Shown here: positions 1 through 64,000 of the stretch, in pieces
Position numbering within the stretch: the first letter of the stretch is position 1
Layout: each line of letters opens with the position of its first letter
Source of the DNA: Rhodospirillaceae bacterium
GTDB taxonomy: Bacteria > Pseudomonadota > Alphaproteobacteria > Rhodospirillales > Casp-alpha2
Direction: 5' to 3'
DNA length: 64,000 nucleotides
Assembly: GCA_002686255.1 (NCBI GenBank)
Contig: NZAZ01000108.1
Coordinates: 3,336-67,335, forward strand
Notes under the pieces: generated by a model
Database searches by the model: none
The model's input: only the letters and a program-made list of their open reading frames with translations
What the model was told of the DNA's origin: nothing
Translations under genes and position numbers: made by a program

Positions 1-1095
1 CTGGAAGCCGAAATTCACCGAATGGTGGACCACGAGTTTAATATCGGCTCGCCGAAGCAGTTGGGCGAGGTGCTGTTCGACGAACTGGGCCTGCCCGGCG
101 GCAAGAAAGGCAAGACCGGGGCCTACGGCACCGGCGCCGAGGTGCTGGAAGCGCTGATCGACCACGGCCACGACCTGCCGGCCCGGGTCCTGGACTGGCG
201 CCAGTTGGCGAAGCTGAAAAGCACCTATTCGGACGCCCTGATGGAACAGATCAACCCGGCCACCGGGCGGGTCCATACGTCCTATTCCCAGGCCGGCGTT
301 TCCACCGGCCGGCTGGCGTCATCCGATCCGAACCTCCAGAACATCCCCATCCGCACCGAGGAAGGCCGCAAGATCCGCCGCGCCTTCGTCGCCGACAAGG
401 GGATGATGCTGCTGAGCGCCGATTACTCACAGATCGAACTGAGACTCCTTGCCCACGTCGCCGGCATCGATGCGCTTAAGGAAGCCTTCCACGACGGCCA
501 GGACATCCATGCCATGACCGCGGCCCAGGTCTTCGGCGTACCCATGGACGCCATGGACCCGATGGTCCGGCGCAAGGCGAAAGCCATCAACTTCGGCATC
601 ATCTACGGCATCTCGGCCTTCGGCCTGGCGCGGCAGTTGGGCATCGGCAATTCCGAAGCCGGCGAATACATCGACGCCTATTTCGAGAAATACCCCGGCA
701 TCCGCGATTACATGGACCGGACCAAGGAACAGGCCCGCGAAAAGGGCTTCGTCGAGACGCTGTTCGGGCGCAAGTGCCATATCCGCTCCATCAACGAGAA
801 AAACCCCAATGTGCGCGGCCTGGCGGAGCGCGCCGCCATCAACGCCCCGATTCAAGGGGGCGCGGCGGACATCATCAAGCGCGCCATGATCCGGATTCCG
901 GATGCCTTGGCGGAGGCCGGGCTCAAGGCCCGGATGCTGTTGCAGGTCCATGACGAACTGATCTTCGAGGTGCCGAATAAGGAGCTCGACGCGACGGCCG
1001 AACTGGTGAGCGGCGTGATGTCGGGAGCCGCGCGCCTGGACGTGCCGCTGGTCGTCGATACCGGTTTCGGCGACAACTGGGACGAGGCTCATTGA
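1..1095 (+). CDS. polA: DNA polymerase I, C-terminal polymerase domain (5' end lies outside the window)
   Basis: Frame 1 is open from base 1. Family-A polymerase motifs are present: SSDPNLQNIP, ADYSQIELRLLAH, QVHDELIFE. Confidence 0.95.
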   Translation: MEAEIHRMVDHEFNIGSPKQLGEVLFDELGLPGGKKGKTGAYGTGAEVLEALIDHGHDLPARVLDWRQLAKLKSTYSDALMEQINPATGRVHTSYSQAGVSTGRLASSDPNLQNIPIRTEEGRKIRRAFVADKGMMLLSADYSQIELRLLAHVAGIDALKEAFHDGQDIHAMTAAQVFGVPMDAMDPMVRRKAKAINFGIIYGISAFGLARQLGIGNSEAGEYIDAYFEKYPGIRDYMDRTKEQAREKGFVETLFGRKCHIRSINEKNPNVRGLAERAAINAPIQGGAADIIKRAMIRIPDALAEAGLKARMLLQVHDELIFEVPNKELDATAELVSGVMSGAARLDVPLVVDTGFGDNWDEAH

Positions 1096-1742
1096 GCCGG
1101 CTGCGGCCCTCGGGCCTTTTTCCGCCATGCCGCGGCCATTCGGTAGCCCAGCAGGACGGCGCAGATGCCGGCATAGATGATCGGTTCCAACTGCACCCCC
1201 TTGCGCATCATGTAAAAATGCAGACACGCCGCGATCCCGGCCACGTAGATGAGCTTGTGCAGTTTGGTCCAGCGTTTGGCCCCCAGGCGCTTGATCATGC
1301 CCTTGGTCGACGTCGCCGCCAGCGACGCCAGCAAAACGAAATTTACCATGCCGACGGTGATGTAGTTTCGCTTGACGATGTCCTTCCAGATTTCCGTCCA
1401 GTCGAAGAACTGATCGAGCACGATGTAGCTGGACACATGCATGCACGCGTAAAAAAACGCAAAAAGCCCGATCATTCGGCGAAAGCGCATCAAAGGGGTC
1501 CAGCCGGTGATCCCGCGCACGGGCGTAACCGCCAGCGCCAGCAGCAGAAACCGGATCGCCCAGTCGCCGAGGAAGCGGTTGATGTATTCGATGGGGTTGG
1601 CGCCCAGCGGCCCGGCCGGGCCGAGGCCGGACGAGATAGCGGTCCAGGCGACCCACGCCAGCGGTATCAGCGCCGAGGCGAAAACAAGCGGCTTGGCGAC
1701 ATACTTTATGGTCTGGGGGGGAATGGCGGTTTCACGGGTCAT
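1089..1742 (-). CDS. msrQ: Protein-methionine-sulfoxide reductase heme-binding membrane subunit MsrQ (YedZ family)
   Basis: 217-aa multi-TM ORF with ferric-reductase-like His-bearing helices (FFYACMHVSSY, CLHFYMM). It lies directly downstream of msrP on the same strand. Confidence 0.85.
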   Translation of the reverse strand: MTRETAIPPQTIKYVAKPLVFASALIPLAWVAWTAISSGLGPAGPLGANPIEYINRFLGDWAIRFLLLALAVTPVRGITGWTPLMRFRRMIGLFAFFYACMHVSSYIVLDQFFDWTEIWKDIVKRNYITVGMVNFVLLASLAATSTKGMIKRLGAKRWTKLHKLIYVAGIAACLHFYMMRKGVQLEPIIYAGICAVLLGYRMAAAWRKKARGPQPAQ

Positions 1743-1775
1743 CGGGGGCTTTTAGATAATCCGGCCGGGTTCGGG

Positions 1776-2747
1776 TCAGTAAAGTTTCCCGAGGTCCATG
1801 CCCGCGTACATGCCGGCGACTTCTTCTTCGTAGCCGTTGAACATCAGGGTCGGGCGCTTCAGGAAATCGCCGATGCGCCGTTCCTTGGCCTGGCTCCATC
1901 GCGGGTGGTTCACGCTTGGGTTGACGTTGGAATAAAAACCGTATTCGCGGGGCGACGCCACATTCCAGGACGTCGGCGGCATATCGGGCTGGAAAGTCAT
2001 CCGGACGATCGACTTGATGCCCTTGAATCCGTATTTCCAAGGCACCACAAGACGGAACGGCGCGCCGTTCTGGTTCGGCATCACCTCGCCGTAAAGACCC
2101 ACCGCCATGATGGTCAGCGGGTTCATGGCCTCGTCGATGCGAAGCCCTTCCTTGTAGGGCCATTTCAGGACCGGGCGTTTTTGTCCCCGCATCTGTTCGG
2201 GGTCCAGCAGCGTCTCGAAGGCAACGTACTTGGCGTCCGATTTAAGGCCGACGCGCTTGATGATGTCGCCGAGGGGAATGCCGACCCAGGGAATGACCAT
2301 CGACCACGCCTCGACGCAGCGCATCCGGTAGACGCGCTCTTCCAACTGGTGCGGCTTGAGGAAGTCCTCCAGGTCATAGACCCCTGGTTTCTCGACGGCG
2401 CCGTCGATGGTCAGGCTCCAGGGCCTGGTCTTGAAGTCCTGGGAATATTCCGCCGGATCGGTCTTGGCGGCGCCGAATTCATAGAAGTTATTGTACTCGG
2501 TGATCGGGCCGTAATCGGTCAGCTCCTCGCCCAGGGCTTCCTGGGTCCACTTGCTTTTCTGAACGCCGGAAAATTTGACCCTGGGGTTCCCCTTGGCGGC
2601 GAAAACCGGCGCCGCGATGGTCCCGAACGCCGCCCCGGCGCCGGCCACGGCCGCCGTCTTCAGGAAACGCCGGCGGTTCATGTAGAGCGTCTTGGACGTG
2701 ATCTCGGACGGTTTGACGTCGGAAGCCTTGGAAAATTTAACAAGCAT
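1776..2747 (-). CDS. msrP: Protein-methionine-sulfoxide reductase catalytic Mo-pterin subunit MsrP (YedY family)
   Basis: 323 aa. Twin-arginine signal [19 protein letters not shown]. Sulfite-oxidase-family core ([19 protein letters not shown]). 33 bp upstream of msrQ. Confidence 0.9.
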
Positions 2748-3002
2748 GACGGTGTTTATACGCTCCGGTTTTCAATATCGGGCAGGCGGGCAGGCGAAAG
2801 TTCCCATAAGATGTGTGACCTCGCCGGGCGATTACAAGACCCCGTTTGCATACCCCGCCAGACCGGAGCCTGTCACTTGAACCTGGATCACATTTCAGAG
2901 AGCCAATATTCAAAAATACCTTATTTCTTGAGGCTTTTTAGGGGTTTCGCTGTTTCCGGGGCCGGCAATCGGATATAGGTAATTCGTTATAGGGTATCGT
3001 TA

Positions 3003-3671
3003 ATGAGAGTTCTTTATCACCTCTGGTTATCCCCCGATTGCCGAAAGGTAAGGGTCGCGCTTCTGGAAAAGGGGCTCGATTTCGAACTCCGGGCCGAAAA
3101 TATCTGGGAGCGGCGCGACGACTTCCTGGCACTCAACCCCGCGGGCGACGTTCCGGTCCTGGTCGAATCGGACGGCTCGGCCCTTTCCGGGAGCAACGCC
3201 ATCTGCGAGTTCCTGGACGAAGTCCACCCGGATCCGCCCCTGATCGGCCGCCAGGCCCTTGGGCGGGCCGAGGTGCGCCGCCTGGTCCATTGGTTCGACG
3301 GTAAATTCGACCGCGAAGTGACGGAAAACCTGGTCGGAGAAAAAATGATGAAGCGGCTGTTGGGCCAGGGCGCCCCGAATTCAAAGGCCGTCCGCGCCGG
3401 GCACGCCAACATTCATCATCATCTGGATTACATCGGGTATCTGAACGAACGCCGGACGTGGCTGGCCGGCGATACGTTTTCGCTGGCCGATATTACGGCG
3501 GCGGCGCATTTGTCGACCATCGATTACCTGGGCGACGTGCCTTGGAAGGAACACGAGGAGGCCAAGGACTGGTACGCCAGGGTCAAGTCCCGGCCGAGCT
3601 TCCGGGCCTTGTTGGAAGACAACGTCCCCGGCGCGCCGCCGCAACGGCACTACGCCAACCTGGATTTCTGA
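3003..3671 (+). CDS. Glutathione S-transferase family protein
   Basis: 222 aa. Thioredoxin-like N-domain (LWLSPDCRKVRVALLEKGL, AGDVPVLV) followed by a helical GST C-domain. Confidence 0.8.
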   Translation: MRVLYHLWLSPDCRKVRVALLEKGLDFELRAENIWERRDDFLALNPAGDVPVLVESDGSALSGSNAICEFLDEVHPDPPLIGRQALGRAEVRRLVHWFDGKFDREVTENLVGEKMMKRLLGQGAPNSKAVRAGHANIHHHLDYIGYLNERRTWLAGDTFSLADITAAAHLSTIDYLGDVPWKEHEEAKDWYARVKSRPSFRALLEDNVPGAPPQRHYANLDF

Positions 3672-3733
3672 TGATGTCCGAACGCCTTTTCGCCACCCGC
3701 CCTTCGCGGCCGGGGGACGTTTTCTCTATCGGG

Positions 3734-5440
3734 CTAGTCCGGTTTGACGTCCATTTTTTCGAGATTCCGCCTGGCCGCGGCGGCGGCCCGGCTTTTTGGC
3801 GCCAGGCGAAGAACGCGAAGCCAGTCCTGCCGGGCGCCGTCGTTGTCTTGGCGAAGACGTCTAAGAATCCCCCGCTCCAAAAGCCCCTCGGCATGAGTGG
3901 GGGCCAGGGCCAGCGCACGCTCCACGTCGGCAAGGGCGGGTTCCAGCTTATCGAGAAACCGGTATGTGGCGGCGCGGAAGACATAGGCGTCGGCGCGGCG
4001 GTCTTCGTGGGCGATGGCATGGTTCAGGTCTTCGAGGGCGCCCTTAAAATCCTTCAACTCCGCCCGCGCCTGGGCGCGGTCGACAAAAAGGGCGCTGTCT
4101 TCGGGAATCAGCTTCAAGGCCGCCGTCAGCACCGCCTCGGCCCGGGCGGCCTGTCCCGCCAGAAGCCAGGCCTGGGCCGCGTGGGCCAGGAGCCCGGCCT
4201 TGACCGACGGATTTTGCTTCGCCTTGCCGGCAAGCGTTTCCATTCGTCCCGCCGCGTCGGCGTATTGCCCAAGACCGATCAACGCCACCGCGATGCAATG
4301 CTGGGCGGCGTCGCCGCCGCCCAGGTCGCGCCAGTTGAGGGCCGTTTCGAAGGCTTCCTCGGGCGACTTTTTGGCCAGCGCCATGCACGCTTTGTACTGA
4401 TGGGCGTGGTCGATTTCCTTGGCTTCGGCGGGACTCCAGGGGAGAAAAAGCGAAACAATAAACGCCGCAAGAAAAGCCAGAACCTCGACGTTCTTGAGGT
4501 TCTTCGGGCGGTTGCCGGAAAGCACATCCCGGACGCCGTCGAAGGTATCGCGCTCGCCCCGCTCGAAGGCTTCCTTCGTGTACCAGGCCAGATGCGGGGT
4601 CAGGATCACATTGTCCCGGCCGAGCAGCGGATAACCGGGCGCCAGGGGTTCGTCGGCGAAAACGTCGAAGGCGGCGCCGGCGATCCCGTTTTCGTCGAGG
4701 ACCCGGATCAACGCCCCTTCGTCGATGATGGCGCCGCGGGAAACGTCGATCAGAAACGCCGTTTCCTTCATCCGCTTCAATTCCGCCTCGCCGATCAGAC
4801 CCGTGGTTTCCGGAGTCAGCACGCAGTGGATGGAAACGAAATCGGACCGTTCCAGCAATTCGTCCAATCCGCAGGATTGAACTCCATACTCGGCGAAGGT
4901 CGTGGAGCCCACGTAAGGATCGATGGCGAGCCGGGTCATCGAAAACCCTTCGCCGCGGCGCGCCATGCACCGGCCGATGCGGCCGAAACCGACAAGACCA
5001 ATAGTCTTGCCCGAAAGGTCGACGCCCAGGTATTCCGGCGCCGGCCAGGCCCAGGCGTTTTCCCGCATCACCCGGTCGAGAACCGGAATTCGCCGGGCCA
5101 GGGCGATCAACAGGGCAAAGGCGTGGTCGGCCACGGTGTCCGATCCGTAATCGGGACAGTTGACCACCATCACGCCCCGCCTGCTTGCCGCTTCGATGTC
5201 GATGGCATCGGTGCCGACGCCGTATTTGACGATGCCTTTCAGGTTTTTCGCCGCCTCGATTACTTTTTCGGTAACACCGGTGTAGCACGTGAGGATGATA
5301 TTGGCGTCGGCGGCTTCAAGGGCCAAGGCATCCTCGTCGGTGCTTTGCGTCGTCACCACGTCGGCGACGGCCTCCAACTCATCCAGGTATTGCTCGATGA
5401 TGAAAAGTTCAGCGTCGGTGCGGAGAATCTTGGCTTTCAA
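3734..5440 (-). CDS. D-isomer-specific 2-hydroxyacid dehydrogenase fused through a hydrophobic segment to a TPR-like domain
   Basis: 568-aa ORF. The first ~310 aa carry the NAD Rossmann motif GLVGFGRIGR and the VSRGAIIDE...LTPHLAW catalytic region. Then comes VLAFLAAFIVSLFLPWSPAEA and ~230 aa of Ala/Leu-rich TPR-like repeats. No stop or ATG/GTG/TTG lies at the junction. Confidence 0.7.
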   Translation of the reverse strand: MKAKILRTDAELFIIEQYLDELEAVADVVTTQSTDEDALALEAADANIILTCYTGVTEKVIEAAKNLKGIVKYGVGTDAIDIEAASRRGVMVVNCPDYGSDTVADHAFALLIALARRIPVLDRVMRENAWAWPAPEYLGVDLSGKTIGLVGFGRIGRCMARRGEGFSMTRLAIDPYVGSTTFAEYGVQSCGLDELLERSDFVSIHCVLTPETTGLIGEAELKRMKETAFLIDVSRGAIIDEGALIRVLDENGIAGAAFDVFADEPLAPGYPLLGRDNVILTPHLAWYTKEAFERGERDTFDGVRDVLSGNRPKNLKNVEVLAFLAAFIVSLFLPWSPAEAKEIDHAHQYKACMALAKKSPEEAFETALNWRDLGGGDAAQHCIAVALIGLGQYADAAGRMETLAGKAKQNPSVKAGLLAHAAQAWLLAGQAARAEAVLTAALKLIPEDSALFVDRAQARAELKDFKGALEDLNHAIAHEDRRADAYVFRAATYRFLDKLEPALADVERALALAPTHAEGLLERGILRRLRQDNDGARQDWLRVLRLAPKSRAAAAARRNLEKMDVKPD

Positions 5441-5559
5441 GCTTGGTCCCCCAGGCGATCAGAAGGCGGCTCGGATGGGTTGTCTCTTGCCCCGCCATCT
5501 ATAACGCATTTTTATCAAGGAATCGAAAGGGCGGCCTGGAAGGGCCCATAGGGGAATCC

Positions 5560-6450
5560 ATGACGGCACCCGTCTCAAAACCACGGCTGTTCTGTTTCGG
5601 GCTCGGCTATAGCGCCGGGCGGCTGGCGCGGCTGCTGTTGGCCCGGGGCTGGGCCGTCGCCGGCACGTGCCAGTCGCCGGACCGGCAGGCGGAACTGGCG
5701 GACTGGGGAATCAAAGCGTTGGTTTTCGACCCCGAAAGGCCCCTGGCCGACGCCCCGTCGGCCCTATCCGGGGTCACCCATTTGCTCAGTTCGGTTCCGC
5801 CCGATGAAAACGGCGACCCGGTGCTGGCCCGTCACGGAAGCGACATCGAGGCCATGAAGGGGGTGTCCTGGGTGGGGTACCTTTCTTCGACCGGCGTCTA
5901 TGGCGATACGGGCGGCAATACGGTAACCGAGGACTCGGCCGTCAATCCTTCCTCGGACCGCGGCCGCCGCCGGGCCGAGGCCGAGGCCGCCTGGCTGGCC
6001 CTGGAGAACGATCAGGGGCTGCCGGTCCACGTCTTCCGGCTTGCCGGAATCTACGGCCCCGGACGCAGCGCCCTGGATCAGGTCCGGGCCGGCCGGGGCA
6101 AACGGATCGACAAGCCGGGGCATATGTTTTCACGCATTCACATCGACGATATCGCCCAGGTCCTCAGGGCATCGATGGACCGGCCCGATCCCGGCGCCGT
6201 CTATAACGTCTGCGACGACGAACCGGCCGCCGCCGCGGACGTGACCGCCTTTGCCTGCGAGCTTCTGGGCCTGGAGCCGCCGCCTCTCCAGCCCTTCGCC
6301 GAGGCGGAAAAGGAAATGTCGGAAATGGCGTTGTCGTTCTGGCGCGACAATCGCCTGGTCGACAACCGGCGCATCAAGGAAGAGCTCGGCGTGTCGTTGC
6401 TCCATCCCGATTACCGGGCTGGGCTTAGGGCGATCTTCGAAGAGGGCTAG
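5560..6450 (+). CDS. NAD(P)-dependent oxidoreductase, SDR / epimerase-dehydratase-like
   Basis: Start moved from 5443 to ATG 5560, which has AGGGGAA just upstream. N-terminal Rossmann segment FCFGLGYSAGRLARLL. 296 aa. Confidence 0.75.
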   Translation: MTAPVSKPRLFCFGLGYSAGRLARLLLARGWAVAGTCQSPDRQAELADWGIKALVFDPERPLADAPSALSGVTHLLSSVPPDENGDPVLARHGSDIEAMKGVSWVGYLSSTGVYGDTGGNTVTEDSAVNPSSDRGRRRAEAEAAWLALENDQGLPVHVFRLAGIYGPGRSALDQVRAGRGKRIDKPGHMFSRIHIDDIAQVLRASMDRPDPGAVYNVCDDEPAAAADVTAFACELLGLEPPPLQPFAEAEKEMSEMALSFWRDNRLVDNRRIKEELGVSLLHPDYRAGLRAIFEEG

Positions 6451-6459
6451 AGGTTGGAC

Positions 6460-7206
6460 CTACAACTTATCCAGCAGCCGCCCGACGGTCCGGCAAAGCC
6501 GGTTCAGGTCATGGGCTTCGGAAAGCCGGTGGTCGCCGTTCTTGACGAACAGCGTTTCCACGTCTTGGGAACGGAGCCTTTCGGCGATCTTCAAGCTCGT
6601 CTGCCAGGGCACGTCCTCGTCGTTGGTCCCGTGGATCAGCCTGACCGGGCAATCGAGCGGGATTTCGTCCCTGAGTACAAGATGGTTGCGTCCTTCGTCG
6701 AGAAGCGCCTTGGTGATCTTGTAAGGCCCGTCGTCGTAACAGTTGGGGATGATGGCAAAGCCTTGCGCTTGCAACTGTTCCTTTTGTTCGGCCGAAAGGT
6801 CGCCGGGGATCATATCCTCGGTGAAATCCGGCGCCGCGGCGGTACCGACAAGCCCCGCCACCCTCTCGGGCCGGGCCAGGGCCGTAAGCAGCATGATCCA
6901 TCCTCCCATGGACGATCCGACCAAAACCTGCGGTCCTTCAGTCAGCTCGTCCAGGGCCGCCACCGCGTCCCCTGCCCACTGCCCGATGGTGCCGTCCTCG
7001 AAGGCGCCCGAGGATTCGCCGTGGCCGGAATAATCGAACCTGAGGTAAGCTTGGCCGCGTTTTTTGCAGAGTTCTTCAAGCGCCAGCGCCTTGCCGCCAG
7101 TCATGTCGGACTTGAACCCGGTCATGAAGATGACGCCGGGGGATTTCCCCGGGGTATGGTGGTAGGCAATGGTTGTTCCGTCGTCCCGTGTTAGTATCTC
7201 AGGCAT
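6460..7206 (-). CDS. Alpha/beta hydrolase
   Basis: Start moved to ATG 7206 (MPEILTRDDG...). The upstream part of the 388-aa track ORF is Gly/Arg-rich and non-protein-like. Nucleophile elbow GSSMGG, HGTNDEDVP acid region, GDH His. Confidence 0.8.
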   Translation of the reverse strand: MPEILTRDDGTTIAYHHTPGKSPGVIFMTGFKSDMTGGKALALEELCKKRGQAYLRFDYSGHGESSGAFEDGTIGQWAGDAVAALDELTEGPQVLVGSSMGGWIMLLTALARPERVAGLVGTAAAPDFTEDMIPGDLSAEQKEQLQAQGFAIIPNCYDDGPYKITKALLDEGRNHLVLRDEIPLDCPVRLIHGTNDEDVPWQTSLKIAERLRSQDVETLFVKNGDHRLSEAHDLNRLCRTVGRLLDKL

Positions 7207-7221
7207 GGTAGGTTCCGGCAG

Positions 7222-8427
7222 ATGAACGAAGGCCCCAACAATACCACCATCCCGGCCCCTGAACAGTCCGCCGCCGGTATCGGCTCGGCGACGATCCTCC
7301 AGGTTCTCCCGGCCATGGGCCAAGGCGGCGGGGTTGAGCGCGGCACCGTCGAAATCGCCCAGGCCATCGCCGCCGAAGGAGGCCGGGCGCTCGTGGTTTC
7401 GTCCGGCGGTGCCCGAGAGCATGAGATCAAACGGGTTAGGGGCGAACACCTGAACTTGCCCGTGCATTCCAAAAACCCGTTGACCATATACGCCAACATC
7501 AACCGTTTGGCCCGGATCATCGAAACCGAGGCCGTCGACATCGTCCATGCCCGGTCCCGGGCCCCGGCCTGGAGCGCCTTTTACGCCGCCAAGCGCACGG
7601 GCATACCCTACATGACCACCTTTCACGGCACCTATTCGGCGGGCAACCCGCTCAAGCGTAAATACAATTCAATCATGACCCGGGGCGAACGGGTGATCGC
7701 CATCTCGCGTTTCATCGGCGGCCATGTCCATCAGAACTATGGCGTTCCCCCGAATAAGATCCGCATCATCCACCGGGGCGTGAACCTGGAACGATTCGAT
7801 CCCGCCAAGGTCACCGCCGAAAGAATCGCCGCCCTGGCCGCCAACTGGCGGCTGGATGACGAGTTGCCGGTGATCATGCTGCCGGGGCGCCTGACGCGCT
7901 GGAAAGGGCAGGCGATGTTTATCGAGGCCATCGGCAAACTGGCACGCCGCGATATCCGTTGCCTGGTGGTCGGCGGCGACCAGGGGCGGGCGAAATACCG
8001 CCAGGAACTGGAAAACCTGGTCCACAAGAACGGATTGGGGGAAATCGTCCGCCTTGTCGATCATTGCGACGATATGCCGGCCGCCTTCATGCTGACCGAT
8101 GTTGTGGTGTCCGCTTCCACCGATCCGGAGGCTTTCGGCCGCATCGTCGTCGAGGCCCAGGCTCTGGGCCGTCCCGTTGTCGCCAGCGACCACGGCGGCG
8201 CCCGGGAGACGATTGTCGAGGGCGAAACCGGATGGCTGTTTCCGCCGGGCGACATCGAGGCCCTGACGTCGGTGCTCAACAAAGCCCTGAGCCTGGACCG
8301 GGAAACCCGTATCCAGTTGGCCCAGAAAGCAATCATCAACGTGCGCGAAAATTTCTCGCAGCAGGCCATGTGCCGCAAGACGTTGGATGTCTACGAAGAA
8401 ATCCTGAAATCGAAGGCCGGCGGATAA
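7222..8427 (+). CDS. Glycosyltransferase family 4 (GT-B, group 1)
   Basis: 401 aa. C-terminal EAFGRIVVEAQALGRPVV (E-x7-E) sugar-donor motif. Confidence 0.85.
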   Translation: MNEGPNNTTIPAPEQSAAGIGSATILQVLPAMGQGGGVERGTVEIAQAIAAEGGRALVVSSGGAREHEIKRVRGEHLNLPVHSKNPLTIYANINRLARIIETEAVDIVHARSRAPAWSAFYAAKRTGIPYMTTFHGTYSAGNPLKRKYNSIMTRGERVIAISRFIGGHVHQNYGVPPNKIRIIHRGVNLERFDPAKVTAERIAALAANWRLDDELPVIMLPGRLTRWKGQAMFIEAIGKLARRDIRCLVVGGDQGRAKYRQELENLVHKNGLGEIVRLVDHCDDMPAAFMLTDVVVSASTDPEAFGRIVVEAQALGRPVVASDHGGARETIVEGETGWLFPPGDIEALTSVLNKALSLDRETRIQLAQKAIINVRENFSQQAMCRKTLDVYEEILKSKAGG

Positions 8428-9360
8428 ATGGCCCTGCCGCCCCATGACGCCGTTCTGGTCATAAAATTAGGGGCGCTCGGCGATTTCGTTCAGGCCCTGG
8501 GGCCTTTCGCCGCCATCCGCCGCCATCACGCCGATGCCAGGGTGACGCTGCTGACGACGGCGCCTTATGAGGAATTGGCCAAGGCATCGGGGTTTTTCGA
8601 CGACATCTGGACCGGCGGCCGGCCGGCGACGGCGGACATCGGCGGCTGGCTGGAACTGCGCCGCCGCCTTCGCGGCGGGGGGTTCGGGCGGGTCTATGAT
8701 CTGCAGACCTCGGACCGAAGCTCTTTTTATTACCGCCTTTTCTGGCCCGGCCCGGCGCCGGAATGGTCGGGCACCGCCAGGGGCTGTTCGCACCCCCACG
8801 CCAATCCCGACCGGGATTTCATGCATACGATGGACCGCCAGGCCGAACAACTGTCGATGGCGGGCATAGCCGAAGTGCCGGTGCCCGACCCCTCGTGGGC
8901 CGAGGCCGATATTTCGCGTTTTTCCCTTTCCGGACGGTTCGCCCTGCTGGCGCCCGGCGGCGCCTTGCACCGGCCAGGCAAACGCTGGCCGGCGGGAAAC
9001 TTCGGGCAATTGGCCAAGACCTTGATGGACCAAGGCCTGCTTCCGGTGCTTGTGGGCTCGGCCTCCGAGGCCCCGTTAATGGCGGAAATCAAGGCCCAGT
9101 GCGAAGAAGCCCGGGACTTGTCCGGGCAAACGGGCCTGCTTGACCTGGTGGCGCTGGGACGCGGCGCCGTGGCGTCCGTCGGCAACGATACCGGACCGAT
9201 GCACCTGTTTTCGGCCACCGGATGCAGGACGGTAGTGCTGTTTTCCCATGATTCCGACCCCGCGCTTTGCGGTCAGCGCGGGGCGGCGGTGACGATCATC
9301 CGGCGTCAGCCTCTCGATGCTATTTCCGTCGCCGAAGTCGTGGACGGCATGGGCCTATGA
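8428..9360 (+). CDS. Glycosyltransferase family 9 (LPS heptosyltransferase-like)
   Basis: 310 aa, beginning immediately after the GT4 stop. KLGALGDFV and GNDTGPMHL motifs. Confidence 0.8.
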   Translation: MALPPHDAVLVIKLGALGDFVQALGPFAAIRRHHADARVTLLTTAPYEELAKASGFFDDIWTGGRPATADIGGWLELRRRLRGGGFGRVYDLQTSDRSSFYYRLFWPGPAPEWSGTARGCSHPHANPDRDFMHTMDRQAEQLSMAGIAEVPVPDPSWAEADISRFSLSGRFALLAPGGALHRPGKRWPAGNFGQLAKTLMDQGLLPVLVGSASEAPLMAEIKAQCEEARDLSGQTGLLDLVALGRGAVASVGNDTGPMHLFSATGCRTVVLFSHDSDPALCGQRGAAVTIIRRQPLDAISVAEVVDGMGL

Positions 9361-9457
9361 TGCCGCCGGTGAAGACATGGCGTCGATTCCTTGACAGAGG
9401 ACCCAATCGCCCGCATTTTCGGCCCCGGTTTCTGATGCCCTTGAACGCGTGATTCGA

Positions 9458-11377
9458 ATGGTCGCCATTACCCTTCCCGACGGCAGCAAACGCGAATTCG
9501 ACAAGCCCGTTTCCGGCGCCGACGTGGCCGCCGACATCGGCCCCGGATTGGCCAAGGCGGCATTGGCCGTCCGCGTCGGCGGCGAGATGAAGGACCTGAG
9601 CACGGTCATCGACGCTGGCGCCGAAATCGCCATCGTTACGGCCAAGGACGAGGACGCGTTGGAGTTGCTGCGTCACGATTGCGCCCACGTCATGGCCGAG
9701 GCGGTGAAGGAGCTTTTTCCCGAGACCCAGGTCACCATCGGTCCCAACATCGAGAACGGTTTTTATTACGACTTCGCCCGTGACGAGCCGTTCGTTCCCG
9801 AAGACCTGGAAAAGATCGAAGCCCGCATGCATGAAATCGTCAAACGGGACGAGCCGGTCACATGCGAAGTCTGGGACCGGGCCGAGGCGATCAAGTTCTT
9901 CAAAGACAAAGGCGAACATTATAAAGCCGAAATCATCGATGGAATCCCCGGCGATGAGGAGGTCTCGCTCTATCGTCAGGGCGACTTCATTGACCTTTGC
10001 CGGGGGCCGCATTTGCCGTCGACGGGGAAGCTGGGAAAAGCCTTCAAGCTGACCAAGCTGGCCGGGGCCTATTGGCGGGGCGATTCCAAGAACGAGATGC
10101 TGCAGCGGATTTACGGCACCTGCTGGGCCGAGGAAAAGCAGCTGAAGGCCTATCTGCATATGCTGGAAGAGGCGGAAAAGCGCGACCACCGGTGGCTGGG
10201 CCGCGAAATGAGCCTTTTTCACTTACAAGACATCGCCGCCGGCGCCGTGTTCTGGCATCCCAAGGGATGGACCCTTTACCGCACGCTCCGGACCTACATG
10301 CGCGAACGCCTCAAGGCCGAGGGTTACATCGAGGTCAACACGCCGCAGATGGTCGACCGCGTCCTGTGGGAAGCGTCCGGGCACTGGGAAAAATTCCGCG
10401 AAAACATGTTCACGTCCGATGTCGAGGACAAAGTGTTGGCGCTGAAACCCATGAACTGCCCCTGTCACGTACAGATCTTCAAACAGGGCATCACCAGTTA
10501 CCGGGACCTTCCAATCCGTATGGCCGAGTTCGGGGCGTGCCACCGGAACGAGCCCTCCGGTGCGTTGCACGGCCTGATGCGGGTCCGCGCCTTCGTCCAG
10601 GACGACGCTCATATCTTCTGCACCGAAGACCAGATCACATCGGAAACCCAGGCGTTCTGTACGCTTCTGCGGAGCGTCTACGAGGACTTGGGGTTCGAGG
10701 ACGTGATCGTGAAATTTTCCGACCGGCCCGAGGTCCGCGCCGGCAGCGACGAAACCTGGGACAAGGCCGAACGGGCGTTGCAGGACGCAACGGCGGCGAC
10801 GGGGCTGGAAACGGAACTCAATCCGGGCGACGGGACGTTCTACGGGCCGAAGCTGGATTTTGCCCTCCGCGACGCCATCGGCCGCGATTGGCAATGCGGC
10901 ACCCTGCAGGTGGACTTCGTTTTGCCTGAAAGGCTCGATGCCCACTACATCGGCGAGGACGGTGAAAAGCACCGCCCGGTCATGTTGCACCGGGCGATTC
11001 TGGGGTCTTTCGAGCGGTTCTTGGGCATCCTCATCGAACACTACGGGGGGAAATTCCCGTTGTGGCTGGCGCCGCTTCAGGTCGTTGTCGCCACCATCAC
11101 GTCCGAGGCCGACGACTACGCGGCCCAGGTCCATGCGGCTTTATGCGAGGCTGGGCTCAAGGCCGAACTGGATATCCGCAACGAAAAGATCAATTACAAG
11201 ATTCGAGAACACAGCGTCGCCAAGGTCCCGATAATCCTTGTCGTCGGCGCCAAGGAGGCCGCCGACGGCACGGTGGCGATGCGGCGTCTCGGTGGAAAAG
11301 ACCAAGAAAATCTTGCGCTTAAAGAGGCAACCGCTAGACTGCGGGAAGAAGCGGCCGGTCCGTTGGCTAGGACTTGA
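9458..11377 (+). CDS. thrS: Threonine--tRNA ligase
   Basis: TGS-domain start [14 protein letters not shown]. Class II catalytic core (FRGRE-like [23 protein letters not shown]) and anticodon-binding C-terminus. ATG 9458 preferred over in-frame GTG 9449. Confidence 0.95.
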
Positions 11378-11441
11378 AGGAATCGTATTTGAGTGGCGCA
11401 CCGGCCGGGATTTGGGCAAACCGGGGAGAGGAGATTTTTAA

Positions 11442-11978
11442 ATAGTCCGACGACCTTTTAACCAAGCGCCGACCCGGGAGGGTCCGCGCGTCAACGAACA
11501 TATCGAAGCCGAAAAAATTCGTGTTGTTAACGCCGACGGGGAAATGGTCGGCGTCATTTCCAAGGAAGAAGGAATAGAGATCGCCTTTGAGGCGGGACTC
11601 GACCTTGTCGAGGTGTCGCCCAATGCCGATCCGCCTGTGTGCAAGGTCCTCGATTACGGCAAATATAAATACGAAGCGCAGAAAAAAGCCAACGAGGCCC
11701 GCAAGAAACAGAAAGTCATCGACGTCAAGGAAATCAAGATGCGCCCCGGCATCGACGAACACGACTATCAGGTCAAGATGCGGAGCGTCCGTCGTTTCCT
11801 GGACGAGGGCGACAAAGTCAAGATGACGATCCGGTTCCGCGGCCGTGAAATGGCGCACCAGGAACTGGGCATGAAAGTCCTGGACCGGGTTCGCGAGGAC
11901 GTCGATGAATTGGCCAAGGTGGAGCAGTTCCCCAAGAGCGAAGGCCGCCTGATGACCATGGTCATCGCGCCGAAATAA
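11442..11978 (+). CDS. infC: Translation initiation factor IF-3 with non-canonical AUA start
   Basis: The track ORF (11544) lacks the conserved N-terminus. The frame is open back to the TAA at 11439. ATA at 11442 follows GGAGAGGAG and encodes [38 protein letters not shown], typical of IF-3. Confidence 0.8.
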
Positions 11979-12030
11979 CACCACTTCCACAAAAGCTTAT
12001 AATCGCCGTCGCGGGATGGATTGCGTTGCC

Positions 12031-12059
12031 TTGCATTGCCCGGGGTTCGGGGCTATAAC
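12031..12059 (+). promoter_or_regulatory. Candidate sigma70-type promoter for rpmI-rplT
   Basis: TTGCAT (12031-12036), a 17-nt spacer, then TATAAC (12054-12059). About 85 nt upstream of rpmI. Confidence 0.35.
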
Positions 12060-12144
12060 CCGCGCCCATGAGCGGCTCGGCAGGGCATGCCCAACCGCTC
12101 TTATATTCGTCCGCCAGAATTCAAGAGAATAAAGGAAGAATGAA

Positions 12145-12342
12145 ATGCCCAAGCTGAAGACCAAATCCAGCGCCAAGAAGCGTTTCCGCCTGACCGGCAC
12201 GGGCAAGGTCCGCGCCAACGTCGCCTATAAAAGCCACATGCTTTCGAAGAAAACCCAAAAAATGAAACGCAAGGCGCGCGGAACCATGATTCTCAGCGAT
12301 GCCGACGCCCGCATCGTCAAATCCTATATGCCTTACGGCTGA
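12145..12342 (+). CDS. rpmI: 50S ribosomal protein L35
   Basis: 65 aa, [22 protein letters not shown]... AGGAAGAA SD upstream. Confidence 0.97.
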
Positions 12343-12357
12343 GGGAGGGGAGAAGTC

Positions 12358-12723
12358 ATGGCACGCGTCAAACGGGGCGTCACCACTCACGCCCGTCACA
12401 AAAAAGTTCTGGATAGAGCCCGTGGTTATCAAGGCCGGGGAAAAAACAGTTTCCGCGTTGCCATCGAGCGCGTCGAAAAGGGCCTTCAATATGCCTATCG
12501 CGACCGTCGCAACCGCAAGCGTTCGTTCCGCAATCTTTGGATACAGCGAATCAATGCCGGCGCCCGCGAACACGGATTGACCTATTCCCAATTCATGAAC
12601 GGGCTGGGCAAGGCCGGCATCGAGATCGACAGGAAGATACTGTCCGACCTGGCGGTGCGGGAACCTGATTCCTTTAAGACGCTGGTGGAACAGGCCCAGG
12701 CCGCGCTCGCCAAAAACGCTTAA
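12358..12723 (+). CDS. rplT: 50S ribosomal protein L20
   Basis: 121 aa, [18 protein letters not shown]...RDRRNRKR. Follows rpmI by 15 nt. Confidence 0.97.
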
Positions 12724-12754
12724 TCCCAAAAAAGGAATTTATGGGGATATAATC

Positions 12755-12792
12755 GGGAGCCGGCCTTTGTGGGCGGCTCCCTGTTGTTCTTT
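12755..12792 (+). terminator. Rho-independent terminator/attenuator between rplT and pheS
   Basis: GGGAGCCG (12755-12762) pairs with CGGCTCCC (12774-12781), followed by TGTTGTTCTTT. Confidence 0.5.
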
Positions 12793-12812
12793 GGGAACGG
12801 AAACTTGCAAGG

Positions 12813-13883
12813 ATGAAAGAACTCGACGCCCTTCGATCGGAACTGATGACCGCGGTCAAGGACGCCGCTGGCCTGGATGAGCTCGAGCAGATTCGGGTTT
12901 CCGCGCTCGGCAAAAAGGGCCGCATCACCGGGCTGATGAGGGGCCTGGGCGCCATGAATCCGGAGGCCCGCAAAGAGGCCGGCCAGGCTCTGAACGCCCT
13001 AAAAAACGAAGTCGCCGAAGCCATCGAGGCGAAAAAACGGACATCGGCCGATTCCGAACTGGACGCCCGGCTGACCGGGGAAAGGGTCGACGTCACCCTT
13101 CCCGTCAGGCCCGAAAGCCAGGGCTGCATTCATCCCATCAGCCAGACCATCGACGAGGTGGTGGCGATCCTGGGGGAAATGGAGTTCAGCGTCGCCGAAG
13201 GCCCGGACATCGAGGACGATTGGCATAACTTCACGGCGCTCAACATCCCTCCGGACCATCCGGCGCGGCAGGAACACGATACCTTTTACCTTCCGGGCTC
13301 GGGCGACGACGACCGTCTGGTGCTCCGCACCCATACCTCGCCGGTCCAGATCCGCACCATGATGGAAACGAAACCGCCAATCCGGATCATCGTGCCGGGC
13401 CGGACCTACCGCTGCGATTACGACGCCACCCATTCGCCGATGTTCCATCAGGTCGAAGGGCTGGTGGTGGACGAATCCACGCACATGGGACACCTGAAGG
13501 GATGCCTGATCGAATTCTGCCGGGCTTTCTTCGATATGGACGATTTGCCGGTCCGTTTCCGGCCCAGTTACTTCCCGTTTACCGAACCGTCGGCGGAAGT
13601 CGATATCGGCTGTACCCGCGAAGGCGGCGAATTCCGCATCGGCCACGGCGACGACTGGCTGGAAATCCTCGGCTGCGGCATGGTCAACCCGAAGGTGCTG
13701 GAAAACTGCAACATCGATCCGGCCAAATACCAGGGCTTCGCTTTCGGGCTCGGGATCGAACGAATGGCTATGTTGAAATACGGCATTCCCGATCTCCGCA
13801 CGTTTTTCGAATCCGACCTGCGGTGGCTCCGCCACTACGGGTTCAGCGCCTTTCAGGTGCCTTCCATGGTCGGGGGGCTGTAG
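12813..13883 (+). CDS. pheS: Phenylalanine--tRNA ligase alpha subunit
   Basis: 356 aa. [22 protein letters not shown] and [12 protein letters not shown] motifs. Confidence 0.96.
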
Positions 13884-13886
13884 GCC

Positions 13887-16292
13887 ATGAAGTTCACCTT
13901 CGGTTGGCTCAAGGAACACCTGAATACGAAGGCCACCCTGGAAGAGGTGGTCGAGAAGCTGACCATGATCGGCCTTGAGGTCGATCAGGTCCATGACCGC
14001 GCCAAGGACCTGGACGGTTTCGTCGCCGCCCGGGTGGTGGAGGCCAGAAAACATCCCGACGCCGACAAGCTGACCGTCTGTCAGGTCGACAACGGCAGCG
14101 AAACGCTTGAGGTTGTCTGCGGGGCGCCCAATGCCCGGACCGGCCTCATCGGCGTGTTCGCCGAATCCGGGTCCTACATTCCGGGCACCGGAATCACCTT
14201 GAAACCGACGGAAATCCGGGGCGTCGTTTCCAACGGCATGCTGTTGTCGGAAAAAGAGGTCAACCTCGGCGACGACCATGACGGCATCATCGAATTGCCG
14301 GACGATACCGCCTTAGGCTCGCCCGCCGCCGACGCCCTGGGGCTTGCCGATCCGGTCATCGAAATCGAAATCACGCCCAACCGGGGGGATTGCCTGGGCG
14401 TCCGCGGCATCACCCGCGACCTGGCCGCCGCCGGCGTCGGCACGCTTAAACCCCTAGACCGTGATCCGGTTCCGGGCACGTTTGAAAGCCCGATCAAGGT
14501 TCACCTGGACTTTGACAAGGGGACCGAGGACGCCTGTCCCTATTTCGTCGGGCGTTTTATCCGCGGCGTCAAGAACGGGGAAAGCCCCAAATGGCTGAAG
14601 GACAAACTGACCGCCATCGGACTGCGCCCCATTTCGGCCCTGGTCGATATCACCAATTTGATGACCATAGACCTGGGGCGGCCGCTGCATGTCTTCGACG
14701 CCGCCAAGGTCGAGGGCGACATTCACGTCAGGCTGTCGAAAAAAGGTGAAAAGATCCTGGCCCTCGACGGCAAGGAATATGAGCTGGGCGGCGGCATGAC
14801 CGTGATCGCCGACGACGAAAAAGCCGAAGCCCTGGGCGGGGTCATCGGCGGCGAGGAATCGGGCTGCACCGAAGGCACCGTCGACATTTTCGTCGAATCC
14901 GCCTTTTTCGACCCCGTGCGCACGGCGATGACGGGGCGCAAGCTGAATATCCTGTCCGATGCCCGCTACCGGTTTGAACGCGGCGTCGATCCGGCGTTTT
15001 TGGTCGACGGCATGGAAATCACCACCCGCCTGGTGATGGACCTTTGCGGCGGCGAGCCTTCTGAACTGGTGATCGCCGGAAGCGAGCCCAAAAGTCAGCA
15101 ATCGATCACCCTCAGGCCTGAGCGGATCGAAAATTTCGGCGGCGTCAAGGTGGCGAAGAAAAAGATCACCGATATCCTGTCCGGTCTCGGATTCGAGGCC
15201 AAGAGAAGCAAGAACGGTTTAAACGTTTCGGTGCCGTCCTGGCGCTCCGATATCGTCGGCGAGGCCTGCCTGGTGGAAGAGGTCGTCCGCATCTTCGGCT
15301 ACGACAACATCCCCGCCATTCCCATGGACAACAACGGGAGCCTGCCGCATCCGGCCCTCAGCCCCGGCCAGCGCCGCCGCGCCATGGCCCGGCGCCTACT
15401 GGCCGGGCGCGGGCTGGTGGAGGCGGTGACCTATTCCTTCCTTGGCGGGGCGGAGGCGGCGCTGTTCGGCGGCGGCGGGGAGAGCCTGAAACTAATCAAT
15501 CCCATCAGCGCCGACCTTGCCGTCATGCGTCCGTCCCTGTTGCCCAACCTGATCGCCGCCGCCGCCCGCAACGCCGCCCGGGGAACGGCCGAGGCCCGGT
15601 TGTTCGAGATCGGACCCAGCTATTCCGGCGTCAAGCCGGACGAACAGGCCATGAAGGCGGCGGGCATCCGCTCGGGATCGTCGGGGGCCAGGAACTGGGC
15701 CGAGAAGCCTCGCCCGGTGGACGTTTTCGACGCCAAGGGGGACGTTCTGGCGGTGCTGGGCGGTCTTGGCGTGGCGGTGGAGAAAGCCGAAATCGCCGCC
15801 GAGGCGCCGGACTGGTACCACCCGGGGCACAGCGGCGTCGTGCGGCTGGGTCCGAAATCGGTGCTGGCGCATTTCGGCGAGATTCACCCCCGCGTGTTGA
15901 AGGATATGAACGCCGAGAGCCCCATGGCCGGGTTCGAAATCATTTTCGACAACCTGCCGAAGTTGAAGGAAAGGAAAAGCAGGACCCGTCCGCACCTGGA
16001 ACTGCCCCAGTTTCATTCGGTCGAGCGGGATTTCGCCTTTGTCGTCGATAGAGTCGTTACCGCGGCCCAGGTCATTAACGCGGCGGAAAAAGCCGACAAG
16101 AAACTGATCGCCCAGGTTTCCCTGTTCGACGTCTTCGAGGGCGGGGATTTAGGGGAAGGCAAGAAGTCCCTTGCCGTCAACGTCGTCCTGCAGCCGGTCG
16201 AAAAGACCCTGACCGACGCCGAAATCGACGCCATCGCCGAAAAAGTGGTGGCCAACGTCACCAAGGCGACGGGGGGCGTGCTCCGGGGGTGA
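13887..16292 (+). CDS. pheT: Phenylalanine--tRNA ligase beta subunit
   Basis: 801 aa. N-terminal tRNA-binding (MKFTFGWLKEHL), B3/4, B5 and FDX-ACB regions. 3 nt after pheS. Confidence 0.96.
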   Translation: MKFTFGWLKEHLNTKATLEEVVEKLTMIGLEVDQVHDRAKDLDGFVAARVVEARKHPDADKLTVCQVDNGSETLEVVCGAPNARTGLIGVFAESGSYIPGTGITLKPTEIRGVVSNGMLLSEKEVNLGDDHDGIIELPDDTALGSPAADALGLADPVIEIEITPNRGDCLGVRGITRDLAAAGVGTLKPLDRDPVPGTFESPIKVHLDFDKGTEDACPYFVGRFIRGVKNGESPKWLKDKLTAIGLRPISALVDITNLMTIDLGRPLHVFDAAKVEGDIHVRLSKKGEKILALDGKEYELGGGMTVIADDEKAEALGGVIGGEESGCTEGTVDIFVESAFFDPVRTAMTGRKLNILSDARYRFERGVDPAFLVDGMEITTRLVMDLCGGEPSELVIAGSEPKSQQSITLRPERIENFGGVKVAKKKITDILSGLGFEAKRSKNGLNVSVPSWRSDIVGEACLVEEVVRIFGYDNIPAIPMDNNGSLPHPALSPGQRRRAMARRLLAGRGLVEAVTYSFLGGAEAALFGGGGESLKLINPISADLAVMRPSLLPNLIAAAARNAARGTAEARLFEIGPSYSGVKPDEQAMKAAGIRSGSSGARNWAEKPRPVDVFDAKGDVLAVLGGLGVAVEKAEIAAEAPDWYHPGHSGVVRLGPKSVLAHFGEIHPRVLKDMNAESPMAGFEIIFDNLPKLKERKSRTRPHLELPQFHSVERDFAFVVDRVVTAAQVINAAEKADKKLIAQVSLFDVFEGGDLGEGKKSLAVNVVLQPVEKTLTDAEIDAIAEKVVANVTKATGGVLRG

Positions 16293-16315
16293 GTCCTCGG
16301 CGCCTTAGGCGCCAA

Positions 16316-17635
16316 TCAGCCTTTCACCGTATAAATCTTGGTTTTGGCCTGGCGTCCGCGGACGGTGACCTCGCCCATTTGTTCGAAGGTGCATTCCTCG
16401 CCACACGCCGCCACCGTGTTTTCACCGGCAAGAATGTAGGTGCCGTATTCCTTGTTGAGCTGTTCCAGCCGGGCGGCGATATTGATGTTGTCGCCATGGA
16501 CGGTGAAAACCAGCCGGTCCTTGGCGCCGATGGCGCCGATCACGATTTTGCCCGTATTGATGCCGCAACGGGTCTTCAGCGTCGCCCCCTTGCCGAAGGT
16601 GCGGCTGTTGGCGACTTCTTGAATGCCCATTGCCGTGCGAATGGCATTTTCGGCGTGGTCGTCGTCGGGCGTCAGGGCGTTGAAGATCACCAGCATCAGA
16701 TCGCCTGCGAACTGGGTGATGACGCCGCCGTGCTTGGCGATGACGTTCGACATGGCGCCGAAATATTCGTTCAGCATCTGCGCCAGTTCCTGTGGGCTCA
16801 GCTTTTCGGAAATGGTCGAGAATCCCTCAATGTCGGTGAACAGCACCGTAGCCACCTTGGATTCGCCGTCGCCGGGCTGGATGGCCCGGTCGGCGGACGT
16901 AATACGGTCGGCAACCTCAACAGACACGAACCGCGACAGGTCTTCCGCCGCCGTGGTTTCCAGGACGGCGCGGTTGAGTACCCTTTGCGCCCGGACGATG
17001 GCCACCGCCAAAACGACGGTGACGAACACGATGGACAGGATTTTATCGACTTCGGCGCCGATGAGGATGGCGTTGGACGTCAGGTAGGTGACGTAGTTGC
17101 GGGTGATCATCATGTCTCCGGGCACCGACCAGATGACGTAAAGCACCAGGATCAGCCACCCCACACCCGCCGCCGCGCCGGAAAGAATGATGAACCGGGG
17201 TTCGAATCTGAGCGCGCGGAGCGCGATAAAGATGAAAACATAAATCATCGTCGGCGCCTTCAGGTAGAACGACGCCGGTTGCATGTACTGGATGTGAAAG
17301 CTCCAGATCAGGACCATCAACAGCCCCATGTCCATCACCACCGAAGCCATCAACAGCCAGTTCGGCAATTGGCCTCTGTGGGCGCCGATCAGGCGGACCA
17401 TGGTAAAGATGAAATAGGCGGACAAAACCCAAGGCACCGGATGGAACCCGGCTTCCGGCGCGCTGGAAGGGGCAAGGGCGTACAGGATCCCGAAGGTGAC
17501 GACGAGAAGAAGCTGCACCCAACTGATAAGCTTCTCGCTTTCGCATTGCTGTTGGGCGATGCTTTCGCGCACCCGTTCCGGAAGGTGGCTTTGCAGCCGT
17601 TCGCCGAAAATAAAGACCGACAGTTTTTCCCACAT
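16316..17635 (-). CDS. Membrane-anchored class III adenylate/guanylate cyclase
   Basis: 439 aa. About 6 hydrophobic helices, then the cyclase homology domain (TVLFTDIEGFST...GDNINIAARLE). Convergent with pheT. Confidence 0.85.
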   Translation of the reverse strand: MWEKLSVFIFGERLQSHLPERVRESIAQQQCESEKLISWVQLLLVVTFGILYALAPSSAPEAGFHPVPWVLSAYFIFTMVRLIGAHRGQLPNWLLMASVVMDMGLLMVLIWSFHIQYMQPASFYLKAPTMIYVFIFIALRALRFEPRFIILSGAAAGVGWLILVLYVIWSVPGDMMITRNYVTYLTSNAILIGAEVDKILSIVFVTVVLAVAIVRAQRVLNRAVLETTAAEDLSRFVSVEVADRITSADRAIQPGDGESKVATVLFTDIEGFSTISEKLSPQELAQMLNEYFGAMSNVIAKHGGVITQFAGDLMLVIFNALTPDDDHAENAIRTAMGIQEVANSRTFGKGATLKTRCGINTGKIVIGAIGAKDRLVFTVHGDNINIAARLEQLNKEYGTYILAGENTVAACGEECTFEQMGEVTVRGRQAKTKIYTVKG

Positions 17636-17651
17636 GGCGAGGTTTTCTCGT

Positions 17652-18335
17652 CTATGGCCCGGCGGCGGTCTTGGCCGGGGCGGTTTCGTCGTCCATGGCG
17701 CGAATGACCTCCTTGACCGTCTCGCAGGTATTTTCCAGGTGTCTTTTCAGGACTGCCGCCAGCCTGGGGCCATCCCGGTCGGAAAGGGCGTCCAGGATTT
17801 CCTCGTGTTCGGCCATGGCCTGGTCCCACCGCTCATAGGAAAAATTCGCCCGATACCGGGCCAGGCGAATGCGGGCGGTCAAGGACTCGTAAATGCCGCC
17901 GAGGGTTCCGTTCCCCGTGGCGGTAAAAATATTGCCATGGATTTGTTGGTTGAGCTTGAAATACGGGGCCAGTTCCTTGCGCTTGTGGTGGGCGGCCATC
18001 TGATAGTGAAGGGCGTGGATTTCGTCGATCTCGTCATCGGTTATGCATTTGCAGGCGATCTCCCCGGCCAGCCCTTCCAGGACCCCCATGACCGGGAACA
18101 TTTCGTCCACGTCGTCGGCGGTCATTCGGGCGACCCGTGCGCCGCGGTTGGGAAGAAGCGTGAGAAGGCCTTCCGCCGCCAGGACCTTCAACGCTTCGCG
18201 GAGCGGCGTTCTTGAAACGGATAGTTGCCGGCACAGCAGTTTTTCCGGCACCCGCTGTCCGCCGATGAATTCTCCGGCGAAAATCATGTCCCGGATGCGG
18301 CCGACGATTTCGTCGTGAAGGGATGACGTGCTCAT
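17652..18335 (-). CDS. GntR family transcriptional regulator (FadR/FCD subfamily)
   Basis: Start set to ATG 18335 (MSTSSLHDEIV...). wHTH LPEKLLCRQLSVSRTPLREALKVL followed by a helical FCD-like domain. 10 nt downstream of the 993-aa dehydrogenase gene. Confidence 0.85.
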   Translation of the reverse strand: MSTSSLHDEIVGRIRDMIFAGEFIGGQRVPEKLLCRQLSVSRTPLREALKVLAAEGLLTLLPNRGARVARMTADDVDEMFPVMGVLEGLAGEIACKCITDDEIDEIHALHYQMAAHHKRKELAPYFKLNQQIHGNIFTATGNGTLGGIYESLTARIRLARYRANFSYERWDQAMAEHEEILDALSDRDGPRLAAVLKRHLENTCETVKEVIRAMDDETAPAKTAAGP

Positions 18336-18345
18336 GATCGTCTCG

Positions 18346-21327
18346 TTATTCAATGTCCAGCGCCTTCTCGAGCACCCGGGCCACATGCACCGCCTCGCGT
18401 CCGGCGCCGTCTCTGATTTGGTGCCGGCAACTGGTGCCGCCGGCGACGATCAGGGTATCGGAAGGCGCGCCTCGGACGGCGGGAAGAAGGCCGTTCTCCG
18501 CCATGGTCATGGAGATATCGTAGTTGCCGGCGTCGTAACCAAAGGCCCCGGCCATGCCGCAACACCCGGAATCGATGATTTCGATCTCAAGGTCCGGGAC
18601 CAGCCGCAAGGCCGTCTTTACCTCGTCCATGACGGCGAAAGCCTTCTGGTGGCAGTGGCCATGGACGATGGCGCGGCCGCTGTTTAGGGGCCGGAGGTTC
18701 AGCTTTAGATTGCCCGCCTTTTGCTCGCGGCTCAGGAACTCCTCGAACGTCAGCGCGGCCCCCGCCAGCGCGTCGGTTTCCGCGTCCGGCAGCATGGCCT
18801 TGAATTCGTCGCTGAGGGTGAACAGGCACGACGGCTCCAGCCCGACCACCGGCACGCCCCGCTCGACGAAGGGTTTGAGCGCCCCCAGCATCCGCCGGGC
18901 TTCAATTTTGGCCTCGTCGATCAGGCCGGCGGCCAGGAACGTGCGCCCGCAGCAAAGCGGCCGGCCACCGTCGGCGGCGCGGGGCAAGTGGACCCTAAAG
19001 CCGGCGGCCTGCAGGACCCTCAAGGCGGCGCGGGCGCTTTCGGGCTCGAAATAGGTATTGAAGGTATCGGCCCACAGCACCACTTCGGGGCCGTTCCCTG
19101 TTTCCACCTTGGCTTCGGTCGCTTTGAAAGGGTCCCGCCGCCAGGGCGGCAATTTCCGTTTGGCGCTGAACCCGAAAAGAACCTCGCTCAGCCCCGCCAT
19201 TCCGGGAACCTTATCCCGGAGGTTGAGAATGGGTCCCAGCCTGGACGCCCACGGGGCATAGCGCGGCAAATACGCCACCAGGCAGTCGAACAACCGAAGC
19301 CCGTGGCGTTTGTTGTAGTGATGCAGGAATTCCATCTTCATCTTCGTTATGTCGACGCCGGTCGGGCATTCCCGCTTGCAGGCCTTGCAGCCGACGCAAA
19401 GCTTCATGGTGTCGAAAAGCGCATCGGAAGCGAAAGCATCGGCGCCGAGTTGCCCGGACAACGCCAACCGCAAGGTGTTGGCGCGGCCCCGGGTCAGGTG
19501 TTTCTCGTCGCCGGTGGCGCGGAAGGACGGGCACATCACGCCGGCATCGAATTTCCTACACGCCCCGTTGTTGTTGCACATTTCCACGGCGCCGCCGAAG
19601 CCGCCCCAATCGGACCAGTCGAAAGCCGTTTCCATCGGCGGCACCTGATAACCGGGCTTGTAGCGGAACAGCGACCGGTCATCCATTTTCGACGGGCGCA
19701 CGATCTTTCCCGGATTGAGCAGCCCCTCCGGGTCGAAGGAATCTTTTATTTCCTCGAAAGTCTGTGTCATGCGGTTGCCGAACATGGATTGGTGGAATTC
19801 GGACCTGACAAGGCCGTCGCCGTGCTCGCCGGAGTGCGATCCCTTGTATTCGCGCACCATGGCGAAGGCCTCTTCGGCGATGTCGCGCATTTTCTTGACG
19901 TCGATCTCGGACTTGAGGTTGAGAACCGGCCGCACGTGCAGGCAGCCGACCGAGGCATGGGCATACCAGGTGCCGATGGTGCCGTGCTTGTGGAAGATGT
20001 CGGTCAGGCGGCTTGTGTATTCGGCCAGGTCCTCGAGCCGGACGGCGCAGTCTTCGATGAAGGAGATCGGCTTTCCGTCGCCTTTCATGGACATCATGAT
20101 GTTAAGGCCGGCCTTGCGGACCTCCCAGACGGCTTTTTGAGAATCCGCATCGACGGCTTCGAGGACGGCGCCCGGGAAGCCCAGGTCCCCCATCAGTTCG
20201 CCCAGCCGTTTCAGGCTCCGAAGCTGAACATCGCGGTCTTGGCCGGCGAATTCGACCAGCAACAGGGCCTCGGGCTGGCCCCTGACGAACCTTTCCACGG
20301 CCGGGCGGAACAACGGGATGTCGCGGGCAAGATCGATCATGGTGCGGTCCACCAACTCCACCGCCGCCGGGTCCAACTCGACGATGTGGCGGCTCGAATC
20401 CATGGCGTCGAAGAAAGTGGGGAAATGGCAAACGCCCAGAACCTTGTGGGCGGGGAGGGGCTGCAGGTCGATCTGAATGCGGGTCGAAAAGGCGAGCGTC
20501 CCTTCCGAGCCAACCAGAAGGTGCGCCAGGTTGGGGTGGGTCTGGGGACGGCCGACGGTCGCCTTCGCCCAGTCGCCGCGCCCTGGCCCGCCCGGCATCA
20601 GCGCATCGATGTTGTAGCCGCCGACGCGGCGCATCAGGTCGGGGAACCGTTCCTTGATCTCTTCCGTCTCCCGGCGGCCGAGGTCCAGGAGGCCAGCGGT
20701 CAGGGTCTGCTGGCGCGGCGTCGGCCCCGCTCCCGCCACGTTGTCGGAAAGCTCCCCGAAATGCATGGTTTCGCCGTCCATCAACACCGCCTCGATGGCG
20801 CGTACGTTGTCCCGCATCGGGCCGTAACGGATGGACCGCGCCCCGCAACTGTTGTTGCCGGTCATGCCGCCGAGGGTGGCGCGGCTGGAGGTGGAGACAT
20901 CGACCGGGAACCAAAGCCCGTGAGGTTTGAGAAAAGCGTTCAGTTGATCGAGCACCAGGCCCGGTTCGACCCAGGCGGTGCGGCCCTCCGGGTCGAAATC
21001 GAGGATGCGGTTCAGGTGTTTGGAAACGTCGACGACGACGGCCTCGCCGACCGTTTGTCCGCATTGCGACGTGCCGCCGCCCCGGGGCAGGACCGGCACC
21101 CCTTCGTTGGCGGCGATTTCGATGACGCAGGGAATGTCATCGGCGGTCTTCGGGACGACGACGCCGATCGGCTCTATCTGGTAGTGGGAGGCATCGGTCG
21201 AATAACGGCCGCGGCTGAACGGGTCGAACAGAACCTCGCCCTCGATCTCCCGTGCCAGCCGCCCGGCCAGGGCGCTGTCGCCGACGGGGGTGTTTGTCCC
21301 TGCTGGACCTCTGGAGTGGGTGGCCAT
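18346..21327 (-). CDS. FAD-binding (GlcD-like) plus Fe-S/CCG (GlcF-like) fusion oxidoreductase, probable D-2-hydroxyacid dehydrogenase
   Basis: 993 aa. FAD-PCMH N-domain (PRGGGTSQCGQ), two ferredoxin-type Cys clusters (CNNNGACRKFDAGVMCP, CVGCKACKRECP) and C-terminal CCG-type Cys repeats. Confidence 0.85.
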   Translation of the reverse strand: MATHSRGPAGTNTPVGDSALAGRLAREIEGEVLFDPFSRGRYSTDASHYQIEPIGVVVPKTADDIPCVIEIAANEGVPVLPRGGGTSQCGQTVGEAVVVDVSKHLNRILDFDPEGRTAWVEPGLVLDQLNAFLKPHGLWFPVDVSTSSRATLGGMTGNNSCGARSIRYGPMRDNVRAIEAVLMDGETMHFGELSDNVAGAGPTPRQQTLTAGLLDLGRRETEEIKERFPDLMRRVGGYNIDALMPGGPGRGDWAKATVGRPQTHPNLAHLLVGSEGTLAFSTRIQIDLQPLPAHKVLGVCHFPTFFDAMDSSRHIVELDPAAVELVDRTMIDLARDIPLFRPAVERFVRGQPEALLLVEFAGQDRDVQLRSLKRLGELMGDLGFPGAVLEAVDADSQKAVWEVRKAGLNIMMSMKGDGKPISFIEDCAVRLEDLAEYTSRLTDIFHKHGTIGTWYAHASVGCLHVRPVLNLKSEIDVKKMRDIAEEAFAMVREYKGSHSGEHGDGLVRSEFHQSMFGNRMTQTFEEIKDSFDPEGLLNPGKIVRPSKMDDRSLFRYKPGYQVPPMETAFDWSDWGGFGGAVEMCNNNGACRKFDAGVMCPSFRATGDEKHLTRGRANTLRLALSGQLGADAFASDALFDTMKLCVGCKACKRECPTGVDITKMKMEFLHHYNKRHGLRLFDCLVAYLPRYAPWASRLGPILNLRDKVPGMAGLSEVLFGFSAKRKLPPWRRDPFKATEAKVETGNGPEVVLWADTFNTYFEPESARAALRVLQAAGFRVHLPRAADGGRPLCCGRTFLAAGLIDEAKIEARRMLGALKPFVERGVPVVGLEPSCLFTLSDEFKAMLPDAETDALAGAALTFEEFLSREQKAGNLKLNLRPLNSGRAIVHGHCHQKAFAVMDEVKTALRLVPDLEIEIIDSGCCGMAGAFGYDAGNYDISMTMAENGLLPAVRGAPSDTLIVAGGTSCRHQIRDGAGREAVHVARVLEKALDIE

Positions 21328-21391
21328 AAACTATATAAAGCGGAGTTGAAGCTTTCCGTGGAATGTTGATTCCTGAGAAAACGATTATAAG

Positions 21392-21407
21392 TTTTTGCAT
21401 GCAAAAA
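21392..21407. promoter_or_regulatory. Perfect 16-bp palindrome TTTTTGCATGCAAAAA in an AT-rich divergent control region
   Basis: Read directly. Lies between the divergent genes 18346-21327 (-) and 21670-22881 (+). Confidence 0.4.
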
Positions 21408-21547
21408 ACAATAAATGATCTAAAAAATTCCTGGTCGTGGTTATTTATTTCAATTTAATCTTTATTAAACTTATAAATTTCAATAAGTTAGTTTAATATA
21501 ACCTTGGTCAACACTGTTTGGGGCCAAAGGTGTTGTTTTAAGAAAAA

Positions 21548-21556
21548 TTGCATGCA
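21548..21556. promoter_or_regulatory. Second TTGCATGCA core, a putative operator half of the same regulator
   Basis: Same TGCATGCA palindromic core about 150 bp from the first copy and about 115 bp upstream of ATG 21670. Confidence 0.3.
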
Positions 21557-21669
21557 TAATTTCGAGATGGTTGAAATCAAGGCCGAAAAGGCCTGATTTC
21601 GCCCATCCGCCCCGAGGTCCCCGAAGCCCCAGGGGAAGCCAAGGGGCAACCAGGGAGGAAGAAAAAGAG

Positions 21670-22881
21670 ATGTCTTATCGAAGCGGCCGCCATTTCCTGC
21701 AGATTCCGGGGCCGAGCAACGTCCCGGACCGCGTTCTCCGCGCCATCGACCGGGCGACCATGGACCACCGCGGGCCGGAATTCGGCGAATTCACCCTGAG
21801 TATCCTCGAGCGGCTGAAAACCGTCTTCAAGACCGAAGGCCCCGTCATTACATATCCCTCGTCCGGGACCGGGGCGTGGGAGGCGGCGCTGGTCAATACC
21901 TTGTCTCCCGGCGACAGGGTGCTGATGTTCGAAACCGGGCAATTCGCCACCCTGTGGCGGGAACTGGCCGGTCGCCTGGGGCTTGACGTGGACATGGTCG
22001 AAGGCGACTGGCGTCACGGGGTTTCGGCTGGGGAAGTCGAATCCAGGCTGTCCGAAGACAAGGACCACGCCATCAAGGCCGTCTCAGTCGTCCACAATGA
22101 AACCTCGACCGGCGTGGTTTCCAACGTCGCCGCCGTCAGGGCCGCCATGGACGCCGCCAGCCATCCGGCGCTGCTGTTCGTCGATACCATTTCGTCCCTG
22201 GCCTCGGTCGATTACCGCCACGACGAATGGGGCGTCGACGTGACCATCGGCTGTTCCCAGAAAGGCCTGATGCTGCCGCCGGGGCTCGGCTTCAACGCCG
22301 TCAGCGAGAAGGCGCTTACCGCCGGCGAAAAGGCCGGTCTGCCCCGGTCGTATTGGGATTGGCAGGGCATGCTGTCTAACAACGCCAACGGCTTTTTCCC
22401 CTATACGCCGTCGACCAACCTGCTTTACGGGCTCGACGAGGCGTTGAACATGCTGCTGGAGGAAGGCCTGGATAACGTCTTCGCCCGTCACAACCGGATG
22501 GCCGAAGCCACCCGCCGCGCCGTCCGCGCCTGGGGCCTGGAAATCCTTTGCCTGGACGCGGAAGAATATTCGCCGGTCCTGACCGCCGTCCTGATGCCCG
22601 ACGGCCATGACGCCGACGCCCTTCGCGCCGTGATCCTTGACCGCTTCGACATGTCCTTGGGCACCGGCCTCGGCAAGGTCAAGGGCAAGGTCTTCCGCAT
22701 CGGCCACCTGGGCGATTTCAACGACCTGATGCTGGCCGGGACCCTGGCCGGGGTCGAAATGGGCTTAGGGCTCGCCGGCGTTCCCCATGCCAAGGGCGGC
22801 GTCAACGCGGCGCTGGAATACCTGGCAGACCCGGACGCCGCCGAAGGTGCGGGCTCCCAACCGGCAAGGGCGTCGGCGTAA
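21670..22881 (+). CDS. Class V aminotransferase (serine/alanine--glyoxylate aminotransferase-like)
   Basis: Start moved to ATG 21670 (GGGAGGAAGAAAAAGAG upstream). MSYRSGRHFLQIPGPSNVPDRVL is typical of the family. PLP-Lys region GCSQKGLMLPPG. Confidence 0.85.
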   Translation: MSYRSGRHFLQIPGPSNVPDRVLRAIDRATMDHRGPEFGEFTLSILERLKTVFKTEGPVITYPSSGTGAWEAALVNTLSPGDRVLMFETGQFATLWRELAGRLGLDVDMVEGDWRHGVSAGEVESRLSEDKDHAIKAVSVVHNETSTGVVSNVAAVRAAMDAASHPALLFVDTISSLASVDYRHDEWGVDVTIGCSQKGLMLPPGLGFNAVSEKALTAGEKAGLPRSYWDWQGMLSNNANGFFPYTPSTNLLYGLDEALNMLLEEGLDNVFARHNRMAEATRRAVRAWGLEILCLDAEEYSPVLTAVLMPDGHDADALRAVILDRFDMSLGTGLGKVKGKVFRIGHLGDFNDLMLAGTLAGVEMGLGLAGVPHAKGGVNAALEYLADPDAAEGAGSQPARASA

Positions 22882-22912
22882 GCGCCCGCGGCCGCAGCCG
22901 AAAGACGATTCC

Positions 22913-23692
22913 ATGACCGACACCATCCTGATTGAACGCGCTGACGATATCGCGACGGTGATCCTCAACCGTCCGGAAAAGCTCAATGCCTTTACCAAGG
23001 ACATGTGGAAGCTGTTGGGTGAAACCCTCGGCGGCCTTTCGTCGGATAACGAGATCCGCTGTATGGTGCTGCGCGGCGCCGGCGACAGGGCTTTCAGCCC
23101 CGGCAACGACATTTCAGAATTTGCCGAGGAACGGTCCAACGCGGAACAGGCGGAAGCCTACGGGGAGTTGATGCACAAAAGCATCAGCATCCTTCGCGAC
23201 TGCGCGACGCCGACGGTGGCCATGATCAAGGGGGTCTGCGTCGGCGGCGGTCTGGAGGTTGCTGGTCTTTGCGATATCCGCATCTGCGGTGAAACGAGCC
23301 GCTTCGGGGCGCCGATCAGCAAGCTCGGGCTGGTGATGGCGTATCCTGAAATAAGCTGCCTGCGTGATCTTGTCGGACCCCAGGGGGCCTTGGAAATCCT
23401 CCTTGAGGGGCGGATCATGGACGCCCCTGAGGCGCTGCAAAAAGGCATCGTCAGCCGCATCGTCGCCGATGAAGAGGTCGAGGCCGAGGCCATGGCGACG
23501 GCCCGGCGCATTACCGACGGCGCGCCCCTGGTCCACCGCTGGCACCGGAAGTTCCTGGACCGGCTGGCCGATCCGACGCCGCTCAGCGATGCCGAGAAAA
23601 AGGAATGCTTCGCCTGCTTCGATACCGAAGACTTCCGGACCGGCTATCAGGCGTTCCTGGACAAGAAAAAACCTGAATTCAAGGGCCGCTGA
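22913..23692 (+). CDS. Enoyl-CoA hydratase/isomerase (crotonase) family protein
   Basis: Start moved to ATG 22913 (MTDTILIERADDIATVILNRPEKLNAF). Oxyanion-hole region GAGDRAFSPGNDI. Confidence 0.85.
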   Translation: MTDTILIERADDIATVILNRPEKLNAFTKDMWKLLGETLGGLSSDNEIRCMVLRGAGDRAFSPGNDISEFAEERSNAEQAEAYGELMHKSISILRDCATPTVAMIKGVCVGGGLEVAGLCDIRICGETSRFGAPISKLGLVMAYPEISCLRDLVGPQGALEILLEGRIMDAPEALQKGIVSRIVADEEVEAEAMATARRITDGAPLVHRWHRKFLDRLADPTPLSDAEKKECFACFDTEDFRTGYQAFLDKKKPEFKGR

Positions 23693-23693
23693 G

Positions 23694-24905
23694 ATGGCGG
23701 GAAGCGACGGGCCTCTTTCCGGCGTCAAGGTCATCGAACTGGCGCACATCATGGCCGGGCCGACCTGCGGCCTGATGCTGGCCGACATGGGCGCCGACGT
23801 GATCAAGGTGGAAAAGGTTCCCGGCGGCGACGATTCCAGGCGCTTCCTGCCCCCCGACATCGGCGGCGAGGCGGCGGCCTTTATGATGATGAACCGCAAC
23901 AAACGCGGCATTGCCGTCAACTTGAAGGACGACGCCGGCAAGGAAGTGTTGAAACGGCTTCTGAAGACCGCAGACGCGGTGATCGAAAATTACCGGATCG
24001 ACACCATGGACAAGTTGGGATTGGGGTATGACGTGCTTCGCCAGGAAAACCCGGGGCTTATTTATTGCGCCATTTCCGGTTTCGGGCGTACCGGCCCCTA
24101 TGCGGAACGGGGCGGTTTCGACCTGATTGCCCAGGGCATGAGCGGCCTGATGAGCATTACCGGCGAAGGCGGCGACCGGCCCCCGGTCAAGATGGGGGCG
24201 CCGGTCACCGACATCACGGCGGGGATCCTGGGCGCCATGGCCGTGGCGGCGGCTTATGTCCATAAGCTCAAGACCGGCGAGGGACAGAAGATCGACACCT
24301 CTTTATTCGAGGCCGGAATCGTCCATACCTACTGGCAATCGGCGATCGGTCTTGCCACCGGCGTCGCGCCGGGGCCGATGGGATCGGCGCACCCGTTGAA
24401 CGCGCCCTATCAGGCTTTCCAGACCGAAGACGGCTGGATCACCCTCGGCGCCGCCAATCAGAAGAACTGGCTGCGGATGCTGGAGGTGATCGAGGCGCCG
24501 GAGTTGGCCGAAGACGACCGGTTCAAGAAAAACACCGGCCGCATGGCCCACCTTCGGGAACTGGAGGATTTGCTGACGCCGATCTTCCTCAAACACACGA
24601 CCGAGGACTGGCTTGCCCGCCTTGAAGCCGCGGGCGTTCCGGCGGGGCCGGTGCTCAACGTCAACGAAATGCACCAAGACCCCCACACCCTTGCCCGCGA
24701 CATGGTGGTCGATCTTCCCCATAAAAAGCTGGGAACGGTCAAATCGATCGGCCTGCCGGTGAAATTTTCCAAGACCCCGGGCCGTGTCGCCACCGGGGCG
24801 CCGGTCTATGGGCATCACACCCGCGAGGTGCTGGCGGAATACGGCTACGATGATAAGGAAATCGACGGCCTGATCGCCAAGGGCGCGGTGGCGGCGGCCG
24901 ATTGA
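23694..24905 (+). CDS. Family III (CaiB/BaiF) CoA-transferase
   Basis: Start moved to ATG 23694, 1 nt after the upstream stop. GVKVIELAHIMAGPTCGLMLADMGADVIKVE N-terminus and GFDLIAQGMSGLMS motif. Confidence 0.85.
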   Translation: MAGSDGPLSGVKVIELAHIMAGPTCGLMLADMGADVIKVEKVPGGDDSRRFLPPDIGGEAAAFMMMNRNKRGIAVNLKDDAGKEVLKRLLKTADAVIENYRIDTMDKLGLGYDVLRQENPGLIYCAISGFGRTGPYAERGGFDLIAQGMSGLMSITGEGGDRPPVKMGAPVTDITAGILGAMAVAAAYVHKLKTGEGQKIDTSLFEAGIVHTYWQSAIGLATGVAPGPMGSAHPLNAPYQAFQTEDGWITLGAANQKNWLRMLEVIEAPELAEDDRFKKNTGRMAHLRELEDLLTPIFLKHTTEDWLARLEAAGVPAGPVLNVNEMHQDPHTLARDMVVDLPHKKLGTVKSIGLPVKFSKTPGRVATGAPVYGHHTREVLAEYGYDDKEIDGLIAKGAVAAAD

Positions 24906-24936
24906 CAGCGCCGGGGCTTTCCCAAGACCGTCAGGC

Positions 24937-25659
24937 CTATGCGGCCTTCAATGCCCTTTGCACGCCCTTGATCTGTTTTTCCACGGAAATGTCCTGGATC
25001 GATGTGATTTCCAGGCCCCGGTCCTCGTAGACGTTTTCGTCCGGGTGCCCGGCTTTCCAATCGCTGACGGTCTTATCGCGGGCCTTCAGCAACGTTTCGA
25101 TGTCGGGACGGAAAAGCTGCAGCATCGCCGTGACCCATATATTCACCGGCAGCGATTGAAGGGCTAGATCCATGTCGAAGCGGTCCAGCATCGAAACCAC
25201 CGATTTTGCCTTGTACCAGGTCTCGCCGGTGACCCAGCGGTTGGTGGTGAACAGCCGGATCGGAAACCCCGCCCGGTCCATGGCGATACCGACGAAATGG
25301 GTCAGCTCGTCATTGTCGCCCTCGGGCTTCTCGTAATCGGCGACCTTTGCCGGCTTGACGCTTTTCGGCATGCCCTTGGGCCGGAGGAAGGTATGGAAAT
25401 GCCCGTGTTCGGGGCCGTATTTCTCCGCCCGGCCCTCGGTGGGGTGGGCGTGATAGTAATACTGGGCATGGGTTTCGTGATCGTAAACGTCGCCCGGCGG
25501 ATAATGGTCCCATTCGAAAAATTCGCCGTGGCCTTTCAACACTTCTCCGACCACGTTGGCGTCGTTTTTTCCGAGCAGGCGGTAGCATTCCAGAATCCTG
25601 TCGCCAGCCAGAGCCATCTTGCGGAGCCGGGATTTCGGCAGTTTTTTAAAATCGGTCAT
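24937..25659 (-). CDS. Conserved hypothetical protein, His-rich (HETHAQYYYHAHP...HGHFHTF)
   Basis: 240-aa ORF with protein-like composition. No family assigned from memory. Confidence 0.6.
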   Translation of the reverse strand: MTDFKKLPKSRLRKMALAGDRILECYRLLGKNDANVVGEVLKGHGEFFEWDHYPPGDVYDHETHAQYYYHAHPTEGRAEKYGPEHGHFHTFLRPKGMPKSVKPAKVADYEKPEGDNDELTHFVGIAMDRAGFPIRLFTTNRWVTGETWYKAKSVVSMLDRFDMDLALQSLPVNIWVTAMLQLFRPDIETLLKARDKTVSDWKAGHPDENVYEDRGLEITSIQDISVEKQIKGVQRALKAA

Positions 25660-25740
25660 GGACTGTCACGCCATTTCTCTCAAACCGGACGTTGCCGACA
25701 AACCCGACGCCGGTTGCATTTTATATTTTATGGCGCCTTA

Positions 25741-25778
25741 AAGAAAACGCCGCGATGAGGCAAAAGCCACTCGCGGCG
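25741..25778 (-). terminator. Rho-independent terminator after the small CNPC-repeat gene
   Basis: CGCCGCGA (25748-25755) pairs with TCGCGGCG (25771-25778). A T-run (TTTTCTT) follows on the minus strand. Confidence 0.6.
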
Positions 25779-25810
25779 TAGCGATTTATAAATGGCGAAC
25801 TATGCGGTTG

Positions 25811-26083
25811 TTATTTCTTTTTGCCCGCGCAGGGATTGCAAGGATTGCAGCCATTCTTCTTGGCGGCGCAAGGATTGCAAGGATTGTAGCCCTTTTTCGC
25901 GGCGCAAGGATTACACGGATTGCAGCCCTTCTTGGCGGCGCAAGGATTGCACGGCTTGCATTGCGCGAGTTCGATGATGTCCTGGGAGGTCACTGATTTG
26001 GCAACCGCATCCGGCAGAACGCTAAACGAACCGGCGCCGGCCAAAGCGGCCACGCCAATCGCGGTAACTGTCTTTTTCAACAT
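25811..26083 (-). CDS. Small secreted CNPCNPC-repeat protein
   Basis: 90 aa. Sec signal MLKKTVTAIGVAALAGAGSFSVLPDAVA. Then [54 protein letters not shown]. Confidence 0.75.
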   Translation of the reverse strand: MLKKTVTAIGVAALAGAGSFSVLPDAVAKSVTSQDIIELAQCKPCNPCAAKKGCNPCNPCAAKKGYNPCNPCAAKKNGCNPCNPCAGKKK

Positions 26084-26251
26084 TTTTTGCTTCTCCTGTT
26101 CAGAGTTATCTGATCGACGCCGGTATCCGGGTTCCCCCCAATACCTGCTTAAGCAGTCGGTCTTTCATAGCTCGATTGGCCTGCCGTGGGCCAATAACGC
26201 CCTATCAAAATTACGTGAACCTAATATTCAATATAATATTAGAAATACGAA

Positions 26252-26277
26252 ACGGCGGCAGGAAACCTGCCGCCGTT
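26252..26277 (-). terminator. Rho-independent terminator after the CNPC-P460 gene
   Basis: Perfect 11-bp stem ACGGCGGCAGG / CCTGCCGCCGT with a 4-nt loop. TTCGTATTTCT follows on the minus strand. Confidence 0.6.
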
Positions 26278-26305
26278 CGCGGCCGTCTGCTTTGAAGTCA
26301 TTGGA

Positions 26306-27226
26306 TCAAAACTTTTTCCGGTAATCCTCCGGCACCAAAAAGATATGGTCCTGTTCGGGAGCCACGCCGGCATGGCATTCGGCGCAGAACTTCATGTTCA
26401 TGCCTTTGCCTTTGGTCATGCCGGCGACCTTGCCGTTGGGCATGACCATGGAATACCGCCAATCCCCGGATTCTTTGTTGAAGCCCTTTTTCATCTTTTC
26501 CATGATGAACAGGGGACCGATACCTAGCTTGCCGTACGGGCGGACGGCGAAGCTGTCCTTGGCCAAGACCGAGCCGAAAGGCAGGGTCCCCGCCTTTTCG
26601 AACTTCTTGTAGCGGTAATTGCCGTGGCTGTTGGCGTAGTTGTTGACGTACCGGCCGCCATGGGTGGCCGACTGATAGGCGGTGGCGTTGACCCTGAGCC
26701 ATCCCGTATAGCCGCTGACCTGCCGGAGGCCGGCCTTGCGATAGGCTTTCTTCATCTCAGACTTCAGGCATATGTAGGCGGCTTCGGCTTCGGCGGCGGA
26801 AATTTCGACGGCCGGACCGGCGGCGCACGGATTACAGGGATTGCAGCTCTTGGCGGCGCAAGGATTGCATGGGTTGCAGGGGCTCTTGGCGGCGCAGGGA
26901 TTGCATGGATTGCAGGGGCTCTTGGCCCCGGCTGCCTGCAGCCGCGGTATTACGCACTTCTTGGAGAACGCGCCCCCCCCGGCTCCACAGGGATTACAGG
27001 GATTGCAGGCTCTTTTTGCCGCGCACGGGTTGCACGGCTTGCATTGGGCAAGCTGAATGAGCCGGGGCTTCGGTTTGGCCACCGGCAAAAGGGTTGGTTG
27101 CTCCGTCCCGGTGTTTGCGGCGTGCGCCGGCGACGCCGGCGACAAGGCGCCTCCGACTACGATTCCGGCCCCGATGAAAGCCGGAATAACCGTGGTCGAC
27201 AGAAGCGTTATTTTGAATGACCTCAC
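26306..27226 (-). CDS. Secreted protein: five CNPCNPC-type repeats fused to a cytochrome P460-family domain
   Basis: 306 aa. Signal peptide ending ASPAHA. Repeats CKPCNPC and 4x CNPCNPC. C-terminal ~170 aa has P460-like features (YANSHG, FPxGS-like [16 protein letters not shown]) and a single heme motif CAECH. Confidence 0.75.
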
Positions 27227-27543
27227 GAATGGTCTCCTGTTCTCAAACGTTTGATAATTGGGTTTCGGGTTATGTTTATTAGGACGCGCTTATCCTGTCA
27301 GAACGCCCCTGAAGCCTCGAATCAAACGTAATCACAGGGTTGTGATGATGAGGCGCGAAGGGTCAGCGCGGGTATACTTCCCGGCTGGTCCGGTGGGATT
27401 GAGGGCAGAAGGCCAGCCATTTTACATCACCGATAAGTGATATACGGTGAATGGTCGCCGGTGGATTTTTCGTGTTACCTATCAGTCTGTTATGAAAAAA
27501 ATTCGAACCGGTCATTTTTTTGACCGACTGAAAGTGAAGCAGG

Positions 27544-27978
27544 ATGAAAAAGATATTAAGCGTAGTGGCGGTTCTGGCTGTTGCCTTTTTCACCGTTCCG
27601 GGCGCCCATGCCGCGGCGACGGGAAAACGGGTCACGGTGACCGGAGAAATCGTCGACACTTGGTGCTACGTCACCGAGATCATGTACGGGCTTGGCACCG
27701 CGCATCATCAATGCGCCGTCTGGTGCGCCGTCGGCGGAATCCCGGTCAGCGTCCTGGGCGAGGACGGCAACGTCTATGTGGTGTTGAAGGTCGAAGGAGA
27801 CGGCACCAACGTCGCCAACCCCCGCATCATCAATATCCAAACCCACAAAGTGACCGTCGACGGCGACCTCTATGAACGTGACGGGGTCAAATACCTGATC
27901 GTCACCCAGGTCGCCGACGATAAGGGCATCGTCAACATGACCCATGAGGAATACGGCATTCAGCCGTTCGGGAAGTAA
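27544..27978 (+). CDS. Secreted hypothetical protein (Cys/His-containing)
   Basis: 144 aa. Signal MKKILSVVAVLAVAFFTVPGAHA. Conserved-looking TWCYV...HHQCAVWCAVGG. Confidence 0.65.
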   Translation: MKKILSVVAVLAVAFFTVPGAHAAATGKRVTVTGEIVDTWCYVTEIMYGLGTAHHQCAVWCAVGGIPVSVLGEDGNVYVVLKVEGDGTNVANPRIINIQTHKVTVDGDLYERDGVKYLIVTQVADDKGIVNMTHEEYGIQPFGK

Positions 27979-27981
27979 GCC

Positions 27982-28500
27982 ATGAAACGTACGTTATCCA
28001 TCCTTTTCACGGCGGTTCTTTTTATCGGTCCCGGTGCGTCCCAGGCGGCGGAAGAATGGGGCATCGACGGAGAAAAGAAGGCCCGCTTCGAAGCCAAGGT
28101 CGTTGACATCCTTTGCGAACTGACGGGCGATTGCCCGGCCGATTGCGGTTCCGGCAAGCGGCAGTTGGGGTTGCTTAGGGACGACGGCACGCTGGTCCTG
28201 GCGGTAAAGAATTTCGATATTTTCGCCGGCGCCGCCGATGACCTGAAAGGTTTCTGCAACAAGAGGATCGTCGCCGACGGATTGCTGATCAACAATCCGA
28301 AGATGCCTTTGTTCGCCCTGCAATTTAAAAAGCTCGCCCCTGACGGCAAGTGGAGCCGCGCCAACCAGTTCGGCAAGGACTGGTCGAAGGCCAACGGCGG
28401 CAAGAAGGCCGGCCAGTGGTTCAAGAACGACCCCAGGATCAAAAAGGTGATCGCCGAGAAAGGCGTGTTCGGCATTCCGGGCCTGAAGCCGAAAGAATAA
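27982..28500 (+). CDS. Secreted hypothetical protein (Cys-containing)
   Basis: 172 aa. Signal MKRTLSILFTAVLFIGPGASQA. ILCELTGDCPADCGSG motif. Starts 3 nt after the previous gene. Confidence 0.65.
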   Translation: MKRTLSILFTAVLFIGPGASQAAEEWGIDGEKKARFEAKVVDILCELTGDCPADCGSGKRQLGLLRDDGTLVLAVKNFDIFAGAADDLKGFCNKRIVADGLLINNPKMPLFALQFKKLAPDGKWSRANQFGKDWSKANGGKKAGQWFKNDPRIKKVIAEKGVFGIPGLKPKE

Positions 28501-28839
28501 CCATGGCGCCGTTTGCCGTTGGCGGACCCGGGTTCAGGGGCCGGTTTTTAGGGGCGTCCGGCGCCGGGCCAAACTGGTAACAGGCTGACCACCGATTCCA
28601 TGACCTAGACGGTCGATTCCCCGGCCACTGAGGGCCACGGGGTGACGGCAGCCACAGCCAGGACAATCGCCGCCGCGAAGGCTGGAGTCCTTCGGTTGAT
28701 GGTCCGGATACGGCGTTGCATAACTAATTAAGACTCCCAGTGTACGGGTTAGGATTAACCGCTTTTCGGCCAAGACGCAAAGCCGGTCGCGGTATATATG
28801 TATGAGGCCAAGAGTTTCGAATAAAAGGTAATCCCAAAA

Positions 28840-29853
28840 GTGTCCGTTTCCGATTTCCCCCGCGTTTCCCTGGCCCATACGCCGACCCCGTTGGAGACCA
28901 TGCCCAATCTGACCCGTTTGTTGGGCGGGCCCGATTTGCTGGTCAAGCGCGACGACTGTACCGGCCTGGCCATGGGCGGCAACAAGGCGCGTCAGTTGGA
29001 ATTCTATTTCGGCGAAGCGGTGGCGCAAAAGGCGGACACAGTCATCATCACCGGCGCCATCCAGTCCAACTTCGCGCGCCAGACGGCCGCCGCCGCGGCC
29101 AAGCTTGGTATGGCTTGTCATATCCAGCTTGAACACCGGGTGCCGACGATGGCGCCCGAATACGAAGCGTCCGGCAACGTTCTGCTGGACCGGCTGTTGG
29201 GCGCGGCCATCCATTACTTCCCCGAAGGCGAGGACGAAACCGCCGCCGACAAGGCGTTGGACAATATCGCCGATCAGGTCCGTGCCGAAGGGGGCAACCC
29301 TTATGTCATTCACCTGTTGGCGGATTATCCGCCCCTGGGCGCGCTGGGCTACGTGGTCGGAGCCGGAGAATTCCTCGATCAGGCCGCCGAACGGGGCCTT
29401 GCCATCGATGCCGTGGTGCTGCCGTCCGGCAGCGCCGCCACCCATGCCGGCGTTCTGGTGGGATTGAAAAGCCGCAACAGCGATATCGAGGTTACAGGCG
29501 TTTGCGTCAGGCGAAACAAGGATCAGCAGTTCGAAAGGGTGTTTCGCCAAGCCACCGTCGCCGCCGAGATGGTCGGCTGCCCGGACGCCGTTTCCAAGGA
29601 CGACATCCACGTTACCGACGACTACTTGGGTCCCGGCTACGGCCAATCGACGCCCGAGATGCTGGAGGCGATGACACTGGCGGCCCGCGAAGAAGGGCTG
29701 ATTCTGGACCCGGTCTATACCGGCAAATCCATGGCCGGCCTGATCGGGTTGGTGCGTTCGGGCCGTTTCAAGTCCGGGCAGACCGTTCTTTACCTGCATA
29801 CGGGCGGCACCCCGGCGGTTTTCGGGTATAGCTCGATGTTCGGGGACTTATGA
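28840..29853 (+). CDS. PLP-dependent D-cysteine desulfhydrase / ACC deaminase family protein
   Basis: 337 aa, GTG start. TPLE...LLVKRDDCTGLAMGGNKARQLEF (PLP Lys) and LHTGGTPA C-terminal motif. Confidence 0.85.
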   Translation: MSVSDFPRVSLAHTPTPLETMPNLTRLLGGPDLLVKRDDCTGLAMGGNKARQLEFYFGEAVAQKADTVIITGAIQSNFARQTAAAAAKLGMACHIQLEHRVPTMAPEYEASGNVLLDRLLGAAIHYFPEGEDETAADKALDNIADQVRAEGGNPYVIHLLADYPPLGALGYVVGAGEFLDQAAERGLAIDAVVLPSGSAATHAGVLVGLKSRNSDIEVTGVCVRRNKDQQFERVFRQATVAAEMVGCPDAVSKDDIHVTDDYLGPGYGQSTPEMLEAMTLAAREEGLILDPVYTGKSMAGLIGLVRSGRFKSGQTVLYLHTGGTPAVFGYSSMFGDL

Positions 29854-30209
29854 AATTTCCGCGCACCATCCGGCTCGACATTCACGACGCCAACGCCTTT
29901 CCGCTGGCCGCCGAACCCGAGGAATGGGCGGTGACGGGAACCTTCGCCTTCGCCGACGCCGATCCGGCGGCGATGACGGGCAAGGAACAGTTGGCGTTTA
30001 AAAACGGCTGGCTCGGCACCGAAAACTTCGGCCGGTCGACCTTCGTTCAGGTATCGGTGATCCCGGACGAACAATTCAAAGCCGTGGTGCGAAACCTGGC
30101 GGCCCATCTGCACGAAAACTACGGCGCGCCGGACATGTTGGCCGCCGTCGAAGCGGCCCGCGGCGCGCAGAAAACAGGGGAATTTTCGCGCAAACGGCTC
30201 ATGGTTTAG
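29850..30209 (+). CDS. Left (N-terminal) copy of a split conserved hypothetical gene, with a truncated, replaced C-terminus
   Basis: 119 aa, ATGA-coupled to the PLP gene. Residues ~24-105 are near-identical to ORF 43719-44162. The sequence diverges after AAVEAARG and stops 14 codons later. Confidence 0.6.
   Translation: MKFPRTIRLDIHDANAFPLAAEPEEWAVTGTFAFADADPAAMTGKEQLAFKNGWLGTENFGRSTFVQVSVIPDEQFKAVVRNLAAHLHENYGAPDMLAAVEAARGAQKTGEFSRKRLMV
29919..30165. repeat. 247-bp direct repeat, left copy (partner 43752-43998)
   Basis: Aligned by eye base for base. About 15 mismatches, no indels. Confidence 0.9.
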
Positions 30210-30243
30210 CCGCCACGTCACCGAATTCGTTTCAACTAGCGTT

Positions 30244-30474
30244 CTATATTTTGCCCTGGATGCGTTCGAGCCGATCGAGAAGATTCCGGTTCGGGCAGAC
30301 GAAATAACGGCTCTCCACGTCCTCGTCGCAGGTGCAATACATCTCGCACATGCGGCACTTCGCCATCGCATCTTCCATCATCTCCGGCATCGACTCGAAA
30401 CTGCGCTCGATATCGAGATTTAAATACCCGATCATTTTCTCCAGCGGATAGGGCATCGCCAATTGCGCAACCAT
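30244..30474 (-). CDS. Small Cys-rich hypothetical protein
   Basis: 76 aa with CRMCEMYCTCDED...FVCP. Last gene of the minus-strand block. Confidence 0.5.
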   Translation of the reverse strand: MVAQLAMPYPLEKMIGYLNLDIERSFESMPEMMEDAMAKCRMCEMYCTCDEDVESRYFVCPNRNLLDRLERIQGKI

Positions 30475-30571
30475 CGACTCTCCCCTTCATAAACACGCGC
30501 ATTATACCACAATTTTTTTATGGTTATAATCTTGGACCATTGTGGCGTATAGGGCCCCCTTCGCCCCGGGG

Positions 30572-32836
30572 CTAGTTAAAGGATTCGGCCCGCGCCATCA
30601 ACTCGTCGAGGTTCGGCTCATCCGGGTTTATCGGCTTGCCCGGATGGATGATGGCGACCTGGCAGATCTCGGCCGCTTCTACCAACTGGCGAAAGGTTCC
30701 CGCGTCCGGGTCGGCGATATACGCCTGGTCGTTGTCGTCGTAGACGAACATCTTGTTGTTGATGTCGGTACACTCGTTGCAGGTCGTGCAACGGGGCGTT
30801 TCGATGTAGGGCTCGCCCGCGGGTATTTCCGGCGCCTCTGCGATTTCCGGCATCGTCTCTTCCTTCGCCTTCGCTTCTGCCGGGACCGGTGGGGCCGGCT
30901 CTTCGGTCTCCAGTTGGGGACGGACCGTCAATGCCGCCAGTTCCCGCTCCTTCTCCTCAACCCAAATTTCTTTCTCCTTTGCCAGGAGTTTCGTGGCGTG
31001 GGAGTTGTTGATCCCGCCCAGTTCCTGCAGGCTCCGCCACATCTCACGGCACCGGCGCGTCGCCTGGACCAGCTTGTCCTCAACGATGACCCTGTGAAGA
31101 ACGTTGTTGTCGTCGACCATCCGGATGTAGGGGATTCTTTCCGCCTGGGCCCCGGTTTCCAGGTCCAGAAACGCATTCACCGGAACCATGCCGTCGTGCC
31201 ACTTTGACCTGGGAACTGTTGCAAGGCTTTCCGCGAAGCGGCCGTCGGCGGCCACGAAATCGACGAAGGTAAAGGCGATATCCTCCGATATCTTCTGAAG
31301 GTCCTCGTCTTCGTAGCAAAAGCGATGGATCGGCCAATCGGCTTCTGCTTGGGGATTACCGGTGACCGAGAACCGCGATTCCCAATCGCTTCCCAGGGCA
31401 GGGTCGTACACGAAAGCCGGAAAAGCTCGCGACTCCATCGCCGCCGCCGCCCTGAGATACGGCGACACGTCGGGCGCGTTCTTGGCTGAACCCAAGGCGT
31501 TCCCCGCCAAGCCTGAAAATATGCTGAACAGCGCCGGCCCGTTCTCAGCCAGTCCATTCAGGATCGACTCTCTCAGCCGATAGAGACCGCAGCCGCCCGA
31601 TTGCAGGACGAAGGCGTTGTTGAAGCCAAGCGCCGTCGCTGCAAGCTGCGTACCCCTGATGCCAAAGGAGAATTGCCCAGACGAAATCGACAATTTCTCG
31701 AGAATGTCGTCGTTCTGGACCAGAACCTTGATCGGCAGGCCCGACGAAAGGACCTTCATGAGCGTCGCCTTTTCCGCTATGTCATCGAGGCGGTCCCCGA
31801 GGCAGACCAGATATGACGGGAACAATGCCAAATCGTCCGGCTCCAGAAATCTTTCATCAAACCGGCGGAAGAACGGGTCGTGGGCCGACTCCCTGTATCG
31901 GTTCTCGATCTCCAACTCGGCGATGGATATGGCTTTGATAAGCTCGATCATCTCGGGCAGCCGTTCCTGGAAAGCCTCCAACGCACGCGTACAGCGGTCG
32001 AAAACGAAGATGTGGGGGTCTTTACGCCGCCTCTTTTTCCCGTGTCGTCTTGCCGGCGCAAAAAACCGCTGCGATTCGAGAACTGACAAAGCGGAGCGGA
32101 TTCTTCGCTGCCGTTTTTCCGGCATCGCGCCGTCTTCGATGGCCGTTCCGAGGAGTCCCGACATCACCTCGAAATCGAAAGCGGCCTCATAAGCGGAACC
32201 GACCGAGCGTTTGAGGGCTTCGGCACTCCGCCCCCCCCCGGACTTCATGGAGTCGGTCTTCAGGATGTCCGAAAGCTTCAGGGTTAACCCGTTGACCTGA
32301 TCGAGGAATTTGCGCGCCTTGGCTTTCTGGACCACGGTCCAGGCATGGGTCAGGACCTTGGCCGGCGTTTCCTTGTCACAGTCGATGACTTCACCGTCGA
32401 ACCGGAGGATGCCGCGGGCGCGGCTCAGGCTTTCGCTGAGCGATTTCCGCCCCTCGTCATCGGTTCTGGAAAGCAGGTTGGTCTCCGCCAAGTCCCAAAG
32501 CTGCAAAAGGGTTCCCCGGCGGCCGCGGGAGGCGAGAGAACGGATTTCCCCTTCGAGCCCAAGTATATGCTTGCGGACGCGCTCGCCCTTGATTCCCGGG
32601 GGAGCTATTTCCTTGAGGGCGCCGTCGATGATATCCGAAAACGAGCGCACAAAAGAACTGCCGCCATCATCGTCGACCAACACCAAAGGATAATCGTAAC
32701 GCAGCGTCGATAAATCCCGGTAGGCGCTGAACAGGGCCGGGCGAAGGCCCAGTTGTCTGACGCCGGCCATATTCTTGCCGGGCCTTTTCCCGGTCAGATG
32801 AAAAGTGGAAAAATGTGAAGGGGTTTCATTCATCAC
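30572..32836 (-). CDS. Large uncharacterised protein with a C-terminal single-cluster ferredoxin-like domain
   Basis: 754 aa. The last ~75 aa read PYIETPRCTTCNECTDINNKMFVYDDNDQAYIADPDAGTFRQLVEAAEICQVAIIHPG (CxxCxxC...C). The first ~620 aa have no family I recognise. 46 nt downstream of korB. Confidence 0.7.
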   Translation of the reverse strand: MMNETPSHFSTFHLTGKRPGKNMAGVRQLGLRPALFSAYRDLSTLRYDYPLVLVDDDGGSSFVRSFSDIIDGALKEIAPPGIKGERVRKHILGLEGEIRSLASRGRRGTLLQLWDLAETNLLSRTDDEGRKSLSESLSRARGILRFDGEVIDCDKETPAKVLTHAWTVVQKAKARKFLDQVNGLTLKLSDILKTDSMKSGGGRSAEALKRSVGSAYEAAFDFEVMSGLLGTAIEDGAMPEKRQRRIRSALSVLESQRFFAPARRHGKKRRRKDPHIFVFDRCTRALEAFQERLPEMIELIKAISIAELEIENRYRESAHDPFFRRFDERFLEPDDLALFPSYLVCLGDRLDDIAEKATLMKVLSSGLPIKVLVQNDDILEKLSISSGQFSFGIRGTQLAATALGFNNAFVLQSGGCGLYRLRESILNGLAENGPALFSIFSGLAGNALGSAKNAPDVSPYLRAAAAMESRAFPAFVYDPALGSDWESRFSVTGNPQAEADWPIHRFCYEDEDLQKISEDIAFTFVDFVAADGRFAESLATVPRSKWHDGMVPVNAFLDLETGAQAERIPYIRMVDDNNVLHRVIVEDKLVQATRRCREMWRSLQELGGINNSHATKLLAKEKEIWVEEKERELAALTVRPQLETEEPAPPVPAEAKAKEETMPEIAEAPEIPAGEPYIETPRCTTCNECTDINNKMFVYDDNDQAYIADPDAGTFRQLVEAAEICQVAIIHPGKPINPDEPNLDELMARAESFN

Positions 32837-32882
32837 ATGACCCTGTCCGCATTCTGTGGATCAATCTAAGTGCTCTTTCGCC

Positions 32883-33857
32883 TCACCCCGCGGGGTGGAT
32901 CGTGAACTTGTCAAATTCCTTTTCCAGGACGGCCTTGACCACGTCCGGGGTATACAACCGGTCGGGTTTTCTGAGGTCCTCGTAACAGGACATATCGGGA
33001 TTCCGATAAAGAACGCCGACGGGCATCGGGTCGTAGGTCGACGCGATCTCCCGGGCCCGGTTTCTGTTGGAGGGGTCGTGCTCCTCTTGATTGCGGTAGA
33101 TGCTCGAAAGATTCGAACCGATCTTAACGCCGTCCTGGTGATGGAGCAGTAGCATCCGGTCAGGATCCTGCACCCATTCGTCGAACCGGTGATCCAGATA
33201 TTCAGGACACCTTTGAAGCACCCGCACGAAAGAGAAGCCCTTGTGATGAAACGCCTCGGCGATGATGTCGTGCAGCATCTCCGGAATCCAATCCACCGCC
33301 TGAGCGACGAACGAAGCGTTCCGGATACCCAGGGTGACGCTCACTGGGTTAATGGGCTCCAGGTGCGCGCCTCGGGGCGTCGTGTTGCTCTTCAGGCCCT
33401 GTGGCGACGTGGGAGACGCCTGATTCTTGGTCAGACCGTAGATCCCGTTGTCGTGCATCAAGACGGTCATGTTCATGTTGTAGCGGATGGCGTGAATCCA
33501 GTGCGCGGTGCCGATGGAGCAGCAATCGCCGTCGCCGGTGATTACGAAGACGTGGAGATCGGGCCGCCGCAACTTGATCCCCTCGGCGACCGGCAAGGCT
33601 CGGCCGTGAAGGCCGTGAAACCCGTAGGTATGCATGTAGTGCGGGAGCCTGCTGGAGCAGCCGATCCCCGACACGAACACGGTCTTTTCGGGTGGAAGAT
33701 GCTCGTCGCGGCACAGCCGCTGGATGGAAGCGAGGATGGCATTGTCGCCGCACCCGGTGCACCAGCGGGGCACGCCGCCCTTGTAGTCATCGAGGGTGTA
33801 TTCCTCGTCGATCAACTTCAACAGGCATTGGGTGGTCGAAGCGGTCATTGTCCTCAT
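32883..33857 (-). CDS. korB: 2-oxoglutarate (2-oxoacid):ferredoxin oxidoreductase beta subunit, TPP-binding
   Basis: 324 aa. WCTGCGD Cys motif and the GDGDCCSIG TPP/Mg motif. Overlaps the korA stop by 4 nt. Confidence 0.85.
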   Translation of the reverse strand: MRTMTASTTQCLLKLIDEEYTLDDYKGGVPRWCTGCGDNAILASIQRLCRDEHLPPEKTVFVSGIGCSSRLPHYMHTYGFHGLHGRALPVAEGIKLRRPDLHVFVITGDGDCCSIGTAHWIHAIRYNMNMTVLMHDNGIYGLTKNQASPTSPQGLKSNTTPRGAHLEPINPVSVTLGIRNASFVAQAVDWIPEMLHDIIAEAFHHKGFSFVRVLQRCPEYLDHRFDEWVQDPDRMLLLHHQDGVKIGSNLSSIYRNQEEHDPSNRNRAREIASTYDPMPVGVLYRNPDMSCYEDLRKPDRLYTPDVVKAVLEKEFDKFTIHPAG

Positions 33858-35824
33858 CCTTTCGATTGCAGTCTGTCGCGGATAGCGCGGACGATGTTTC
33901 CCGGTTTGATCGGCTCTCCCTTGACCTCGGACCAGCAGTCGACATCGACGAGATACCGCGCCCGCAAGAGCAACGCCAGTTCCGAATAACGGCGATTGTC
34001 CTCGTCAATGATCTCGCGATCGACGCTGTCGGACCAGCTGCCTTCCACCGTCAGGACCTGCACGAACCGCTTCAGGACGTCGCCGATTCCCGGCGCCATG
34101 GGCTGAAGGAACCGGAGATGCAGGGAGGACACCTTTTGACCATCGGCGCGCAGGCGTCCGACGGATTCCTCAATGGCCCCCTTGGTGCCGCCCCAGCCGA
34201 CGACCAACAAGTCGCCTTCGTCGTCACCGAATACCGGCGGCGTCTTTAGTGACTTTTGCAGGGCCACCAGCTTGAGGCTGCGATTCCTGATTCCTTCCTC
34301 ATTGCTGTCGGAGTCGTAAGCAACGCGGCTCATCCGGTCATGGGCTAGCCCGGTCAGGCAGTGCATGCCGTTCGGTTGCCCGGGGATGAACCGGCGGGCG
34401 AGGCCGGTCCGGGCATCCCAATCATAGGGTTTTGCGCCCTTGGGGACCGCGCTCTGGTCAACCGGGGGCGCCAACCACTCCTCGGCGACATGCGGCCGTG
34501 GGAAAGGTTGTTGGGACGAAGCGAGACTGGCATCCGAGAGCACGACGACAACCGTGTTGAAGGTTTCGGCGATCTTGCGCGCCGTGATCATCGAGTAGAA
34601 GCAATCCTCGATATCCGACGCCGCCATGACGACCTTCGGGTTGTCCCCGTGACCACCGAAGCAGGCGAACAGTAGATCCCCTTGCTCCACTTTCGTGGGC
34701 AGGCCGGTGCTTGGACCGCCACGCTGGACGTTCACCACCACCAACGGGATTTCCCCCATCACCGCGAGGCCGATGGTTTCTTGTTTCAGGGCGAACCCGG
34801 GACCGGACGTGATTGTCACTGCGCACTTGCCCGCATAGGACGCCCCGATGGCGAAGGCGCAGGCGGCGATCTCGTCCTCCGCCTGATGCACCATGCCTCC
34901 AACGGAATTGAAGACGTCGCTCAGGTAGTGCGATGCCGACGTCGCCGGGGTGATCGGATACATGGCGCAGACCTCCATGCCCGACGCCATCACGCCGAGG
35001 CCGAGGGCGATATTGCCGTTGACGACGATTTGGGGTTGGCGCAGTTTGGAGGGGGGAATCCTGAACTTAAACTCAAGGTTCGCCTCCGCCCATTCGTGCC
35101 CCGCCTCCAGGAGCGTGACGTTGTCCTTGATGACGCCCGCGCTTTTCTTCTTGAAGACGAAAGCGACCTGGTCCCGGGCTATTTGCAGATCGAGGCTGTA
35201 GAGGCTGCAGAGAATGCCCAGAACGAACATGTTCTTGCCGCGCCAGGGGTCGGCGACGTATTTCAGGCACTCCTGTTCCATTGGGATTTCGTGAACCTTG
35301 TACCCGTCCGCCACAAGCTTATCGACGGTTTCCGCATACGAGGCGGCGATCTCCGGGTCGTCATTGGTTCTCCATTCGCCCTCCAGGAGGATGATGCAAC
35401 CGGGCGCGAGTTCGTCGGTCCAGAAGCGGCTCAACAGAACCTGCTCGTTGAAGGCGACGATGAGGTTAGCCTCATCGCCCCAATTGGTCACGCGATGGGA
35501 TGCCAGGCGAATGCGGTTGCCGCTGGCGCCGGCGATGCTTCGCGCCGGCGGCTGAATTTCGGCGGGTATGATCTCGGCGGTCCAAATGCCGTTTCCCATC
35601 CTGGCCGCGATGGACCCGAACGCCTGGCCACATCGTTGCGCCCCCTCGCCGGAGTCGCTGATGATCTCGATGATGTGCTCGTTCAGCGTGACGGTCGGTT
35701 TGGCGCCCGATGAGGGCCGGCCCCGTCGCTTCGCGTCCGACACCGAACCCTTCTTCGCCTTCTTGGTTGACGAACGGCGTACCGGCTTTTGGCGGGGGTC
35801 TTTTTTAAGGGCCTGTGTGCTCAT
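33854..35824 (-). CDS. korA: 2-oxoglutarate (2-oxoacid):ferredoxin oxidoreductase alpha subunit (fused gamma-alpha type)
   Basis: 656 aa. Lys/Arg-rich ~45-aa N-extension, a gamma-like domain (SGEGAQRCGQ) and an alpha domain (MYPITPATS). Confidence 0.85.
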   Translation of the reverse strand: MSTQALKKDPRQKPVRRSSTKKAKKGSVSDAKRRGRPSSGAKPTVTLNEHIIEIISDSGEGAQRCGQAFGSIAARMGNGIWTAEIIPAEIQPPARSIAGASGNRIRLASHRVTNWGDEANLIVAFNEQVLLSRFWTDELAPGCIILLEGEWRTNDDPEIAASYAETVDKLVADGYKVHEIPMEQECLKYVADPWRGKNMFVLGILCSLYSLDLQIARDQVAFVFKKKSAGVIKDNVTLLEAGHEWAEANLEFKFRIPPSKLRQPQIVVNGNIALGLGVMASGMEVCAMYPITPATSASHYLSDVFNSVGGMVHQAEDEIAACAFAIGASYAGKCAVTITSGPGFALKQETIGLAVMGEIPLVVVNVQRGGPSTGLPTKVEQGDLLFACFGGHGDNPKVVMAASDIEDCFYSMITARKIAETFNTVVVVLSDASLASSQQPFPRPHVAEEWLAPPVDQSAVPKGAKPYDWDARTGLARRFIPGQPNGMHCLTGLAHDRMSRVAYDSDSNEEGIRNRSLKLVALQKSLKTPPVFGDDEGDLLVVGWGGTKGAIEESVGRLRADGQKVSSLHLRFLQPMAPGIGDVLKRFVQVLTVEGSWSDSVDREIIDEDNRRYSELALLLRARYLVDVDCWSEVKGEPIKPGNIVRAIRDRLQSKG

Positions 35825-35846
35825 TCCGGGGTGTGGTCCTTATGGT

Positions 35847-37358
35847 CTATGCGACACGGACGCGGGAGAAATTCTTCTCCTGGGCGTCAATTCCAAAAAG
35901 CGTGTCCACGCCACCCTCTTGTTTGGGGAGATAGACGGCGTCTGTGTCGCGGATGCCGAGGTAGGCCTTCATTCTCCGCGCTGCCTTGCGGCCGGCGCCC
36001 ATCGCCAGGATCACGGTGGCGCCGCCGGTGACGATGTCGCCGCCGGCGTAGACTCCGGCCATGGAGGTGGCGAGCGTGTCGTCGGTCTCGATGTAGCCCC
36101 TTTCGTTGAGCTTCAGCTTCGAGGTCTGGCCGATAATCGGGTTGGCGTTGGTGCCGATGGCGTAGATGACCATATCGGCCTCGAACTCATACTCGCTGCC
36201 ATCGATGGGGACCGGGCGCCGCCGGCCCGAGTCATCGGGTTCGCCCAGCTCCATGCGGATGCAGCGCATGCCGCGGACGTTGTTGTCGTCGTCGCCAAAA
36301 ATTTCGACCGGCGCCGTCAGCCAGTGGAACTCGATTCCCTCCTCCTCGGCGTGGTCGATCTCCTCGGCCCGGGCCGGGCTTTCGGTCTTGGTGCGCCGGT
36401 AGACGCAGTGGACGTTCTCGGCCCCCAACCGCAGGCACACCCGCATGGCATCCATGGCCGTGTTGCCGGCACCGATCACGGCGACCCTTTGGCCCAGATG
36501 CAAGGGGGTGTCGTAGTCGGGGAATTCGCCGGCGTGCATGAGATTGCAGCGGGTCAGGAGCTCATTCGCCGAAAGCACCCCGTTGAGCGATTCACCGGGT
36601 ATGCCCATGAAGCTCGGGTAACCGGCGCCGCTGCCGACGAAGACCGCGTCGAAGCCCATCTCATCGAGCATCTGTTCAAGAGTGAATAGGCGCCCGACCA
36701 GTGTATTGCATTTTATTTTGACGCCCAGCCTGGTCAGGGCATCGACCTCGGCATCGATGACCTCGTTGGGGAGGCGAAATTCGGGGATGCCGTACCTGAG
36801 CACGCCGCCCGGCTTGTGGAAGGCCTCGTAGACGGTGACGTCGCATCCCGCCTTGGCCATGTCCGCCGCGCAGGCGATTCCGGCGGGCCCCGACCCGACG
36901 ACACCGATCCGAAAGCCGTTGGGCTCGATATAGGGGACGTTGCTCCAACCTTCCTTGATCGCCAGGTCGCCGAGCCATCGCTCGAGCCTGCCGATGGCCA
37001 CCGGCTCCAGCGTGTCGCCGACGGGGCAGACGCCCTCGCACTGGTCCTCCTGAGGACAGACACGGCCGCAGATGGCCGGCAACAGGTTGGAATCGGTAAG
37101 AACATCGTACGCGCCCCGGTAATCCTTCTCGATGATCCTGGCGATGAAGCCCGGGATGTCGATGCCGACGGGACAGCCGGGAATGCAGGCGGCCTCGGGG
37201 CACATGAGGCAGCGTTCGCACTCGTTGAGCGCGTCCTCCAGCCCGTAGCCGAGCGCGACCTCGGCGAAGTTCTTCACCCGCGCCTCGGGATTCTGCAGCG
37301 GGATCGGCGTTCGCTCCTGGGGAATGGTGCGTATGGTCTTCTTCTTCTTTTTCTCCAT
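35847..37358 (-). CDS. GltD/NfnB/SudA-like NAD(P)H-dependent FAD, 2x[4Fe-4S] oxidoreductase
   Basis: Start moved to ATG 37358 (MEKKKKKTIRTIPQ...). CLMCPEAACIPGCP and CGRVCPQEDQCEGVC clusters, GSGPAGIACA and GAGNTAMD dinucleotide folds. Its ATG overlaps the upstream TGA. Confidence 0.8.
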   Translation of the reverse strand: MEKKKKKTIRTIPQERTPIPLQNPEARVKNFAEVALGYGLEDALNECERCLMCPEAACIPGCPVGIDIPGFIARIIEKDYRGAYDVLTDSNLLPAICGRVCPQEDQCEGVCPVGDTLEPVAIGRLERWLGDLAIKEGWSNVPYIEPNGFRIGVVGSGPAGIACAADMAKAGCDVTVYEAFHKPGGVLRYGIPEFRLPNEVIDAEVDALTRLGVKIKCNTLVGRLFTLEQMLDEMGFDAVFVGSGAGYPSFMGIPGESLNGVLSANELLTRCNLMHAGEFPDYDTPLHLGQRVAVIGAGNTAMDAMRVCLRLGAENVHCVYRRTKTESPARAEEIDHAEEEGIEFHWLTAPVEIFGDDDNNVRGMRCIRMELGEPDDSGRRRPVPIDGSEYEFEADMVIYAIGTNANPIIGQTSKLKLNERGYIETDDTLATSMAGVYAGGDIVTGGATVILAMGAGRKAARRMKAYLGIRDTDAVYLPKQEGGVDTLFGIDAQEKNFSRVRVA

Positions 37359-38305
37359 CACGACCTCGATCCGATCGACGGCAAGCTTTCGTCCTTGAGG
37401 CGACACGCCTCGGACCACCGCTCCATAGCCCTCTTTTCTTCTCCCACGAATCGTTTCAGTCGGTTCATGAGATCGTCGAAGTCGACTTGGTGGCCGTCGA
37501 AGTCGGGTCCGTCGACGCAGGCGAACCTGATGCTCCCGCCGATCTTGACCCGGCAGCCGCCGCACATGCCGGTGCCGTCGACCATGATCGGGTTCAGGCT
37601 GACGGTGGTTTTGATGCCGGAAGGACGCGTCGTTTCCGCGCACGCCTTCATCATGATCGGCGGACCGATGGCGACAACCTCGTCGATATCGGCGTGCTTT
37701 TCCATGGCCAACTTGATGCCATCGGTAACCAGCCCCTTGACGCCAACAGAGCCGTCATCGCTGCAAATAATGAATTCGTCGCAGTATTTCCTGAATTTGT
37801 CTTCCCAAAAGACCAATTCCTTATTTCGGAACCCGATGACGCCGATCACATAGGCGCCGCGCTCCTTGAAGGCACGTGCCTGGGGGAAGACCGGCGCCAC
37901 GCCCAATCCGCCACCGACGCAGACCGCCTTTCCGATATCATCGATGTGGCTCGGCTTGCCCATAGGGCCGACGACGCTGAAGAGCTCGGTCCCGGTGTAG
38001 CAGTTCCGCTGCATCTGCTTTGTCGTCTTGCCGACCGCCTGCACGACCAGCGTCACCGTTCCCTTTTCGCGGTCGAAATCGGCGATCGTCAACGGGATGC
38101 GCTCCCCGTGTTCCTCTGGAATGACGATGACGAACTGGCCCGGCTTGGCCGCCTTGGCCATCATCGGGTGACGGAATTCGAGCAAGAAAGTGACGTCCGA
38201 GAAATCCTCTCGCCTCACGATCTCAAAGACGGACTCTTCGTTTACCGCGAGCGCCGGCTTGGAGATTTTGTGCAAGCCTCTCCGGGTTTTCTGCTTGCTG
38301 CCCAT
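37358..38305 (-). CDS. NfnA/SudB-like FAD/NAD-binding [2Fe-2S] subunit (ferredoxin-NADP reductase-like)
   Basis: 315 aa. PGQFVIV...RIPLTIADF FAD barrel, GGGLGVAP NAD fold, C-terminal MCGGCRV...FACVDGP Cys cluster. Confidence 0.8.
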   Translation of the reverse strand: MGSKQKTRRGLHKISKPALAVNEESVFEIVRREDFSDVTFLLEFRHPMMAKAAKPGQFVIVIPEEHGERIPLTIADFDREKGTVTLVVQAVGKTTKQMQRNCYTGTELFSVVGPMGKPSHIDDIGKAVCVGGGLGVAPVFPQARAFKERGAYVIGVIGFRNKELVFWEDKFRKYCDEFIICSDDGSVGVKGLVTDGIKLAMEKHADIDEVVAIGPPIMMKACAETTRPSGIKTTVSLNPIMVDGTGMCGGCRVKIGGSIRFACVDGPDFDGHQVDFDDLMNRLKRFVGEEKRAMERWSEACRLKDESLPSIGSRS

Positions 38306-38483
38306 TTAGATAAGGTCCGGTTCTGTCAACATATTGAAAGTTAATGATATTTTAGGGCCGTCGGCAAGGCTTTAACTTGTGTCAAGTCCGCATTGCAGGC
38401 GAGGAGCCACGGGAATGCCCTCTCAAGGTCCGATCACTTGAGAATGGGTTCGACGAAAAACTTGATCGGCGGCGAAAGGGGCG

Positions 38484-38804
38484 TTACCCGGCTCCCGGTC
38501 TCGGGGCGCAGGGGGCGGTTCTCTTGTGTTCTTCCGACGAATACGGCCCGACGGCGAATTCACATTCGACCGTCACGGCACTTGCGGTCCCGACGACGGA
38601 CTCGCCGGCACGGTGAGAGGGCCCTAAACCGGGGTGATCGAGGTCCCAATGGGTACGGCGGACGATGAAATTCGTGCACCCTTCCTGACCGGGATGCGAA
38701 ATCGTCACGCAGTCGCCGACTTGTGGAACGCCGGGCAATTCGAACATTAGGGTATGATCGGGCTCTTCACCTTCATCAGGGAAGAGCAGGAACTGAACCT
38801 TCAT
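38484..38804 (-). CDS. Hypothetical protein
   Basis: 106-aa ORF between the two oxidoreductase modules. No recognisable family. Confidence 0.4.
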   Translation of the reverse strand: MKVQFLLFPDEGEEPDHTLMFELPGVPQVGDCVTISHPGQEGCTNFIVRRTHWDLDHPGLGPSHRAGESVVGTASAVTVECEFAVGPYSSEEHKRTAPCAPRPGAG

Positions 38805-38834
38805 GGCTCTTTACTCCTATTCGAGGTGTCGCGC

Positions 38835-40466
38835 TCAAATGGTCTCGTGCACCATTTCAATGGCCCCGCACGGGCATTCGGCGGCGCATAGTCCGCATCC
38901 CTTGCAGAAGTCGTAATTGAACTCGAAGCGGTTCCCCGCCCCCAGTTTGATGACCGCATTGTCGGGGCAAACCCCGTAACAGTTGTCGCATTCGAAGCAA
39001 TTGCCGCACGACAGGCACCGCCGGGCCTCGAAAAGCGCGTTGGTCTCGTCGAGGCCGCCATGAATTTCATCGAAACTAGTCTGCCGCCGGATAAAGTCGA
39101 GGGTCGGCTGGGCGGTCTTATCGGCATCGGTGTAATACCAGGTGTTTATCCTTTCGAATTCCGCCAGCGCATGCTTCGGCGGCGGGGCGTAGCGCTCGCC
39201 GCGCAAATAGGCGTCGATATGGCGCGCCGCCTTCTTGCCGTGGCCGACGGCCACCGTGACGGTGCGTTCGGCCGGCACCATGTCGCCGCCGGCGAACAGA
39301 CCGGGATGGCCCGTCATCATGGTTTCATCGACCTCGACCACCCCGTCGTCGGCAATCTTCACCCCGGACACGGCCTCCAGGAAGCGGGTGTCCACATCCT
39401 GGCCGAGGGCCAGGATCAGCGTATCCGCCTCGAGGGTATCGAACTCACCGGTCGGCTGCGGGCGGCCGTGGGCGTCGATCTCCATCTTTTCGACGGTAAA
39501 CATTGTCTCCTCGATCGCCTTGATGGTCCTGAGCCAGTGAATGAGGACGCCCTCGTCTTCCGCTTCGGTGGCTTCGAAGTCGTGGGCCGGCATTTCCTTC
39601 CTGGAGCGCCGGTAGACGATCATCGCCTCGTCGACGCCGAGGCGCTTGGCCGTGCGCGCCACGTCCATGGCCGTGTTGCCACCGCCGTAGACAATCACCC
39701 GGCGGCCGAGCTGCGGCGGTTCGGCGCCGGTCTCCATGTCCTTGAGCACACTGACCGCATCCAGGATCCGGCCCGCCGCGTAGGCCGGAATGTCGATACG
39801 CCTGGCCAGGTGCGCGCCGACGGCAACGAACACGGCATCGAACTTTTCCTTCTCGAAGGCCTCTTCGATATCCTCGACCTTGGTGTCGAGTTCTAGCGTC
39901 ACGCCCAAGTCGAGGATGCGCTGGATCTCGTAATCGAGCACGTCACGCGGCAGCCGGTACTTGGGGATGCCGAAACGCATCATGCCACCGGCCATCGGTC
40001 CGGCCTCGCGGATGGTAAGGGTGTGGCCAAGCCGGGTCAGGTGATAGGCCGCCGAAAGGCCGCTCGGCCCGGCGCCGACGACGAGAACCTTCTTGCCGCT
40101 GGGTTCGGCGTCTATAATCGGCTTCCAGCCGTTTTCCCAGGCGGTGCGGCCGAGGAAACGCTCGATGGCGTGGATGCCGACCGCCTCATCCAATTTGCCC
40201 CGGTTACACGCGTCTTCGCAGGGGTGGTAGCAAACCCGGCCCATGATCCCGGGCATCGGGTTGTCCTGCATCAGCACCTGCCAAGCGCCCTCATAATCGC
40301 CCTCTTCGGCCAAATATAGCCACGCTTGGATGTTTTCCCCGGCCGGGCAGGCGTGATTGCAGGGCGGCAGGTAATCGATATATTCCGGCCGTTCGGTCCG
40401 CCACGATCCGGTCAGGTTGGCGAGGCTGGTGCCGATATCGAGGGTGACGGCAAAGGGCTTCTGCAT
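38835..40466 (-). CDS. GltD-like NAD(P)H flavoprotein fused to a C-terminal 2x[4Fe-4S] (PorD/delta-like) ferredoxin domain
   Basis: Start moved to ATG 40466 (MQKPFAVTLDIG...). Cys clusters CNHACPAGE and CYHPCEDAC, GAGPSGLSAAY and GGGNTAMD folds. C-terminus CLSCGNCFECDNCYGVCP...CKGCGLCAAECPCG. 10 nt after porB. Confidence 0.8.
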   Translation of the reverse strand: MQKPFAVTLDIGTSLANLTGSWRTERPEYIDYLPPCNHACPAGENIQAWLYLAEEGDYEGAWQVLMQDNPMPGIMGRVCYHPCEDACNRGKLDEAVGIHAIERFLGRTAWENGWKPIIDAEPSGKKVLVVGAGPSGLSAAYHLTRLGHTLTIREAGPMAGGMMRFGIPKYRLPRDVLDYEIQRILDLGVTLELDTKVEDIEEAFEKEKFDAVFVAVGAHLARRIDIPAYAAGRILDAVSVLKDMETGAEPPQLGRRVIVYGGGNTAMDVARTAKRLGVDEAMIVYRRSRKEMPAHDFEATEAEDEGVLIHWLRTIKAIEETMFTVEKMEIDAHGRPQPTGEFDTLEADTLILALGQDVDTRFLEAVSGVKIADDGVVEVDETMMTGHPGLFAGGDMVPAERTVTVAVGHGKKAARHIDAYLRGERYAPPPKHALAEFERINTWYYTDADKTAQPTLDFIRRQTSFDEIHGGLDETNALFEARRCLSCGNCFECDNCYGVCPDNAVIKLGAGNRFEFNYDFCKGCGLCAAECPCGAIEMVHETI

Positions 40467-40476
40467 GGTCCGTGCC

Positions 40477-41463
40477 TCAGCCGAGCAAGTCAAACTTTTC
40501 GATGTTGCGGTCGGCGATCTGCTGGATCGCGGCCAGGGCGTCCTTGTCCGGCGGCGAGCGGAACAGGTGGGCGAAGCGCCGCTGCGGCCTGAGATATTCC
40601 TTGACCGGCATTCTGCGGCGGATCGGGGTGACGTCGGTGATCTCGCCGTCTTCGGCCTCGAATAACGGAAACAGTCCCGTCTCCACCGCCAGTCGCGCCA
40701 GCTTGATGGTGTCGCAGGGATCGGACCCCCAGCCCAACGGGCAGGGGACGTGGACGTGGATATAGCGCGCCCCGTCAATGCCCATGGCCTTCGTGACCTT
40801 GGCCTCCAGATCGTGCAGGTCGGCGACACTGGCGGTGGCGACGTAGGGAATGCCGTGGGCCATGGCGATCAGCGGCACGTTCTTGCCCTGCCCGAAGACG
40901 TTGCCCGGCGCATCGCCGACCACCGGCGTCGTCGATGTCCGGGCCGCCGGCGGGGTCGAGCCGGAGCGCTGAACGCCCGTGTTCATGTAGGCTTCGTTGT
41001 CGTAGCAGACGTAGAGCACGTCGTCGTTGCGCTCGAACATACCCGAAAGGCACCCGAAGCCGATGTCCACCGTGCCGCCGTCGCCGCCCTGGGCCAGGAC
41101 CTTGATGTCGTCCTGCCCCTTGGCCCGAAGCGCCGCCCGAACGCCCGTGGCCACGGCCGGCGCGTTTCCGAACAATGAATGCAGCCACGGCACCTGCCAC
41201 GAAGATTCGGGGTACGGCGTCGAAAACACTTCCAGGCAACCTGTCGCATTGACCGCGACCAGGCGGTCGTCCACGGCGCGCATGGTCGCATCGACCACAT
41301 ATCGCGCCCCCAGCGCTTCGCCGCATCCCTGACAGGCGCGATGGCCCGAGGTCAGCGAGTTGCTGCGGTCGAGGGTCGCCTGGACGGTGCGGTTTTCCGC
41401 ATCGAGCAGGCGGTTGCCGACGGTGAGAGTTCCGGTCTGATAGAATTTGACACGCTGTGTCAT
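40477..41463 (-). CDS. porB: Pyruvate (2-oxoacid):ferredoxin oxidoreductase beta subunit
   Basis: 328 aa. CQGCGE Cys motif and the QGGDGGTVDIGF TPP motif. Confidence 0.85.
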   Translation of the reverse strand: MTQRVKFYQTGTLTVGNRLLDAENRTVQATLDRSNSLTSGHRACQGCGEALGARYVVDATMRAVDDRLVAVNATGCLEVFSTPYPESSWQVPWLHSLFGNAPAVATGVRAALRAKGQDDIKVLAQGGDGGTVDIGFGCLSGMFERNDDVLYVCYDNEAYMNTGVQRSGSTPPAARTSTTPVVGDAPGNVFGQGKNVPLIAMAHGIPYVATASVADLHDLEAKVTKAMGIDGARYIHVHVPCPLGWGSDPCDTIKLARLAVETGLFPLFEAEDGEITDVTPIRRRMPVKEYLRPQRRFAHLFRSPPDKDALAAIQQIADRNIEKFDLLG

Positions 41464-41476
41464 CGTTTCTCCCCCC

Positions 41477-41743
41477 AGAGCGGGTCAGGATAGATAGGAA
41501 CCATTTGACCGGGAATATTTTGTCCCGTGGCAAGGCACCCTTCGAAATGCGATGCTTGCGCATCGGATGAGGAGGGTAACGACGCCACGGGGCAAAAGAA
41601 CCCGGCCGAAGGTGGGGCATATCGGCTCCTCGGGTGCGTTGCAACGCTTGCCCGATGCTTTAGCATCGCGCCGCGCGCCACGCCTTCCCGAATGAACCGA
41701 TCTGCTCCCATCAAATTGCTTTCTATCTATCCTGAACCGCTCT
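41477..41743. mobile_element. 267-bp MITE-like non-autonomous element inserted at the porA/porB junction
   Basis: 24-bp terminal inverted repeats: AGAGCGGGTCAGGATAGATAGGAA (41477-41500) against the reverse complement of 41720-41743, AGAGCGGTTCAGGATAGATAGAAA (22/24 identical). Internal hairpins are present. No credible ORF. Confidence 0.65.
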
Positions 41744-42997
41744 AAACCGGCTTGCCGCCGACAAGGCCCATCTCGCGAAGGATGTTCTCCGCAATCGGGC
41801 CTGAACGGCGTTTTTCTTTGCCCCGCGCCAACTCGCGGTCGACGACCTCCCAGTCGAGGTCGAGGAAATGCGGATCGTCGATTTCGTCCGCCGCCGCCTT
41901 GCCGAACGCCTGACGCAACGACGCCTGGGTGATGGCGCGGCCTCCAAGGCCGGCGATGATCGTGTAGATCGGGGTGCTGAGGCCACGCAGGGCCATGCGA
42001 ACGCTGCCGACCACGATTCCGCCGAGACCGTCGGCTAAACATTTCTCGACCACGATGACCCGTTTCGCTTTTTCAAGCTGGGCGCGAAGGGCAAGCATGG
42101 GGAAAGGACAGAACGAAACGACCGTGACGGCGCCGATGGAAACGCCGTCGTCGCGCATCTCGTCGACCGCTTCCTTGATGGTGCCCATGACCGATCCCAG
42201 TCCCACGACCACGGTCTCGGCGTCTTCGGAGCGGTAGAATTTTATCAGCCCTCCCGTTTCACGCCCGAATTGGCGCCCATACTCGGCGGAAAGATCGGGG
42301 ATGACATCGATCGCCCGAAGGTGCTTGTGATGGGCCAGGTAACGGACCTCTGCAAAGGCTTCCGGCCCGACCATGGCGCCGATGGTGACCGGTTCCGACG
42401 GGTCCAGCATCTGCACCGGCTCGAAGGTTGGCAGGTAGGCATCGACCTGCTTGCGGTCAGGCATATCAATTCGTTCGTAGGCGTGGGTGAGAATGAACCC
42501 ATCCACGCAAACCATCACCGGCACGCTCAACTCCTCGGCCAGCCGGAACGCCTGGATGTGCAGGTCGACTGCGTCCTGGTTAGTTTCGGCGTAGAGTTGA
42601 ATCCAGCCGGCATCCCTGAGCGCCATGCTGTCGGAATGATCGTTCCAGATATTGATCGGCGCCCCGATGGCCCGGTTGCCGATGGTCATGACGATCGGCA
42701 GGCCGAGCCCGGCGGCGTTATAGACCGCCTCGGTCATGAACAGCAGTCCCTGGCTGCTGGTGGCGGTGTAGGCGCGGGCCCCCCGGCCGCCGACGCGCCG
42801 ATGGCGACGCTCAGCGCGGCGAATTCCGATTCGACGTTGATGTATTGACAATCCCCCACCTCGCCCAACCGGACGAATTCGCTGAGCCTTTCGACGATGT
42901 GCGTTTGCGGCGTGATCGGGTAGGCGCAGATCACTTCCGGGCGGCAGAGCGTAATCGCCTCGGCAACCGCATGTGACCCTTCCATTTGTTTAAGCAT
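41742..42997 (-). pseudogene. porA: Pyruvate:ferredoxin oxidoreductase alpha subunit, frameshifted in a homopolymer
   Basis: N-part (MLKQMEGSHAVAEAI...ESEFAALSVAIGASAAG, start 42997) and C-part (ARAYTATSSQGLLFM... to 41742) are in different frames. The switch is at the C6/G6 run 42779-42784. The stop codon is supplied by the MITE end. Confidence 0.75.
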
Positions 42998-43019
42998 CGT
43001 CGCCTCCTGGCATCGGTGG

Positions 43020-43580
43020 TCAATTTGTTCTGATCGAATCGTAGGCTTTGGCCGCGGCTCGGGCATTGTCGGCGCCGAGCTTACCGGGGAATTTCTGGCG
43101 GATGGCCGCTTCAACGGACTCGAGCTTCAGCCGGTGCGTCACTGCGGCGAAGGCGCCCAGGAGGGCAGCGTTGGGAACCGGCCGGCCGATATATTTAAGC
43201 GCCCATTTGGTTGCCGCGACAGTGCAGATATGGTGCGGTGGGAACTGGCTCACATAATCGCCGAGGCCCAAGTCCCGGTAGCTCTTGGTCGTGTTGATGA
43301 GAAGATAACCCCGGGTGTCGAGGCCGTTTAACAGGTCTACTTGATGCAGCAACGTCGAATCCTGGACGATCAAGGCATCGGGCATCATGACAGGTTCGCG
43401 CAGGCGAATTTCCTTGTCGTCAATGCGGCAAAACGCCACCACCGGCGCCCCCATCCGTTCCGAGCCGAAGCTGGGAAATGCTTGCGCGTAGTCGCCCTCG
43501 AGGAACGCCGAAATCGACAACATCTCGGCGGCCGATACCGCGCCTTGCCCACCTCTGCCATGTATGCGGATCTGGAAAAT
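43020..43580 (-). CDS. porG: Pyruvate:ferredoxin oxidoreductase gamma subunit, probable AUU start
   Basis: The track ORF (ATG 43523) lacks the conserved IRIHGRGGQGAVSAAE, which is encoded in-frame upstream. The only plausible start is ATT 43580-43578, 5 nt after GGAGG. No ATG/GTG/TTG lies in the open frame. Confidence 0.65.
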   Translation of the reverse strand: MFQIRIHGRGGQGAVSAAEMLSISAFLEGDYAQAFPSFGSERMGAPVVAFCRIDDKEIRLREPVMMPDALIVQDSTLLHQVDLLNGLDTRGYLLINTTKSYRDLGLGDYVSQFPPHHICTVAATKWALKYIGRPVPNAALLGAFAAVTHRLKLESVEAAIRQKFPGKLGADNARAAAKAYDSIRTN

Positions 43581-43718
43581 TCCTGCCTCCGAACTCCTGC
43601 GTAGCCCAGGGGCGGGCCAATCTATGCCCCTCCCAGGCTCAGATTGACGTCATCAATCCTCCGTATCGGCCCCGGCGGGCAGATCCGGCACTCAAGGGTA
43701 ATCTACCGTTCCCGCACC

Positions 43719-44162
43719 ATGGCTTCCTTGACCTGGGTCAACGCCGAGCATGAGGAATGGGCGGTGACGGGAACCTTCACCTTCGCCGACGCCGATCCGG
43801 CGGCGATGACGGGCAAGGGACAGTTGACGTTTAAAAACGGCTGGCTCGGCACCGAAAGCTTCGGCCGGTCGACCTTCGTTCAGGTATCGGTAATCCCGGA
43901 CCAACGATTCGAAGCCGTGGTGCGAAACCTGGCGGCCCAACTTCACCAACGATACGGCGCGCCGGACATGTTGGCCGCCGTCGAAGCGGCCCGCGGCGAA
44001 GCCGAATACGCGGCCGGCCTGTGCGACCATCCCGCCGGCACCTTGCTTGCCATCGAACGGGAATTCACTGAAGACGGCGTGGCCGAAAGGATCCGCGTCA
44101 TCCCGAAAACCGACGCGGGGACGCACGCCCGGATTTGGTCGGTGGAAGAGGATGAGGGATAA
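43719..44162 (+). CDS. Right (C-terminal) copy of the split conserved hypothetical gene, with a replaced N-terminus
   Basis: ATG 43719. Shares the EEWAVTGTF...AAVEAARG core with 29850-30209, then continues EAEYAAGLCDHPAGTLLAIEREF...WSVEEDEG. Confidence 0.6.
   Translation: MASLTWVNAEHEEWAVTGTFTFADADPAAMTGKGQLTFKNGWLGTESFGRSTFVQVSVIPDQRFEAVVRNLAAQLHQRYGAPDMLAAVEAARGEAEYAAGLCDHPAGTLLAIEREFTEDGVAERIRVIPKTDAGTHARIWSVEEDEG
43752..43998. repeat. 247-bp direct repeat, right copy (partner 29919-30165)
   Basis: See the left copy. Confidence 0.9.
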
Positions 44163-44176
44163 AGCCCGAAGGCAAA

Positions 44177-44253
44177 TGGCGCGCCCGAGAGGATTCGAAC
44201 CTCTGACCTCAGGATTAGGAATCCTGCGCTCTATCCGACTGAGCTACGGGCGC
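44177..44253 (-). tRNA. tRNA-Arg (anticodon CCT)
   Basis: The reverse complement folds as a cloverleaf: acceptor GCGCCCG/CGGGCGC, D-arm AGCTCAGTCGGATAGAGC, anticodon stem-loop CAGGA-TTCCTAA-TCCTG, T-arm GAGGTTCGAATCCTC, encoded CCA. Confidence 0.9.
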
Positions 44254-44308
44254 CCGAGGGTGAATCTGCATCCATAGCCCCCTTTAGCGCAAGGATCATC
44301 AAGATGCG

Positions 44309-44866
44309 TTAACGGCTGAAGTGCTTGCCGAGCGGAATGGAGTAATTGACCAGAATCGTTTCCGTCCCCGGGTTGGTATCGACGATGGACGCGTTCGATG
44401 AATGCGAAATGGCGACACCCAGCCGCGCCCGGTTGTCGAAGCGGTAGGCGAATTCGATCTGGGAGCGGAACTCCAGCGCATGGCCAAGGTCCAGGTCGTT
44501 GGTCTTGCCGCGCCAATAGGTCGGCGCGAAGCTGGGGGTGACGACGAATCGGTTGCCGAAATAGACGTCCAGCAGGATGCCGGCGCCGATGAACGACATG
44601 CCGTTGGTCACCCCGGCCACGGTCAGGAAAGGCTTGAAATGCCAGATCTTGAAGTCGGAACGGTAATCGACCCGGAATTCGACGCCTTGGTCCTTTCGCC
44701 GGTTGAAGTCAAAGGCGCCGGCGCCGATGGTCAGGAAAGCGGGGTCGTCGGCATGGGCCGGCCCGGGCGACAAGCCGACTGCCGGAAACACGAACAACAA
44801 AGCGAGAAAGGCCCGTTTCAACACGCTTCTGCCGCCCCCTTCAATGACTTCCCAAAAAACACCCAA
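44309..44866 (-). CDS. Acyloxyacyl hydrolase / lipid A deacylase (PagL-like) outer-membrane protein
   Basis: 185 aa. Signal-like LLFVFPAVGLSPGPAHA, beta-barrel-like alternating pattern, C-terminal ISHSSNA (His-Ser) motif. The true start may be an internal GTG near 44824. Confidence 0.6.
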   Translation of the reverse strand: MGVFWEVIEGGGRSVLKRAFLALLFVFPAVGLSPGPAHADDPAFLTIGAGAFDFNRRKDQGVEFRVDYRSDFKIWHFKPFLTVAGVTNGMSFIGAGILLDVYFGNRFVVTPSFAPTYWRGKTNDLDLGHALEFRSQIEFAYRFDNRARLGVAISHSSNASIVDTNPGTETILVNYSIPLGKHFSR

Positions 44867-44932
44867 ACCTTCCGCATCTTAGGGAAGTTGCCTCCGGATT
44901 CAAGGAATTACGCCCCAAGGTGGGTTGAACGG

Positions 44933-45901
44933 TTATCTCCCGATCCGGGCCTTGAGACGTTCCGTCGCCTCGATCAGGGCCGTGCGGATGCCTGGTTCCA
45001 TGGCCGAATGTCCGGCGTCGGGAACGATGACGTATTCGGCCCCGGGCCAAAGGGCGGCCAGTTTGTCGGCGGTGACGATGGGGCAAATCATGTCGTAACG
45101 CCCCTGGACGATCACCGCGGGCAGGTCCTGGACCTTGGCGATGTTCTCCAATAGGTAATCATCGTTCAGGAACATCCCGTTGTTGAAATAATGGGCTTCG
45201 ATCCGGGCCAGCGCCAAGGACTGCGACCCGCCGCCGGAGGAAGCCCCGTCCTCGAAATTCGGCCGATGGATCGAACAGGATGTTTCGTACCGGTTCCAGG
45301 CTTCGGCGGCGGGAAGATGGATTTCGGGATCGGGGTCCGTCAGGCGGCGGTAATAGCCATTGAAGAGGTTTCCCCTTTCGTCCTCGGGCAGGAATTCGCT
45401 GAACGCCCGCCAGGCTTCCGGGAACACGGTCTGGATTCCGTTGAGGAACCAATCGAGTTCAGCCGCGGAGCCCAGAAAAATACCCCGCAGGACGAAACCG
45501 GCGCAACGATCGGGGTGCTCGATTCCATAGGCCAGCGCCAGGGTTGAGCCCCACGAGCCGCCGAAGACCATCCATCTGTCGATGCCAAGGTGCTGGCGGA
45601 GCGTTTCGATGTCTTCGATGAGATGTTGGGTGGTATTGTCCTCAAGCCCGGCATAGGGCTTCGAGCGTCGGGCGCCCCGTTGGTCGAAAACGACGATACG
45701 GTAGAATTTCGGGTCGAAAAAACGCCGATGCGCCGCATTGGCGCCGGCGCCGGGTCCGCCGTGCAGGAAAACCACCGGCACCCCGTCGGGGTTTCCCGAC
45801 TGTTCCCAATACATTTCATGGCCGCCGCCCAGCGACAGCATGCCTTCCCCGAAAGGCTCGATCTTGGGGAAAAGGGTTTGCTGGTCGGCGTGTGCGTCCA
45901 T
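44933..45901 (-). CDS. pip: Prolyl aminopeptidase (proline iminopeptidase)
   Basis: GNPDGVPVVFLHGGPGAG, nucleophile GGSWGSTLAL, C-terminal PDAGHSA. ATG 45901 preferred to 45916. Confidence 0.9.
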   Translation of the reverse strand: MDAHADQQTLFPKIEPFGEGMLSLGGGHEMYWEQSGNPDGVPVVFLHGGPGAGANAAHRRFFDPKFYRIVVFDQRGARRSKPYAGLEDNTTQHLIEDIETLRQHLGIDRWMVFGGSWGSTLALAYGIEHPDRCAGFVLRGIFLGSAAELDWFLNGIQTVFPEAWRAFSEFLPEDERGNLFNGYYRRLTDPDPEIHLPAAEAWNRYETSCSIHRPNFEDGASSGGGSQSLALARIEAHYFNNGMFLNDDYLLENIAKVQDLPAVIVQGRYDMICPIVTADKLAALWPGAEYVIVPDAGHSAMEPGIRTALIEATERLKARIGR

Positions 45902-45923
45902 GGCGGGCGGCCCCAAAATCCGG

Positions 45924-46261
45924 TTACAGGGTTCCGTCGATAACGTAGGCCAACAACTTTACCACCTGTTCGGGCGTTTGGGCGACCGCCAGCGCGACGC
46001 CATCGACTTCTTTTAAGGGGTGGGTCAGGTCCGGGGCATGAATGGTGATGACCGGCTTGCCCAAGGCGGCGGCGAACCCGGGGCTGAAAGGCGGCATTCC
46101 ATTGCTTGTATTTGTCGCCGAACCGGACGATCACCATGTCGGATTTTTTGATCATCGACCGGGTGCGGATGGCGTTGACCTTGGCGCCCTTGTGGTCCTT
46201 CCAGAAACTATCGTCCTCGGCGCCCAGTTTTCTTGTTTCATATTTTTCATCCCTTGTTTCG
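45924..46261 (-). pseudogene. YtoQ-family gene remnant (N-terminally truncated and frameshifted)
   Basis: LGAEDDSFWKDHKGAKVNAIRTRS...VIVRFGDKYKQWNAAFQP is in one frame. GFAAALGKPVITIHAPDLTHPLKEVDGVALAVAQTPEQVVKLLAYVIDGTL* is in the next. The shift is at the G4 run 46080-46083. The first ~40 family residues are absent. Confidence 0.55.
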
Positions 46262-47134
46262 TTACCCTCGATCCTTCGGCGCCGGAAATTGCCGGTCCAC
46301 GCCCTGGACAATCTCTATGTAATCCGGGTCTTCGGGGGTGATAAAACCCCATCGGACGAGAAAATCAATAACCACCAGGGCACAGTTGAATTTGAAATCA
46401 TCCCCCTTGGCCAGGGTGTCCATGACCTGCGCCATCGGCCACAGGAAAAAAACCTCCACCTCGCCGTCCGTATTCGCGGGCTCGAAGCCGGCCGGCAGCT
46501 CCAGGTCGTAATTGAAAAGCACGTCGTCGCGAAGCCCTTCCTCGCGCCCGGTCATATAAGAAACCGTCCCCACCGGCCGGGCAGTGGCGGCCAGGGCCGC
46601 CGGGATGCCGGCTTCTTCTCCGCATTCCTTGATCATGTTGTCCGACAGCGACACCCCCGCCGGCTGCCCCCCGGCGACGATCTGATCCAGCTTGCCAGGG
46701 CCAGTCGGTTTGTCGAGGCTGCGCTTGCCGATCCACATCTTGATCCCGGCTCCGTCGCGGACAAAGCCATTGACGTGGACGCCATAACCCTTGACTCCGA
46801 ACAACGGCACGGCGGCGCGTTCCATGGTCAACAATGACGGGGCCGAAAACGCGGAGCCCACCGGATAGGCCTCGTCCCGCCAGCCGGGGATGTGGCCGCC
46901 GCCGCGAAGCGCCTCCAGGACCCCGGCCATGGCCTCGGTCCGTTGGCCGGGGTCCTTAAGCCCCTCGTTCATGGTTACGGAGTGTTCGGAAATATCGAAG
47001 ACGTCGGCGAAAGGCCGAAGCAGGCCGGCGACGGCCTCGTCGATCCTGCCCACGGCGGCGCCGCCGACGATAAAGGGGCGGTAGCGGCCGGGCTCGAAAC
47101 GGGCGCAATCCCGGATGCGGTCGACAAGGCTCAC
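46262..47134 (-). CDS. NUDIX hydrolase with N-terminal DUF-type domain
   Basis: 290 aa. NUDIX box region GGQPAGVSLSDNMIKECGEEAGI. Confidence 0.8.
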   Translation of the reverse strand: MSLVDRIRDCARFEPGRYRPFIVGGAAVGRIDEAVAGLLRPFADVFDISEHSVTMNEGLKDPGQRTEAMAGVLEALRGGGHIPGWRDEAYPVGSAFSAPSLLTMERAAVPLFGVKGYGVHVNGFVRDGAGIKMWIGKRSLDKPTGPGKLDQIVAGGQPAGVSLSDNMIKECGEEAGIPAALAATARPVGTVSYMTGREEGLRDDVLFNYDLELPAGFEPANTDGEVEVFFLWPMAQVMDTLAKGDDFKFNCALVVIDFLVRWGFITPEDPDYIEIVQGVDRQFPAPKDRG

Positions 47135-47156
47135 CCGATTTCCTTTCGCAAGGGGT

Positions 47157-47456
47157 TCACGCGGATTTAAGCACGCGTTTCTCCGATGTCAGTACCGATT
47201 GCACCGAGACCACTTGGCGCAAGGAATGGGCCAGGCGCTTGGCAAGCTCCCTGTCGGTATCGGCAAGCTGGATATCGATATGGATCTCCCCGTCCCTTGG
47301 GCCGGCGACGGCGCTCAGCCAACGGTCGGGTATCAGCCCGCGCTTGGCGAATATCTCCAACACGCGGGGCATCGTTCCCGGCTCGGCGGTGGCGATAACG
47401 GAGAAACAGGCGGTTTGGCGGCGTTGAACGGGTAAAGACCCGGATAAGGCGGTCAT
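47157..47456 (-). CDS. Small ACT-domain-like hypothetical protein
   Basis: Start set to ATG 47456. 99 aa. The FSVIATAEPGTMPRVLEIFAKRGL...IHIDIQL pattern resembles ACT/regulatory small subunits. Confidence 0.45.
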   Translation of the reverse strand: MTALSGSLPVQRRQTACFSVIATAEPGTMPRVLEIFAKRGLIPDRWLSAVAGPRDGEIHIDIQLADTDRELAKRLAHSLRQVVSVQSVLTSEKRVLKSA

Positions 47457-47644
47457 GAGACGCACCTCCCTTCCTTGAAACGGTGACAGACGACGGGGGT
47501 TCCCGGTCCTCAAAAAGAGGCCGGGCCGGTAATTCGCCGAATGCCGAGCGGCAAGGAAACGGAGATCGGTTCCATAACGGGGGCGATCTTAGCCCCCGGG
47601 CCTTTCAGGTCAAGGGCCGCAATGCGCCGCCGAAGGCCGACCGT

Positions 47645-48004
47645 TCAGGCGGCGGCGGTATTCTTGTCCTTGAGGTTCTTGACGTAGGCCCGTTCGCAAT
47701 GGTGGGAGCAATAGGGTTTTTCCGGGACGATGGGTTCGCCGCAGAAACGGAAATCCTCTTTTCCCGGCTCGCCTTCCGGCCAGCAGCACATGCCGGCACG
47801 AAGCGCCTCGAGGCTGATGATCTGGGCCGGTTTCGGCTTTTGCCGGATCGGCGACCCCCGTTTCGGAAGCCCCAGGCGGTGAACCTTGCCGACGACGGCG
47901 TTCTTGGTAACACCGAGCCGTTCACCGATGGCGCTGGTGGTGAGGCCCTCGTCCCACAAGGCAATGAGGATGCTGATGCGTGTTGGCGTCCATTCTTCTG
48001 ACAT
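47645..48004 (-). CDS. gcrA: GcrA family cell-cycle regulator
   Basis: 119 aa. WTPTRISILIALWDEGLTTSAIGERLGVTKNAVVGKVHRLGL N-domain and C-terminal CCWP...FCGEP...YCSHHCERAY. Confidence 0.9.
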   Translation of the reverse strand: MSEEWTPTRISILIALWDEGLTTSAIGERLGVTKNAVVGKVHRLGLPKRGSPIRQKPKPAQIISLEALRAGMCCWPEGEPGKEDFRFCGEPIVPEKPYCSHHCERAYVKNLKDKNTAAA

Positions 48005-48299
48005 GTTTGTTTTTCGGCGCTTTATCGCTGGCGATTCCAGGGTCTGCCTACGTTTCGCGGTCGAAGCCTCCTTGTTCTGTGTTCAAAAACGGAGTTCAGG
48101 GAACCGATCGACAAATACTATATTTGCTAAATTCGGGCAATAGCCACACCATATATTGTGTGGATAAGTGGTATTTTTTCTTTTCGGCGGCATTTTTTTC
48201 GCACTTGCACAAATTTCACCGCCCAAGAAGCGGCGGGTTTGCCCTATACTCCGCAATCTGGAAGCCCGAAGGGCTTGAACGACGCTCTTGAGAACCGAG

Positions 48300-50474
<2,175 letters not shown>

Positions 50475-50510
50475 CCTTTTCGAACGCCTGATCCAGAAAC
50501 GGAAAAAGAA

Positions 50511-50545
50511 AAAGGCCATCCCGACTTCAAATCGGAATGGCCTTT
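50511..50545. terminator. Bidirectional rho-independent terminator shared by scpA and the ArfA-like ORF
   Basis: AAAGGCCATCCCGA (50511-50524) pairs with TCGGAATGGCCTTT (50532-50545). TTTATGTTT follows on the plus strand and TTTTTCTTTTTCC on the minus strand. Confidence 0.75.
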
Positions 50546-50685
50546 ATGTTTCGGGCGGCGCTTGTAGCCTTTTGCCGAAGGCACCACTTGGGGGCGTAGC
50601 CTTCGAACCACCCGGGCGACGGGGTTCCGCCGCCGGATTTTTCGTTTCTTCATGACCCGGCCCTCCTTTCTTAGGCACGCGTTGA

Positions 50686-50772
50686 CGGGCAGGGGTTATA
50701 GCGGAAAGGGGGAGTCGCCGTCTACCCTCACCCGCAAAACGTCCGGTGTTTCTCGTTGTGCCGGGCGATTTT
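50686..50772. repeat. 87-bp direct repeat, left copy (partner 51834-51920)
   Basis: Aligned by eye with about 7 mismatches. Weaker homology continues to the SD plus ATGAAGAAA at 50644-50670 versus 51794-51820. Confidence 0.85.
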
Positions 50773-51608
50773 CACCAACCAGGGCTTGGTTTAAAAATTT
50801 GATTCCCGTTTGGTTTGATTATTGGATTAGGGAATTGGGAGTTTCCCAACATTGTTTTACTGATATGCCGCGTATGAGTTGCAACGGCGGACAATTGGGG
50901 CGCTGCAGGATAATTTGCATCAGGACAAGCTAGGGTAACGGGCAACCCCCTTTCTACGGCTACAATCTCTATTGGTGTTTTTAGGTCAGTATCGTTTGTG
51001 ATAACCAGTGCTTCTATGAAGTGCCCATGCCAAGCATCGTTTAGTAGATGGGATGCTAGATTAACGTCTGAGCCCTTTTCTTCCATTGTATGGACTTCTG
51101 TTACTACGGCATCGGGCAAAGGCCTGGCAATCCGCCTTCGTCTTCGTTGTCCTGGCGGGGGGTAGCCTCCAACCACCAAACTTTGATTGGGCGCACCAGT
51201 AACAGTATGTGTCCCCGGGGGAATTGTTACGGGGTTCGGGGAGTTAATAAGGCGGTTTTTAATTGGTAAATTGATTATTGGCCGCCAAATTGTTTTCGCT
51301 AGAAATCCACCAAAATATGTTTCGATTTCCTACACAGTATCAAGAGCATTGAGATAGACTTGTTGGCGGCGAGGCGCATCAGGGTCAATAGCGCCTGAGA
51401 CTCGGGCCGTAAAATATTTTACTTTCTCAATGTTGCGCCCCTGCGGGAGTATTTCTTCCGACAATGTTTTCAGATTCAACCAACGATACGGTCGCCCCTT
51501 TAAGGCGCCGTAGTAAAGATTGAATCCATCAACGTATACCCAGACCCCCATGCCTTCCCCCCGAATGGCAAGGGCCGCTCCGGAGAGCGGCCCCTGTGCT
51601 AACAGCAC
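50772..51608 (-). pseudogene. NYN/PIN-like (LabA-type) nuclease-domain gene interrupted by one in-frame amber codon
   Basis: ORFs 51330-51608 and 50772-51179 are in the same frame. I translated the gap without further stops. The single TAG is at 51330-51332. Motifs VYVDGFNLYYG and EEKGSDVNLASHLL...VITNDTDL. Visibly AT-richer DNA. Confidence 0.7.
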
Positions 51609-51833
51609 GCTGCTAGCGGGTAATATTCAAATAATATATACCTTTTCCGGGAAAAACTCAATATTTCTCTTGACATTTAGAACAAAACGAGTCCGGCTGG
51701 ATGGGCCGCAATATATTGAAATATTTGATTTTTTTTATCGAATCGCCCGAGAGATATTAAAAATCCTGAGATTGAGTCATTAGTGTCACACATTTTCTTC
51801 ATCAGAACCTCCTCCGTTTCCGGTTTCGGTGTC

Positions 51834-51920
51834 CGGGCAGGGGTTATAGCGGAAAGAGGGAGTCGCCGTCCACCCTCACCCACAAAACGTCCGGTGTTTC
51901 TCGTTATGCCGCGCGATCTT
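51834..51920. repeat. 87-bp direct repeat, right copy (3' end of the lipoprotein gene)
   Basis: See the left copy. Confidence 0.85.
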
Positions 51921-52100
51921 GATTAAATCTTCGCGGACGTGGCCGGGCCACGGCGACAACGCCCCGAGCCATGCCTTGGTCGGCTCGCTGAACTTTATCG
52001 GCCGCGCCCACGCGCAATCCACGTCGACGCTGACCGGGATGCTACAGGCGGTCAAGAATATCGCGGTCGCGATCAGGCACAGGCGCATTGTCGATCTCAT
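51876..52100 (-). CDS. Phage lysis lipoprotein, o-spanin (Rz1)-like
   Basis: 74 aa. Lipobox IFLTAC. Overlaps the 3' end of the upstream coiled-coil gene in another frame, as overlapped spanin pairs do. Confidence 0.5.
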   Translation of the reverse strand: MRSTMRLCLIATAIFLTACSIPVSVDVDCAWARPIKFSEPTKAWLGALSPWPGHVREDLIKIARHNEKHRTFCG

Positions 52101-52251
52101 CGGCTTTCCTCCGGACGGATTTTTGACGTCTGAGCGTTTCCAGTTCGGCCTTCTCCGCCCCCTGGCGGCGGAGGCCGTTGTCGCGGGCCCATCCGGCGAT
52201 CAGGTTGAACGCCCGGATAAGGCCCGCGACGATATCGGCCCAGCCCGTCAT
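52042..52251 (-). CDS. Phage lysis protein, i-spanin (Rz)-like
   Basis: 69 aa. N-terminal hydrophobic helix ADIVAGLIRAFNLIAGWA, then a charged coiled-coil-like segment. ATGA overlap with the holin-like gene. Confidence 0.45.
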   Translation of the reverse strand: MTGWADIVAGLIRAFNLIAGWARDNGLRRQGAEKAELETLRRQKSVRRKADEIDNAPVPDRDRDILDRL

Positions 52252-52433
52252 CGGCCGGCGGCGATGCCCTTGCGCAGGAAGGCGACGCTGATCAGCGGCC
52301 AGACGACCTGGAACGCCTCGATGAGGTTCATGTCGCCGACCAGATAGGCGCCGAGCGCGCCGACGATACCGGTGATGGCGGTGATGTAGGTCTTCTTGCC
52401 GGCCAAAAAGCCGCCGGTGGAAATGTCGCTCAT
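52248..52433 (-). CDS. Holin-like small membrane protein
   Basis: Start set to ATG 52433 (AAGGAGAAACACC upstream). 61 aa with two TM helices and a basic C-terminus. Confidence 0.45.
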   Translation of the reverse strand: MSDISTGGFLAGKKTYITAITGIVGALGAYLVGDMNLIEAFQVVWPLISVAFLRKGIAAGR

Positions 52434-52460
52434 GGTGTTTCTCCTTGGGGTCTTGGGTTG

Positions 52461-52487
52461 CAAAGAAAAACCCGGAAAGCCCGGGTT
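52461..52487 (-). terminator. Rho-independent terminator downstream of the inserted cassette
   Basis: On the minus strand: AACCCGG-GCTTT-CCGGGTT followed by TTTCTTTG. Confidence 0.55.
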
Positions 52488-52511
52488 GGTGGAAGTTCCA
52501 GAATGTCGGGG

Positions 52512-52576
52512 GCCGTCATTCGATGTCGTTGTAGAACCGGTGCCGGCCGATCCCGGCCGACGGCGGGGCCGGTCCT
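52512..52576. repeat. 65-bp direct repeat: orphan copy of the 3' end of the SleB-like hydrolase gene (partner 55729-55791)
   Basis: The first 40 nt are identical (GCCGTCATTCGATGTCGTTGTAGAACCGGTGCCGGCCGAT), then it diverges with a 2-nt indel. Encodes ...IGRHRFYNDIE* without a gene body. Confidence 0.85.
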
Positions 52577-52602
52577 AAGCCGTGTTCTTCGGGCTGGTCG
52601 TG

Positions 52603-54186
52603 TTACCCGGCGATGTCCTTGAGGGCTTTTGCGATTTGCCGGATCAGGGCAATAGGGATGCGTCGGCGGCGATCGACGTAGTTCTTGATTGCTCGAAGCC
52701 CTTCGGCGTCGTTCCGGCGCAGAAGATGGTCGAGACCACATGCCTCGATCAGCTTCGCACGGCGGTTCGCGTTTCGGGCCGTTGCAAGTAACCGCCTGGC
52801 GTCGCCGGGCGGCACCTGAATGTCGTTTTGCCCCTGCACGATGAGAAGCGGCGCAGAACCCGCCCCCACCAATCCGCAAGGATCCAGGTCAAGTATGCTT
52901 TTCAACAGTCCGCGTTGGCGTTTGAACGGAAGAATCTCGACCGGAACGGTTTCGTCCGTCCATTCGGCGTCTGTTTCCAACGCCGTGATAAATACTTTCC
53001 TGAGCCGGGCAGCCTCGCGTTTCGAGCTATCCGGGACATCCATGTGCCTGGCAAACCATGAATGCTGTATCGCGGTTGTGTTCCGGAGTGTCCCCCCCGG
53101 CGTATTCAGGACGACCGCACCTGCGAGATCACTGCGGACGGCGGAAAGCCGGAGGGCCACCAGCCCGCCCAAGCTGTGTCCTATGATGACTTTGGGCATT
53201 CCTTTTGCCCACGCCTCGCCGTCAAGCCAGTCCAGCCATGCCGCGGCGCCCCGACACAGGGCGCCAAAATCAATTGCTTCCTCGGCCGTGGCGAGATCAC
53301 CGGTCCCTTTTGGAAACCTCTCGTAACGGATGGTTGCAATGCCCTCTATAGCGAGACCGTCCAAAAGCCGGTGGTAGCCAAGGTCGATCTGAGACGTGAA
53401 TCCGTGCCGATTGAAGATGCCGGTGCCGCCGACAAACACGCAAACGGTATTTGTTTGAGTTGGTTTCTTGGGCCGGGCGATGGTTGCCTCGGTTTCACGG
53501 CCGCTTACGGTGAGGGTTGTTTCCTTGGTTTTGATGTCCTTGTAGGGAACATATCGGAACCGGGGAGACGCCAGTGGCGACGGCCAACGGGGAATCCGCC
53601 GGCGCGCCCGATAGGCGTGGAATAAAGGCGTCTTGAGCGTGACTTCTGAAACCACGCCGTCGTCTCCCCGCGAATAGGTCTCGCCAAGATTGGTAACGTA
53701 TCCATGGTCAGAAGCCGTCACTTCTAACGGAAGCGTGACGGCGTTGTCCGCGATGACGGCATTGTACCGATGTCTGGTTTCGGGCGGATGCAGGAGCAGA
53801 AGATAGGCCGCCAGAGGGAACATGTTGTTTTCGAGAACGAAGTCGATCGGAGCGTTCAGCCGTCTTTTGTCGGACCCAATTATCAGGTGCTTTTTCGATA
53901 TCAAGAACCTAAGCGCGTTGCCGTTCGAGTCCTCGACAAACGCCTCCCTTGGATGGCCCGCTGGGGACAGCTTATAAATCGAATGCTTTCGATATCCTCT
54001 CAATCCTATGGCGCCTACATCCTGCATCCGCTGGAAGCATTCGATGACGACTTCATCCGCCGCTGCTGCCGGGATATTTGGGTAACTTCGAAGGACAGCC
54101 CAAGAAGTGCCGACTCGATCACCTTTGAAAAAGATGTCGTGACAAATGGACTTTGGGGCCGTCCGCCAGTCGAATGCGCTCGTCAT
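52603..54186 (-). CDS. Two-domain protein: unknown N-domain (~230 aa) plus alpha/beta-hydrolase
   Basis: 527 aa. Nucleophile elbow GHSLGG, acid region VQGQNDIQVP, His region CGLDHLL. Overlaps the rSAM stop by 4 nt. Confidence 0.7.
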   Translation of the reverse strand: MTSAFDWRTAPKSICHDIFFKGDRVGTSWAVLRSYPNIPAAAADEVVIECFQRMQDVGAIGLRGYRKHSIYKLSPAGHPREAFVEDSNGNALRFLISKKHLIIGSDKRRLNAPIDFVLENNMFPLAAYLLLLHPPETRHRYNAVIADNAVTLPLEVTASDHGYVTNLGETYSRGDDGVVSEVTLKTPLFHAYRARRRIPRWPSPLASPRFRYVPYKDIKTKETTLTVSGRETEATIARPKKPTQTNTVCVFVGGTGIFNRHGFTSQIDLGYHRLLDGLAIEGIATIRYERFPKGTGDLATAEEAIDFGALCRGAAAWLDWLDGEAWAKGMPKVIIGHSLGGLVALRLSAVRSDLAGAVVLNTPGGTLRNTTAIQHSWFARHMDVPDSSKREAARLRKVFITALETDAEWTDETVPVEILPFKRQRGLLKSILDLDPCGLVGAGSAPLLIVQGQNDIQVPPGDARRLLATARNANRRAKLIEACGLDHLLRRNDAEGLRAIKNYVDRRRRIPIALIRQIAKALKDIAG

Positions 54187-55247
54187 GCGGCCTCTTGATT
54201 GTGTTTTGCCACTTTCATTCGGCGCCGTATAACAACCGGTCCGAACGCGGAAACATGCTCCCGCAAAGCCAAAATCGCATCTGGATTCTTAACGACCGAA
54301 CGGCAAATCTCACAGACCGATCCAAATTTTTTTGAAAATGACACGTCAGGCGCGACCTTTTTTACAATCTTCATTAGAAAAAGCGGGCCGAAATAGGCGA
54401 TAGCGTTGATAATAACATCGTTGTTGGCCTTTTCTATTAATCGTGCGGCATTCGTTGTTCGTACGTCGCCAAAATCGAGAACCTCATTTCCATCCAATTC
54501 AAATCCACAACACGCAAGAAGACTACCCCTAGCCGAAAGGGCGGCATTCCGGATTGCGTAAGGACAAGGGGCGTTGAGACGAGAAATGTCACTCATTAGG
54601 TGAAAATCAGAATCCGAAAGAGTGGCCGCCCCGCGTTCAAGACGTTGAAGTTGGGAGTTGGAAATCGCGTAATAAGTCCCGTCGGCATCTGCAGCGGGCG
54701 CGACATGTTCAATGCCGTCCTCATCGAAACGAAGGGGCACCCGTTCACCGATACGTTTCTTAATGCATTCAGGCGTGATCTGGCTGCTTGGACCGACGCT
54801 GTTGGCAATCACCACCGAGTCAAAAACCATTTCCTTCGCGGCCGACCAGGCGTTGACAACGTTCTCGAATGGAATAAACGGGAGGTGATAATCATCTGTA
54901 CTGATATTAAGCTCTCGTAATCCGTCAGCCTTTAAGCGTTTCAGAACGCGGCGTGCGGTGCTGGGGGTTTTCGCCCACGAGGCGTTTGTCACAAGACGGG
55001 TCGAAATGCCGATTTCCGAACAATGCCGAATTGATTGCCGGAGGGCGTCCTTCACCAGTGTAGGCTCTCCACCCGCAAAGACGACTGTGAGAAGAGGACT
55101 GATATCGTTCAATTCGTCGATGGTTTTCCGAATAACTGGAAAATCAAGGCGTTCAGACCGGTCCGGACCGGAGTTCATGCAACAATGTGCGCATTTTGCC
55201 GTGCACCGGTTCGTCATGAGAACCGTCAAAATATACGGCATTAGCAT
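54183..55247 (-). CDS. Radical SAM enzyme with twitch/partial-SPASM auxiliary-cluster domain (peptide-modifying type)
   Basis: 354 aa. CTAKCAHC (CxxxCxxC) at residues 15-22, GGEPTL. C-terminal C-x12-G-x4-C (CPYAIRNAALSARGSLLAC) plus CEIC. No N-terminal RRE-size extension. Confidence 0.8.
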   Translation of the reverse strand: MLMPYILTVLMTNRCTAKCAHCCMNSGPDRSERLDFPVIRKTIDELNDISPLLTVVFAGGEPTLVKDALRQSIRHCSEIGISTRLVTNASWAKTPSTARRVLKRLKADGLRELNISTDDYHLPFIPFENVVNAWSAAKEMVFDSVVIANSVGPSSQITPECIKKRIGERVPLRFDEDGIEHVAPAADADGTYYAISNSQLQRLERGAATLSDSDFHLMSDISRLNAPCPYAIRNAALSARGSLLACCGFELDGNEVLDFGDVRTTNAARLIEKANNDVIINAIAYFGPLFLMKIVKKVAPDVSFSKKFGSVCEICRSVVKNPDAILALREHVSAFGPVVIRRRMKVAKHNQEAA

Positions 55248-55258
55248 CGAAATCCCTC

Positions 55259-55480
55259 TTAAAACCGCCGACCAAATGAATTACGGCCATGTCCTGCAAC
55301 AGTCACTGAGATAGCGGCTGCTGCGACCACGGTGACGGCGGCGGCGACATTAATACCTACAGCCGCATTCACCGTGGCAACCGCATTGACATTGCTTACA
55401 ACGTTTGGGGAAGCTGCGCCGGGATTACCGCTATCGTCGTCCTGGTCCTCATCTTTGTCGGTGAGGAGTGAAGCGATCAT
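55259..55480 (-). CDS. Candidate precursor peptide: acidic leader plus Val/Ala/Asn-rich core
   Basis: 73 aa: MIASLLTDKDEDQDDDSGNPGAASP-NVVSNVNAVATVNAAVGINVAAAVTVVAAAAISVTVAG-HGRNSFGRRF. Its stop is 11 nt before the rSAM start. Confidence 0.5.
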   Translation of the reverse strand: MIASLLTDKDEDQDDDSGNPGAASPNVVSNVNAVATVNAAVGINVAAAVTVVAAAAISVTVAGHGRNSFGRRF

Positions 55481-55555
55481 GCGTTCCGTCGGCCCTTCGG
55501 GCTTTATTATGCCGTCGCGATTGAGACCGGTAGCGGACTGTAACGATTGAATGGC

Positions 55556-55693
55556 TCAGATCATCTCCATTGTGGGGGTGCTGTCGACCGGGCCTCTGAA
55601 AAAACCGAGTCGTCTCAACGCTGATTTAGTCCGAAGCACGTCATCAATATCAGCATTCGCTGAAGGGTCGATGGGTCTATTTAAAACAAACAT
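55556..55693 (-). pseudogene. PG_binding_1-like domain fragment, in frame with the peptide ORF across a single TGA
   Basis: A 45-codon ORF below the track threshold (MFVLNRPIDPSANADIDDVLRTKSALRRLGFFRGPVDSTPTMEMI*). After TGA 55556-55558 the same frame continues AIQSLQSATGLNRDGIIKPEGPTERM-IASLL... Confidence 0.45.

Positions 55694-64000: not shown

Follow-up and report, generated by a model that had tools for sequence, protein, structure and literature searches.

Tandem N-P-C-A-A-(K/R) repeats on two types of haem domain: a secreted cysteine-rich protein family with a proposed role in periplasmic sulfur chemistry

Two neighbouring minus-strand genes in the stretch of Rhodospirillaceae DNA analysed here (64,000 nucleotides of contig NZAZ01000108.1, hereafter the window) encode secreted proteins built around tandem cysteine repeats, the larger of which continues into a haem domain of the cytochrome P460 type. 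A database search for fusions and neighbourhoods of the repeat, proposed as a check in an earlier sequence-only reading of this DNA, returned more than 1,700 relatives that share one invariant unit, N-P-C-A-A-(K/R), together with a second, SoxA/TsdA-type haem fusion and a recurrent set of accompanying genes. The likeliest function of this widespread repeat gene set is the handling of reduced sulfur in the periplasm; a role with soft metals is less likely. The features on which the argument draws are as follows (window coordinates, strand, description and, in brackets, the basis of each call).

24937-25659, minus: DUF6969 gene; the 240-aa product lacks a signal peptide and has many invariant His/Asp/Glu (Pfam, loci)
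about 25740-25779, minus: terminator-like hairpin and UUUUCUUU after the small gene (scan, folding)
25811-26083, minus: small NPC-repeat gene, 90 aa, secreted product (ORF, gene callers, orthologue substitutions)
25814-25960, minus: repeat part of the small protein, 4 units (sequence)
26000-26083, minus: signal peptide of the small protein, residues 1-28, cut between AVA and K (sequence)
26250-26278, minus: intrinsic terminator after the large gene, with U-tract (hairpin scan, folding)
26306-27226, minus: NPC-repeat/cytochrome P460-type fusion gene, 306 aa, GTG start, stop included (ORF, Pfam, gene callers)
26309-26806, minus: cytochrome P460/c'-beta-fold domain, residues 141-306 (Pfam, model, fold search, hhalign)
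26372-26386, minus: single haem site CAECH, residues 281-285 (sequence)
26558-26560, minus: invariant Lys223 (alignment)
26825-26914, minus: repeat array B, three CNPCNPC units, residues 105-134 (sequence, periodicity)
26939-26962, minus: conserved mid-linker KKCVIPRL, including Cys91 (sequence, family alignment)
26987-27043, minus: repeat array A, residues 62-80 (sequence, 36-bp periodicity)
27119-27226, minus: signal peptide of the large protein, residues 1-36, predicted cut between AHA and A (sequence)
27331-27346, no strand: palindrome ATCACA-N4-TGTGAT, about 105 bp upstream of the large gene (conservation)
27544-27978, plus: secreted Cys/His protein, 144 aa, unassigned family, divergent (ORF, relatives)
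27982-28500, plus: secreted Cys-containing protein, 172 aa, unassigned family (ORF, loci)

Cleavage leaves a small protein of 62 aa, 11 of them Cys and a further 11 Lys, whose units read CKPCNPC, CNPCNPC, a degenerate YNPCNPC and CNPCNPC, while the five units of the large protein, 270 aa when mature, (one CKPCNPC and four CNPCNPC) are spread over two arrays with the KCVIPRL linker between them. The two proteins have in common a lead-in that starts with (E/Q), each gene is preceded by an AGGAG ribosome-binding site, and both signal peptides look Sec-type, with no twin-arginine motif. This layout, two minus-strand Sec-signal genes of four (one degenerate) and five units with a shared lead-in, is what the sequence-only reading had described, and the ORFs and translations bear it out, as the sequence composition does its account of the repeats as Lys-rich, secreted and poly-Cys; they are also aromatic-free. 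Both genes are also called by independent gene callers, the DNA of the repeat regions has a 36-bp tandem periodicity, and substitutions in the minus frames relative to orthologues concentrate at codon position 3 (e.g. 12/6/37 and 45/35/113). Such a pile-up at minus-strand third positions argues that the antisense ORFs of the plus strand, whose expression had been named as a refutation, are by-products. Relatives that keep the motif number 1,246 and 514 in the databases, counted as clusters at 90% protein identity; a search of a plasmid collection gave no match.

Each gene has its own terminator signal, as had also been claimed. The stem after the large gene comprises 13 pairs in the scan and 15 in the folded structure (-27.3 kcal/mol, z = -3.7), and the hairpin after the small gene about 13 paired bases (-24.7 kcal/mol, z = -2.5). 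The ATCACA-N4-TGTGAT palindrome is a candidate operator, since 10 distinct loci share it at the corresponding position. A sigma-70 promoter scan found nothing, and Rfam was blank over 24.5-29 kb, which argues that no riboswitch is present there. Metatranscriptome contigs span both repeat genes; because the repeat regions multi-map in them, expression levels cannot be read from these contigs, and the case that they make for separate, high-level expression of the small gene is weak.

In its local form the unit occupies 12 aa (36 bp). The C-x2-C-x2-C triplet, at first taken for the defining repeat, is, on comparison of the aligned relatives, a lineage elaboration and not the conserved feature. 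G, A, N or Y frequently stands in place of its first Cys, entire lineages space their cysteines at one per 5-6 residues, as in the (ANPCA)n arrays of Thalassospira lucentensis and the (AKNPCA)n arrays of metagenome loci, and Cys spacing varies among lineages from C-x2-C to C-x4-C and C-x5-C; the conservation of spacing that the earlier reading had made a check on its metal-site proposal is thus absent. CxxC pairs do predominate in most family members. The variable spacing weakens models with a fixed CxxCxxC metal or cluster geometry and sets the arrays apart from metallothioneins, in which the Cys pattern is conserved. Mean array composition over the family is about 23% Cys, 19% Lys and 0.5% aromatic/His (FWYH), and the mature small protein is, like a metallothionein, small, high in Cys and free of aromatic residues. 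Array length is hypervariable: arrays of 5 and of 11 units go with domains that are 95% identical, and the family range is 1-24; the small protein is stable across the family at about 4 units and 11-12 Cys. A lead-in, (I/L)-x-L-A-(A/Q)-C, is conserved ahead of the arrays. The mid-linker of the large protein follows a family motif, S-x-K-C-(V/I)-(V/I)-P-R-L, and because this motif co-occurs with the helix residue Cys153, a Cys91-Cys153 disulfide is likely.

Two familiar types of cysteine site were considered for the arrays and set aside. An Fe-S cluster, as in [4Fe-4S] ferredoxin-type proteins, is unlikely in view of the missing twin-arginine motif, the missing fourth Cys-Pro ligand (no CxxxCP occurs) and the variable spacing of an unconserved triplet. 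A haem regulatory motif does not match either, as the arrays have P-C (in N-P-C) and zero CP dipeptides. The literature, Pfam and NCBIfam yielded no description of the repeat in publications or curated families, in keeping with the earlier statement that it lacks a described function, and literature searches on DUF6969, PF22308, P460 with cysteine-rich sequence, and periplasmic metallothionein-like repeats found nothing relevant. Database names of relatives are just "hypothetical protein" or "cytochrome P460 family protein", and their source names include oxygen-minimum zones, marine sediment and deep water. One relative (P0119) bears a precomputed Pfam match to PF27959.

The C-terminus of the large protein is, on the evidence of its predicted model, a true but divergent cytochrome P460/c'-beta fold, and the claimed P460 fusion with a single CAECH site is upheld. 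PF16694 matches residues 172-296 at 31.6 bits (cut-off 27), and most relatives of the large protein have a precomputed Pfam P460 match. The AlphaFold model of the domain is confident (pLDDT 90.9, pTM 0.87), and its top 10 Foldseek matches in the PDB are all c'-beta or P460 proteins (E = 1.5e-5 to 4.6e-3, TM up to 0.69). PDB searches by sequence alone did not reach the P460 family, whether the query was the entire protein or a profile of 30 C-terminal-domain sequences; in comparison with known structures the identification came only from the fold search and hhalign. The latter aligned Lys223 with Lys70 of Nitrosomonas europaea P460, the haem cross-link Lys, at a probability of 54%, and placed the distal-carboxylate region of P460 in an alignment gap, where a distal base is not assignable. 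A second P460 paralogue, without repeats, is present in some clusters.

The P460 domain is one of two haem partners of the repeat. Among 61 long representatives, 12 carry P460 and 14 a SoxA/TsdA cytochrome c domain; the latter 14 match PF21342 (best E = 2.4e-12), a result that concerns these sister fusions only, the haem of the window protein itself being P460-type. A profile of the sister fusions finds SoxA as its best PDB match (1h31_A, E = 1.8e-5) and aligns their invariant Cys with SoxA Cys114, so that they show the SoxA/TsdA arrangement of a CxxCH followed about 40 residues downstream by an axial Cys. The association is consistent: 78 of 80 loci anchored on the SoxA/TsdA-type haem domain have NPC repeats, and this fusion occurs in 408 metagenome loci. 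SoxAX joins thiosulfate to the carrier Cys of SoxY, and TsdA yields tetrathionate; we know of no nitrogen chemistry at SoxA/TsdA-type haems. P460 cofactors, to our knowledge, are known solely in N-oxide and hydroxylamine chemistry. His/Cys haems and P460 haems are both of low potential.

The genes that recur with the repeats encode DUF6969, a periplasmic FGE-like protein, a weakly cupredoxin-like protein (Cupredoxin_1, E = 0.0015), DUF302 and a YeeE/YedE-family sulfur transporter. DUF6969 lies within about 2.6 kb of the repeat gene, and mostly adjoins it, in every repeat-anchored locus examined. In counts of loci that are not phylogenetically independent, the YeeE/YedE-family transporter occurs in 13 of 37 repeat loci and DUF302 in 7 of 37, both against 0 of 50 repeat-free DUF6969 loci, and among the 27 long loci of a separate, independent set, collected around the SoxA/TsdA fusion, 17 contain DUF6969, 16 DUF302, 13 a second repeat gene, 10 a YeeE-like and 10 an FGE-like gene. 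Characterised YeeE/YedE members take up thiosulfate or zero-valent sulfur (PMC11073785, PMC10812762). A rhodanese gene is an occasional neighbour of the repeat loci; sox, sqr, pdo and tsdA were not seen beside the clusters. The FGE-like gene adjoins the repeat gene in most loci with enough flank, and its product bears a signal peptide and conserves a C-G-(V/I)-C pair; FGE itself is a copper enzyme. A glutathione reductase gene beside gammaproteobacterial loci, considered as a possible MerA, is gor (above the NCBIfam cut-off), and its position there is probably plain synteny.

The window holds a reduced version of this set, namely the P460 fusion, the small repeat protein, DUF6969 and two more secreted Cys proteins, and its 64 kb contain no YeeE-like, DUF302, FGE-like or cupredoxin-like gene; several other repeat loci also have no FGE-like gene. 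A PDB sequence search with the 144-aa neighbour drew a blank; one relative (P0384) joins a homologous domain to an NPC-repeat array, and the 172-aa gene accompanies the 144-aa gene in three other loci (L015, L017 and L023). The DUF6969 model has a pLDDT of 89.9 and finds no PDB fold match (best E = 0.58). A guess from its HxH motifs that DUF6969 is a cupin was dropped on that account.

The presence of the repeat on a SoxA/TsdA-type haem as well, with the recurrence of YeeE/YedE and DUF302 genes, argues for sulfur chemistry over metal delivery. The sequence-only reading had offered a metal- or cluster-binding or redox module, with the P460 fusion serving metal delivery or thiol/NO/NH2OH chemistry; the thiol and redox part of this is best supported by context, and the cluster and metal-delivery parts fare less well. 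We propose tentatively, as the best of the readings considered, that the arrays serve reduced-sulfur chemistry as thiol carrier arms in tandem, which a low-potential haem loads or oxidises. They would be multivalent, like many SoxY-type carrier cysteines in series, with exposed Cys thiolates being oxidised or covalently loaded (as disulfide, persulfide or S-thiosulfonate) at the adjacent, tethered, open low-potential haem, and the free 62-aa protein would be a diffusible carrier or buffer with the same chemistry. In the fuller gene sets the YeeE/YedE-type transporter would carry the sulfur product into the cell, while the DUF302, FGE-like and cupredoxin-like proteins would work in the periplasm and DUF6969 in the cytoplasm. 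Array length would set carrier capacity, a proposal that would explain the rapid expansion and contraction of the arrays. By analogy with a carrier arm, the sufficiency of one Cys per unit suggests this reading, and the oxygen-minimum-zone, sediment and deep-water sources are in keeping with it. A broader claim, that the arrays form a new class of periplasmic poly-cysteine carriers, an expandable tandem analogue of the SoxY arm that a tethered low-potential haem loads, with a P460-type (Lys-cross-linked) cofactor doing sulfur or selenium instead of nitrogen chemistry, and that they belong to a pathway of 5-7 genes (DUF6969, FGE-like, cupredoxin-like, DUF302, YeeE-like) not recognised before and common in oxygen-minimum-zone and sediment Proteobacteria, is possible if somewhat doubtful.

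Several observations pull away from carrier arms: the CxxC pairs may be plain disulfides in an oxidising periplasm, the array composition fits a metallothionein equally well, and the FGE-like and cupredoxin-like neighbours hint at copper. The lack of sox, sqr, pdo and tsdA beside the clusters and of the YeeE-like, DUF302, FGE-like and cupredoxin-like genes in the window, the confinement of known P460 cofactors to N-oxide and hydroxylamine chemistry, and the occurrence of DUF6969 without repeats also count against them. The arrays could instead hold metal ions, Cu(I), Zn, Cd or Hg for example, in thiolate clusters, making the proteins a periplasmic metallothionein-like sponge or chaperone in which CNPC turns would be metal knuckles, the small protein a fixed-capacity buffer, and arrays on haem or cell-wall-binding proteins local metal traps. 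Such a role would suit the abundance of Cys and Lys and the near absence of aromatic residues, the prevalence of CxxC pairs, a small protein that in Cys number and unit count comes near a metallothionein domain, the C-G-(V/I)-C pair of the FGE-like neighbour beside the weak cupredoxin, an ECF sigma/anti-sigma pair in gammaproteobacterial loci, and rare fusions of the repeat to YHS, LysM and OmpA domains. Though it is the main rival of the carrier reading, we consider it rather unlikely. It is at odds with the unconserved spacing and the lineages of sparse Cys, no cop, cus, czc or mer genes were seen near the repeat loci, free thiols in the periplasm would require protection, and two unrelated open-site haem fusions and the linkage to YeeE and DUF302 would be left unexplained.

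NH2OH oxidation is known from P460 enzymes and NO binding from c'-beta proteins, and the P460 fold with a conserved Lys aligned to the cross-link position, the rich N-oxide turnover of oxygen-minimum zones and the repeat-free P460 paralogue of some clusters could together point to a periplasmic NO/NH2OH detoxifier of low-oxygen water, whose thiols would capture an electrophilic Fe-NO/HNO/NO+ intermediate in the form of S-nitrosothiols or return the haem to its reduced state. This is improbable: nir, nor, hao and amo are absent from all neighbourhoods examined, a distal base for NH2OH oxidation is not assignable in the alignment, and the repeat and its gene set also operate with a SoxA/TsdA-type haem in place of P460. 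Least probable, and only slightly credible, is that the N-P-C-A-A-K units are modification sites in a cross-linked periplasmic matrix or a bufferin-like chelator, with the FGE-like oxidase turning Cys to formylglycine, which would then form Schiff bases with adjacent Lys, or alternatively with DUF6969 modifying the units ahead of export. An invariant short motif around a single Cys does resemble an enzyme recognition site, the arrays have their conserved lead-in, a secreted FGE-like protein with a Cys pair is encoded next to the repeat gene in most loci with enough flank, and DUF6969 combines many invariant His/Asp/Glu with a fold that the PDB does not match. Yet the consensus for FGE is C-x-P-x-R, which N-P-C does not fit, several repeat loci, that of the window among them, have no FGE-like gene, DUF6969 and an FGE-like gene are paired with no repeat gene in 14 loci, DUF6969 stands alone in Azospirillum (after an Mla-type transporter), and no MNIO or radical-SAM maturase lies nearby.

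If the arrays are haem-served thiol carriers, they would represent a new periplasmic route for the capture or oxidation of reduced sulfur and the first role of a P460-type haem beyond hydroxylamine and NO chemistry; if they bind metals, they would give the first bacterial example of a metallothionein built of repeats and exported by Sec. Under either reading DUF6969, DUF302, the FGE-like clade and the cupredoxin-like family gain a context. Abundant in public data, the family may have a part in the marine cycling of sulfur, nitrogen or trace metals, and it is experimentally tractable through its small soluble proteins, a cultured carrier (Thalassospira lucentensis Mv1, where a small repeat gene, an FGE-like gene and DUF6969 lie at about 329.9-332.3 kb of NZ_CP191544.1, locus L085 8307-10723) and the palindrome as a route to a regulator.

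Among known systems, bufferins are Sec-signal, RiPP-like copper chelators made by MNIO enzymes, and they resemble the present family in their small Cys-containing precursors with Sec signals, the company of uncharacterised enzymes and, in some loci, an ECF sigma/anti-sigma pair. They differ in that the repeat neighbourhoods are without DUF692/MNIO, DUF2063 and DoxX, the repeat proteins match no NCBIfam or Pfam precursor, and neither repeat architecture nor haem fusions are bufferin-like. With metallothioneins and Csp1, the latter a precedent from methanotrophs for an exported Cys-rich metal store, the small repeat protein shares small size, richness in Cys and Lys, freedom from aromatics and CxxC motifs; however, the repeat proteins are unrelated in sequence, tandem-built, haem-fused, exported in Sec-type fashion and unconserved in Cys spacing, and Csp1 itself is a folded four-helix bundle. 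The P460/c'-beta proteins (PF16694; N. europaea 2je2, M. capsulatus 6hih) are alike in fold to the C-terminal 166 residues of the large protein, with a single CxxCH near the C-terminus and an invariant Lys that aligns with Lys70, but are only about 20% identical to it, and the large protein adds an N-terminal extension of ~100 residues with two poly-Cys arrays and a Cys linker, in a context of DUF6969, FGE-like and other genes and no nitrification genes. The resemblance to SoxAX-SoxYZ and TsdA lies in the sister fusions, which put the repeat on a SoxA/TsdA-type haem with its axial Cys conserved, in the sulfur transporter family near the repeat genes and, as proposed here, in a haem that would oxidatively load sulfur on an exposed carrier Cys between small residues. 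As the GGCGG C-terminal motif, SoxZ and SoxX are lacking from the repeat proteins and their neighbourhoods, this resemblance would be functional only: where SoxY presents one cysteine on a folded protein, the repeat proteins present many in a low-complexity array.

The two neighbouring minus-strand genes for secreted repeat proteins that a sequence-only reading had placed here are borne out by their coordinates, repeat units and signal peptides. They lie in the following arrangement.

Features of the repeat locus (window coordinates)
24937-25659, minus strand: DUF6969 protein, 240 aa
25811-26083, minus strand: small repeat protein, 90 aa, AGGAG ribosome-binding site
26306-27226, minus strand: large repeat protein fused to a cytochrome P460-type domain, 306 aa, GTG start after AGGAG
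27544-27978, plus strand: 144-aa secreted Cys/His-containing protein, no family match
27982-28500, plus strand: 172-aa secreted Cys/His-containing protein, no family match

The small protein has a signal peptide (residues 1-28, ending AVA before K) and a mature part of 62 aa with 11 Cys and 11 Lys, in which the lead-in IIELAQ is followed by CKPCNPC, CNPCNPC, YNPCNPC and CNPCNPC, joined by AAKK(G/NG) linkers. In the large protein a signal peptide (residues 1-36, ending AHA before A) and the lead-in LIQLAQ precede array A (residues 62-80, two units), a linker containing KCVIPRL, array B (residues 105-134, three units) and a C-terminal domain with a single CAECH (residues 281-285). Both genes are real and are encoded on the minus strand. 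The repeat DNA is tandemly periodic at 36 bp (85-88% matches); where the orthologues in the closest relatives (loci L015, L017 and L086) differ, they do so mainly at third positions of the minus-strand reading frames (for example, 12/6/37 at codon positions 1/2/3 of the small gene and 45/35/113 of the large gene); and independent gene callers predict the same two genes on identical Tara Oceans contigs. The plus-strand ORFs are thus artefacts of GC-rich repeats. The strong terminator attributed to each gene is also present, as a stable hairpin followed by a U-tract (-27.3 and -24.7 kcal/mol; z-scores -3.7 and -2.5). Metatranscriptome contigs (runs X1-X3 and X6) pile up on the repeat-coding segments, at about 25816-25942 and 26832-26958, where word depth in X6 reaches up to ~700-1200 with flanks near zero; chimeric joints between the arrays of the two genes are numerous. 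This pile-up reflects multi-mapping of related repeats and so gives no clean measure of expression; all it establishes is the existence of repeat-bearing transcripts or contigs, which can be deep.

Relatives of the large and small proteins fall into 1,246 and 514 clusters at 90% identity, nearly all unnamed, "hypothetical" or "cytochrome P460 family protein". The repeat lies outside every Pfam and NCBIfam model, and no paper with the motif was found in the searchable literature. The C-x2-C-x2-C triplet, first taken as the key feature, did not hold as such: the part kept across relatives is instead N-P-C-A-A-(K/R). CNPC and CNPCNPC are the commonest Cys clusters and AAKKA, AAKNP and AAKKG the commonest linkers, the first Cys of the "triplet" is often replaced by G, A, N or Y, the array of Thalassospira lucentensis reads (ANPCA)n, and a large metagenomic clade carries (A-K/R-N-P-C-A)n, where every sixth residue is Cys. 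Overall, arrays consist of C (23%), K (19%), A (19%), P (16%) and N (15%), with aromatic residues and His together at 0.5%. Array length is hypervariable, ranging in large proteins from 1 to 24 units (7-62 Cys); one relative, P0002, has a haem domain 95% identical to that of the window protein, yet 11 units rather than 5. Arrays of the small protein stay near 4 units.

The proposed P460 fusion proved genuine. Pfam Cytochrome_P460 matches the large protein at 31.6 bits (cut-off 27), and the ten best PDB fold matches of an AlphaFold model of residues 133-306 (pLDDT 90.9, pTM 0.87) comprise only cytochrome c'-beta (M. capsulatus, N. europaea) and cytochrome P460 (N. europaea, Nitrosomonas sp. AL212), after which E-values jump to >0.2. 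PDB sequence searches, including one with a 30-sequence profile, did not retrieve the P460 family; the domain is a distant branch of it. When aligned by hhalign (probability 54%) with N. europaea P460, whose sequence was checked against 2je2, the family-invariant Lys223 ("SVLAKDSF") falls on the haem cross-link Lys70, a suggestive indication that the two are counterparts; the alignment has a gap at the distal-base region. Two further cysteines, C91 in the linker (KCVIPRL; 26954-26956) and C153 at the start of the haem domain ("Y-x-C-L"; 26768-26770), co-occur in P460 fusions (both in 113, neither in 5, one only in 13, several of the last being truncated proteins or pattern-search misses). It is reasonable to suppose that a C91-C153 disulfide would tether array B into a closed loop. 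Some clusters contain a further P460-type paralogue (217 aa) that has neither repeats nor the helix Cys, at L008 (5718-6371, minus strand) and also at L030, L033 and L038.

The repeats are also joined to other domains. Searched exhaustively with HMMER, the 49-aa repeat part returned only 152 representative clusters at 50% identity, and Pfam was scanned against the 61 representatives of at least 150 aa. The SoxA/TsdA cytochrome c domain was found in 14 of the 61, CCP_MauG in 13 (over the haem-motif region, and probably in the same proteins), Cytochrome P460 in 12, LysM in three, DUF6789 membrane proteins with the repeats in a loop in two, and Cupin_2, YceI, OmpA and YHS in one each. A profile of the SoxA/TsdA-like domain matches Rhodovulum sulfidophilum SoxA (1h31_A, E = 1.8e-5) and, more weakly, TsdA; its CxxCH pairs with C76xxC79H80 of SoxA, and a family-invariant Cys ("QFCML") pairs with Cys114, the axial haem ligand. 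In one protein, P0384, the array is joined to a homologue of the window's divergent 144-aa neighbour, which suggests that the latter probably belongs to the same system.

A recurrent gene set accompanies these proteins. In all repeat-protein-anchored loci, from alpha- and gammaproteobacteria with otherwise unrelated flanks, DUF6969 lies within ~2.6 kb of the repeat gene and mostly adjoins it directly; among 80 species-representative loci anchored on DUF6969, an NPC-repeat ORF lies no more than ~2 kb away in about 30, of which some 20 carry a P460-type domain. Among all fetched loci, a periplasmic FGE-sulfatase-like gene (signal peptide; conserved GGSWDD-x-GCG(V/I)CR) adjoins in 38, and a secreted ~155-aa, weakly cupredoxin-like protein (Cupredoxin_1 E = 0.0015) occurs in 16. 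YeeE/YedE-family (Sulf_transp) genes are present in 13 of 37 repeat loci and DUF302 (signal peptide; CATCG) in 7 of 37, against 0 of 50 for either at DUF6969 loci without repeats; these and the other neighbour counts take no account of phylogeny. Members of the YeeE/YedE family that have been characterised take up thiosulfate or zero-valent sulfur (PMC11073785; PMC10812762). An independent set of 80 metagenome loci, fetched by the SoxA/TsdA-like domain, has NPC repeats on 78 anchor ORFs, and its 27 loci of at least 8 kb include DUF6969 (17), DUF302 (16), a second small repeat gene (13), FGE-like (10), YeeE-like (10) and cupredoxin-like (8) genes. Two orders recur: repeat-haem, FGE-like, DUF6969, cupredoxin-like and small repeat, with DUF302 convergent; and small repeat, repeat-haem, DUF6969, DUF302 and YeeE-like. 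DUF6969 itself lacks a signal peptide and has many invariant His, Asp and Glu; its confident model (pLDDT 89.9, pTM 0.90) found no match in a PDB fold search (best E = 0.58), and it may represent a new metal-binding fold. It also occurs where there are no repeats; in Azospirillum, for instance, it follows an MlaEFD-like transporter. The cupredoxin-like neighbour begins its mature part with (V/I)IELTQTGC (L010 6452-6940, L011 7484-7942, L012 7491-7958, L005 6305-6766), resembling the repeat-protein lead-in IIELAQC; the resemblance may be coincidental or may mark a recognition element common to both N termini. The cultured Thalassospira lucentensis Mv1, with a complete genome, carries a small (ANPCA)n gene, an FGE-like gene and DUF6969 (L085 8307-8624 minus, 8954-9823 plus, 9983-10723 plus) beside a class I cytochrome c, and offers a tractable host for genetics.

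The window carries a reduced set, consisting of the P460 fusion, small repeat and DUF6969 genes on the minus strand and the 144- and 172-aa proteins on the plus strand, since no FGE-like, cupredoxin-like, YeeE-like or DUF302 gene was found in its 64 kb and the space for the first is empty. In the closest relatives the 144-aa gene and the P460 fusion are separated by an FGE-like gene (L015 2575-3501, L017 7278-8192, L086 4732-5643); the corresponding space here is a 317-bp intergenic region (27227-27543), which looks like a lineage-specific loss. Within it, ~105 bp upstream of the fusion gene, is a perfect palindrome, ATCACAGGGTTGTGAT (ATCACA-N4-TGTGAT, 27331-27346). Across the 175 loci fetched, its core, TCACA-N4-TGTGA, is confined to 10 distinct loci, with exactly one copy in each, and lies just upstream of the fusion gene in nine (its position relative to the gene is unsettled in L018); it is probably an operator. 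Elsewhere the window consists of housekeeping genes, among them those for PolA and an MsrPQ-like pair, for ThrRS, IF3, L35, L20 and PheST, and for 2-oxoacid:ferredoxin oxidoreductase and methylmalonyl-CoA mutase. The locus is chromosomal, with no obvious island around it, and the best genome matches come from marine Rhodospirillales/Thalassospiraceae-like MAGs. Two DUF6505 copies (29850-30161 and 43743-44153) are present, and DUF6505 and a DegP-like protease recur near repeat loci of related Rhodospirillales, probably as lineage synteny. In the upstream part of the same contig (L095 2662-4320), an Oxidored_molyb and Ferric_reduct pair, an MsrPQ-like periplasmic methionine sulfoxide reductase, lies with a GST ~20 kb from the repeat genes.

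Export, the repeat architecture with its hypervariable length, the P460 fold, the alternative SoxA/TsdA-type fusion and the recurrent gene set are established by these data; what can be said of function is drawn from sequence and context. The conserved remainder of the repeat appears to be a single Cys in a constant N-P-C-A-A-K context, and the arrays are tethered to two unrelated c-haem domains whose irons would both be accessible or Cys-ligated and of low potential. To our knowledge, the only known chemistry of SoxA/TsdA-type enzymes is the formation of S-S bonds to a carrier cysteine or between thiosulfates, and a sulfur-importer family and occasional rhodaneses seem to travel with the repeat genes. 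Together these features make it most economical to propose, tentatively, that the arrays are tandem thiol carrier arms, which the tethered haem would oxidise or load with sulfane sulfur or thiosulfate, and that the small protein would serve as a free carrier or buffer. The main rival, a metallothionein-like sponge, draws on the array composition, the CxxC turns, the constant 11-12 Cys of the small protein, the FGE-like and cupredoxin-like neighbours, ECF sigma factors, and the YHS, LysM and OmpA fusions; we consider it rather unlikely, as it does not account for the fusions to haem domains, the linkage with YeeE and DUF302, or the lineages with a single Cys per unit.

Lower weight is given to NO/NH2OH chemistry with thiol trapping, which agrees with the P460 domain but fits the SoxA-type sisters and the neighbourhoods poorly, and is improbable on balance. 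That the repeats are a substrate for modification or cross-linking, as FGE-like neighbours might suggest, is very improbable, given a motif unlike the FGE consensus and enzyme genes that are dispensable or also occur where repeats are absent. With respect to known systems, the repeat module and its gene set have no described counterpart in Pfam, NCBIfam, the PDB or the searchable literature, and the haem domain of the large protein is a new, distant member of a known family.

Follow-up and report, generated by a model that had tools for sequence, protein, structure and literature searches.

Two oxidoreductase operons interrupt a DUF6505 gene between 247-bp direct repeats in a marine Rhodospirillaceae lineage

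The window analysed here, a stretch of 64,000 nucleotides from a Rhodospirillaceae bacterium, carries a 13,586-bp block of oxidoreductase genes (positions 30166–43751, minus strand) inside a gene of the DUF6505 family (PF20115), an internal segment of which stands as a 247-bp direct repeat on either side of the block. We lean towards explaining this arrangement by a one-off illegitimate, microhomology-associated insertion, in which a staggered 247 bp of the target was duplicated and DUF6505 was killed. The final structure is the same as the product of a Campbell-type integration, which is how the initial annotation of this DNA had read it, and sequence alone cannot separate the two routes.

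The repeat search itself returned the pair 29909–30165 and 43742–43998 (257 nt, 93%, ungapped). The true repeat is 247 bp long, because the first 10 nt are not DUF6505 and occur as native sequence upstream of por in L132, a relative with the por operon at a different site, which served as the reference for assigning these nucleotides to the block. The left copy (29919–30165, plus strand, DUF6505 codons 24–105) and the right copy (43752–43998, plus strand) now differ by 5.7%, that is by 14 mismatches and no indels. Repeat search and MAFFT agree on this, so that the alignment proposed in the initial annotation, with about 15 mismatches, has held up computationally.

Each copy is embedded in a truncated gene. 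The left ORF (29850–30209, plus strand, 119 aa) comprises gene residues 1–105 and matches the DUF6505 profile over positions 1–104 of 159 (E = 6e-37); as had been described, it departs from the family beyond AAVEAARG and ends 14 codons further on, these codons being supplied by block DNA. The right ORF (43719–44162, plus strand, 147 aa) consists of 11 codons, MASLTWVNAEH, fused in frame to DUF6505 codons 24–159, and matches the profile over positions 20–147 of 159 (E = 1e-42). Its shared core and conserved C-terminus are those that had been recognized before, while the N-terminus, then considered unrelated, is native to the block: in L132 the same reading frame stops directly after these 11 codons. 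In DUF6505 numbering, the left arm of the chromosome ends at nucleotide 316 and the right arm restarts at nucleotide 70, and 247 bp are therefore present twice.

The uninterrupted locus is found in relatives. In L128, whose identity to the flanks of the insertion is 94.6% on one side and 94.1% on the other, the order is PLP gene, intact 159-aa DUF6505, tRNA-Arg(CCT), PagL and abhydrolase. This is the empty site that the initial annotation had predicted, with a gene of about 160 aa between the PLP gene and the tRNA, and it is also present in L129–L131. Intact DUF6505 genes occur in L009, L023 and L024 as well, and further intact alleles came from members of 90%-identity clusters (P0382/L128, P0004 and P0377). 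In L018 and L030–L032 the intact gene is followed directly by tRNA-Arg(CCT), L018 and others being devoid of the PLP gene. The 247-bp segment is single-copy in L128, L129, L009, L023, L024 and L018, as expected of a Campbell-type direct repeat. The earlier inference that one gene was split and its internal segment duplicated is borne out by the intact gene of the relatives, which have it singly and not as the two full-length paralogues that would have spoken for an ancient duplication. The insertion postdates the split from relatives about 94% identical, and within the window's lineage the arrangement is fixed, being present in every contig that covers the locus.

On the left, the insertion site is adjoined by an intact gene for a PLP-dependent enzyme of the D-cysteine desulfhydrase/CuyA-like family (28840–29853, plus strand; Pfam PALP, E = 1e-51). 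It scores 420 bits against NCBIfam CuyA, under the 450-bit cut-off; its dN/dS relative to the sister lineage is 0.16, and it shares an ATGA with the left DUF6505 ORF, in keeping with the coupling noted previously. On the right, tRNA-Arg(CCT) (44177–44253, minus strand; ARAGORN and Rfam) lies 14 nt past the DUF6505 stop codon; it is intact in the window and occupies the same position in the empty-site relatives. The Rfam scan detected tRNA only, and promoter and terminator scans at both junctions found nothing. In the sister lineage, DUF6505 and the tRNA are separated by a 3-kb islet with an integrase remnant, and further indels lie in the vicinity.

For metagenome-assembled sequence it is conceivable a priori, and only a priori, that such a structure is an assembly chimera, or that it represents two old full-length paralogues each of which lost one end. 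We give this practically no credence. The right junction recurs in at least 13 contigs and the left one in at least 21, from Tara, JGI, ENA and NCBI assemblies and at 99.9–100% identity; the 147-aa right ORF is identical in 13 contigs and the 119-aa left ORF in at least 21, and both junctions lie on one independent JGI contig. Two decayed paralogues would be at odds with the single intact gene at the site in relatives and with the presence of only two DUF6505 pieces in the window. Moreover, block-native sequence abuts both copies, with no trace of the missing ends and no room for them. One contig, L006, was considered as a 2%-diverged strain with the right junction; its differences are found only at the contig ends, which makes it a mosaic or an assembly chimera and therefore uninformative on selection acting on the right ORF.

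The block is made up of ordinary operons and is not a mobile element. Pfam, NCBIfam and synteny with 80 GTDB loci and L125–L127 show that it carries two complete ferredoxin-linked 2-oxoacid oxidoreductase operons. Module 1 (30193–38305, minus strand), of the type nfnAB-like–korAB–754 aa–76 aa, contains a 76-aa ORF, a gene for a 754-aa ferredoxin-domain protein, korB, korA, a GltD/NfnB-like gene and an NfnA-like gene. Module 2 (38484–43580, minus strand), of the type por–gltD/Fd, contains a 106-aa ORF, a GltD–ferredoxin fusion, porB, porA and porG. As the initial annotation had stated, everything between the repeats is encoded on the minus strand, and there is neither an integrase nor a transposase; the genes tile the block fully, leaving no space for one, and Pfam and NCBIfam detect none. 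The porG gene, at first read as 167 aa, encodes 186 aa from an ATT start codon (43578–43580). The porA gene of the window has a C6-versus-C4 homopolymer frameshift that is absent from most other assemblies. Between porB and porA there is a strongly structured 267-bp MITE-like element (41477–41743; 30-bp terminal inverted repeats, 87% inverted repeat identity, fold z-score −9.8), which is single-copy and is missing from L125, where the porA–porB gap measures 11 nt. An NCBIfam search with the DUF6505, 754-aa, 76-aa and 106-aa proteins gave no match.

All 80 GTDB loci examined, which come from many phyla and contexts, contain module 1. In L125–L127 the por module occurs by itself, and in L052 both modules are adjacent, in the same order as in the window. 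No block homologue adjoins DUF6505 in any other locus examined (80 genome loci, L125–L127, L132 and L133). Foreign DNA from another Rhodospirillales lineage is a plausible and indeed the probable source. The nearest relatives of the block (L020, L132) reach at most 85% nucleotide identity, as against 94% for the flanks, and outside the window's own lineage no homologue of the 754-aa protein exceeds 82% amino acid identity. The closest of the other porG variants show 87–92% identity, and that of L132 (92% at the amino acid level; the only such contig read) adjoins an HSP20 gene and not DUF6505. In tetranucleotide use no 13.6-kb segment of the window deviates more than the block, although the separation is mild. 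GC content, GC3 and codon usage are indistinguishable from those of the flanks, and composition therefore lends a foreign origin little support.

At the left joint (30160–30170), DUF6505 ...CGCGGCG meets block-native CGCAGAAAACAGG. The corresponding sequences in relatives of the block read ...CAGCCG/CGCAG (L133) and ...GCAGCG/CCCGG (L046), an imperfect similarity of 2–6 nt that can be written GC(G/A)GCG. At the right joint (43751/43752, within 43742–43760), block-native ...GGGTCAACGCCGAGCAT meets DUF6505 GAGGAATGG; GGGTCAACGCCGAGCAT is identical in L132, which continues TAATGG... Target GCCGAACCC and block GCCGAGCAT agree there in 6 of 9 bases, and with L132 as the proxy no base is shared exactly at the crossover. 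L132 follows the window up to 43751 and diverges beyond, and at the other end the match to L133 and L046 extends to about 30166. Homology to these block relatives thus reaches within 0–2 nt of both joints, so that neither a replicon nor a recombinase could be accommodated. Each joint falls in a short, imperfectly similar stretch and is therefore illegitimate: the insert ends at arbitrary points of its native context with few bases similar to the target, as read from proxies only 81–85% identical to the block, the best of them 82–85%, which makes the extent of the microhomology uncertain. A transposon or insertion sequence does not fit, as the repeat search revealed no terminal inverted repeats at the block ends, there is no transposase and the duplication is 247 bp long; inverted-repeat ends are confined to the 267-bp element inside the block. 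Nor does a site-specific island, an integrative and conjugative element or a prophage, in view of the lack of a recombinase, the location of the 247-bp repeat inside a coding gene and the untouched tRNA.

According to the illegitimate insertion that we favour, the block would have been cut from its native surroundings at arbitrary non-coding points and joined to DUF6505 by two illegitimate joints with short imperfect similarity. The joints would have been staggered by 247 bp, either through a replication template switch out of the target and back into it or through a linear fragment that bridged sister chromosomes, and no recombinase, replicon or transposase would have taken part. Because both joints are illegitimate, a direct insertion with staggered duplication requires fewer steps, dispensing with circle formation and homologous integration. 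It counts against this reading that target duplications of hundreds of base pairs at illegitimate insertions have rarely been documented in bacteria.

Alternatively, a non-replicating circle composed of the block and a 247-bp internal fragment of DUF6505 may have entered an intact chromosomal gene by one RecA-dependent crossover, a route that we regard as possible but not probable. The structure is exactly the product that such a crossover would leave, namely N-part, core, insert, core and C-part, with no extra target duplication. However, such a circle would have been made up of two metabolic operons and the 247-bp fragment alone, with no replicon, mobility or recombinase genes, and its making already requires the same two illegitimate joints, which adds steps. 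No circular donor with the shared segment was encountered among the 80 genome loci, L125–L127, L132 and L133, the block contains no replicon, phage or mobility genes, and the junction 30-mer is not in IMG/VR. What stands of the initial Campbell reading is thus the structure and the empty site; the illegitimate joints and the circle without a replicon tell against it, as does the evidence on the donor considered below. A transient circle is possible, as is a Campbell-type crossover as the last step of the insertion.

The initial annotation had attributed the divergence of about 6% between the copies to either a homeologous donor or an old event. The homeologous donor is disfavoured by two lines of evidence. 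Both copies share derived bases at 30047/43880 and 30074/43907 that are found in no intact allele. In addition, of nine single differences between the copies, a count that leaves out one 10-nt allelic patch, eight are nonsynonymous and one is synonymous (P = 7e-4 under omega = 0.15). Between the copies dS is 0.046, dN 0.063 and omega 1.37, as compared with omega values of 0.07–0.2 between orthologues and a dS of 0.2–0.33 to the sister lineage. The shared derived bases and the 8:1 differences therefore indicate that the copies come from the host's own lineage and decayed afterwards, and a homeologous donor of the repeat as a whole was rejected on account of these bases and of the neutral type of the differences. 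Apart from the 10-nt patch, both copies are as expected if they derive from the recipient's own allele. For the circle this would imply a donor from the same population that already had the structure, since the derived bases are unique to the host lineage; the differences, being neutral-type and not orthologue-type, likewise speak against it.

The 10-nt patch is of the L129 type in the left copy and of the L128 type in the right copy, both of which are circulating intact alleles; several differences between the copies correspond to circulating allelic states. The patch shows that one of the copies has undergone at least some recombination with a different allele, which is what a recombinational origin would lead one to expect, and the presence of different alleles in the two copies would suit the integration of a circle. 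When the differences are polarised, the odd states fall mostly in the right copy before repeat position ~200 and in the left copy after it, which is loosely compatible with a crossover near position 200; however, Fisher's P is 0.10, and the signal is gone when the patch is treated as one event. A faster evolution of the right copy (9–10 versus 2 unique changes) was also considered and abandoned, as the difference falls to 7 versus 2 and is not significant after removal of the first 10 nt, which are block DNA.

The L129-type and L128-type patches could also be accounted for in two steps. The block would first have been inserted at one joint without any duplication. The second partial copy would have come later, with DNA of a related strain whose allele was intact, through homology-facilitated illegitimate recombination (homologous on one side, illegitimate on the other) or through unequal sister exchange. 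The locus is indeed recombinationally busy, as seen from the islet of the sister lineage and the other indels nearby. Nevertheless, we consider this course of events unlikely: more events are needed, the intermediate with an insertion and no duplication does not occur among the recovered contigs, and the two derived bases common to both copies are in no known intact allele.

Whichever way the block entered, DUF6505 is dead in the window's lineage. In the AlphaFold model of the protein (pLDDT 88), beta-strand 1 falls in residues 2–6 and the last two strands in residues 121–140; as the protein is a single domain with strands towards both ends, neither fragment is complete. The left copy has His at the family-invariant Ser12, and the right copy has Thr at the invariant Ala49 as well as the novel residues Thr33 and Gly46. 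With partial profile matches and invariant residues replaced, both ORFs are fragments of the family and not full members, and it is from the incomplete domain together with the replaced residues that the loss of the gene follows. Lineage-specific change amounts to 2–5.5% in the four gene pieces, as compared with 0.2–0.5% in pagL and the abhydrolase gene. A Foldseek search of the DUF6505 model against the PDB gave no match (best E = 0.8), a literature search found no paper mentioning DUF6505, and a query on Campbell integration and genomic islands returned nothing relevant. A conserved gene whose confidently predicted fold has no counterpart in the PDB, DUF6505 is nonetheless dispensable in this marine Rhodospirillaceae lineage.

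In its present state, the block may be regarded as a RecA-dependent 'amplicon' that its repeats would in principle allow to loop out or amplify, although there is no evidence of loop-out, deletion or copy-number change of the block. A more adventurous idea is that the block and one repeat copy form a cassette free of mobility genes, which would loop out through RecA as a 13.8-kb circle and re-enter naive relatives via homologous recombination with their intact DUF6505. The internal gene fragment would then act as a portable attachment site, and its spread would have left its mark in the 10-nt patch and in the fixation across samples. We hold this to be very improbable.

The locus offers a wild example of the gain of an operon pair without mobile-element machinery, in which the empty site, both native ends of the block and the decay of the target gene can be read from public data. 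Events of this kind are assumed to feed operon gain in bacteria and are seldom caught with both joints resolved. The insertion also dates the acquisition, by one pelagic Rhodospirillaceae lineage, of ferredoxin-dependent pyruvate-type and 2-oxoglutarate-type oxidoreductases with NfnAB-like partners, a gain that bears on the low-oxygen or reductive carbon metabolism of this lineage.

Set beside known systems, the locus documents well an ordinary event of a familiar type; the insertion scar is natural and clean, and it does not point to a new mechanism. It resembles tRNA-targeted islands, with their tyrosine integrases and att repeats, in that the insertion lies 179 bp from tRNA-Arg(CCT) and direct repeats flank the insert. 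It differs from them in that the 247-bp repeat is inside a protein-coding gene and off the tRNA, there is no integrase and the target gene is not restored. In the sister lineage, the same tRNA bears the small degraded islet with its integrase fragment. In Rhizobium-type 'amplicons', direct repeats enclose a segment that is amplified or deleted by way of RecA. The block, enclosed by direct repeats of a few hundred base pairs, is a comparable substrate for RecA-dependent deletion or amplification, but neither copy-number change nor deletion is in evidence here, and its repeats have diverged by 5.7%. Campbell insertion-duplication, as in suicide-plasmid mutagenesis or circles of the lambda-dgal type, likewise leaves direct repeats of an internal fragment around the insert and two truncated copies, and can be reversed by loop-out; in the present case, vector, replicon and phage DNA are absent, the joints between fragment and insert are illegitimate and the copies come from the host lineage.

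FoSTeS and MMBIR are models of replication template switching. In Acinetobacter baylyi, Hulter and Wackernagel reportedly described, in 2008, a double illegitimate recombination by which foreign DNA is integrated at microhomologies. Illegitimate integration of that sort shares with the present locus the lack of a recombinase, imperfect joints of a few bases, cuts at arbitrary non-coding points and a rearranged target. Here, in contrast, the insert is large (13.6 kb) and intact, it is accompanied by a clean 247-bp duplication and not by the usually reported deletion, and it has become fixed in a wild uncultured lineage. In transformation-triggered merodiploidy through interchromatid integration, the donor pairs with two sister chromatids at offset positions, so that a tandem duplication borders the donor DNA; the pairing is homologous (IS861 repeats), and the duplications span 100–900 kb (Johnston et al. 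2013, PMC3784515). The duplication that borders the DUF6505 insert is alike in this respect, but it is 247 bp long and was closed by illegitimate joints.

A repeat search within 27–47 kb of the window returned a single long direct repeat, 29909–30165 and 43742–43998 (257 nt, 93% identity, ungapped), with which a MAFFT alignment agreed. The true repeat is 29919–30165 and 43752–43998 (247 bp, 14 mismatches). Its two copies lie in fragments of a gene matching Pfam DUF6505 (PF20115): the left ORF (29850–30209, 119 aa) covers profile positions 1–104 of 159 and the right ORF (43719–44162, 147 aa) positions 20–147, which bears out the split of one conserved gene claimed in the initial annotation. The PLP-enzyme gene (28840–29853) shares an ATGA overlap with the left ORF, and tRNA-Arg(CCT) lies 14 nt past the right ORF. 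All the factual statements of that annotation stand. The DUF6505 model (P0002 / mf47ad0baf6e3; pLDDT 88, pTM 0.82) is a confidently predicted single-domain alpha/beta fold for which Foldseek gave no significant PDB match (best E = 0.8), and no mention of the family was found in the literature searched.

The arrangement is genuine, and it is both fixed in and specific to its lineage. The window belongs to the MAG of a marine Rhodospirillaceae bacterium (locus tags CMM60_08960 to CMM60_09020), and exact forms of the right-hand ORF adjoining porG, and of the left-hand ORF adjoining the 76-aa and 754-aa genes, occur on 13 and at least 21 contigs, respectively. Their sources are independent Tara, JGI, ENA and NCBI assemblies, identity is 99.9–100%, and both junctions are present together on one JGI contig. 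The empty site that had been predicted (PLP gene, intact gene of ~160 aa, tRNA-Arg(CCT)) exists in L128, with flanks 94.6% and 94.1% identical to those of the window: the PLP gene is followed by an intact 159-aa DUF6505 gene, tRNA-Arg(CCT), PagL and abhydrolase. Gene order is the same in L129–131. At about 92% identity, loci L009, L023 and L024 have the PLP gene and intact DUF6505, then a 2–3-kb islet with an integrase fragment, then the tRNA; in the more distant L018/L025 and L030–032, intact DUF6505 directly precedes tRNA-Arg(CCT), with the same genes downstream. Two full-length paralogues, the mark of an ancient duplication, were seen in none of the relatives compared, each of which has a single copy.

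The neighbourhood is variable in other respects. The islet of the sister lineage (L024 2676–5699, and L023 6481–8607), between intact DUF6505 and tRNA-Arg(CCT), encodes GFA-like and 2-oxoglutarate-oxygenase-like proteins, a 2-hydroxyacid dehydrogenase and a 60-aa integrase N-terminal fragment; as this fragment abuts the tRNA gene, tRNA-Arg(CCT) is in its own right a hot spot for integration. DUF6505 is translationally coupled to the CuyA-like PLP enzyme in close relatives of the window and stands alone beside the tRNA in more distant ones. Comparison with the sister lineage or with other relatives shows additional lineage-specific indels at 25666–28540, 46131–47529 and 50475–52602; the sister lineage lacks a P460-like gene with two small ORFs, and the DUF4743 region. 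The methylmalonyl-CoA mutase gene is followed by 2 kb of about 49% GC that contain no long ORFs, and L004, L002 and L018 differ in what lies downstream of this gene.

Eleven genes, all of them minus-strand, fill the whole 13.6 kb between the repeats (30166–43751): a Kor-type operon (76-aa ORF, 754-aa protein with a ferredoxin domain at its C-terminus, korB, korA, GltD/NfnB-like, NfnA-like) and a Por-type operon (106-aa ORF, GltD–ferredoxin fusion, porB, porA, porG). Gene tiling and profile searches revealed no recombinase in the block, and there is no room for one. The ~750-aa protein matches no Pfam or NCBIfam family besides its single-cluster ferredoxin tail. The five-gene module NfnA-like, GltD/NfnB-like, korA, korB and ~750-aa protein (30572–38305 in the window) keeps its order in every one of the 80 GTDB loci retrieved (L045–L124, of at least 572 matches), which span many phyla and unrelated contexts (Alpha-, Beta- and Gammaproteobacteria, Acidimicrobiia, Chloroflexia, Nitrospiraceae); in the closest Rhodospirillales it is also accompanied by the 76-aa ORF. 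The por module (porG, porA, porB, GltD-Fd) is solitary in L125–127, and L052 has both modules side by side, ordered as in the window. DUF6505 adjoins neither module among the GTDB loci and L125–127 examined.

The nearest relatives of the block (L020, L132, L133) share only 82–85% nucleotide identity with it. Homologues of the 754-aa protein from outside the window's own lineage do not exceed 82% amino acid identity, and the nearest other porG variants reach 87–92%; the sole variant whose contig was read, that of L132 (92% protein identity), adjoins an HSP20 gene, not DUF6505. The lineage therefore acquired the block after it had diverged from its 94%-identical relative, and another Rhodospirillales lineage was probably the source. 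Composition, which had been proposed as a check, is nearly uninformative on origin: GC, GC3 and codon usage are those of the flanks, and tetranucleotide use deviates only mildly.

The por operon has peculiarities of its own. Between porB and porA, where relatives have a gap of only 11–25 nt, lies a 267-bp element (41477–41743) with 30-bp terminal inverted repeats (87% complementary), single-copy among the sequences fetched and with a very stable predicted fold (-154.8 kcal/mol, z-score -9.8); both a MITE-like insertion and a structured intergenic RNA are conceivable. In porA, six C at 42775–42780, versus four in most other same-lineage assemblies, shift the frame of the first ~70 codons and leave a 369-aa ORF instead of 417 aa, reflecting either an assembly error in the MAG or a strain variant. 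The 186-aa PorG, as annotated by NCBI, apparently starts at ATT (43578–43580), five bases past a GGAGG ribosome-binding site; the start is ATG in most relatives and ATC in L132, the closest in porG (92% aa). One further contig, L006 (ERZ27286378 k119_197512), differs at its centre from window 41464–47200 by four substitutions and the porA C-run indel, and at both ends (porB; beyond 47.2 kb) by 4–5%; it stems either from a recombinant strain or from chimeric assembly of two strains occurring together.

Relatives of the block show where it ends. At the right joint, L132 is identical to the window through ...GGGTCAACGCCGAGCAT (43751) and then reads TAATGG..., where the window reads DUF6505 GAGGAATGG; the computed repeat thus begins with 10 nt of block DNA that only resemble the target (GCCGAGCAT versus GCCGAACCC), and the narrower coordinates of the initial annotation are correct. 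At the left joint, the match of L133 and L046 to the window extends down to CGCAGAAAACAGG (30166), beyond which they read ...CAGCCG and ...GCAGCG, respectively, versus ...CGCGGCG in the target. As native matches end at both joints, both are illegitimate, made across a few imperfectly matching bases. With respect to the native context of the block, their positions are arbitrary and non-coding, and block and gene adjoin directly. The right ORF takes its ATG from block-native sequence; in L132 this ATG starts an 11-codon reading frame, and its in-frame fusion to DUF6505 codon 24 arose by chance.

Two derived bases are common to both copies and absent from every intact allele compared; the copies are therefore each other's closest relatives. 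Five of their 14 differences form one 10-nt patch, in which the left copy has the L129/P0004 allele (HEN) and the right copy the L128/P0382 allele (HQR); the patch reads as the trace of short-tract recombination with another allele. The remaining nine, eight nonsynonymous to one synonymous, fit neutrality and are very unlikely under the usual constraint on DUF6505 (P = 7e-4). Between the copies, dS is 0.046 and dN/dS 1.37, as compared with 0.2–0.33 and 0.07–0.2, respectively, between orthologues. His replaces invariant Ser12 in the left copy and Thr invariant Ala49 in the right one, and lineage-specific change amounts to 2–5.5% in all four gene pieces versus 0.2–0.5% in pagL and the abhydrolase gene. 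In the AlphaFold model, the first and last strands of the one domain fall in different fragments. The substitution pattern, the lost invariant residues and the split domain imply that the gene is dead and both pieces are drifting. Of the two sources of divergence suggested initially, the shared derived bases and neutral-type differences favour an old event over a homeologous donor.

As to mechanism, we lean towards a one-off illegitimate insertion with staggered 247-bp target duplication, which could have proceeded by template switch or through a linear fragment bridging sister chromosomes; the latter would parallel the interchromatid integration described by Johnston et al. (PMC3784515), except that homology is absent. 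The Campbell-type crossover proposed initially would, as a last step, leave exactly the sequence seen; however, the circle would hold two operons plus 247 bp and nothing else, and its making takes the same two illegitimate joints as direct insertion, so that we regard it as rather unlikely. A two-step route appears more improbable still. What stands of the proposed footprint is the insertion-duplication and the empty site; a circular or homeologous donor is not supported. The locus is a well-resolved example, of modest interest, of a known kind of event.
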